Source: Gammaproteobacteria bacterium (GTDB lineage: Bacteria; Pseudomonadota; Gammaproteobacteria; HIGHO2-12-38-15). From it: 62,486 nucleotides of DNA. Of this stretch, positions 1 through 62,486 are shown in pieces (within the stretch, counting starts at the first letter, position 1; each line of letters opens with the position of its first letter). A program made the position numbers and the translations under genes. A model generated the notes under the pieces. It worked only from the letters and a program-made list of their open reading frames with translations. It ran no database searches and was not told the DNA's origin. The stretch covers positions 1-62,486 of the forward strand of contig JACREE010000012.1 in NCBI GenBank assembly GCA_016218405.1, in the 5' to 3' direction.

Positions 1-60
1 CCAATAACGCATTTTATCGCTTTCTTTCAAACGCGTTTCTTTGTTTTCTTCGATGTTCAT
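1..60 (-). CDS. 5' end of an unidentified gene (MNIEENKETRLKESDKMRYW...), continues past the left edge
   Basis: ATG at 58-60 on the minus strand, open to the window edge. Too short to identify. Confidence 0.3.
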   Translation of the reverse strand, partial: MNIEENKETRLKESDKMRYW

Positions 61-137
61 TCTTATCCCCTGTTTCTAAAACAAAAAATAAGAATAATAC
101 ACTTGAAAAATATTAATAGAGGGGGTTTATTTGACGC

Positions 138-3071
138 TTACGTTTTAACTGCCTCTATTTTCATGCGTGTGGTGGTAGGCCCTTCTGGGTTGATAAAAAA
201 CGAAGTGGCATGTGTGCATTTCATTTTGATGGCCAGTGCTATTATTGAGAACAGAATTAAACCGGCTAGGAGGATGGCAATATTTAACAAGACGATGCCC
301 GCTCCGCGGTGTTGATCAATTGCTTCTTTACACGCTGGCATTGCGATTTTATTCAGGATCGCCATGCTCTCATCTAGTTGTTTATTTAGGTTAACGTCCG
401 TACGCTGATTAATATAGTCCTGAGCACAGCAAAGGTGAAACAGAAGGATATCTAAGTCTGATTTGATTTCAGTCAGATGGGGAATCACAGCGCTCTTATA
501 GCACCTGCCGTTTAAATCGTTAATTTGTTTTTTCAACGCCAAAAATTCATTTTTTAATTGGGGTAGATCTAAGAAGATTTTCTCATAAGCATTCTGTATT
601 TTTTTCTCCTTTGCTTTCTGCTCTTGCTTGCGCATAGCTGTAATATTGAGATCTCTTCGCAATGCGGCCATGTTCTCTGTTAATGTTTGGAATACTTCAG
701 GCGTTTTATAATGTGATTCCCCTAATATTTGTAAATATTCTTCAGGTGTTTGACCCGCCTTGTTTCTGATCTCAGCCCATTCAGGGAAAGACAAGCATTC
801 CCTCGTTAGGGCAGTCACTACCCCCGTGTCACCCATTTCTATTGCAAGGTGTAGCGGTGAATGACCGTTTGAGTGCAGTTGAGCTTTGAAACTGGCAATA
901 GATGTACTGTTTCCAAAGCGTCTCATGAATTGAAGCGCAAAGGCCGTTTGTCCAGCCCTAATCGCAATATGAAGTGGCGTCTCGCCCGCGTTGTTGGGCG
1001 CCCAAAAAAGGCTTAGTCGACTGTCGGAGGGAAATGGCAAACTCAGTACTGATGAATATAAAACTTCAAAACAAGGTAGATCTCCTAGTGCTGCCAACCG
1101 ATGCAAGAGACTGTTACACTTTGTATCCAGGACCGCAATCATTTTCAAATAAAGGCTAGATTTATAATCCGTAAAACAGCCATCTAGATAGTGGTCATTT
1201 GCTGCTTGAGCAACCATGTGTTCCAAGAGCAGATGCATTGCAATTTTGCCCGTCTTATCTTCTGCATTAAGTAATGTTTCAGTAAAAGCTATTTCTCGCC
1301 CAGCAAGCAATGCTTCAATGATTTCTTCCCTCACACCTGACGGAAAAGCTGCACAGGCATGATGTAAAATAGTCCGGCCCTGGCTATCTACATTCGCTAA
1401 CAAAAACGGCAATATATCGCTTTGGTGTATTTCCACCCACTGCGTTAAAAAATAAGACGTAAACTTACCCCACTTACCTCCGTGTCTTCCAGCGTAACCG
1501 ATGGAGTGAAAAGGCAACAAGCCTTGATTATCAGGATGTGACAGATTAACTCCGGCTCTCAATAAATCTGCCAGAGGTTTTTTTGATAATTGCAGACAGG
1601 CAAGATGCAAGGCATTGCGCCCATCAAGATCTGTTCGGTTGACATATTGATTGACATCGATTCCACGCTGCCGGGCAGCGTCGAGCAAGAGGGAAATGGC
1701 ATCCGCCGTTTCATACCTTTTCCCAGACATGGCACACCGATGGAAAGGCGTTCGACCTTTATTGTCTGTTGCCTCAATATCTGCCCCTGCCGTAAGTAAT
1801 GCGCGAATAGTTATTGTTGATGTGTCTTTATCAACAGCAAAATGTAAGGGTGTGCTACCCTCATGGTTGAACGCACTTACATCTGCCCCTGCTTCAAGCA
1901 ACTGGCGAATGATAATCGCTGACTTTTTCTTCCCCTTTTTACGAGCAAAAAAGTGTAGCGGGGTGTCACCGTGTGAATCTGGTTGATTTGCTCGTGCGCC
2001 CAAGCTGATTAAATAGGGAATTAATGCACTGCAAAAAGAGCGATCCATACAAGCATAGTGCAATGCTGTTTGTTTCATTTGTGCATTCAAGGCATTTATT
2101 TTTGCGCCATGCTCAAGCAGTGATGTGATGCCCCGTTTGTAGTTATGGATTACTGCGCTACAGAGCAGTGACTGATGATCTAAGCCCTGTACAACCAAAT
2201 CGATGTCGCCAGGCTCTGATTCTTGATCAAACTTCTTTAACAGAACCTCCAATGCTTCGTCATCTTTCAATTCTAAAGCCGCAAATAAACAATCATCAAG
2301 CTGCTCGTCTGTGATGCGATCAAACTGCCTGCACTGCACACGATCAAGAGGTGTTATTTTATAATCTGGTTCTTTGCTTAAGGCTAAGAAAACCGCATCT
2401 AACACCTCTTGCGCTGCCGGGTCTTTTTGCAAAATGGCTAAGGGCGATAACGGTGTATTTTCATGAGTGATCATTAAAATGGGGAAAAAAGATTTGATGG
2501 GCATTGCCTGCGATCTACTAAACAACCTCTGTATCCAATTTTCTGTTTGCTCTTCACGTTGCTTCTGCTGATGCGTCTCATCATATTTTTTTTGTTGCAA
2601 GCGATACATTTGAGTAATGTTGTTTGCTATACGTAGAATTTCTTCATGATTTCTTGCTACCGCCGCCGCATATAAGGTCATTATTTTTTGATGTGCCGTT
2701 TTATTGATAAAATTTGTAAAAGTGTTGGATTGAACAAGAACCCCATTAAATGGGAAATAATTGTTCGGCGGCAAACTGAAACGTATCTGATTAAAAGCTT
2801 CAGTAAAAGCACGATAATTCAAATCTGAGGGTGTTTCTAAGGCATATTTTTGATAGAGTCGTGTAACGACTTGTCTATCATTCACCATGCGATATCCAGC
2901 ACGCGAGACGCGGGCCATATTGGCCAGACTCTGCAGATCATGCTCGATTAAATAAGGGAGTAGGTGATTAATAAGAAAGTCTTCTAGCGCTGGCGCCTCT
3001 GGAAAATGGGTCATGATCAGCGGCGCACTATCCACATCCATCGGTAGGGTTGAAGTGCCTGGCATAGTCAA
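138..3071 (-). CDS. Eukaryotic-like F-box / multi-ankyrin-repeat protein with C-terminal coiled coil and one TM helix (candidate Dot/Icm effector)
   Basis: 977-aa ORF. The N-terminus LINHLLPYLIEHDLQSLANMARVSRAGYRMVNDRQV fits the F-box pattern. There are many G-TPLH-A..G...LL..GA ankyrin units (e.g. DSHGDTPLHFFARK, HEGSTPLHFAVDK, NKGRTPFHRCAMSG, NAGETPLHIAIRAG). The C-terminal hydrophobic stretch is GIVLLNIAILLAGLILFSIIALAI. Confidence 0.8.
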   Translation of the reverse strand: MTMPGTSTLPMDVDSAPLIMTHFPEAPALEDFLINHLLPYLIEHDLQSLANMARVSRAGYRMVNDRQVVTRLYQKYALETPSDLNYRAFTEAFNQIRFSLPPNNYFPFNGVLVQSNTFTNFINKTAHQKIMTLYAAAVARNHEEILRIANNITQMYRLQQKKYDETHQQKQREEQTENWIQRLFSRSQAMPIKSFFPILMITHENTPLSPLAILQKDPAAQEVLDAVFLALSKEPDYKITPLDRVQCRQFDRITDEQLDDCLFAALELKDDEALEVLLKKFDQESEPGDIDLVVQGLDHQSLLCSAVIHNYKRGITSLLEHGAKINALNAQMKQTALHYACMDRSFCSALIPYLISLGARANQPDSHGDTPLHFFARKKGKKKSAIIIRQLLEAGADVSAFNHEGSTPLHFAVDKDTSTITIRALLTAGADIEATDNKGRTPFHRCAMSGKRYETADAISLLLDAARQRGIDVNQYVNRTDLDGRNALHLACLQLSKKPLADLLRAGVNLSHPDNQGLLPFHSIGYAGRHGGKWGKFTSYFLTQWVEIHQSDILPFLLANVDSQGRTILHHACAAFPSGVREEIIEALLAGREIAFTETLLNAEDKTGKIAMHLLLEHMVAQAANDHYLDGCFTDYKSSLYLKMIAVLDTKCNSLLHRLAALGDLPCFEVLYSSVLSLPFPSDSRLSLFWAPNNAGETPLHIAIRAGQTAFALQFMRRFGNSTSIASFKAQLHSNGHSPLHLAIEMGDTGVVTALTRECLSFPEWAEIRNKAGQTPEEYLQILGESHYKTPEVFQTLTENMAALRRDLNITAMRKQEQKAKEKKIQNAYEKIFLDLPQLKNEFLALKKQINDLNGRCYKSAVIPHLTEIKSDLDILLFHLCCAQDYINQRTDVNLNKQLDESMAILNKIAMPACKEAIDQHRGAGIVLLNIAILLAGLILFSIIALAIKMKCTHATSFFINPEGPTTTRMKIEAVKT

Positions 3072-3171
3072 TATCCTCGCTATTTTCTGCTCCTGTCTGA
3101 CTGATGGCTTTAAAGTACCATTTTCGGATTAAGAGACTATTATGCAGGTCATTCGTTGGACTATATTTGTA

Positions 3172-3263
3172 TTTTAGCCAAAAATTGGCTGAAACAACCC
3201 TGGTGTTTTAGCCAAAAAATGGCTTAAACACCCTTGTGTTTTAGCCAAAAAATGGCTAAAGTA
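3172..3263. repeat. Three tandem ~33-bp repeats, each holding the palindrome TTAGCCA-N5/6-TGGCTAA
   Basis: Copies at 3172-3205, 3206-3238 and 3239-3263 (partial). They lie in the divergent intergenic region between the F-box gene and the AAA ATPase gene, ending 29 nt before the ATPase ATG. Confidence 0.85.
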
Positions 3264-3291
3264 TCTATTTTAATGAGGGGTTGGAGGGTTT

Positions 3292-4623
3292 ATGCGTCGA
3301 GATATTGAGTTTGAACTAATGCGATGGAAAGACCAAAAAATGCCAATGCCGTTATTGTTGAGGGGCGCGAGACAGGTAGGAAAAACATATATTATAGAAA
3401 AATTTGGGCAAGAACATTTTGAAAAAATTGTTACTATAAATTTTGAATTGCAACCTGAAATGACTCGCTGCTTTGAAAAGCTTGAGCCCACTGAAATTTT
3501 AAATACCATTTTTTTGCTTACCCAACAAAAAATTGTGCCACAAAAAACCTTACTATTTTTAGACGAAATTCAGGATTGCCCTAATGCTATTCGAGCCTTG
3601 AGATACTTTAAAGAAAAACTACCTCAGCAACACGTCATTGCTGCAGGATCGCTGCTCGAATTTACTCTCAATGACGCTGGTTTTAGTATGCCTGTCGGAA
3701 GAGTGCAATCATTGTATTTGAAGCCTCTTTCATTTAAAGAGTATTTGGTCGCTAGAGGGGATGCGCCTTTACGTAAATTGATAGAAAGTATAGATTTAAG
3801 CATCCCTATAGAAGAAGTTGTTCATGAACGTTTGCTAAAATTGGTGCGGGAATATATGGTGCTAGGAGGTATGCCCGCTACCCTTCAATATTATTTTGAT
3901 AACCGAGATTTGAGTGGGTTTCAATATATTCAGAATGGATTACTCAACACATATCGGCAAGATTTTGGGAAATATGCAAAAAAATCAGAATATCAATATT
4001 TGCAAAAACTTTTTGAAAAAATTCCTGGATTAGTAGGGGAAAATTTCAAGTATTCTAGAGTAGACCCAGACATGAGGTCGCGCGATATTAAAGATGCTTT
4101 ATACATGTTGAAAAATGCGGGACTGATATACTCTGTTTATGCTACTGCTGCAAGTGGATTACCTCTGGCGAGCTTGGTCAATGAAAAAAAATTTAAAATT
4201 TTATTTCTTGATGTAGGGTTAATGACACGTGTGGGTAAGTTAGAATCAGAGGTATTGTTAAACGAAAATATATTTTTGGTAAATCGCGGTGTATTGTCTG
4301 AGCAGTTTGTGGGGCAAGAGCTGTTAGCCTATATGCCTCATTTTGAAGAAGGGAGCCTATATTTTTGGTTGCGTGAAAAAAAATCTAGCATGGCAGAAGT
4401 AGATTTTGTTTCAACGGTTGGGGCCAATATTATTCCTATTGAAGTTAAAGCTGGTACCACGGGTACCTTAAAATCTTTGAAATTGTTTATTGAAGAAAAA
4501 AATATAAAATTTGGTGTGCGTATTTCACAGCAACCCTTAAGCTATATAGATAAAGTTTTATCGATGCCGCTCTACATGGTTGGAGAGATAGCCAGAATGG
4601 TTACACCTCTTATACGAATCTAA
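3292..4623 (+). CDS. AAA+ ATPase of the AAA_14/DUF4143 (COG1373) type
   Basis: 443-aa ORF. Walker A is LLRGARQVGKT and Walker B-like is LLFLDEIQ. Size and layout are typical of DUF4143 ATPases. RBS GGAGGG lies upstream. Confidence 0.7.
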   Translation: MRRDIEFELMRWKDQKMPMPLLLRGARQVGKTYIIEKFGQEHFEKIVTINFELQPEMTRCFEKLEPTEILNTIFLLTQQKIVPQKTLLFLDEIQDCPNAIRALRYFKEKLPQQHVIAAGSLLEFTLNDAGFSMPVGRVQSLYLKPLSFKEYLVARGDAPLRKLIESIDLSIPIEEVVHERLLKLVREYMVLGGMPATLQYYFDNRDLSGFQYIQNGLLNTYRQDFGKYAKKSEYQYLQKLFEKIPGLVGENFKYSRVDPDMRSRDIKDALYMLKNAGLIYSVYATAASGLPLASLVNEKKFKILFLDVGLMTRVGKLESEVLLNENIFLVNRGVLSEQFVGQELLAYMPHFEEGSLYFWLREKKSSMAEVDFVSTVGANIIPIEVKAGTTGTLKSLKLFIEEKNIKFGVRISQQPLSYIDKVLSMPLYMVGEIARMVTPLIRI

Positions 4624-4674
4624 ATAGGGCGAGCAGGGTAGGCACGCTGGCTGCGCCAATTAACAGTTTTTGGC

Positions 4675-5262
4675 TCAGTCTAGCGAAACGTCAACAGGCT
4701 CTAGATTTTTATACTTAATAGTAAAAATTTCCTTTTTAGAGTTTCCTTCTTCATCGATGTCATAGTTGAGCTGAATTTTGTTATCAGTAAGAAATTTTAC
4801 TTCGGCAGAGATATCTGCCCCCTGATAGAATTGACGCTCGATTTTGATTATTTTTCCATGGCTATTAAATAATCTAATGATGTTAAGCGTGTTATCTGTT
4901 TTATCTTTCCGATCTGGGAGTACAACAATTCCTTTGGCAGGGTTAATAGCCAGCACGTCATAGAGTGGATTACTTTTTTCTCCGGTTTTAAAATTAACGA
5001 AAATTGAATAACTACAATTATTACCACATCCTAGGATAGCAACGCCTAAGTCATTATTATAATGCTTAAAGGCTGTTCTTGATTTGTAATTCTCAGTCCA
5101 GCCTTCAGAGGCCAATATTTTTTTTCCATTATTTAATATTGCGTAGAGGTTGCAGTTATTGTCTGAACATGACCATTGAAATTTCTCAAAAGAGAATGAG
5201 GTGGAAGTGATAAAAAGAAGTATGAGAAAGCTGACTAAATTTGTTATTTTTTTTTGTTTCAT
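4675..5262 (-). CDS. Secreted/periplasmic protein of unknown function; putative immunity partner of the upstream Hcp-hydrolase
   Basis: 195 aa with an N-terminal signal peptide (MKQKKITNLVSFLILLFITSTSFSF). Its start overlaps the upstream stop by 4 bp (ATGA). It has several Cys pairs. Confidence 0.6.
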   Translation of the reverse strand: MKQKKITNLVSFLILLFITSTSFSFEKFQWSCSDNNCNLYAILNNGKKILASEGWTENYKSRTAFKHYNNDLGVAILGCGNNCSYSIFVNFKTGEKSNPLYDVLAINPAKGIVVLPDRKDKTDNTLNIIRLFNSHGKIIKIERQFYQGADISAEVKFLTDNKIQLNYDIDEEGNSKKEIFTIKYKNLEPVDVSLD

Positions 5263-6284
5263 CGGTTATCCCTTGGAGATACTTTTTTTAAAAAGCGAAA
5301 ATCATCGTTAACCTGTAGTCTTGGGATATTAACATCGACCAACTCATGCCTGCTTTTCCCTCTTAGTACCCAGCCTGGAATAACAGAGGTATATTTCTCT
5401 GGGTTTTTATCATGTCCATTTTTCTGAGCGTTGGGACTGTAGTAATGATCTGCATCTGTTGTTAACTTATTGTCGTAGTAAATAGGCTTTAATAAGGTAA
5501 TCATTCTATCAAGGTGGGGTGGTTTAGATGTGTTTTGGTTTGATAAATAATGCCAAGCTATGCGAAATGTTTTATTCTTCGAACCATATGCTTCGTACCA
5601 ACTGGGTTGAGTGATAACTTCATCTGTTGAGCTGCAAATAAGTGTATGTCCTTTTTCACCGCATCGGAAATATTTACTATTTACGCGATTTATTATTGAT
5701 GAAGCAACGGCTTGCCATGCTGCTTCACTTTGGCCAGCTGCTTCGCCGTAGACGGTTGCCACAAATAACTTAAATCCCTCATCTGAACGTTTAGTGAGCT
5801 GGCGTTTTAATTGTGCAGCATGACTGGGCTTCGATCCTGTTTGTACTTTGGCAGAGATGGGTCCTGGGAGACCTTGTTCGTTTGAAAAATAACGGATTTC
5901 AAGATGTGTAAAATTGAAGGCAAGAGCTTCAATGGGTTGATCGTCGCTGATGGCAAAGAAATCATATTCACTGACTAACACATTTTCTAATTTGTATTGG
6001 ATGAGAGGCATATTTGTGGCAGTGACAACATCAATTGTTACTTCAGGTATTGCTTTTCCAGTGCAGGCTTCGCTGAAGAAAAAAGGAGAGGTCCTGTCGG
6101 CATCTTTGAAAAGATGTATTTCGTGCGCCTGTATGTGAGAAAAAATCCGGTTTGAAGTATTGTCGGGGGAGGCGAGAGCCTCTCTTTCAGCAGAGAAGGT
6201 TAATCCAGTTGCTTCGATCCAACCTTCGTAGCCTTTGGCTGTGACATTTCCTTTTTGATTGGGTACGTGCAGGTAGATAGTCAT
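5259..6284 (-). CDS. Hcp (T6SS tube protein)-like N-terminal domain fused to a SleB/CwlJ-type cell-wall hydrolase domain
   Basis: 341 aa. Residues 1-150 parallel Hcp1: IYLHV..KGNVTAKGYEGWIEATGLTFS; LFKDADRTSPFFFSEACTGKAIPEVTIDV; IQYKLENVLVSEY; ALAFNFTHLEIRY. The C-terminal half has the Hydrolase_2 signature VATVYGEAAGQSEAAWQAVASSIINRV. Confidence 0.7.
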   Translation of the reverse strand: MTIYLHVPNQKGNVTAKGYEGWIEATGLTFSAEREALASPDNTSNRIFSHIQAHEIHLFKDADRTSPFFFSEACTGKAIPEVTIDVVTATNMPLIQYKLENVLVSEYDFFAISDDQPIEALAFNFTHLEIRYFSNEQGLPGPISAKVQTGSKPSHAAQLKRQLTKRSDEGFKLFVATVYGEAAGQSEAAWQAVASSIINRVNSKYFRCGEKGHTLICSSTDEVITQPSWYEAYGSKNKTFRIAWHYLSNQNTSKPPHLDRMITLLKPIYYDNKLTTDADHYYSPNAQKNGHDKNPEKYTSVIPGWVLRGKSRHELVDVNIPRLQVNDDFRFLKKVSPRDNR

Positions 6285-6428
6285 GATTCCCCGCGGGATT
6301 TATTATTTAAGTTTGTCCGTCGTCGCCCTGCGGGCTATGGCGTGATCATCCGCCTAAAGTGCTGAATATCCTCCTGAGGAGTCGATGTTTTTCTAGCCGC
6401 TCAAACACTGTAGGGCAGCGAAGGCGGA

Positions 6429-6505
<77 letters not shown>

Positions 6506-6565
6506 GAAAGTCTAACGATTTGCGCCTGAGATTGTAACGAATTCTCGTTAAAAATAAAATATCAA

Positions 6566-8479
6566 TCAAGTGCTGTCTTCGCCGTTTTCTTCTAAGAAAC
6601 TACGCAAGAGCTCGGCGCGACTAGGATGGCGCATTTTCCTTAACGCTTTTGCTTCGATTTGACGAATACGCTCACGCGTGACATCAAACTGTTTGCCCAC
6701 TTCCTCCAAGGTATGATCTGTGTTCATGTCGATACCAAAGCGCATGCGCAATACTTTTGCTTCGCGTGCAGTGAGACTTGTTAACACTTGTTTGGTTGCT
6801 TCTCGCAAGCCTTCATTAATAGCAGAGTCAAGCGGGGAGAACATGGAGGTATCTTCAATGAAATCACCCAAGTGTGAATCTTCATCATCCCCAATGGGGG
6901 TTTCCATGGAAATAGGTTCTTTCGCTATTTTCAAAATCTTTCTGACTTTGTCTTCAGGTAATTCCATTTTAATGGAAAGCAATTCAGGTGTAGGTTCTTG
7001 GCCTGTTTCTTGCAGAATTTGCCGTGAAATACGATTCAGCTTGTTGATGGTTTCAATCATGTGTACAGGAATACGAATAGTCCGTGCTTGATCGGCGATA
7101 GAGCGGGTGATGGCTTGTCGTATCCACCAAGTGGCGTAAGTCGAAAATTTGTAACCACGACGGTATTCAAATTTGTCGACAGCCTTCATCAAACCGATGT
7201 TGCCTTCTTGGATAAGATCAAGGAATTGCAATCCTCGGTTTGTATATTTCTTTGCGATGGAAATAACTAAACGAAGGTTGGCTTCTACCATTTCTTTTTT
7301 GGCGCGACGCGCCTTCGTTTCACCCACGGAAATTTGTCTGTTTAACTCTTTTATTTCTAAAATAGTTAAGTGGGTGCGATCTTCAATGGAGTGTAGCTTC
7401 TTCTGTGCGCGTATAATGTCTTCTTCGTAGGTTTTGAGTTTGTTTGCAAAATCTTTTTTAAGAGAAGTTTGGGTTTTAATCCAATTTAAATCAGACTCAT
7501 GCCCTGGGAAAGTCGTGATGAAATGCTTGCGTGGCATTTTGGCTTTGTTGATGCACAAGGTCATGATGGTTTTTTCACAGTCACGCACTTGTTCTAGCAT
7601 GCCTCGCATTTTCTTCAAAAGGCGTTCGTATTGGCGTGGAACAAGTTTGAATTCCATAAACGCATTAGCCAATAAATCTTTTTGCGTCGCCGCTTTTTTA
7701 TGAGCTCGTCCATGTTTTTTCTCAAGTGCGACGGTAGCTTCATATAATTCACGAAGATGGCCAAATTTTTCTTGGCACAAGAGAGGATCGGGTCCGCCTT
7801 CTATGCCCCCGTCAGAATCGCCGCCTTCTTCATCTGATTCTTCATCCACCACAGCCGCCGCAGCAGCAGGTGTGTCTTCATCTTCTTCAGGTAGATTAGG
7901 ATCCACTTCGGGCAGTTCAGCCAGATTTTCAGGGAAAGATTCTTCAGGAATAAAGCCATTGATAATTTCATTAAGTCGGAATTCTTCTACTTTTGTTCGA
8001 TCATACTCTCTTAATATGTCAGCGATATTTTCAGAGTATTGGGCAAGTGCCATCATGACTTGCTTCATGCCTTCTTCAATGCGTTTGGCAATGGCAATTT
8101 CACCATGACGCGTGAGAAGTTCTACTGTGCCCATTTCTCGCATGTACATGCGGACAGGATCAGTCGTGCGTCCAAATTCGTCGCTCACCGCAGCTAAAAC
8201 AGTGGCGGCTTCTTCGACGTCTTCTTCGTCTGCTTCTTCAACAGGGCTCGTCATGTCTTCAGACAATGCAAGCGCCTCTGCTTCTACAACAGATTCATAG
8301 ACAGGAATGTTCATCTCACGTAGCATCTTGGCGACGTCTTTTACGACCTCTTCCATCTGATCCGCACTGATGTGGCTAGGAAGGTGATCATAGATATCTG
8401 CGAAAGTGAGATAGCCTTGCTCTTTGCCGTTTGCAATAAGCTGTTTTAACTGTAAACGTTGATCTTCAATATCGCTCAT
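6566..8479 (-). CDS. rpoD: RNA polymerase sigma-70 factor RpoD
   Basis: 637 aa with an acidic region 1 and conserved regions 2-4 ([88 protein letters not shown]). Confidence 0.98.
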
Positions 8480-8691
8480 AATGTTTATTTTTAAAGTGGA
8501 GGATGGAGGAGGGACGATATACCCTTTGTCATCATTTTAGTCTCATAAAAAGAGAGGGGCACAAGGGGTATAGATAAAATATTCGGCCATTATAATCAGA
8601 TTCTTCAGAATTAGCTAATACTTACGGGTTATGCTATTTCTAACGGGCCATTAGGGTCTATACCTGAAACCAAAGAAAGAATAGGGGTTGT

Positions 8692-9576
8692 ATGAGTTGG
8701 TTTAAAAAACTGCTTCCATCCATGATTCGCACTGAAGCTTCACAAAAAAAAGAAATCCCCGAAGGGATCTGGGCGAAGTGTGAGGGCTGCCAAGCAGTTC
8801 TCTATCGTGCTGAATTAACTAGGAATTTAGAGGTTTGTCCGAAGTGTGATCACCATCACCGTGTGAATGCTCGTTACCGTCTCCAGCATTTTTTAGACGA
8901 AACTTCTTATGAAGAATTAGGAGCACATTTAGAACCTGAAGATAAGCTGAAGTTTCGTGACACGAAAAAATACAAAGATCGCCTACTTTCTGCTCAAAAA
9001 TCAACCAAAGAAAAAGATGCCTTGATTGCTTATTCGGGTCAATTATATACCTTGCCTGTGGTGGCGGTGGCTTTTGAATTTGGCTTCATGGGGGGATCCA
9101 TGGGGAATGTGGTAGGAGAGCGCTTCGTTCTTGCCGTAAATCATGCTATTGAGCATTTTTGCCCCCTGATTTGTTTCTCAGCCAGTGGGGGGGCGAGAAT
9201 GCAAGAAGCCCTTGTTTCATTGATGCAAATGGCTAAGACCAGCGCAGCATTGGCGAAGCTTTCTAAAGCGCGGTTACCCTATGTTTCTGTTTTAACTGAT
9301 CCCACCATGGGGGGCGTATCTGCCAGTTTAGCCATGTTGGGGGATATTATTGTGGCTGAACCCAAAGCCTTGATTGGTTTTGCAGGTCCGCGGGTGATTG
9401 AACAAACCGTCAGACAAACGCTGCCAGAAGGATTTCAGCGCAGTGAGTTTTTATTAACGCACGGCGCTATTGATCAAGTGATTGATCGGCGTGCTTTGCG
9501 TCTGAGTATCGCGAAGTTACTCGCAAAACTGATGAAACAATCTGCACCTCAAGAAGCAGAGAGTAAAGGAAATTAA
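8692..9576 (+). CDS. accD: Acetyl-CoA carboxylase carboxyltransferase beta subunit
   Basis: 294 aa with an N-terminal Zn-ribbon (CEGCQAVLY...CPKCDHH) and a carboxyltransferase core. Sits in accD-folC synteny. Confidence 0.95.
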
Positions 9577-10839
9577 GTGCTGAGTTCGTTAGCAGATTGG
9601 TTGCATTACATCGAACAAATCCATCCGAAAACCATTGAGCTGACGTTAGCGCGCATTCAGAATGTGGCAAGTCGTTTGGGCCTTCTATTAACCCAAAAAA
9701 AAAGAGTTATCATCACCGTGGGTGGCACAAACGGCAAAGGTTCTTGCGTGGCTTCAATTGAAAGCCTCTTGCTGGAAACGGGTGCCAGTGTGGGCGCCTA
9801 TTTTTCTCCTCATTTATTTCGTTTTAACGAACGCATTCGATTGAATGGACGGGAGGTCACGGATGAACAGTTGTGTGCAGCTTTTACTGAAATTGAAAAA
9901 GCCAGAGCTGAAATCAGTTTAACTTATTTTGAATTTGCTACCTTGGCGGCTTGTTTTTTGTTCCAACAAGAAAAGATAGCGTATTGGGTTTTGGAAGTGG
10001 GTTTGGGTGGGCGTTATGATGCAGTGAATATATTTTCAGCGGATATTGCAGTTATTGCCTCTGTCTCGCTTGATCACCTTGATTACTTAGGTGAAACACG
10101 AGAGCTGATCGCTTATGAAAAAGCGGGAATCTTTAGAAAAAATGGACGAGTTGTGTATGGTGAATCGGATGTGCCTGCTTCAATCTGGGAAAGAGCGTTA
10201 GCGCTGGAAACACATTTTAGCTGCCAAGGGCAAGAATTTGGGTTTATTCAACAAGAAGAAAGCTGGCGTTTTTGGGGTGAAAAACAGTTTGATCAGTTGC
10301 CTAAACCGATTGTTTCTTTACAAAATGCAGCAACAGCCTTGCAAGTTGTATCTCTATTACCTACGATAAAAATAAGACAAGAGGAGGTTGTGCGAGGATT
10401 AAATAACATTAATTTGCAGGGACGCTTTCAACTTATTCAAACTGAAGCTGCTTTATTTGTGTTTGATGTGGCGCATAATCCTGCGTCCGCGCAATTGTTG
10501 GCAGAGAATTTAACATCGATCAAAAAATATCGAAAAATACATGCTTTGGTGGGAATGTTGAAAGATAAAGATTGCCTTAACACCCTGCGTCCTTTAAGTG
10601 CGATAATCGATATGTGGTGGGTGGCAGGGTTATCAGGTGAGCGAGGGTTATCTTGTGTAGAATTGATGCGTGTTTTAAGCTCTCTGACATCTTCTCCTTT
10701 GCAGGGTTTTGTTTCCCCTGAAGAAGCGTACCAAACTTTGTTGTACCATGTTCACCCAGAAGATTGTGTGGTTGTTTTTGGTTCATTCTTAACGGTAACG
10801 CCTGTACTTGAGAGGATAACATGTTATTCCTACGTTTAA
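9577..10839 (+). CDS. folC: Bifunctional folylpolyglutamate synthase / dihydrofolate synthase
   Basis: 420 aa with P-loop VGGTNGKGS and the Mur-ligase family layout. GTG start immediately follows the accD stop. Confidence 0.9.
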   Translation: MLSSLADWLHYIEQIHPKTIELTLARIQNVASRLGLLLTQKKRVIITVGGTNGKGSCVASIESLLLETGASVGAYFSPHLFRFNERIRLNGREVTDEQLCAAFTEIEKARAEISLTYFEFATLAACFLFQQEKIAYWVLEVGLGGRYDAVNIFSADIAVIASVSLDHLDYLGETRELIAYEKAGIFRKNGRVVYGESDVPASIWERALALETHFSCQGQEFGFIQQEESWRFWGEKQFDQLPKPIVSLQNAATALQVVSLLPTIKIRQEEVVRGLNNINLQGRFQLIQTEAALFVFDVAHNPASAQLLAENLTSIKKYRKIHALVGMLKDKDCLNTLRPLSAIIDMWWVAGLSGERGLSCVELMRVLSSLTSSPLQGFVSPEEAYQTLLYHVHPEDCVVVFGSFLTVTPVLERITCYSYV

Positions 10840-11324
10840 TTTGGAATGGAATAGTGGCGGCGGCGCTTTTATTTTTGATCTTCATGTTTGGTGCTGATCG
10901 TACCTTTGTTTTAGTGCCTTTGTTTTCAGCGATACCGATGGCACCCTCGCTTTCTGACATGCAATTAAAAACAGTGACGCCTAAAACATTTTATGGTAAT
11001 AAAGCCAGTGATTTTTTTGGGTTAGGGCAACACAGTATGTTGACTTCACCCATGCAGAAACTCGCTAATGCAGATGCTCATGCCGTTGCTTGGGTTGTTA
11101 AAGTGAGTATGGGTAGTGAAATGTCTGCAAGTTGGATTGCGAAACTTCAAAAACAGCATTTTCCTGCGTTTGTTTATCCGGGTGATAGTCAACTTGCCGC
11201 TCATTTTATCTTCGTTGGACCTTATGTTCATCATGAAGACGCCGACCGTGTGGTAGAAATGTTAAAAAATACTTTTGGCTTGGCGGGAGACGTTGTAAGA
11301 TTTGATCCGATTGTTGCTAGTTAA
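10821..11324 (+). CDS. dedD: DedD-like SPOR-domain cell-division protein
   Basis: 167 aa with an N-terminal TM helix and a C-terminal SPOR-like segment (WVVKVSMGSEMSASWIAKLQKQHFPAFVY...FIFVGPYVHHEDADRVVEMLK). Occupies the dedD position in accD-folC-dedD-cvpA synteny. Confidence 0.7.
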   Translation: MLFLRLIWNGIVAAALLFLIFMFGADRTFVLVPLFSAIPMAPSLSDMQLKTVTPKTFYGNKASDFFGLGQHSMLTSPMQKLANADAHAVAWVVKVSMGSEMSASWIAKLQKQHFPAFVYPGDSQLAAHFIFVGPYVHHEDADRVVEMLKNTFGLAGDVVRFDPIVAS

Positions 11325-11378
11325 CACAATTCAAACTTGTGTTGGCGAATGGAAGTTATTTCAAAAAAAGGAGTGTTC

Positions 11379-12044
11379 ATGTTATTCAGCCACCTCAATT
11401 GGGTAGATTACCTTATTCTGTTTGCTATTCTTGTGTCCGTGATTGTGTGTTATCGCCGCGGCTTTGTGGGTAGTACCCTAACTTTATTATGTTGGGTATT
11501 AGCTTTGGGCGGATCATTCAAGCTTGCTCATCCTGTGGGTAATATGTTTGAATCTTCAGTCAAAAGCGAACAAATCCGAAACATCCTGGGATTTTTTATT
11601 ATCTTTATTGGCTTGGCCTTGGTGGGCGTATTGATTATTTATTTATTTAATCATTTGCTTGAAAAAGGGGCCTTGCATAAAACAGATAAAGTAGTGGGAG
11701 GTTTTTCGGGGATTATCGTGGGTGTTTTTGTCATTGCGGGTATATTGCTTACCGCGCGTTACAGTAAATTACCTGAGCGTCCTTTTTGGACACAGTCATT
11801 TTTGATTCCTTATTTTCATCCTTTCGAAGATGTCATTGATGATTGCTTGCCCACAGCCATTCAAGCTGAGCGTGATTTAATGCCAGAAGATATTGATAAA
11901 ACGCTTGAGAAGAACATATCTGACGTAACGGATAAGGTAGAAGATACGACAGAGCAAGCGAAAGAAAAAGTGGAAGATGTGCAAGATAAGGGAAAGAAAG
12001 CCAGTGATGCGGTGAAAGATCTGACGGATGAAATAAAAGAGTAA
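11379..12044 (+). CDS. cvpA: CvpA-family membrane protein with a C-terminal charged extension
   Basis: Four TM segments beginning MLFSHLNWVDYLILFAILVS. The ATG at 11379 is preferred over the track start at 11337 because AGGAG lies 6 nt upstream. Synteny supports the call. Confidence 0.8.
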   Translation: MLFSHLNWVDYLILFAILVSVIVCYRRGFVGSTLTLLCWVLALGGSFKLAHPVGNMFESSVKSEQIRNILGFFIIFIGLALVGVLIIYLFNHLLEKGALHKTDKVVGGFSGIIVGVFVIAGILLTARYSKLPERPFWTQSFLIPYFHPFEDVIDDCLPTAIQAERDLMPEDIDKTLEKNISDVTDKVEDTTEQAKEKVEDVQDKGKKASDAVKDLTDEIKE

Positions 12045-12059
12045 GTAGATAAGTGGAGT

Positions 12060-12099
12060 GGGGGGGGTAACTGCAACACGTTACCTCCCCTCTTTCACT
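12060..12099. terminator. Bidirectional rho-independent terminator between convergent cvpA and the acyl-CoA dehydrogenase gene
   Basis: GGGGGGGGTAAC-tgcaacac-GTTACCTCCCC stem-loop with one mismatch, followed by a T-rich tract (tctttcactttattttt). Confidence 0.65.
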
Positions 12100-13245
12100 T
12101 TATTTTTCAGATGCAAAAATTTGTTTTGAAATAATGTTTCGCATAATTTCATTGCTGCCTTCTAAAATTTGATTAGCACGTAAGTCACGAAAATGGCGTT
12201 CGATGCCATAATCTTTTAAGTAGCCATAGCCTCCATGTAACTGCAGTGCCTGATCACTGATATGAAATCCTGCGTCTGTGGCGTAACGTTTTGCCATCGC
12301 ACAATAAAGCGCAGTATCAGGGTGTTGGGCGTCATACGCTTGAGCAGCGCGATAAACCAATAAGCGAGCCGCTTCTAACTCTGTGAGCATGTCAGCAACC
12401 TTAAATTGTAACACCTGAAATTCAGCGAGCTTTTTATTAAATTGTTCTCGTTCTTTCATGTAGCGTAGGGTTTTTGTTAGGCAGGCTTGTGCACCACCGA
12501 GCGAGCAAGCAGCGATATTAATGCGTCCGCCATTTAGTGCATTCAAAGCAATTTTGAATCCTTCTCCTTCTTTACCAATCAAATTTTCAATAGGTACTTT
12601 GCAGTTTTCAAAATAAACCATGGTGGTGGGTTGACTGCACCAACCTAATTTTTCTTCCTTTTTGCCGAAGCTGAGGCCGGGTGTGTTTTTTTCAACAAAG
12701 ATACAGGAGATACCTTTGGGGCCCGCTTCACCTGTTCGTACCATGCAAACATAAATATCGCTGACAGAACCGCCTGAAATAAATGCTTTAGTGCCATTAA
12801 GAAAATAGTAATTATCTTGACGCAAGGCGGTGGTTTTTAATGAGGCTGCATCTGAACCTGCACTGGGTTCTGTTAAACAATAACTTCCTAGCCAATTCAT
12901 GCTAACCAGGGAGGGAAGCCATTTTGCGCGTTGTGTTTCATTCGCATAGGTATCGATGAGGCCGCATACCATGTTATGGATGGATAAAAAAGCAGCGGTT
13001 GAAAGGCAACCCTGTGCGAGTTCTTCAAAGATGAGTGCCGCATCCAGACGTGATAATCCGGTGCCTCCAAATTCATGCTTTGTGTAAATTGCAGCCAAGC
13101 CTAGCGCAGCCGCTTCATGTAAAGTAGGAAGAGAGAAAAATTCATTTGCATCCCATTCTTGCGCGTACGGCGCAAGCTTTTGTTCAGAAAAATTCTTGGC
13201 TAATTGTTTGAAGGCATATTGTTCATCTGAAAGTTCAAAATCCAT
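12100..13245 (-). CDS. Acyl-CoA dehydrogenase (short/branched-chain type)
   Basis: 381 aa with ACAD family motifs (CLTEPSAGSDA, GGYGY..DYGIERHFRD..ILEGSNEI). Confidence 0.9.
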   Translation of the reverse strand: MDFELSDEQYAFKQLAKNFSEQKLAPYAQEWDANEFFSLPTLHEAAALGLAAIYTKHEFGGTGLSRLDAALIFEELAQGCLSTAAFLSIHNMVCGLIDTYANETQRAKWLPSLVSMNWLGSYCLTEPSAGSDAASLKTTALRQDNYYFLNGTKAFISGGSVSDIYVCMVRTGEAGPKGISCIFVEKNTPGLSFGKKEEKLGWCSQPTTMVYFENCKVPIENLIGKEGEGFKIALNALNGGRINIAACSLGGAQACLTKTLRYMKEREQFNKKLAEFQVLQFKVADMLTELEAARLLVYRAAQAYDAQHPDTALYCAMAKRYATDAGFHISDQALQLHGGYGYLKDYGIERHFRDLRANQILEGSNEIMRNIISKQIFASEK

Positions 13246-13307
13246 ATTAATTCCTTTGTTTATACTTCATGTTAAACTGATTATCTCTTACCTGAGGGAG
13301 AAAAAGA

Positions 13308-13565
13308 ATGGCTGTCACGGATCAAACACACTGGCGTGATTCGGCTCGCACTGCACGATTTTTTATGATTGATGCGCGGGCTGCTTTTCCACTTATTTTC
13401 TTTTTGTTATACATTCACTGGTGGACATTCATTGTTGCGACCGTGACAATGATATTTTTTGGATTGCTCGAGCGTTATGGATTTACTTTGCCCGTGTTTT
13501 GGCGTTGGCTCCGCTCTTTTTTGGCGGGCCCTCACCGAGCTTCACGAGAATGGTGGAGAACTTAA
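13308..13565 (+). CDS. icmT: Dot/Icm T4BSS protein IcmT
   Basis: 85-aa membrane protein (HWRDSARTARFFMIDARAAFPLIFFLLYIHWWTF...). Size and position match first place in an icmT-S-R-Q-P-O array. Confidence 0.75.
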   Translation: MAVTDQTHWRDSARTARFFMIDARAAFPLIFFLLYIHWWTFIVATVTMIFFGLLERYGFTLPVFWRWLRSFLAGPHRASREWWRT

Positions 13566-13903
13566 TGGATATCAGTAAACAGTTGTGTCAGTTGGCGAGG
13601 GCATTAAAAGTTACTTTTATGTTGAGTCAGCGCGTCGTGATGCCCGAAGAAATTTTTCAAGACACGGGCTTATTTCCTGCGATTGTGCGTAGAGCTGATC
13701 AATTGGCTTCATTGTGTTTAGGTTATGGTTTGGGTGCTTCTTTTACTGAAGCGGAGGGGGCTTTGTTAGGAGTACGCGTTGCTTTTGATGATGTCACGCC
13801 CAATGCATTACGTTATTTGTGTATTCTGGATGTCTTGTATGAGTTGATTCATGCCTCAGGTAATCCCAGCGCAGTGTCCCTTGATGAGCTTATGTATGAC
13901 TAA
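13565..13903 (+). CDS. icmS: Dot/Icm chaperone/adaptor IcmS
   Basis: 112 aa starting at the ATG that overlaps the icmT stop (TAATG). The 5' extension of the track ORF (13421) overlaps icmT and was trimmed. Motifs GLFPAIVRRADQLASLCLGYGLG and DELMYD-COOH match IcmS as I recall it. Confidence 0.8.
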   Translation: MDISKQLCQLARALKVTFMLSQRVVMPEEIFQDTGLFPAIVRRADQLASLCLGYGLGASFTEAEGALLGVRVAFDDVTPNALRYLCILDVLYELIHASGNPSAVSLDELMYD

Positions 13904-13941
13904 AAAATAATCAATAAAATAATTTAACTCATCGTGATGTT

Positions 13942-13973
13942 TTAATCCCAACTTAAGCCAGATGTCCTACACT
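13942..13973 (+). promoter_or_regulatory. Possible PmrA-type direct repeat (TTAAT-N6-TTAAG, 11-bp period) plus a TACACT -10 upstream of the icmR-like gene
   Basis: The sequence tTTAATcccaaCTTAAgcc-gatgtcc-TACACT resembles the Legionella/Coxiella PmrA element cTTAATatT-N2-cTTAATatT followed by TAtACT. Confidence 0.3.
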
Positions 13974-14011
13974 CACTTTATGAAGGGGTGTTTTAAATTT
14001 TAGGAGTGGTC

Positions 14012-14302
14012 ATGACTTCCACGCGTACAGAGCAAGCGCTTGCTGAGACTGAAGTTATCTTAAGAAGAATAGAAGAGGCGCTCGAGCAGGCGCTGAAGTT
14101 TCATGAACATCGCACGGCAGGGGCGTTGACGAATAATGCAGCAGAGGGTAAAAAGCGTGATCATTTAACGGCCGCATTGAAATCAATACGTGAATCATTG
14201 GGGGATGTGGGTGAGCTTGTTGCCTTGCATACTCTCAATAAATCACATAGGAATGGCGACCCAGATACCGGTAAAAAGACCCATCTGCCTGGCAAGTCAT
14301 AA
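14012..14302 (+). CDS. IcmR-position (FIR-type) small helical protein, putative IcmQ partner
   Basis: 96 aa from the ATG at 14012, with AGGAG 5 nt upstream (track start GTG 14006). It lies between icmS and icmQ and is predicted helical/charged. I recognise no sequence family. Confidence 0.55.
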   Translation: MTSTRTEQALAETEVILRRIEEALEQALKFHEHRTAGALTNNAAEGKKRDHLTAALKSIRESLGDVGELVALHTLNKSHRNGDPDTGKKTHLPGKS

Positions 14303-14350
14303 AAAAGTGTTATACTTCTACTATTCCCCCTTGATGACGAAAACAACATT

Positions 14351-14938
14351 ATGATTGGCAGTCGTCGGAATGATGCAGCAATAAATGAAAAATTACTTTC
14401 CATCTTGGACCATTTGATAGAAGGTGATTGTTGGGACAAGAGTCTTTTTTTACAAGCAGCAGGACGTGAAGTCACCACGCTGCGAGATAGGCTACAAACA
14501 ACACTTGAACTGCCTGAACCCACAGAAACAGAAGAGACCTTAGCTTCTTCTTCCCGTTCTTCTTCAGTGAAATCCGCCGACTCGCAACAAGAAGTGTACG
14601 TGGCGCTTTATCAAGCGCAGGGAAGTAATATGTTAAATTGGGAGCATGCCTTAGATTTTCTGCTTAGCCGTAGCTCATCTCGTCCGATTTATGACACAGA
14701 AGAAAAAGTAAAAAACATGATGATAAAAAAAGAAAACACGCCTAATAATGCTTATGCCGTGGTCAGTATTGATAAATCTGATGTACTTTTTACGCCAGAG
14801 AAACAAGTGTTTGATCGATATGGTCAAGAATTGTTAACGTTGCGCGAGCATGCGTTGAAAGCAGATAATATCCGCCGATTTGTTCATAGTACAGGCACTT
14901 ACCGTTTAGAAAAAAGACATTTGATTAAGCAGAAATAA
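14351..14938 (+). CDS. icmQ: Dot/Icm protein IcmQ
   Basis: 195 aa. The N-terminal LLSILDHLIEGDCWDKSLFLQAAGREVTTLRDRLQ resembles the IcmQ N-domain. Size and position in the array fit. Confidence 0.75.
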   Translation: MIGSRRNDAAINEKLLSILDHLIEGDCWDKSLFLQAAGREVTTLRDRLQTTLELPEPTETEETLASSSRSSSVKSADSQQEVYVALYQAQGSNMLNWEHALDFLLSRSSSRPIYDTEEKVKNMMIKKENTPNNAYAVVSIDKSDVLFTPEKQVFDRYGQELLTLREHALKADNIRRFVHSTGTYRLEKRHLIKQK

Positions 14939-14984
14939 TTGTTTAAGGTTATGCGATAAGTGTACTCTTCTATGAGGTTGTTTC

Positions 14985-16124
14985 GTGGCAGCAGCTCCCC
15001 CTCCCCAGCAAGGTTCTGGTGGCCAACAAGACAGTGGGCTTGGGCCTTTTTGGATCATTGCCGCGCTATTTTTTGCCTTGTATGTTGTTTGGAGTAATTA
15101 TCACACGGAAATTGTGGGTAGTTTTCTAAAATTAAAATACTACGAAGCATTAGCTATTGTTTACGTTGATCCTTCCATTGATCCTCTCGCCAGAATGTTG
15201 GGTAATTTAACACCTGCTGAATACGCAAAAATTGATCCTGATCAAGTCATTGCTATTTCTGAAGCAGTAGGGCGTTATTGGCGCTGGCCTGTTCTCGCAT
15301 TTTGCATTTTAGGTGGTGGATTTATCTATAAACGAAGTCCGCGTTTGCATTATCGTCGTATGTACACGATGCAATCTTTAATTGATGCAGAAGAAGGAGA
15401 TTGGCCGCAAATTACGCCAGTAGTGAAAATTAATTTAGTAAAAACACATTTGGATGAGGGGCCTTGGGCTTCTGCACAAACCCCCTTGCAATTCGTCAAA
15501 AAATATAAAATTTTTAAAGAAGTGCCTGCTGAAAGTATTGAGCCTATGCTTGCGCATAAAATGAAACGCTATATTGCTTTGCTGCCCGAGCAAGCTTATC
15601 GCGTGTTATCGATGCAGATGGGGAAATTATGGACAGGTATCGATAAACAACCTATCTATATACAAGCCTTATTTGCAGCCTTTGCGGCAAAGCATGCAGG
15701 TAAAACTGAAATAGCAGCGAATTTATTGATACAAATTTCGCGTTCTTCTGCGGCGGGTAAGTTAAATTTTGCAGGTGTCAAACAACTTTTAAACAAACAC
15801 GTCAACGAAAAAAAAATACAAGAAATATGCGCTAATCATGCTTATATGTTAACGGTGATGGCCTCTATGCTGGAATTGGCGCGACAAGATGGTGTATTAA
15901 GTAGCGCTGATTTTTTGTGGTTGAAGCCACTGGATAGGCAGTTGTGGTACATGTTGAATACGGTGGGTCGACAAACTGCTTATGTAGAAGTCGCTGCCGC
16001 CTATGCACACTGGCGTGCTGAAATCGAATTTGGTCGAAAGATTAAAGTGCCCATGGTGGGCGAAGCCGTAAAAGCTTTGGATGTTGCGCTAAAAGACATT
16101 CTTTATGTTCCGGAAGATTTATGA
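14985..16124 (+). CDS. icmP: Dot/Icm coupling-complex protein IcmP/DotM
   Basis: 379 aa with a GTG start, a Gln/Gly-rich N-terminus and then a TM helix. Its end overlaps the icmO start by 4 bp. Size and synteny match DotM. Confidence 0.75.
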   Translation: MAAAPPPQQGSGGQQDSGLGPFWIIAALFFALYVVWSNYHTEIVGSFLKLKYYEALAIVYVDPSIDPLARMLGNLTPAEYAKIDPDQVIAISEAVGRYWRWPVLAFCILGGGFIYKRSPRLHYRRMYTMQSLIDAEEGDWPQITPVVKINLVKTHLDEGPWASAQTPLQFVKKYKIFKEVPAESIEPMLAHKMKRYIALLPEQAYRVLSMQMGKLWTGIDKQPIYIQALFAAFAAKHAGKTEIAANLLIQISRSSAAGKLNFAGVKQLLNKHVNEKKIQEICANHAYMLTVMASMLELARQDGVLSSADFLWLKPLDRQLWYMLNTVGRQTAYVEVAAAYAHWRAEIEFGRKIKVPMVGEAVKALDVALKDILYVPEDL

Positions 16125-18469
16125 TACGTGGTTTAGATAAAAGCGACGAAGCCAATCCGCATTATCTTTTGCGTGATACGCGCCCGCTTGGAAAGCGGTT
16201 CGTCGATTTTATTGCTGATCCTTTTAACCTGCTTATCCTCATGTTGTCTTTAGGAACTGGCCCGCTTTTTTTCCCTGAAATGGCTGATATAAGTGGTTTG
16301 TGCGCAGTAGTTTTGTTTTTGTCCACTTGTCGAATCAAAGCTAAATTACCCTTCCGATTACCTTTGCGTTCAAAATTAAAAGACTATAACGATCTGACGC
16401 CGGGCAAGGACAGTCAACCGCGTATGGCGGGGGGGATTTATTTTTTTGGTAATCAACTTTCAACCCAAGAAGAGTTGTGGTTTACCAATGATGATATGCG
16501 TACCCACGTCTTGATTTTTGGTTCAACCGGAAGCGGTAAAACAGAATCACTGATTTCAATTGCCTTTAATGCTTTGATACAAGGAAGTGGTTTTATCTAT
16601 ATCGATGGAAAAGGTGATAACAGTTTGTTTGCAAAAATTTTCTCGATGGTGCGTCGGATGGGTCGAGAAGATGATATGTTGCTCATTAACTTCATGACAG
16701 GCGCACGCGATGTCATTGGTCCTCAGGAAAAACGTCTTTCTAACACCATGAATCCTTTTTCAATGGGTTCATCCAGTATGTTATCGCAGCTGATCGTGGG
16801 GCTTATGCCAGAGGGCAGTAATTCAGGCGACGGTGATATGTGGAAAGGCCGTGCGATTGCTTTCGTTGAAGCCTTGATGAAGGTATTGGTGTACGCCCGT
16901 GACAGAGGGTACATCTTGCTTGATGCGAATACCATTCGTAATTATTTTGATTTAGCCCGTCTCGAAGCCATGGTCGTAGACAAACAATTTATTCGTGATA
17001 ACCAAGAGCCAGTGAGTTTAGCGGATGCACCTTCTATCATTCTGGAACCCATCAGTAATTACCTAAGTACTTTGCCAGGCTATGATCGTTCTAAGAAAGG
17101 TAAACAAGTATCGCAAGTGTTAGAGCAGCATGGTTTTATTACGATGCAATTAACGCGAGTATTCGGTTCTTTGGCAGATACCTATGGTCATATCGTGCGT
17201 GCTAATTTGGCAGAAGTGGATGTGAAAGATGTGGTGTTAAATCGTCGTATTTTGTGCGTACTCTTGCCCGCACTTGAAAAAGCCCCGGATGAGTTGGCCA
17301 ACTTAGGTAAAATTATCGTTGCTTCATTAAAGGCAATGATGGCGGCCGGTTTAGGTGATGAAGTTGAAGGAACATACAGTGATGTTATTTTAAGAAAACC
17401 CACCAATTCGCCCACGCCTTTCTTATGTATCATGGATGAATATGGATACTATGCAGTAAAAGGCTTTGCTGTTGTGCCTGCGCAAGCGCGTTCTTTAGGA
17501 TTTTCTGCTATTTTTGCGGGACAAGATTTGCCTGCTTTTCAAAAAGCCTCCAAAGAAGAAGCGGCGTCCATTGGTGCAAACACCAACATTAAAATTTGTA
17601 TGAAGTTGGAAGATCCGGCTGAAACGTGGGAGTTTTTCCAAAAAACAGCCGGTGAAGCCTATGTGACGAAGGTGGATTCTTTCCAAACACAAACCACGAG
17701 TTTGACGGGTGCTTACATGGATACCCGCAGTGCATCTTCTGAAAAAAGAGCGCGTATTGACTTAATGGATCTTAAAGAGCAAACACCCGGTGAGGCCCAT
17801 ATTTTTTTCCGTTCCACGATTATCCGTGCACGCATGTTTCGAGCGGATCCTAAGCCAGTGGATTACATGCGCCTAAATCAATTGCTGAAAGTGGAGCTGC
17901 CTTCCATGCGACAGTTGATCACATTGAACAACGGCATGGTAAAATTTTATGAAACAGTTGAAAAAGGCGATGCGTTTGAAGGGGTGCATGCGGAGAGTGA
18001 AGGTATCACTTGGTTGGCTAAAATGTTGAGTGATCCAATGGTAGCAGATTCAATTGAACGGGGAGTCAATGCTTTATTAGGATTTCACACGCGTTCAGAA
18101 GAAGCCACACAGAAAATTGAAGAAGTATCCGAACCCGAGTCTTTGACTGAATTAACTATTTTTACCTCAATGCGTTTGCCGCAAGGGGTGGGCGAATTAA
18201 AAATACCTAAAGATAGAGTGGAAAGTTTTACTGCGCCTTTGCTAAGCAAATCACAACTGCGCTCCCAGCTAGCGTATGTTGAGCGTCTTTCAGGAAAAGC
18301 AGATAAGCAGGTGGGTATTATCGCGGATGAGCTAGTAAAAGATGCTCAGCTTGCCACTTACTATCCGCCACACATCGCTGAACCACCTTCGGCTGACATC
18401 ATAGCGGGTATTGTGAATGATTTAGCAAGCAGTATTCAAAAAGCAATCGGTACAGCCAGCGGTGCGTAG
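16121..18469 (+). CDS. icmO: Dot/Icm type IV coupling protein IcmO/DotL
   Basis: 782 aa with N-terminal TM segments, Walker A GSTGSGKT and Walker B-like CIMDEYGYY. Size is very close to L. pneumophila DotL as I recall it. Confidence 0.9.
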   Translation: MIRGLDKSDEANPHYLLRDTRPLGKRFVDFIADPFNLLILMLSLGTGPLFFPEMADISGLCAVVLFLSTCRIKAKLPFRLPLRSKLKDYNDLTPGKDSQPRMAGGIYFFGNQLSTQEELWFTNDDMRTHVLIFGSTGSGKTESLISIAFNALIQGSGFIYIDGKGDNSLFAKIFSMVRRMGREDDMLLINFMTGARDVIGPQEKRLSNTMNPFSMGSSSMLSQLIVGLMPEGSNSGDGDMWKGRAIAFVEALMKVLVYARDRGYILLDANTIRNYFDLARLEAMVVDKQFIRDNQEPVSLADAPSIILEPISNYLSTLPGYDRSKKGKQVSQVLEQHGFITMQLTRVFGSLADTYGHIVRANLAEVDVKDVVLNRRILCVLLPALEKAPDELANLGKIIVASLKAMMAAGLGDEVEGTYSDVILRKPTNSPTPFLCIMDEYGYYAVKGFAVVPAQARSLGFSAIFAGQDLPAFQKASKEEAASIGANTNIKICMKLEDPAETWEFFQKTAGEAYVTKVDSFQTQTTSLTGAYMDTRSASSEKRARIDLMDLKEQTPGEAHIFFRSTIIRARMFRADPKPVDYMRLNQLLKVELPSMRQLITLNNGMVKFYETVEKGDAFEGVHAESEGITWLAKMLSDPMVADSIERGVNALLGFHTRSEEATQKIEEVSEPESLTELTIFTSMRLPQGVGELKIPKDRVESFTAPLLSKSQLRSQLAYVERLSGKADKQVGIIADELVKDAQLATYYPPHIAEPPSADIIAGIVNDLASSIQKAIGTASGA

Positions 18470-18471
18470 AG

Positions 18472-26746: not shown

Positions 26747-27644
26747 GCGCTGCCCCCTGCATAGACAGCAAACCCGATCGTCCTTCAACACTACCTTGAA
26801 TGAAGTCACAAACAGGCGTTGTTTGTTTATTTTCAAGATAGGGTTGAGCGATTTCCGCCAAGGTTTTAAAAACAACGCCTTTTTTCTTAGCAGCAATCAC
26901 AAAGCGCTCCATAAAAGCCAATTGAGCCATGCCTTCGATTTCTGTGTGAACAGTAAAGATGTTAGGTTGATCTGTCTTCAATAAACCCATGTAATAATCT
27001 ACCAGCGTAGATTCAGGATAATCAGGCCGACCCAATAATTCATCCAAGGTGGGGAGCGTAGTGGGCAGCTGCAAAGCCTGAAATGTTTGTCCCTCAATAT
27101 GGGGAAAAAAGGGAGACGTGCCACGACAATCACTGGCATAAACCAAGTGTTGAGCATCATACGCACGAAGTGTTTTCACGTTCGCTTGCCAGCCAGCCGC
27201 ACCCGCTGTTTTGGCAGGAAAACGAAAAACATCGAGAAAAGTATCGCAAGCACGTTTGAATTCTGCCTGGATTTTATCCTCGGGCAAGGTAGAGACTCCA
27301 TCTTGCCAATACGTATGATCATACGAGTGGATACCCACTTCAAAACCATGCCGACAAGTAGCTTGCATCAATGCAGCGTGACGTTTGGCAATGAAAGGGC
27401 CCGGCCATAACACGCCATTCAATAAAGTTCTCAAACCATAGGTTTTTAGCACACTGGTGCGCGATACTTTTTTTAAAAAACCGGGTCGAAAAATACGTTT
27501 TAAAGCGCGACCAGTATTATCTGGCCCGAGTGTAAATAAAAAAGTAGCGGGTATATTGTGGACTAGAAATAATTTTTCTAAATTGGGTAAGCCAATTCGT
27601 GTGCCTCGTTCTGTATCTATGTCAACTTTAATACCCAACAACAT
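26712..27644 (-). CDS. arnD: ArnD-like polysaccharide-deacetylase-family deformylase/deacetylase (4-deoxy-4-acylamido-L-arabinose-phosphoundecaprenol)
   Basis: 310 aa. GIKVDIDTERGTRIGLPNL...FLFTLGPDNTGRALKRIFRPGFLKK parallels the E. coli ArnD N-terminus. Adjacent to arnC. Confidence 0.85.
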   Translation of the reverse strand: MLLGIKVDIDTERGTRIGLPNLEKLFLVHNIPATFLFTLGPDNTGRALKRIFRPGFLKKVSRTSVLKTYGLRTLLNGVLWPGPFIAKRHAALMQATCRHGFEVGIHSYDHTYWQDGVSTLPEDKIQAEFKRACDTFLDVFRFPAKTAGAAGWQANVKTLRAYDAQHLVYASDCRGTSPFFPHIEGQTFQALQLPTTLPTLDELLGRPDYPESTLVDYYMGLLKTDQPNIFTVHTEIEGMAQLAFMERFVIAAKKKGVVFKTLAEIAQPYLENKQTTPVCDFIQGSVEGRSGLLSMQGAALTFDSLSQINT

Positions 27645-27646
27645 GG

Positions 27647-28570
27647 CTAGTTTTCCAATATATTTTTAATTAAATAACGAGGGCGACGTCTCACTGTTTG
27701 ATAAATACGACCAATGTATTCACCCAAGATGCCCATTCCCATTAATAAAACACCCACTAAGAAATATAAAATAGCAAACAGGGTGAACATGCCTTCTGCT
27801 TCAGGTCCGACAATAAGTCGTCTGATAAACATGTAGATCACAAAGGCAGTGCTGACGAGTGAGACGCAGATACCTACGAAGGTAAATAATTGCAAGGGAA
27901 CCAAAGAAAAACCTGTCATCAAATCAAAATTCAAACGCATTAAGCGATAGATATTATATTTTGATTTTCCTACTGTGCGTGCATCATGATTGACTTCAAC
28001 TTCGCCTGGATGACTCGAAAAACTATAGGCTAAAGCAGGGATAAATAAGGCAGATTCTTCACATTGCGTCATCAGATCAACGATGTGGCGTCGGTAGGCG
28101 CGCAGCATGCTGCCTTGATCCTCCATTTTTATCCCTGTTATTTTATAACGAATTTTATTATTGAGTTTAGAGGCGTAGCGACGAAAGCGATTGTCTTGTC
28201 GTTCTTTTCGAATACCGCCGACTGAATCACAACCTTCTTCAATTTTGGCAATCAGTTTAGGTATTTCTTCAGGTGGATTTTGTAGATCAGCATCAAGTGT
28301 GACAACGATGTCGCCGCGAACACGTTCAAAACCAGCCATGATGGCGCGATGTTGCCCAAAATTACCATTAAAGTTAATAACGCGCAGCTTATCCGGCCAT
28401 TGTTTATAAAGTTGCTGTAATAGTTTTTCCGAACCATCTGTGCTGCCATCATTTACCATGATGATTTCATAGGGGTGATGTAATGAATCCAGGGTGGTAA
28501 TCAATCTTTCACACAGTGATCGTAAATTGCCTTCCTCATTAAAAACAGGAATCACAATACTTAGCTTCAT
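27647..28570 (-). CDS. arnC: ArnC-like GT2 undecaprenyl-phosphate amino-arabinose transferase
   Basis: 307 aa with LSIVIPVFNEE and DADLQNPPEEI motifs and two C-terminal TM helices. Confidence 0.88.
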   Translation of the reverse strand: MKLSIVIPVFNEEGNLRSLCERLITTLDSLHHPYEIIMVNDGSTDGSEKLLQQLYKQWPDKLRVINFNGNFGQHRAIMAGFERVRGDIVVTLDADLQNPPEEIPKLIAKIEEGCDSVGGIRKERQDNRFRRYASKLNNKIRYKITGIKMEDQGSMLRAYRRHIVDLMTQCEESALFIPALAYSFSSHPGEVEVNHDARTVGKSKYNIYRLMRLNFDLMTGFSLVPLQLFTFVGICVSLVSTAFVIYMFIRRLIVGPEAEGMFTLFAILYFLVGVLLMGMGILGEYIGRIYQTVRRRPRYLIKNILEN

Positions 28571-28581
28571 CTTTTCTCCTT

Positions 28582-28944
28582 TTAATTAGTGCGGGCGATG
28601 AGATAAACCCCAAAAATAATGACAAAAATACCCATAATTCGGGTCAAGGATAAATATTCATTAAAAATAATGGCGGCACTGATAGCCGTTGTGATGTAGG
28701 CCAAGCTCGAGATAGGGTGAGCTACGCTAACAGGGACACGAGAAAGCACGATAATCCAAACTCCTACGCTGACCACGTAGCAACACAGGCCTAGAAATAG
28801 ATAAGGATTGGAGATTAGGTTGATGAACGATTCATACCAATGAGACCAAGAAAGTACTTTCAGTCTATCGGCCCCAGCCTTAAGCAAGAGCTGAGCGGCG
28901 GTATTAATCACAGAAGAAATCAGAATAAGGGCGAAAGTGGGCAT
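28582..28944 (-). CDS. ArnE/ArnF-like SMR-fold flippase subunit
   Basis: 120-aa, 4-TM protein lying between arnC and arnT. Only one copy is present. Confidence 0.65.
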   Translation of the reverse strand: MPTFALILISSVINTAAQLLLKAGADRLKVLSWSHWYESFINLISNPYLFLGLCCYVVSVGVWIIVLSRVPVSVAHPISSLAYITTAISAAIIFNEYLSLTRIMGIFVIIFGVYLIARTN

Positions 28945-28991
28945 AGTTTTTCAAGTCTAATTAAAGATTGACTATAATCCTCTAAACTTTA

Positions 28992-30641
28992 TCAATGTTC
29001 AACTTTCAGCGGATGATTGGTGATTAAGGCATCGCTCTCATCTTGGTCAATGACATAGAAAGTATGCAATTTAGAAAGTTTATCGAAATCGCGCTTATTC
29101 ATGACAAGGTAAATGGTCTGGGGCCCTGTCCATAGAGGCCAAAATGCTGCACTACTCATGCTCAGCTCCTCAGCATGTTGATGAGCCATGCCAAAACTAA
29201 GCTCATTATCCCAGTCAACGATAGTGATCAGTCTGTTTAAATAAAAGGGCATGTCTTGATAATAATGATGGTAGGAAACTACTCTATCGTGTGGTTTGGC
29301 ATGGGTTTTTATTTTCATGATTAAGGGTTTGATACTGGTGCTGCCGATGTGGGGAGTCAGCGTCACCAATGTCAGGTTAAAAATAATCGCCCACGATAAG
29401 ATTACCCCATAAGCCCGTTTTAAATCACGATTTAAATAAATATAGCTGATGAGTGTTCCTATCACTAATACAACACCTAAAAACAAAACAGTTATTTTAG
29501 CTTCACTGGCAACAAAATATTTTTTTGAAGCGATATAGATAGCGACTAATAAGATGAAGCTTAACAGGCTTAAGAGAAGAGAGGCGCCTCGGCTTTTTTG
29601 ATGAGATGAAAGATAATGTGCTATCAAAAGAGAAAGCGGGGGGAAAACGGGTAAAATGTAAGGGATGAGTTTTGATTTTGATGCAGAAAAAAATAAAAAA
29701 ACGATGCCTGCCCATAAGAGAAGAAACAACTCATTCGAATATTTTTTTTTATTTTTCAGGACCTTTTTAAGAGAAGAACTTAGGGCTTGAACTAGAAAAA
29801 CAGTCCAGGGAAAAAAGCCGGCCAAAATGATCACCAAAAAAAACCATGCAGGTTGATAGCGTCCTGCGGATAGCGTAAAAAACCGTAAAAACTGTTGTTC
29901 AATGATATAAAAATTAAAAAACTCAGGGTGTTGGATTTGAACTAAGTAATGCCAGGGGATGATAATTACCGTAAACAACAAAATGCCTGTGAAAAGAGAT
30001 AAATTTTTTAGTTGTTTCCAACGATTTAATAGAAGTAACCAAGAAAATAAAATGGCGCCTGGAAGTAACACGCCCACCAAGCCTTTTGTTAATACAGCTA
30101 AGCCTGTAAATAAATAAAAACCATAACAAAAAACAAGCTGTTTTTTTTGTGAAGGCGGTAAGTTGAGTGCGAACAATAAGCAGCTGAGGGAGGCTGTTAA
30201 TATGCAACTGAGCATCATGTCGATCGTCAAAACATGTGCCATCGAAAAATAAAGTAAACTGCTTGCCAAAATTCCCGCTGCCATTAGCCCCGTTTGGCGT
30301 GTATATATGTATCGCCCCAAACAATATGTAATTAGGCATCCAAGCAAGGCAAATAAAGCGGTGGGCGTACGAGCCGCCCATTCATTGAAGCCACCTATCT
30401 TAAATGATAAGGTTTGAGCCCAATATAAAAGAGGCGGTTTTTCAAAGTAGTTAATGCCATTTAAATGAGGGGTAATAAAATCGCCGCTCACCAACATTTC
30501 TCTTGGAATTTCGCTGTAACGTGCTTCATCAGGCGAGGCGAGGGGGCGATTACCTAAAGCAAAAAAGAAAAAAAAGCCGATCAAACAAAAAAGAATAAAT
30601 ATATCTTTTAACCAAGTGAGTCGGTGATTTTTCATTTTCAT
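28992..30641 (-). CDS. arnT: ArnT-like GT83 lipid A 4-amino-4-deoxy-L-arabinose transferase
   Basis: 549 aa and polytopic. The N-terminal loop motif is PDEARYSEIPREM...YFEKPPLLYW. Confidence 0.88.
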   Translation of the reverse strand: MKMKNHRLTWLKDIFILFCLIGFFFFFALGNRPLASPDEARYSEIPREMLVSGDFITPHLNGINYFEKPPLLYWAQTLSFKIGGFNEWAARTPTALFALLGCLITYCLGRYIYTRQTGLMAAGILASSLLYFSMAHVLTIDMMLSCILTASLSCLLFALNLPPSQKKQLVFCYGFYLFTGLAVLTKGLVGVLLPGAILFSWLLLLNRWKQLKNLSLFTGILLFTVIIIPWHYLVQIQHPEFFNFYIIEQQFLRFFTLSAGRYQPAWFFLVIILAGFFPWTVFLVQALSSSLKKVLKNKKKYSNELFLLLWAGIVFLFFSASKSKLIPYILPVFPPLSLLIAHYLSSHQKSRGASLLLSLLSFILLVAIYIASKKYFVASEAKITVLFLGVVLVIGTLISYIYLNRDLKRAYGVILSWAIIFNLTLVTLTPHIGSTSIKPLIMKIKTHAKPHDRVVSYHHYYQDMPFYLNRLITIVDWDNELSFGMAHQHAEELSMSSAAFWPLWTGPQTIYLVMNKRDFDKLSKLHTFYVIDQDESDALITNHPLKVEH

Positions 30642-31255
30642 GTAACTTGTTCTGCTAAAGCGAGTGTTAATGCAATCTGAGCAATGCGCTTACCATAATG
30701 TTTACACAAGCGAATTTCTTCATCCGTGAGGGTATGCTTGCTTTCTGGTCCTGATACATGCGAAGGGCCATAAGGTGTGCCACCGCTTTTTGTGGTGCGT
30801 AGGTCAGGTTCAGTCGGGGGGAGCCCCACCCATATCATGCCTTGATGTAGTAACGGTAGTATCATGGATAATAGGGTTGTTTCTTGCCCCCCATGCATGT
30901 TGGAGGTGGAAGTAAATACGCCTGCAGGTTTACCTGACAGGGCGCCTGATAACCATAACCCACCTGTGCTATCGATAAAGTACTTGAGTGCGGTGGCCAT
31001 GTTACCAAAGCGGCTAGGACTACCTAAAATTAAGCCCGCGCAATCACGCAAATCGTCTAGGGTGACATAGGGTGGGCCTTGTTCTGGCAGCGTGGCTGTG
31101 GGTGGTTCATCTAAGCCGGTAAAAACACGAGGTACGGTGCGCACACGTACATCCAACCCCTCCACTTCTTCTACGCCCCTTGCCAACTGTTGTGCCATCT
31201 TAGCGGTGGAGCCAGTAAGGCTGTAATACAAAATTAAAATATAAGGTTGACTCAT
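30638..31255 (-). CDS. wrbA: WrbA-type NAD(P)H:quinone oxidoreductase (flavodoxin-like)
   Basis: 205 aa with ILILYYSLTGSTAKMA and a flavodoxin-like fold. Its end overlaps the arnT start by 4 bp. Confidence 0.8.
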   Translation of the reverse strand: MSQPYILILYYSLTGSTAKMAQQLARGVEEVEGLDVRVRTVPRVFTGLDEPPTATLPEQGPPYVTLDDLRDCAGLILGSPSRFGNMATALKYFIDSTGGLWLSGALSGKPAGVFTSTSNMHGGQETTLLSMILPLLHQGMIWVGLPPTEPDLRTTKSGGTPYGPSHVSGPESKHTLTDEEIRLCKHYGKRIAQIALTLALAEQVT

Positions 31256-31750
31256 TTAGTGTGACTCTTTGCGTTTTAATAAAATAAAGCTGAAAGGATA
31301 AAGATGCTTGTCATCCGCAGGAAAGTCTTCTTGGCTTATGATCTCCCATTCATGCCTATCCCAGGACGGGAAATGGATGTTACCTAAGATGGGCGTCGGG
31401 ATCAAAGTGAGATAAAAATAGGTCGCAAGAGGAAGGGCGTGAGCAAATAATGCTGCACCACCTATCACAAATACTTCCTCTGCTGTTTCTGTTTGAGCCA
31501 GCGCCTCTTCAAAAGAGTGAACAATCATGCAGCCGGGTGCAAACAGGTTTTTTTGTTGGGTAAGCACAATGTTTTGTCTGTTGGGCAGCGGGTGTCCTAT
31601 GGACTCAAATGTTTTTCTACCCATAATGACGGGTTTATGCAGGGTAAGTGCTTTAAAATGTTGTAAATCTTTGGGAAGATGCCAAGGAAGTGCATTATTT
31701 TTTCCAATGACGCCATCCGCTGTCATGGCCGCAATAACCGAAAGTATCAT
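31256..31750 (-). CDS. folA: Dihydrofolate reductase
   Basis: 164 aa with VIGKNNALPWHLPKDLQHFKALT..PVIMGRKTFESIG. Its stop abuts the wrbA start. Confidence 0.95.
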   Translation of the reverse strand: MILSVIAAMTADGVIGKNNALPWHLPKDLQHFKALTLHKPVIMGRKTFESIGHPLPNRQNIVLTQQKNLFAPGCMIVHSFEEALAQTETAEEVFVIGGAALFAHALPLATYFYLTLIPTPILGNIHFPSWDRHEWEIISQEDFPADDKHLYPFSFILLKRKESH

Positions 31751-31867
31751 TTTGTATTTCTCGCAAAACCGGATAAACTAGCGTCTTTTGTGTGCGTCGG
31801 ATTAACGCGACGTTTTGTTGACTAGAATGCCGTAGTTCTTTAAAAAAATCGAGACATAAGGTCCGCT

Positions 31868-33373
31868 GTGATGCAAAAGATAATCGAAAAAGGTGTTTGT
31901 TTTGTTGTTTTTTTATTGTTTAGCACCCTTTGTTTTGCTGAATACAAAACACCCCCTACCTTACCTTACCCCACCATCGATTACAGCAAACTAAACAACG
32001 CTGATATCGTTAAAAAAGGGGAGTACCTTGCTAAAGCGGGTGATTGCATCGCTTGCCATACCAACACAGACCAAGAAGGTGCGCCTGTTTTTGCTGGAGG
32101 CCTGGGGATTAATACGCCTTTTGGTGTGTTTTATACGCCCAACATCTCACCTGATAAAAAAACAGGTATTGGCAATTGGTCTGATGCAGATTTTATTAAA
32201 GCGATGCGTGAAGGTTTAAACCCTCACAATGAAAATTACTTCCCTGTTTTTCCTTATCTTTATTTCAACAAAGTGTCTGATGAAGATTTATTAGCCATCA
32301 AGGCTTATCTTTTTAGTATCCCTGCGGTGGAATATACCCCACCTAAAAACAGTGTGGGTTGGCCCTTTAGCGTGCGTTTTCTGCAATGGGGTTGGAAAAT
32401 GATGTTTTTCTATCCAGATAGTGGCCCCTTCAAAGAAAATCCTCGCTATTCTAAGCAATGGAATCGGGGCGCTTATTTAGTAAAAGGTTTGGGACATTGC
32501 AGCATGTGTCATACGCCACTTAATCCTTTTGGTGCCCCTAAAACGGCTTATTATTTAGGCGGGGGAGTGGTAGATAACTTTCCTGCGCCTAATATTACCT
32601 CGGTGGGGCTCAAAGATTTTAGCGCTGAACAAGTGAAAAATGTCTTCCTTCAAGATCAAATGTTAGGTGGGGGTAAGATTGAAGGCCCCATGTTGGATGT
32701 GAACCACAATAGCCTGCGTTATTTGTCACAAGAAGATTTAGACGCCATCGTTTTTTACTTAAAAACAGTGAAAAGTAAACCCCTGCCTAAGCCCAAAGTT
32801 AGTTCGGGTGCAGGTTTAGGTAAGGGTATTTATGAAACTTATTGCGCTGCCTGCCATGCTTCAGGCGCAGCGGGCGCACCCGTCGTGGGCGATCAAGCCG
32901 CTTGGGCGCCTCGTATAAAGATAGGGATGGATGCGCTCTATCACAATGCAATAAACGGTATAAATGCCATGCCAGCGAAGGGTACCTGCACGAGTTGCAC
33001 TGATCAAGAAATTCAAGCCGCAGTTCAATACATGGTGAAAACCAGTGAAGCAGGTTCAGAGGCAGAGGTGAATGTGCCCGTCAGTATGCCTGCGCCTACG
33101 GTCAATCTTGAGAACGGCAAAAAAATATACACAGAAACCTGCAGCACTTGTCACACGAAGGGTCAGTTAGGTGCGCCAAAGCTAGGTGATAAAGCCGCCT
33201 GGGCACCCCTCATCAAACAAAACATGGATGTATTATTTGCGCACACGCTATCTGGTTACAATAACATGCCTGTGAAAGGTGGTTGCCAAACCTGTCAGAA
33301 CAGCGACATCATGGATGCGGTGGTTTATATGGTTCAACAAAGCAAGCAGGGTGGTGACTACTTATTATGGTAA
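31868..33373 (+). CDS. Tetraheme c-type cytochrome (diheme N-terminal module plus two cytochrome c5-like domains)
   Basis: Signal peptide and four CxxCH motifs (CIACH, CSMCH, CAACH, CSTCH). Two repeated GAPxxGDxAAWAPxIK...NAMPxKG modules. Confidence 0.85.
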   Translation: MMQKIIEKGVCFVVFLLFSTLCFAEYKTPPTLPYPTIDYSKLNNADIVKKGEYLAKAGDCIACHTNTDQEGAPVFAGGLGINTPFGVFYTPNISPDKKTGIGNWSDADFIKAMREGLNPHNENYFPVFPYLYFNKVSDEDLLAIKAYLFSIPAVEYTPPKNSVGWPFSVRFLQWGWKMMFFYPDSGPFKENPRYSKQWNRGAYLVKGLGHCSMCHTPLNPFGAPKTAYYLGGGVVDNFPAPNITSVGLKDFSAEQVKNVFLQDQMLGGGKIEGPMLDVNHNSLRYLSQEDLDAIVFYLKTVKSKPLPKPKVSSGAGLGKGIYETYCAACHASGAAGAPVVGDQAAWAPRIKIGMDALYHNAINGINAMPAKGTCTSCTDQEIQAAVQYMVKTSEAGSEAEVNVPVSMPAPTVNLENGKKIYTETCSTCHTKGQLGAPKLGDKAAWAPLIKQNMDVLFAHTLSGYNNMPVKGGCQTCQNSDIMDAVVYMVQQSKQGGDYLLW

Positions 33374-34551
33374 TGAAAAATAATTTTCCGGTTTTTATTT
33401 CACGTATCTGTTTGCTGCTGGGATCCTGGTTTTGCATCTCATCTGCCTATGCGGAGAGTCGTATCAATATGCCTCAGGGTGTCACACCGATGAGCCATGA
33501 TATCTATGCTTTACACATGATGATTTTTTGGATTTGTGTATCGATAGGTGTCCTTGTTTTCAGCGTACTTATTTATTCCCTTATCAAATTCCGCAAATCG
33601 AAAGGAGCAGTACCGGCTGATTTCCATGAGCATACTGTGGTTGAAATTACCTGGGCAGTGATTCCGTTTCTTATTTTGGTTGCCATGGCTATTCCTGCCA
33701 CAAAAGTATTAATGCGAATGGATAATACGGATGACGCTGATGTTACGATCAAAATAGTGGGTTATCAGTGGAAATGGAAATATGAATACCTGGATCAGGG
33801 CATCAGTTACTTCAGCAATCTTTCTACGCCTGTTTCGCAGTTAAATAATCAGGCACCGAAAAATGAATGGTACTTATTAGAAGTGGATCGCCCGTTAGTG
33901 GTGCCTATTCATCAGAAAATTCGTTTTTTAGTCACAGCCAATGATGTGATTCACTCTTGGTGGGTGCCTGCTTTAGGTATCAAGCGAGATGCCATTCCTG
34001 GGTATATTCATGAGTCTTGGGCGCGTATTGAAAAAACAGGCACTTATCGTGGACAATGCGCTGAATTATGCGGTGTAAATCATGGCTTTATGCCCATTGT
34101 TGTTGAAGCTGTCACGCCTGAAGCATTTGCAGCCTGGGTACAACAGCAAACGGCAGGCAAGACGAGTTTGCCGCCCGACATAAAAAAAGAAAAAAGTCAG
34201 GCCGAGTTACTCAAGCAGGGGGAAACCTTATATACCACTCACTGTGCGATTTGTCATAAACCCGAAGGGACGGGCATGCCACCGGCTTTTCCTGCTTTAA
34301 AAGGGAGTGTGATTGCAACAGGTCCTGTTAAAAATCATATTGCCATGGTGTTAAATGGTAAACCAGGAACAGCTATGCAAGCCTTTAAAGAACAACTCAG
34401 CGATGAAGACATTGCTGCCATCGTCACTTACGAACGCCATGCTTGGGGTAATGATGATACCCCGCGTTATGGAAAAGAGGCGGGAGGGACGGTTCAAGCG
34501 GCTCAAGTGGCAAGTCAGAGAGCAGAATCTACGCATGAAAAATTAAATTGA
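33367..34551 (+). CDS. coxB: Cytochrome c oxidase subunit II with a C-terminal cytochrome c domain
   Basis: CuA site HSWWVPALG...CAELCGVNHGFM and a C-terminal CAICH heme site. Confidence 0.95.
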   Translation: MVMKNNFPVFISRICLLLGSWFCISSAYAESRINMPQGVTPMSHDIYALHMMIFWICVSIGVLVFSVLIYSLIKFRKSKGAVPADFHEHTVVEITWAVIPFLILVAMAIPATKVLMRMDNTDDADVTIKIVGYQWKWKYEYLDQGISYFSNLSTPVSQLNNQAPKNEWYLLEVDRPLVVPIHQKIRFLVTANDVIHSWWVPALGIKRDAIPGYIHESWARIEKTGTYRGQCAELCGVNHGFMPIVVEAVTPEAFAAWVQQQTAGKTSLPPDIKKEKSQAELLKQGETLYTTHCAICHKPEGTGMPPAFPALKGSVIATGPVKNHIAMVLNGKPGTAMQAFKEQLSDEDIAAIVTYERHAWGNDDTPRYGKEAGGTVQAAQVASQRAESTHEKLN

Positions 34552-34599
34552 TGGGTCAACAAATTTCCCCTTAGTTCTGTTTTATTTTTTGGAGAAGCA

Positions 34600-36198
34600 A
34601 TGAGCACAGCCGTAAATGATGTCCACGAACATGAGCACGAACACCCTGAAGGTTTTTGGGGTGTTCTGGGGCGATGGTTATTTACCACCAACCATAAAGA
34701 TATTGGCACACTTTATTTGTGGTTGAGCTTTATCATGTTTTTTGTAGGGGGAGCAATGGCTTTGGTCATTCGTGCTGAACTTTTTCAGCCGGGTGCGCGC
34801 ATTGTTAGTCCTGAATTTTTTAATCAAATGACAACACTCCACGGTCTGATCATGGTATTTGGGGTGGTGATGCCTGCCATGGTGGGGTTAGCAAATTGGC
34901 AAATCCCCATGATGATTGGTGCGCCCGACATGGCGTTGCCTCGTCTAAACAATTGGAGTTTTTGGATTCTTCCTTTTGCTTTTTCTTTGTTGATGAGCAC
35001 CTTCTTTATGTCGGGTCCTGCGCCTGATTTTGGTTGGACTTTCTACGCACCTCTCTCAACGACGTATGGTCCTAAAAGCACGGATTTCATGATTTTTTCG
35101 ATTCACCTGATGGGATTATCTTCCATCATGGGTGCGATCAATGTGATCGCGACCATTTTTAATATGCGTGCGCCTGGCATGACGCTCATGAAAATGCCTA
35201 TTTTTGTTTGGAGTTGGTTGGTTACGGCCTTTCTGCTCTTAGGTGTTATGCCCGTTTTGGCGGGGGCAGTCACCATGATGTTAGCGGATCGTCACTTTGG
35301 CACGAGTTTTTTTAACGCAGCCGGAGGCGGTGATCCTATTTTATTCCAGCATGTCTTTTGGTTTTTTGGACACCCTGAAGTGTACATTCTCATCATGCCT
35401 GCTTTTGGTGTGATCTCTGAAGTCGTGTCTACCTTTAGCCGGAAAAAAATATTCGGTTATCGTTTTATGATTTACGCTATTGTGGCAATTGCACTTTTGT
35501 CCTTTATCGTCTGGGCTCACCATATGTTTACCGCGGGCATTCCGTTGGTAACAGAATTGTTTTTTATGTATGCCACCATGTTAGTGGCTGTTCCCACCGG
35601 GGTGAAAGTGTTTAATTGGGTCGCTACTATTTTCAAAGGATCAATTTCATTTGAAGCACCCATGTTATTTGCGATTGCTTTTCTATTTTTATTTACCATG
35701 GGTGGTTTTTCCGGACTCATGCTTTCTATCGTGCCCGCAGATTATCAATATCAAGATACTTACTTTGTGGTGGCGCACTTTCATTATGTGCTCATTCCTG
35801 GTTCGATCTTTGCTATCATGGCAGCCATCTACTATTGGTTACCGAAATGGACAGGGCATATGTACAATGAAACCATGGCCAAATGGCATTTCTGGTTAAC
35901 TGTGATCTCCATTAACATTACTTTCTTCCCCATGCATTTTCTGGGTTTAGCCGGTATGCCAAGACGTATCCCTGACTATGCGTTGCAATTTACAGATTTT
36001 AATAGAATTGCAACGATAGGGGCGTTTATTTTTGGTTTTTCACAATTATTATTTTTAATTAATGTAGTGAGAACTGTGCGTGGCCATGGTCCACGTGTGG
36101 GTGCGAAAGTGTGGGAAGGTGCGCATGGTTTGGAGTGGACCTTACCTTCTCCGCCACCTTACCACAGTTTTACTGTGCCACCTGAGATAAAAAATTGA
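34600..36198 (+). CDS. ctaD: Cytochrome c oxidase subunit I
   Basis: 532 aa with 12 TM helices and the motifs WFFGHPEVYI and HHMFT. Confidence 0.98.
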   Translation: MSTAVNDVHEHEHEHPEGFWGVLGRWLFTTNHKDIGTLYLWLSFIMFFVGGAMALVIRAELFQPGARIVSPEFFNQMTTLHGLIMVFGVVMPAMVGLANWQIPMMIGAPDMALPRLNNWSFWILPFAFSLLMSTFFMSGPAPDFGWTFYAPLSTTYGPKSTDFMIFSIHLMGLSSIMGAINVIATIFNMRAPGMTLMKMPIFVWSWLVTAFLLLGVMPVLAGAVTMMLADRHFGTSFFNAAGGGDPILFQHVFWFFGHPEVYILIMPAFGVISEVVSTFSRKKIFGYRFMIYAIVAIALLSFIVWAHHMFTAGIPLVTELFFMYATMLVAVPTGVKVFNWVATIFKGSISFEAPMLFAIAFLFLFTMGGFSGLMLSIVPADYQYQDTYFVVAHFHYVLIPGSIFAIMAAIYYWLPKWTGHMYNETMAKWHFWLTVISINITFFPMHFLGLAGMPRRIPDYALQFTDFNRIATIGAFIFGFSQLLFLINVVRTVRGHGPRVGAKVWEGAHGLEWTLPSPPPYHSFTVPPEIKN

Positions 36199-36755
36199 TA
36201 AAACGATTTTTCAGTAAAAAACATTTGCCTGTCACGCTTTTGGTGATTGCCTTGGCGATGTTTGGTTTTGGTTTTGCTTTAGTGCCCTTATATACACTTG
36301 TCTGCAAAACAACGGGTATTAATGGCAAAACAGCGGGGCCTTCCATCCTGGGTGAACCTGCTGAAATCGATACGAGCCGTTGGGTCACTATTCAATTTTT
36401 GGCGACGAACAATGCGAATTTAGATTGGAAATTTTATCCAGAAACAATCACACTTAAATTGCACCCCGGTGAAAACAAATTAATTTATTATTACGCAGAA
36501 AATTTGTCAGGGCAGGGGATGACGGTGCAAGCGATTCCGAGTGTGACACCGGGTTTAGCAGCTAAACATATAAAAAAAACAGAATGTTTTTGTTTCACGC
36601 AACAAACATTTAAAGCGGGTGAAAAACGTCATATGCCGATTTTGTTTCATGTTGACAACAGTTTGCCTAAAAATATCAATACATTTACCTTGTCATACAC
36701 GCTTTTTAATGCAGATAAATACAAGAAATCGAATCGAACGCTAGGTCGTCCCTAG
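36195..36755 (+). CDS. ctaG: Cytochrome c oxidase assembly protein CtaG/Cox11
   Basis: 186 aa with a TM anchor and the CFCF copper motif (TECFCFTQQ). TTG start overlaps the ctaD stop. Confidence 0.9.
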   Translation: MIKRFFSKKHLPVTLLVIALAMFGFGFALVPLYTLVCKTTGINGKTAGPSILGEPAEIDTSRWVTIQFLATNNANLDWKFYPETITLKLHPGENKLIYYYAENLSGQGMTVQAIPSVTPGLAAKHIKKTECFCFTQQTFKAGEKRHMPILFHVDNSLPKNINTFTLSYTLFNADKYKKSNRTLGRP

Positions 36756-36777
36756 TCGTATGTAGTAAGGGGAAATC

Positions 36778-45685: not shown

Positions 45686-47638
45686 TTAACCTTTTAAGGG
45701 CCAAAGAATTAAAATTAAAAAAGCAATGAGGCCAATTGCCATCAGTAGTGAGTAATGATAAATCAAGCCCGACTGTAATTTTCTGCCTAATTTAGCAAGA
45801 AATACAACCGCTCTTCCTGAACCATTCACAAAAAAGTTATCAATAACTACCTGATCACCTGTGTGTGAAAAAGACTGGGCAAGTGATTTACTGCCATCAA
45901 CAAACACCACACGGTTGAAGTCATCAAAACCATATTTTTTGATGAGAATGAAATAGGGAAGCGACAAGACTCGAACAAAAAATTTAGGTAAAGCAGGAAA
46001 AGCGATATAACAAAGCCAAGCTGAAAAAATACCCGAGATGACTAACCAAAAAGCAGGCGAGTGAATACTTTCTTCCATTAATGACCACGCTGTTTGGGGC
46101 GATTCCATGAGATGAGGTACCACACTCTGTGCTAACAAAGGGGGTGTATCAAATAAAAGAGGCTTCACGAGCCACGCACCGAGTAATACAGAAGGAATGG
46201 CTAACAACACCAAGGGAAGCCACACCACCCAAGGCGACTCATGAGGGTGAAGATGTGCGGTGTCATAACGGGGTGTTTGATGGAATGTCATGAAAAGCGA
46301 ACGAAAAGTATAAAATGCAGTGACAAAGCTTCCGGTTAACACACAGAAGTAAGCATAATGCGCGCCAGGTATCGTGGTTTGATGAACAGCATCAATAATG
46401 GCATCTTTTGAAAAGAATCCGGAAAAAGGCGGTAAGGCACAAAGTGCCAGAGAACCTAAGAGATAAGTGAGATAGGTGATGGGCATTAATTTCCAGAGTC
46501 CGCCCATTTTCCGCATATCTTGTTCATGGTGACAAGCTAAAATCACCGAGCCGGCACCCAAAAAGAGTAAGGCTTTAAAGCAAGCATGGGTAGAAAGATG
46601 GAAGATGGCCGCGGTGTAAGCAGAGGCACCGAGTGCAGCCACCATATAACCTAGTTGCGACAAAGTGGAATAAGCAATCACACGCTTAATATCATTTTGA
46701 ACAATCGCAATAAGCCCTGTAAATAATGCACCTGAGGCACCAATAACAAGAATGACACTGAGTGCAGTGGGTGAGTGTTGGTAAAGGGGGGACATGCGAG
46801 CAATCATGTAAATACCCGCTGTCACCATGGTGGCAGCATGGATGAGAGCTGAAATAGGGGTGGGGCCTTCCATGGATTCAGGCAACCAAACATGTAAAGG
46901 AATTTGTGCTGATTTACCCATGGCGCCAACGAAAAGCAGCAGTGAAATTAAAGTAATGACGGACCAAGGGTGCTGAGGAATCACAGTGATCGTTTGTGAG
47001 AGTGTGGTGTCTACTTGCGCGAATACTGCGCTGTAATCAATAGAATGATAAGTCGCTAAAATAGCAGCGATACCTAATAAAAAACCAAAGTCACCAACCC
47101 GGTTAACAATGAATGCTTTTAGGCTGCCTGCTGTGGCGCTATCTTTATTAAACCAAAATCCAATTAATAAATAAGAAGCGACACCTACACCTTCCCATCC
47201 AAAAAATAATTGTAAAAAATTATTTGCAGTCACCAGGGCTAACATGGCAAATGTAAAAAAGGAAACGTAACTGAAAAAACGTTGATAACCTGGGTCGCCC
47301 TGCATGTAACCAATGCTGTAGATATGAACCAGAAGAGAGACAAAAGTCACCACAAGCAACATGAGTACGCTAAGTTGATCAATCAAGAAGCCCACATCAA
47401 AACCCACGCCACCACTGATACCCCAGTGATACACGACAAGATTGAATGTCGGGATATGTTCAATAAACACGAGCTTGGCAAGATAAAGTGATAGCACAAA
47501 TGAAATAAAGACATAGAAGATGGTGGCACGATGCGACCAAGTGCAACCCATTTTCTTACCTAAGAGGCCTGCCACTAATGCACCCAAAAGAGGGAAAAGC
47601 ACAATAGCTATCGTGATATTTGAAATAAGTTGTTCCAC
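45686..47638 (-). CDS. nuoL: NADH-quinone oxidoreductase subunit L
   Basis: 650-aa antiporter-like subunit (WLPESMEGPTPISALIHAATMV). Confidence 0.96.
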   Translation of the reverse strand: MEQLISNITIAIVLFPLLGALVAGLLGKKMGCTWSHRATIFYVFISFVLSLYLAKLVFIEHIPTFNLVVYHWGISGGVGFDVGFLIDQLSVLMLLVVTFVSLLVHIYSIGYMQGDPGYQRFFSYVSFFTFAMLALVTANNFLQLFFGWEGVGVASYLLIGFWFNKDSATAGSLKAFIVNRVGDFGFLLGIAAILATYHSIDYSAVFAQVDTTLSQTITVIPQHPWSVITLISLLLFVGAMGKSAQIPLHVWLPESMEGPTPISALIHAATMVTAGIYMIARMSPLYQHSPTALSVILVIGASGALFTGLIAIVQNDIKRVIAYSTLSQLGYMVAALGASAYTAAIFHLSTHACFKALLFLGAGSVILACHHEQDMRKMGGLWKLMPITYLTYLLGSLALCALPPFSGFFSKDAIIDAVHQTTIPGAHYAYFCVLTGSFVTAFYTFRSLFMTFHQTPRYDTAHLHPHESPWVVWLPLVLLAIPSVLLGAWLVKPLLFDTPPLLAQSVVPHLMESPQTAWSLMEESIHSPAFWLVISGIFSAWLCYIAFPALPKFFVRVLSLPYFILIKKYGFDDFNRVVFVDGSKSLAQSFSHTGDQVVIDNFFVNGSGRAVVFLAKLGRKLQSGLIYHYSLLMAIGLIAFLILILWPLKG

Positions 47639-47641
47639 AAG

Positions 47642-47947
47642 TTAACCCTTTAGTTCATCCAGTTCTGCTACAGCGATAGTGTGTTTATGACGATAAAACA
47701 CCATGAGTATAGCCAAACCAATAGCAGCTTCTGCCGCTGCAACCGTTAAAATGAAAAATACAAACACCTGACCTGATATATCATTCAATGAATTGGAAAA
47801 TGCAATTAGATTAAAGTTCACGGCAAGAAGCAATAACTCCACACACATCAATAAATTAATTAAATTTTTTCGGTTCACGACAAAGCCCGTCAACCCTAAA
47901 CAAAATAAAATAGCGCCTAAAATTAAAAAATGACTCAAATTAATCAT
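47642..47947 (-). CDS. nuoK: NADH-quinone oxidoreductase subunit K
   Basis: 101 aa with 3 TM helices; operon position fits. Confidence 0.95.
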
Positions 47948-48543
47948 GGTTTCTTTTCCGTAGGCATAGAGAGAAGACGAACACGGTCAGCGCGTTTAAT
48001 ATAAAGTTGTTTTTCCGTGTTTTGTGTTTTTTTGTTGCTGGGTTGGCGTGGGTTGAGCGAAATGGCTGCCACAATGGCAACCAGCAAGAGCACTGCTGCA
48101 AGTTCAAACGGATACACATAGTGGGTGTAAAGTACCTTACCTAATACTTGAACATTGCTGTAATCTTGATCTTGAATGATAGGTTGACCTATAGAAAGAA
48201 AATGAGCAGGTTTCAAGACAAATAAGAGTAGAGCAGCTAAAAGGGCCATGAGTAAAAGCCCAAAAGGAAGGTAGTGGACAAAAGTTTGTTTTTTGATGTC
48301 CGCATCCAAGTTGATCGTCATGACAACAAATAAGAAAAGTGTCATGACCGCCCCTACGTATACTAAAATAAGAATGAGTGCTAAAAATTCTGCTTGGAGC
48401 ATGAGCCATAAACAGGCGCTAAATACAAATGCCAAGACAAGCGATAAGGCAGAGTGAACAGGGTTTCGTAAAAAAACAACGCCCACCGCAGATAGAACCA
48501 CACCTGCAGCAAAAAGATAGAAAAAAATCGTTTCAAGTAACAT
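47944..48543 (-). CDS. nuoJ: NADH-quinone oxidoreductase subunit J
   Basis: 199-aa membrane subunit; operon position fits. Confidence 0.93.
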
Positions 48544-48556
48544 AGTGCCTCAAAAT

Positions 48557-49051
48557 TTAGCGGTAAGGTTCATCAAGTGTTTTATCAGCCGCAATTTGCG
48601 CTTCATATTTATCGCCGATAGCCAGTAACTTCTCTTTTGTCATAATTTGTTGGCCACGTTCTTCAAAGTGATAATGCATGTTTTTGGTTACCACGATTGA
48701 ATCAACAGGGCAGGATTCTTCACAAAAGCCACAGTAAATACATTTGAATAAATCAATTTCATAAGAAGTGGTTCGACGTTGACCATCAGATTTTCTGGGT
48801 TCTGCTTCGATGGTGATAGCCAAGGCCGGACAAACAGCCTCACATAATTTACAAGCAATGCAGCGTTCTTCACCATTCGGGTAACGACGCAGAGCCAACA
48901 ATCCACGAAAACGTGGAGAGGTGGGAGTGTTTTCTTCTGGAAACTGAAGTGTTACTTTTTTAGAAAAGAAGTACTTTCCCGTTAGCCATAGGCCTTGAAA
49001 TAATTCAACAAGTAGTATCGTTTTTAAATAATATTTTAATTTAGAGATCAT
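48557..49051 (-). CDS. nuoI: NADH-quinone oxidoreductase subunit I
   Basis: Two 4Fe-4S motifs, [12 protein letters not shown] and [12 protein letters not shown]. Confidence 0.97.
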
Positions 49052-49054
49052 AAG

Positions 49055-50119
49055 TTATCCCACGAAGGTGTCATGAGTAATCGCCATGCGTTCTTCGGTA
49101 AACCATGGGCCAAGATGAGATTCAATAGAAAATCCAAGCACAACAATCCACAAAATAGTGATGGGGATTAATACTTTCCAGCCCAGGCGCATAATTTGAT
49201 CGTAACGATAGCGAGGAAAGGTAGCGCGTAACCAAATTAGCAAAAATAAGAATCCACTTGTTTTAAGGAGTAACCAGGCAAAACCAGGTACCCAATCAAA
49301 CCAAGCATCTAATACGGGTATATTTTCAAAAGGAGAAAGCCAGCCTCCCAAAAATAATAATGCCGCGATCGCAGACACTAAAATCATGTTGGCATATTCA
49401 GCCATAAAGAAAATGGCGAAAGTCATGCCGGAATACTCAACATGAAAACCCGCTACGATTTCAGATTCTCCTTCCGCGACGTCAAAAGGTGCGCGGTTTG
49501 TTTCAGCCACCGCAGAAACCCAATAAACGAAGAAGAGAGGCAAGAGGGGGATCCAAAACCAATGTAAGATACCACCTTGTTGGTGCAAGACGATATCTTG
49601 TAGATTAAGCGTGCCACTGGCCATGAGCACGCCAACAAATGCAAAGCCCATGGCAATTTCATAGGAAATGGTCTGGGCAGCTGAACGCATAGCGCCTAAA
49701 AGCGCATATTTTGAATTGGAAGCCCATCCAGCAATGAGAATGCCATACACCCCTAAAGAGCTGATGGCAAATAGATAGAGTAATCCTGCATTGATATTGG
49801 ATAAAACCAAACCCTCACTGAAAGGAATGACTGCCCAAGCAGCCAGCGCAGGAACCAGGGCTAAAACGGGTGCAATCAAAAATAAATAACGATTGGAGGC
49901 GGTAGGAATAATCAGTTCTTTCGTAAGTAATTTGAAAAAATCCGCAAAGGGTTGTGCTAAACCATAGATACCTACACGGTTAGGACCAATTCGGCCTTGG
50001 ATATAACCAATAATTTTTCGTTCTAGGTAAGTTAAATAGGCAACGAAAAGCAGAAGAGGCAGCGTGATAAGGACTACTTTAATCAGCGTATAAATTAAAA
50101 TAAAAATATCATGGATCAT
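49055..50119 (-). CDS. nuoH: NADH-quinone oxidoreductase subunit H
   Basis: 354-aa polytopic protein with RAPFD..EGESE motifs. Confidence 0.97.
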
Positions 50120-52506
50120 GCTGAAGCCTTCTCTAATAAAATTTCACCAAAGGGCACACTCAAGCCAGCTGTTTCTTCAAATCCTGCAGGAATATAAACG
50201 CAATCATCAGGAATAGATGCGTCAATATGTACAGGCAAAATTATTTCTTTGCGATTCACCTGAGCCATTTCACCCGCTGATAAAGCAAATTTGTCTGCTG
50301 TTTTCTGGTTTAAATGAAGTCGAGGTGATTCATGAAGGGGGGTTGCTTGTAAAGCTTCAGCGTGCCGAACTAAACTGTCTGTTTGATAGAGAGGCCAAGC
50401 AATAATACGGGAAACCATGCCAGCAGCGGGGGAGAAATTGGCGTGCAATGAAAGGGTTTGTGGGTGAGACGATGAGGGAGACGCGGGTGTCAGTTGTTGA
50501 AGTTCGTCGCGGATCATCTCAGAGCTGGTATAACGGAAATCTTCATCAAAACCAAAGAAATTAGCGAGTGCACGTAAAACTTTCCAACCAGGACGAATTT
50601 CGCCGCGAGGAGTGACTGCGCCACGGAATGTTTGCCAAGTACCTGCTACGTTGATGAACGTGCCGGATGTTTCTGCAAAAACAGAGATGGGTAAAATAAC
50701 ATGCGCACGTTCCATTAGTACTCTGTCTGAGAAAGAAGTAAAAGCAATGAGGGTTTCTGCTTCTGAAAATGCAGCCAAAGCTTGTGATGAAAAAGCCAGA
50801 TCTTTGCCGGGTTCAATGCCAAATAAAATATAGGCCTTGAGTTTCTTTTCAAGTGCGTCATGAATAGTTAAGCCGGGTGTAGAAATCGTTTGCCCCGCTG
50901 CTTGACGATGGGGCAATACACCTGCCATCCAAGCACCTGCACTGTTCGCGCCGAAGGTAAGAAAAGCAAGCTTTAAGGGGATGAGGGTAGAAAGTAGTTG
51001 AGAGAGTGTGCGGATAGTGGAGGCATTTGGATGATTTTGTGCAAGCTCACCCAATAATAAACTATTTCGTTTTGTATCTACGAGTCGTTTAGCTAAACGT
51101 TTTATTGTTTCACTCGGGTTTTTTCCAGAGAATGAAGCCGTGAAAAATTCAGGTAAGGATTGAGCTGTGATGTTTGCCACCTCCTGAATTAAACTGGCCA
51201 AAGTAGTGGGTAAAGAAGTAGGATTTTCAATGATTTTGCCAGCAAGATCAAAAGCAAAATCATAATCCATGGCATTGATCGAAAATACTTGTGCTCCTTG
51301 CTGAATCGCTTTTCTGACACGCACAGCCGCGAGCGGTTGTTCGTGATTCAGGTGTGAGCCAAAAATAAGAATGGTTTCTTGTTCTTCCATTTCTTCTAAG
51401 GTCATGCCTGTTAAAGTTGGCATGAGAACTTGGTCGTCTTGATCAGAAAAATCAGATTGATGCAAGCGATGATCAATGTTATTCGAGCCCAATTTTCTCA
51501 GTATTTTTTGTAATAAATACATTTCTTCTATTGTCGAATTAGGAGAAATAAGGGCAGCTAATTGAGAAGGTTCATATAGATCAAGTACACCACTTATTTT
51601 GGCGACCACTGTTCTGAGTGCGATATCCCATTCCACTTCTTGCCATTCGCCACTTATTTTTACCAGCGGTTTGGTTAATCGCTTGTGACTATGAATCCCC
51701 AGATAAGAAAAACGATCGCGATCAGAGAGCCAAGTTTCATTAATTTTTTCGTTTTCACGTGGTACAACACGCATGACTTCTTGTTTGCGAGAATGAATAA
51801 AAAGGTTGGAGCCTAAACAATCATGAGGTGCGATAGAAGGATGTTGTGTTAACTCCCAAGCACGTGCGGTGAATTGAAAAGGTTTGGAGGTGAGTGCGCC
51901 CACAGGACAGAGATCAATGATGTTGGCTGAAATTTCTGAAGTTAAACTTTGCTTGATGTAGGTGCCGATCCAGAGATGTTCGCCTCGTCCCAAGGTTCCT
52001 AATTCCCTGACGCCAGAAATTTCTTCACCGAAACGTACGCAGCGTGTGCACTGAATACAACGTGTCATTTCTGTTGCGACCAAGGGACCCATGTCTTCAT
52101 TGGCGACAGAGCGCTTACCTTCGCTGAAGCGTGTGATATCTTGGCCATACCCCATCGATAGATCTTGTAACTCGCATTCACCTCCTTGATCACAGATAGG
52201 GCAATCAAGGGGGTGATTAATCAATAAAAATTCCATGACAGAACGTTGCGCAATGCGTGCTTTTTCAGATTGAGTAAATACTTTCATGCCTGCTGTTACA
52301 GGTGTTGCACAGGCAGGAAGAGGTTTGCCTACCTTCTCCACTTCAACGAGACACATGCGACAGTTAGCGGCCACAGAGAGTTTTTTGTGATAACAAAAAC
52401 GAGGAATAGGGATGCCAGCTTCGTCCGCTGCCTCAATGACCATTGAGCCAGGTTCAACGTCTAGTTTTTTACCGTCAATTTCAATTTCAATTGTGGCGTT
52501 AGTCAA
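50116..52506 (-). CDS. nuoG: NADH-quinone oxidoreductase subunit G
   Basis: 796 aa with an N-terminal 2Fe-2S/4Fe-4S cysteine cluster ([18 protein letters not shown]) and a molybdopterin-like domain. Confidence 0.97.
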
Positions 52507-52522
52507 GCTCGTTTCTCCAAAA

Positions 52523-53788
52523 TTAATCTACCATACATTTCTTATGTTCGATGTGATAAATAAATTCATCTCGAAAATGTTTTATAAAACTCTGTACGGG
52601 CATTGCCGCTGCATCACCTAATCCGCAAATGGTGCGCCCCATAATATTGCCTGCAATATTATCCAGCAAAGCCAAATGTTCCATTTTTCCTTCACCATGT
52701 TCTATCTTGTGAATAACGCGTGACATCCAGCCTGTGCCTTCACGACAAGGTGTGCACTGCCCACACGATTCTTCATAATAAAAATGTGAGATGCGTGCAA
52801 GGACACGAACTAAACATGTTGTTTCATCCATCACGATGACGGCACCTGAACCCATCATAGAACCTGCTTTAGCGAGAGAGTCATAATCCATATCGGTTTG
52901 CATCATGATGTCGGCAGGCAAAACAGGCATGGAGGAACCCCCTGGAATCACCGCTTTGAGTTTATTGTTATGACGAACGCCCCCGGCCATGTCTAATAAT
53001 TTGGAAAAAGGTGTGCCCAAGGCCACTTCATAATTACCCGGTTTATTGACATGCCCTGTTACACTAAATATTTTCGTACCCCCATTATTGGGTTTGCCTA
53101 AACTTAAAAACCATTGCCCACCGTGCTGTAAAAGAGGAGGAACAGAAGCCAGTGTTTCAGTGTTGTTGATGGTGGTGGAGCAACCATAAAGTCCATAGTT
53201 AGCAGGGAAGGGAGGTTTAAACCGTGGCATCCCTTTTTTGCCTTCGAGCGATTCCATTAAGGCTGTTTCTTCACCACAAATATACGCACCTGCACCTATG
53301 TGGTTATGAAGTTCAAAATCAACACCCGAATCAAATATATTTTTTCCAATAAAGCCGGCTTTTCTGGCTTCCATGAGCGCTGTTTCACAGCGTTCAAATT
53401 CCGCAAAAAATTCACCGCGTAAATAGTTATAACCCACTGTGGCGCCCATCACATAACCTGCGATGGCCATGCCTTCAATGAGTTGGTGTGGGTTGTTTCT
53501 TAGAATTTCACGATCTTTACACGTACCAGGTTCACCTTCATCTGAGTTACAGAGTATGTATTTTTGGTTGGGCGAAGAACGTGAAATAAAACTCCATTTC
53601 AAACCAGTAGGAAAACCAGCGCCGCCACGACCCCGCAAGGCAGCTGTTTTTAATTCGCTGATGATAAGCTCTGGAGGCGTTTTCTCACGTAAGATTTTAC
53701 GTAAAACGTCATAACCGCCGACACTTAGATAGCTTTCAAGCGACCAAGGTTGAGGCAGATGCAATGTCCGAAAGCAAACTCCATTCAT
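52523..53788 (-). CDS. nuoF: NADH-quinone oxidoreductase subunit F
   Basis: 421 aa with FMN/NADH motifs ([23 protein letters not shown]) and 4Fe-4[13 protein letters not shown]. Confidence 0.98.
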
Positions 53789-54285
53789 GTGCTTGATAAT
53801 CCTCTCAGCAGTTCATCTATTTTTTCAGGCGTTAAATTTTCATAATAAGTTTTGTCGATCATGCACGCAGGTGCACCTGCGCATGCCGCTAAACATTCCA
53901 CTTCTTTAAGAGTAGCATTGCCATCAGACGTGGTTTCGTTAAAAGAGATACCTAATTTATTTTTAAAGTGTTCAGCAATTTTATCGCTACCTTTCAACAT
54001 GCAAGATACATTAGTGCAAACACTGATCTGATGTTTTCCAATAGGTTTTAAGTTATACATGGAATAAAATGTGGCGACTTCAAAAACCGCCATCTTAGGT
54101 AAGCCTAAATAATCAGCCACGGCTTCCATCGCTTCGTCAGAAAGCCATCCTTGATTTTCATCTTGTGCAATATGTAAAGCGGGAATGACCGCCGAACGTT
54201 TTTGTTCGGGTGGGTATTTGGCTAACCAGCTGTCTATTTTACTTTTGGCTGCTTCTGATAAAACAAATTGTGTTTTCTCTACCAT
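53785..54285 (-). CDS. nuoE: NADH-quinone oxidoreductase subunit E
   Basis: 166 aa with a thioredoxin-like 2Fe-2S pattern (CTNVSC...CLAACAGAP). Confidence 0.96.
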
Positions 54286-54370
54286 TATTTAATCCAAAAA
54301 ATAAATAATAAAAAACATTCGCTCAAGGCGTCAAAGTGAATTGCTTCACGCAGGACCCAGAGGGAAGAGG

Positions 54371-55624
54371 TTAACGATCTACTTCTCCAAAAACGATATC
54401 TTGACTAGAGAGCACGGTCACCACATCCGCTAACATATGCCCTTGTGTCATTTCATCCAGTGACGCCAAATGATTAAAGCTGGGGGCGCGAATTTTCAAT
54501 CGATAAGGTTTATTGGCACCATCTGAAAGAAGATAAACACCAAATTCACCTTTAGGGTGTTCAACAGCGGCATAAGCTTCACCCGCAGGTAGACAATAAC
54601 CTTCCGTGAAAAGTTTAAAATGGTGAATCATGGATTCCATGTCGCGTTTCATGTTTATGCGACGAGGAGGAACTATTTTATGATCATCAATGCTAACCGG
54701 TCCTGGGTTTTGTCTTAACCAATTGATGCATTGCCTAATAATGTGATTCGATTGGCGGAGTTCTTCAACGCGTACCAAGTAGCGATCATAGCAGTCACCG
54801 TTTAAACCGATGGGGATATCAAAATCAACATGTTCATAGGCTGCATAAGGTTGTTTTTTTCGTAGATCCCAAGCCACGCCCGATCCACGCAACATCGGTC
54901 CGGAAAAACCATTTTGAAGTGCGCGTTCAGCGGTGACAATACCAATATCTACGGTGCGCTGTTTCCAAATACGATTATTTGTCAGAAGCGTTTCATATTC
55001 ATCGACACAACGGGGAAAGCGCTCAGTGAAATCCCAAATGAAATCGAGCAGCGAACCTTGACGATTCGCATTCATTTTTTTTACTTCTTGTTTATTGTGC
55101 CAACGAGAGGGTTGATATTTCGGCATGCTGTCAGGTAAATCACTTTTTACGCCACCAGGACGATAGTAGGTGGCGTGCATACGAGAGCCAGATACGGCTT
55201 CATAACAATCAATTAAATCTTCACGCTCTCTGAATGTATATAAGAAAACGGTCATGGCGCCTAAGTCTAAGGCATGTGCTCCTAACCACAGAAGATGATT
55301 TAAAATACGCGTTATTTCATCAAACAAGGTTCGAATATAGAGTGCGCGAAGGGGGGGGGTAATGCCCAAGAGTTTTTCGATCGCCATCACATAACCATGT
55401 TCATTACACATCATGGAGACGTAATCCAAACGATCCATGTAGCCGATATTCTGGTTATAGGGTTTTGATTCGGCTAATTTTTCTGTTGCACGATGCAGTA
55501 AGCCGATATGCGGATCCGCTTTGGTGATAACTTCGCCGTCCATTTCTAAAATGAGACGTAATACGCCATGCGCAGAAGGATGCTGTGGACCAAAGTTCAT
55601 CGTGAAATTTCGAATATCAGACAT
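54371..55624 (-). CDS. nuoD: NADH-quinone oxidoreductase subunit D
   Basis: 417 aa from the internal Met ([23 protein letters not shown]), with AGGAA upstream. The longer track ORF (to 55687) would overlap nuoC by 71 bp. Confidence 0.96.
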
Positions 55625-56291
55625 TTTCTTCCTTATCAGCAGGGTGCTCGTTACGGATAACGCGTGGAACCAATGTGCGTGGTTCAATACTCACCGGTTC
55701 GTAAATAACACGCCCTTGCTGAGCATCATAACGCATCTCAACATCCCCAATTAAAGGGAAGTCTTTTCTGAAGGGATGACCGCTGAATCCGTAATCTGTT
55801 AGGATTCTTCTTAGATCGGGATGGTTTTGAAAAATGATGCCAAATAAATCGTAAGTTTCTCGTTCATTCCAGTTAGCAGAACTCCAAATATCCGTAACAG
55901 AGTCAACACAAAGTGGATCATTATCCACAAAAACACGCAAACGAAGTCGGTGATTGTGTGTGATTGACAGCAAATGATAAACAACGGCAAAACGAGGCTT
56001 ATTCCAAGTAAGAACAGTGTGCCCCTCCTTAGAAACGGCACGTTCAAAACCGCTGGAGGTGGCGGAGGTGGTTGTCCATTCTGAAATGCCATATTGCAAA
56101 TAATCCACACCACATATGTCCATGAGTTCTTCAAACTTTAAATCCACGTCATCGCGAAGAACAACGCACAAGGAACGAAGATGTTCTCGTGAGACTTCAA
56201 GTGTCAGTTCTTCGTGCGCTATGGCTGAAGTAAGCACAAAATCAGCATAACGTTCTTGAATGAGGGAGGAGATATGTTTGAGGTCAGTCAT
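55617..56291 (-). CDS. nuoC: NADH-quinone oxidoreductase subunit C
   Basis: 224 aa with the NERE.YD.FGI motif ([13 protein letters not shown]). nuoC and nuoD are separate, not fused. Confidence 0.96.
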
Positions 56292-56788
56292 TAGCCTTCC
56301 TCACGAATAAAAATATTCTTATGTTTGAGTTTATTTTGTAGCTGGATAATGCCATAGACTAAGGCTTCTGCGGTGGGTGGACAACCGGGCACATAAATAT
56401 CAACAGGAACAATACGATCACAACCACGGACAACGGAATAAGAGTAATGGTAATAACCTCCACCATTCGCACAGGACCCCATGGAAATCACCCATTTAGG
56501 ATCGGACATTTGGTCGTAAACTTTTCGCAAAGCAGGCGCCATTTTGTTGCAGAGCGTGCCAGCGACAATCATCACATCTGACTGGCGAGGGCTGGGACGA
56601 AAAATCATGCCGAATCGATCAAGATCGTAGCGGGATGCGCCTGCTTGCATCATTTCAACAGCACAGCATGCCAAGCCGAAGGTGACAGGCCACATAGAGC
56701 CACTGCGTGCCCAACCCAGCAACTTTTCAAGACTCGTCACCGCAAAACCGTGATGTTGGACTTTTTCTAAAACAGCATCTATTCCCAT
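56291..56788 (-). CDS. nuoB: NADH-quinone oxidoreductase subunit B
   Basis: GLACCAVEM and GCPP motifs. Start chosen at MGIDAVLEK (the track ORF begins 21 nt upstream at 56809). Confidence 0.95.
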
Positions 56789-57135
56789 TCGAGCGCACCT
56801 TTTTTCCACTCATAAATGAAACCAATCACCAAAAGCCCCAAAAATATCATCATGGCCCAAAAACCGAACCAACCGATATCATTTAAGACAACAGCCCAAG
56901 GCACGAAGAAGGCTGTTTCAAGATCAAAAATGATAAAAAGAATGGCAACAAGGTAGTAACGAACGTCAAAAGGAAGACGGGCATCTTCAAAGGCGGGGAA
57001 ACCACATTCATAAGCAGCTAATTTTTCTTTATTGGGTTTTTTTGGGCCTAAAATCCATCCACCTAAGATGGGTAGAACCCCCATGACAATGCCCAGCAAA
57101 ATAAAAATGAGTATTGGTAAATATTGTCCTAACAT
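56779..57135 (-). CDS. nuoA: NADH-quinone oxidoreductase subunit A
   Basis: 118 aa with 3 TM helices and the YECGF motif. Confidence 0.96.
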
Positions 57136-57264
57136 GCTGATTTTTATCCCAGAACGCTTCGTTAAAGAACGGGCGTATTATAATTCCAGTCAGTCGATAA
57201 TAAAAGTAAAAAATTAGGTGATTGACCGCATTATAGTGGTTTCCTAAAAAGTTGAGCTAAAAGA

Positions 57265-57349
57265 TGGTGCCGAAGGCCGGACTCGAACCGGCACGGCTTA
57301 CGCCACCGCCCCCTCAAGACGGCGTGTCTACCAATTTCACCACTTCGGC
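57265..57349 (-). tRNA. tRNA-Leu (anticodon GAG)
   Basis: Minus-strand sequence is GCCGAAGTGGTGAAATTGGTAGACACGCCGTCTTGAGGGGGCGGTGGCGTAAGCCGTGCCGGTTCGAGTCCGGCCTTCGGCACCA. It is 85 nt with a long variable arm and anticodon loop TTGAGGG. Confidence 0.92.
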
Positions 57350-57352
57350 TAA

Positions 57353-57682
57353 TTACTCCTTGACTATCCCGCTGGGTGCAGGTTGTTGCTCAGACAGAGA
57401 AGGGTTGTTTTGTACTACTTTTTCAATGCCTTGCAGTAAATCGGGGGCACGTTGATGTGCGCCTAGATATCCTAACCATAAACAATTTGCAAAAAACAGA
57501 ACAGCTAAAATGCGTGTAAATTTTGTTAAAAATGTTGCAGAACCTTGCGCACCAAATAAGGTTTGTGAAGCGCCGCTGCCAAAAGAAGCTCCCATATCTG
57601 CACCCTTGCCATGTTGCAGCAAAACAAGGGAAATTAAACCCAGGCAAATGAGGACGTGTAAAACTAAAAAAAACTGAAACAT
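57353..57682 (-). CDS. secG: Preprotein translocase subunit SecG
   Basis: 109 aa with [24 protein letters not shown]. Its stop is 3 nt from the tRNA-Leu 5' end. Confidence 0.93.
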
Positions 57683-57696
57683 AAAAGATAATCCAT

Positions 57697-58449
57697 CTAA
57701 ATTTTCGTTGTTCGGCAGAGCTGAATAAATTCTTCTTTTTTTAGTGACGCACCACCAATAAGACCACCATCTACATCAGGCAAACTAAATAATTCGCGTG
57801 CATTGTTGGGTTTCACGCTTCCGCCATAGAGTATTCTAATTTTATTAGCAAGGGAAGAGTCTTTTTCAGCAATTTTTTCGCGAATAAATGCATGGACCAC
57901 TTGTGCTTCATCGGGTGTGGCTGTTTTTCCCGTTCCAATGGCCCAAACGGGTTCATAAGCAATAGTCATATTTGCCAGGTAATCCTGTGTTAAAAACGGG
58001 AGAAGTTGTGAGTTGATCACTTGAAACGTTAAGTTCGCATTTCGTTCAGACTGGGTTTCACCCAAGCAAAGAATAGGGTTGAGCCCCTGCTGGGAGGCGC
58101 GTTGATATTTTTGTAGAAGTAATTCGTTGCTTTCTTGATGGTAAGCGCGTCGTTCAGAATGTCCAATGAGGACATAATAACAGCCCATATCAGTTAACAT
58201 GCTTGCTGATACTTCGCCTGTATAGGCACCTTCATCATGCGCACTCAGATCTTGGGCACCAAAACGAATAGGGGTGGCGCGTAAAATGTCTTGCGTTAAT
58301 GCTAGATAAGGGTAGGGAGGAAAAACGGCAATTTCATTTTCACTGCCTTGTGTGGCAACAGCCAATCCTTCGAGTAAAGTTTTTGTTAAATTCTGACTCC
58401 CATTCATTTTCCAGTTAGCCGCGATGAGCATTTTCCTTTTTGGCATCAT
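57697..58449 (-). CDS. tpiA: Triosephosphate isomerase
   Basis: 250 aa with [15 protein letters not shown] and [11 protein letters not shown] motifs. Its start overlaps the dnaJ stop (TAATG). Confidence 0.96.

Positions 58450-62486: not shown

Follow-up and report, generated by a model that had tools for sequence, protein, structure and literature searches.

Layout of the locus and its surroundings

We analyzed a 62-kb stretch of DNA (the window) from a Legionella-like bacterium with Dot/Icm genes, to which all coordinates refer. The locus consists of two genes on the minus strand, one for a 341-aa protein in which an Hcp domain is joined to a SleB-type domain and one for a 195-aa protein with a predicted signal peptide. 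Together with two adjoining features, they were annotated as follows:

5259..6284, minus strand: candidate specialised ("evolved") Hcp effector gene, 341 aa, comprising Hcp domain, linker and SleB-type toxin domain (ORF, Pfam, AF2)
5835..6284, minus strand: Hcp (TssD) tube-protein domain, residues 1 to ~150 (PF05638, Foldseek)
5262..5792, minus strand: SleB/Hydrolase_2-type domain, predicted lytic-transglycosylase toxin, residues ~165–341 (profile, AF2, fold)
5742–5744, minus strand: putative catalytic Glu181 (VYGEAAG) of the toxin domain
4675..5262, minus strand: putative periplasmic immunity protein gene, 195 aa (ORF, synteny, signal peptide)
~5188–5262, minus strand: predicted signal peptide of the 195-aa protein, ~residues 1–25
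6429..6505, minus strand: tRNA gene (anticodon CAU) separating rpoD from the module, where an island may have inserted (ARAGORN)
3292..4623, plus strand: ATPase gene (AAA_14/DUF4143) that converges with the module inside a common low-GC stretch (Pfam)

Both ORFs and their ATGA overlap were found exactly where the sequence-only reading, an earlier inspection of this DNA, had placed them. The overlap comprises 4 nt (5259–5262), with the start ATG at 5262–5260 and the stop TGA at 5261–5259, and judging from this arrangement the 195-aa gene is translationally coupled to the toxin gene. The GC profile showed values of 0.37–0.38 across 3–6 kb vs 0.41–0.46 in the flanks. The ATPase gene in this stretch (AAA_14, E = 1.7e-25; DUF4143, E = 2.5e-27) is possibly cargo that was co-acquired with the module. 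A search for an att-like direct repeat of the tRNA end yielded none, so that the boundary of the island is drawn from GC content alone. The position of the module on a small low-GC stretch beside tRNA(CAU) suggests that it was probably acquired horizontally. In a promoter and terminator scan of positions 4300–6700, counts did not exceed those of shuffled sequence. The neighbours of the module comprise rpoD, the tRNA, the ATPase and an ankyrin protein.

With respect to secretion systems, the sequence-only reading had named a T4BSS as the recognisable one, and genes for an IcmS-like protein, IcmQ, DotM/IcmP (436 bits) and a DotL-type coupling protein are indeed present at 13421–18469. The nearest Dot/Icm gene lies about 7 kb from the module, across rpoD, accD and folC. 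That no further T6SS gene is visible in the 62 kb also held: neither the Pfam/NCBIfam annotation of the window (ORFs of at least 150 aa) nor tblastn of the window with VgrG, TssBC, ClpV and TssG probes revealed one. Likewise, tblastn of flanking sequence, covering as much as 10 kb per side, detected no T6SS structural genes at about 30 loci of the toxin family described below, and the Pfam lists of seven family loci contain none. Some species of Legionella, as well as other Legionellales, are documented to possess a T6SS (PMC5348487; bioRxiv 10.1101/2024.10.21.619444; bioRxiv 10.64898/2026.04.11.717937), so that a T6SS beside a Dot/Icm system would not be anomalous. Elsewhere in the window, a minus-strand run at 42.7–56.8 kb was read as the nuo operon, by ORF sizes only.

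Domains of the 341-aa protein

The first 150 residues had been likened to Hcp1 before, with a PF05638 profile search proposed as a check. In this search, residues 4–132 cover the entire Pfam T6SS_HCP model (PF05638; 1–129/129) at E = 1.8e-20 and 73.9 bits vs a cutoff of 23.5. The subfamily model TIGR03344 scores only 26.6 bits vs a cutoff of 58.9, and the domain is therefore a divergent member of the family. Hcp sequences in the PDB were matched at about 1e-6 in a sequence search. The full-length AF2 model (pLDDT 81.5) agrees with Hcp1 structures (Foldseek E ~1e-12, TMt ~0.8), and the Hcp fold matches 1Y12, 4W64, 5XHH and 3V4H with TMt values of 0.75–0.90. The closest unfused Hcps share 30–41% identity with the domain; one of them (P0176) sits in a complete T6SS cluster with VgrG, VipA/B, ClpV, TssF and TssG. 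The closest unfused relatives are genuine T6SS tube proteins.

The C-terminal half required a family profile and a fold search, because searches with the single sequence were insufficient (PDB phmmer, E = 0.37–1.1; NCBIfam SleB, 19 bits). PF07486 (Hydrolase_2), whose signature the sequence-only reading had reported and proposed for checking, matches the single window sequence at 20 bits (E = 1.1e-3), yet stays under the Pfam cutoff of 27. The signature itself proved real at the level of the family: searching the PDB with a 14-sequence profile of the C-domain gave 4F55, the catalytic domain of SleB (E = 3.4e-5), in an alignment that brings both YGE and YY.P into register. As Foldseek with the full-length model returned Hcp matches only and none for the C-domain, this domain was modelled separately (pLDDT 91.7, pTM 0.88). 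SleB structures 4FET and 4F55 were then the sole significant PDB fold matches (probability 1.00, TMt 0.63–0.65). Glu181 aligns with the YGE of 4F55, and the corresponding column holds E in 148/149 relatives. The assignment of this Glu as the catalytic residue of SleB rests on literature cited in PMC11148199 and on residue counting in the 4F55 construct. Profile and fold show the C-domain to be of the SleB type, with lytic transglycosylase as its predicted activity.

The partner protein and the toxin family

A clear signal peptide had been noticed on the 195-aa protein, and its N-terminus bears this out: a basic n-region (MKQKK) leads into a hydrophobic core of 12 residues (mean Kyte-Doolittle 2.64), and the end is of the SFS/FE type; signal-peptide-like N-termini are found in 17/17 homologues. 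At all intact loci for which downstream sequence exists, a partner homologue directly follows the toxin gene, irrespective of the carrier, and this synteny is kept across Hcp, PAAR and unknown carriers. The identities of toxin and partner correlate closely (r = 0.95; Mantel 0/2000), with the partner evolving faster (mean identity of 32% vs 46% for the toxin). Additional orphan copies of the partner are present at three loci (L001, L004 and L017). Comparison of the partner family with Pfam and PDB sequence profiles found no relative. Based on synteny, localisation signal and analogy to known systems, we regard the 195-aa protein as a putative periplasmic immunity protein.

Besides the window protein, 15 other proteins were recovered, of which 13 bear an Hcp domain (2 of them truncated), one is fused to PAAR and one has no carrier domain. 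Their divergence amounts to 31–54% identity, with the full-length Hcp profile match retained. The Hcp-fused form is carried exclusively by uncultured metagenomic lineages, and two related MAGs contain 7–9 or more diversified copies each. CoxA of this MAG lineage shares only about 62–78% identity with that of the window organism, so the two are not closely related. Between paralogues, Hcp, toxin and immunity parts alike are under purifying selection (dN/dS of 0.13–0.18, 0.08–0.22 and 0.16–0.44, respectively; 0.08–0.44 overall).

The C-domain family as a whole comprises 362 representative clusters. Among its 82 multi-domain representatives, fusions to PAAR (6), DUF4280 (3), VgrG/Phage_GPD (5), Rhs (6) and Hcp (4) occur, and 58/82 match PF07486 at E ≤ 1e-3. 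Three relatives exceed the Pfam Hydrolase_2 cutoff, namely L020 (255 aa) with 41 bits, L036 with 32.5 and L040 with 28.4. Examples of fusions are P0015, L034 and P0023/L047 for PAAR and L043 and L045 for Rhs. With its fusions to PAAR, VgrG and Rhs, we therefore regard the domain as a T6SS polymorphic toxin. A form with neither T6SS carrier nor signal peptide (L020/L038) adjoins mrdA and rodA and has kept the partner gene.

Proposed function, competing readings and known systems

Altogether, we consider it likely that the locus represents an orphan type VI secretion effector/immunity pair. The antibacterial peptidoglycan-hydrolase/immunity module that the sequence-only reading had proposed gains support from the domains, the folds, the conserved synteny of the partner and the PAAR, VgrG and Rhs fusions. 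Here, the Hcp domain of the 341-aa protein would enter the inner tube of a T6SS, replacing canonical Hcp or alongside it, and upon sheath contraction the tube would carry along the C-terminal domain, attached covalently, into an adjacent Gram-negative cell. In the periplasm, this domain would cleave peptidoglycan in its glycan strands, Glu181 (YGE motif) acting as the catalytic acid, and the prey cell would round up and then lyse. Sec would export the 195-aa protein to the periplasm of the producer itself, where it may bind and block toxin coming from sister cells. The T6SS machine would be encoded outside the window. We thus infer that the C-domain is enzymatically active, that the 195-aa protein neutralises it, that delivery depends on a T6SS and that such a system is present elsewhere in the genome. 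Against the orphan pair, it counts that the window and the searched flanks of family loci contain no T6SS structural gene, that the Hcp-fused form is confined to uncultured metagenomic lineages, that the window protein by itself stays under the Pfam cutoff for Hydrolase_2, that the immunity role is derived from synteny, localisation signal and analogy, and that six toxin domains of about 21 kDa per Hcp hexamer would have to be accommodated by the tube, a problem general to Hcp-ET proteins.

The lack of T6SS genes in the window and next to any family locus would also fit a genome without a working T6SS, in which the pair was brought in by a mobile element and kept for immunity against the SleB-type toxins of competitors, while the Hcp-toxin gene goes undelivered and is heading to decay. 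Integrases or transposases often adjoin the family loci, several MAG copies are truncated or frameshifted (L014, L017, L018, L021, L022), short Hcp fragments occur (L002, L028, L029), and the orphan immunity copies point in the same direction. However, faulty assembly may account for some of these apparent frameshifts, and the window copy is intact with all conserved motifs, including the catalytic Glu. Furthermore, Hcp and toxin parts of intact paralogues are at least as constrained as the immunity part (dN/dS of 0.08–0.22 vs 0.16–0.44), the opposite of what a stranded toxin would lead one to expect, and the Hcp profile is still matched over its full length despite the divergence of the family. 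Purifying selection on the Hcp domain of paralogous copies disfavours, for the family, the relic that the sequence-only reading had listed beside a distant T6SS and an undescribed mode of export, and we rate decay of an undeliverable toxin as rather unlikely.

The Hcp domain could, in principle, also serve outside a T6SS, either by scaffolding a cell-wall enzyme as a ring or by tagging it for export. The 341-aa protein might then be a self-directed peptidoglycan remodeller that aids the assembly of some large machine in the envelope, for instance Dot/Icm, or a toxin released via the T4BSS or by lysis, and the 195-aa protein a periplasmic regulator. Dot/Icm is the recognisable secretion machine of this organism, none of the copies has a T6SS gene nearby, and many secretion systems are served by dedicated lytic transglycosylases; the carrier-less form beside mrdA/rodA, with its retained partner, would suit such a role as well. 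Yet the fusion protein lacks a signal peptide and consequently any route to its own periplasm, and the Dot/Icm genes are not adjacent to the module. At least 7 copies per genome, fast-diverging partners and orphan partners are the signature of a conflict system and not of housekeeping, and the toxin domain is also found on PAAR, VgrG and Rhs. We therefore hold a use independent of T6SS to be improbable. Similarly little credence is given to the view that the carrier lineages, among them host-associated Legionellales-like bacteria with Dot/Icm and the multi-copy MAGs, lack any T6SS and deliver Hcp-SleB otherwise, with Hcp as a T6SS-independent carrier or self-assembling ring for a lytic transglycosylase that is antibacterial or remodels the envelope and is possibly served by the T4BSS.

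A phage origin would make the N-domain a tail-tube protein and the C-domain an endolysin within a prophage; a tail-tube N-domain in a prophage had been named beforehand as an outcome that would overturn the sequence-only reading. Hydrolase_2 domains are known in endolysins, and weak PHROGs matches were obtained for the N-domain (phrog_27303 of unknown function, 32 bits) and the C-domain (endolysin phrog_938, 24 bits). The T6SS_HCP match is far stronger (74 bits, full model), however, and the best fold matches are all T6SS Hcps. The neighbours include no capsid, terminase, baseplate or integrase gene, and the partner, with its signal peptide, is neither a holin nor a spanin. The T6SS_HCP score and the gene context essentially refute this origin, which we regard as very improbable.

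In terms of function, the orphan effector/immunity pair would join the glycan-backbone cleavers Tse3/Tsi3, Tge/Tgi and VgrG-3/TsiV3, which are delivered by T6SSs and blocked by periplasmic immunity proteins encoded next to them. These toxins have lysozyme-like or muramidase folds and travel as cargo or VgrG fusions, whereas the window toxin is of the SleB type and carried on Hcp; PDB sequence searches gave no kinship of the window toxin or its partner to these pairs. The fold, the YGE Glu motif, the AVAxVIxNRV helix and YY.P are shared with the spore-cortex enzymes SleB/CwlJ (4F55, 4FET). Unlike these enzymes, the toxin domain has no N-terminal PG_binding_1 domain, it comes from a proteobacterial host and its proposed role is that of a toxin instead of germination. 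It contains about 60 residues more than SleB, in insertions and a C-terminal extension (TMq 0.45 vs TMt 0.65), and it is paired with the 195-aa signal-peptide protein where SleB/CwlJ have YpeB or GerQ.

Hcp-ET proteins are described with nucleases (HNH, pyocin S3, colicin-DNase, Tox-REase-5), with DUF2235 or with a papain-like peptidase as cargo. A SleB/Hydrolase_2 domain is outside the described classes ET1–ET5, and the literature searched contained neither an Hcp-Hydrolase_2 fusion, in keeping with the sequence-only reading, nor a SleB/Hydrolase_2 class of Hcp-ET. In other respects, the specialised Hcp effectors Hcp-ET1–5 of Enterobacteriaceae (PMC6730261, PMC6099711) and T6EC4 of Citrobacter koseri (PMC11148199) are built like the window protein: Hcp at the N-terminus and the toxin domain at the C-terminus form one polypeptide, and an immunity gene, putative in the window, lies directly downstream. 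Orphan or auxiliary locations are frequent in Hcp-ET. Its Hcp domain is only about 20–40% identical to characterised Hcps.

Another close parallel is T6EC3/T6IC3 of Acinetobacter rudis CIP 110305, an experimentally validated PAAR-SleB-like effector/immunity pair (Geller et al. 2024, Mol Syst Biol; PMC11148199). In the periplasm of E. coli, the compartment proposed for the window toxin as well, T6EC3 is toxic; E108Q inactivates it, and the signal-peptide protein T6IC3 rescues the cells (PMC11148199). As compared by description, both pairs share the SleB (4F55) fold, the Glu that is essential in T6EC3, the orphan locus and a downstream immunity gene with its own signal peptide (putative in the window). 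They differ in the carrier, which is PAAR at the spike tip in T6EC3 and the tube protein Hcp in the window, and in the host, a free-living Acinetobacter with known T6SS, unlike the setting of the window organism. The C-domain family of the window protein, in turn, also includes members fused to PAAR.

The combination of Hcp-SleB with a putative immunity gene is new, while each of its parts is known already; its novelty is lowered by the validated T6EC3/T6IC3 pair and by the T6SSs documented in some Legionellales. A peptidoglycan-cleaving SleB-type toxin would add to the cargo known on Hcp, and one toxin/immunity cassette appears to be shared among three types of T6SS carriers, namely Hcp, PAAR/Rhs and VgrG. 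In addition, the partners define a putative immunity family that is unannotated: its members are about 195 aa long, carry a signal peptide and lack relatives in Pfam and the PDB. Should complete genomes prove to lack a T6SS, this would mean that an Hcp domain functions outside of it. As an orphan effector/immunity pair, the locus points to contact-dependent interbacterial killing in Dot/Icm-bearing lineages, which are usually studied solely for the manipulation of eukaryotic hosts. The many diversified copies in the two MAGs suggest strong competition, perhaps in shared amoebal hosts or biofilms.

The Hcp-SleB fusion and its domains

The sequence-only reading of this region as a peptidoglycan-hydrolase/immunity module carried on Hcp was supported by domain profiles, folds, synteny, signal peptides and co-divergence. 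Both of its ORFs, joined by an ATGA overlap, were recovered where it had placed them:

5259..6284 (-): 341-aa ORF, Hcp domain and C-terminal domain (C-domain)
4675..5262 (-): 195-aa ORF, partner gene, 4-base overlap with the 341-aa ORF reading ATGA

The proposed N-terminal Hcp domain was confirmed by a full-length Pfam match (T6SS_HCP on residues 4-132, E=1.8e-20, 73.9 bits against a cutoff of 23.5, model 1-129/129) and by its fold. Hcp proteins of solved structure match the 341-aa protein at ~1e-6 in sequence searches, and Hcp1 structures superpose on its AlphaFold model (16 family sequences as input, pLDDT 81.5) with a Foldseek E of ~1e-12 and a TMt of ~0.8. The closest unfused Hcps are genuine tube proteins (30-41% identical); the unfused relative P0176 adjoins VgrG, VipA/B, ClpV, TssG and TssF.

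The Hydrolase_2 signature noticed earlier in the C-terminal half is present, although the single sequence stays below the Pfam cutoff (20 bits against 27). A 14-sequence C-domain profile matched 4F55, the catalytic domain of SleB, at E=3.4e-5 with alignment of the VYGE, AVAxVIxNRV and YY.P motifs, and the only significant PDB fold matches of the separately modelled C-domain (pLDDT 91.7, pTM 0.88) were the SleB structures 4FET and 4F55 (probability 1.00, TMt ~0.65). Several family members also pass the Pfam cutoff, for example the 255-aa protein of locus L020 at 41 bits; profile, fold and members together settle the SleB/Hydrolase_2 assignment. The putative catalytic Glu is kept in 148/149 aligned C-domain relatives; the sole protein with Lys at this position, P0004 (328 aa, VYGKAAN), may, judging from its sequence, be an inactivated toxin.

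The partner gene and known systems

In every intact locus with downstream sequence, the toxin gene is directly followed by a homologous gene of ~180-215 aa, mostly overlapping it, and this holds for Hcp-fused toxins as well as for those with an unrecognised N-terminus. The PAAR-fused toxin gene of locus L047 precedes a 187-aa ORF, known by position and length only, and no immunity-family match was found on the short contig of the PAAR-fused locus L034. The signal peptide ascribed to the 195-aa protein recurs in the family: 17/17 partner proteins examined show a basic n-region and then a hydrophobic core, which, with the conserved cysteines common to them, would fit periplasmic export. Toxin and partner identities are closely correlated (r=0.95, reached by 0/2000 Mantel permutations), with the partner diverging faster (mean identity 32% vs 46%). 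Synteny, export signal, co-divergence and orphan copies form the pattern typical of a periplasmic immunity protein cognate to its toxin. Pfam and PDB searches with the partner family found no relative. Additional copies, which look like orphan immunity arrays, were located as follows:

L001 11802-12473 and L004 5804-6502: immunity-family genes without adjoining Hcp fusion
L017 11744-13029: second pair, C-domain alone and immunity gene

Besides that, a short Hydrolase_2-like gene of a Firmicutes bacterium UBA4881 MAG (L023 / L041 9959-10996) is followed by a 195-aa ORF weakly matching the immunity-family profile (E ~1e-5, 20.6 bits); the partner family may predate T6SS use, or the match may be due to chance.

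Toxins fused to the C-terminus of Hcp (Hcp-ET) are a well-established class. Hcp1 fusions were listed among T6SS toxins already by Zhang et al. 2012. In Acinetobacter rudis, the PAAR protein T6EC3, whose C-domain is structurally homologous to SleB (4F55), shows toxicity in the periplasm of E. coli, is inactivated by mutation of the glutamate aligned with the catalytic residue of SleB, and is counteracted by the downstream signal-peptide protein T6IC3, which rescues the toxicity (Geller et al. 2024, PMC11148199). Both systems share a SleB-like toxin and a downstream signal-peptide partner, whereas the carrier is PAAR in T6EC3 and Hcp in the window protein. T6SSs have been described from L. cherrii, L. 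dumoffii and L. gormanii (PMC5348487) and from restricted Legionellaceae clades (bioRxiv 10.1101/2024.10.21.619444), and a partial T6SS from another Legionellales symbiont (bioRxiv 10.64898/2026.04.11.717937). Each component is thus already known: Hcp-toxin fusions, a SleB-like toxin of the T6SS whose immunity protein is periplasmic, and T6SSs among the Legionellales. The Hcp-Hydrolase_2 fusion itself, which the earlier reading did not place among the described Hcp-ET classes, was not reported in the literature searched.

Carriers, selection and the secretion system

A word-indexed search found 15 relatives, all metagenomic: 13 with an Hcp domain (two truncated), one PAAR-fused and one without carrier domain. 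The 255-aa family member of L020 (9653-10963, with the same sequence in TARA scaffold L038) lacks Hcp, PAAR, VgrG and signal peptide, has a ~40-aa insertion separating the YGE motif from the AVASVI helix, and is encoded before an immunity homologue among the core genes mrdA, rodA, smc, zipA and ligA. An exhaustive C-domain profile search yielded 362 representative clusters. Among the 82 multi-domain representatives scanned with Pfam, fusions to PAAR (6/82), DUF4280 (3/82), VgrG (Phage_GPD; 5/82), Rhs (6/82) and Hcp (4/82) were found; the PAAR, VgrG, Rhs and Hcp fusions therefore identify the C-domain as a polymorphic toxin cassette in all three T6SS carrier types. Relatives also occur with the ordinary cell-wall-binding modules LysM, PG_binding_1 and Peptidase_M23, and the Hcp-fused representatives all fall in one clade, that of the window protein.

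Within the genome collection, the family is multi-copy in two uncultured proteobacteria, with three copies inside ~100 kb of one contig and a mix of intact, truncated and frameshifted versions:

MAG MFD00731.bin.2.180, at least seven loci: L005, L007, L010, L011, L014, L017, L018
MAG SZAS-81, at least nine loci: L006, L009, L012, L013, L015, L016, L019, L021, L022

Integrases or transposases adjoin many family loci, and among the genes around them are some for WD40, LRR, Ser/Thr-kinase and ankyrin proteins, of kinds typical of host-associated bacteria.

The 341-aa protein is probably an orphan specialised-Hcp effector, in which the SleB-type lytic transglycosylase domain would be the toxin and the 195-aa protein an immunity protein exported by Sec, while a T6SS outside the window would deliver the effector. 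As noticed earlier, no second T6SS gene is apparent in the 62 kb, by Pfam/NCBIfam on the scanned ORFs (at least 150 aa) and tblastn with VgrG, TssBC, ClpV and TssG probes. A module stranded in a genome without T6SS would be in keeping with this, but appears rather unlikely: dN/dS between intact paralogues is 0.13-0.18 for the Hcp domain, 0.08-0.22 for the toxin domain and 0.16-0.44 for the immunity gene, so that the Hcp domain has been maintained by selection over long divergence. This selection, and the nearest unfused Hcps being tube proteins, speak for a functional T6SS in the lineages that carry the family, short of proof for the window genome. A T6SS-independent role or export route is considered improbable, and a phage origin, against which the gene context counts, most improbable of all. 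Presence or absence of a T6SS in the carrier genomes is the point that could raise the importance of this orphan-effector finding.

Genomic surroundings

The module lies immediately downstream of rpoD and a tRNA gene. Its GC content (0.37-0.38 vs 0.41-0.46 in the flanks) suggests horizontal acquisition, although neither an att repeat nor an integrase turned up at the module. Other features of the window are:

138-3071 (-): ankyrin-repeat protein, 977 aa, hydrophobic C-terminal segment
6429-6505 (-): tRNA with CAU anticodon (ARAGORN tRNA-Met), directly downstream of rpoD
13421-18469 (+): Dot/Icm sub-cluster with IcmS-like (IcmS-fold) protein, IcmQ, DotM/IcmP (436 bits) and DotL/IcmO-type coupling protein
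23202-30641 (-): Arn-type lipid A modification set with ArnA C-terminal-like UDP-sugar decarboxylase, ArnC-like GT2, deacetylase-like gene and ArnT-like 4-amino-arabinose transferase
25937-26746 (+): ankyrin-repeat protein
38766-40145 (+): Glyco_transf_88 (Lgt/SetA-like glucosyltransferase) homologue

The Dot/Icm genes, the ankyrin proteins, both candidate Dot/Icm effectors, and the Lgt/SetA-type glycosyltransferase mark the host as a Dot/Icm bacterium of Legionellales type. The IcmS-like gene occupies the icmR position of Legionella pneumophila, and the compact sub-cluster closes with dotL, which is followed by a gene for an S24-peptidase/HTH repressor. The Glyco_transf_88 gene and the unannotated ORFs following it, with the lowest GC of the window at 40-42 kb (0.32-0.34), are probably a horizontally acquired effector island. 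The 42.7-56.8 kb run is read as the nuo operon by ORF sizes alone. The tRNA(CAU) gene presumably matches E. coli ileX (tRNA-Ile2) in position and may encode a lysidine-modified Ile tRNA. At 3169-3269, between the divergent genes for the 977-aa ankyrin protein and a DUF4143 ATPase, a 34-nt unit occurs in three tandem copies, each with a palindrome of the form AGCCAAAAATTGGCT; the array is a possible repeated operator or binding site.
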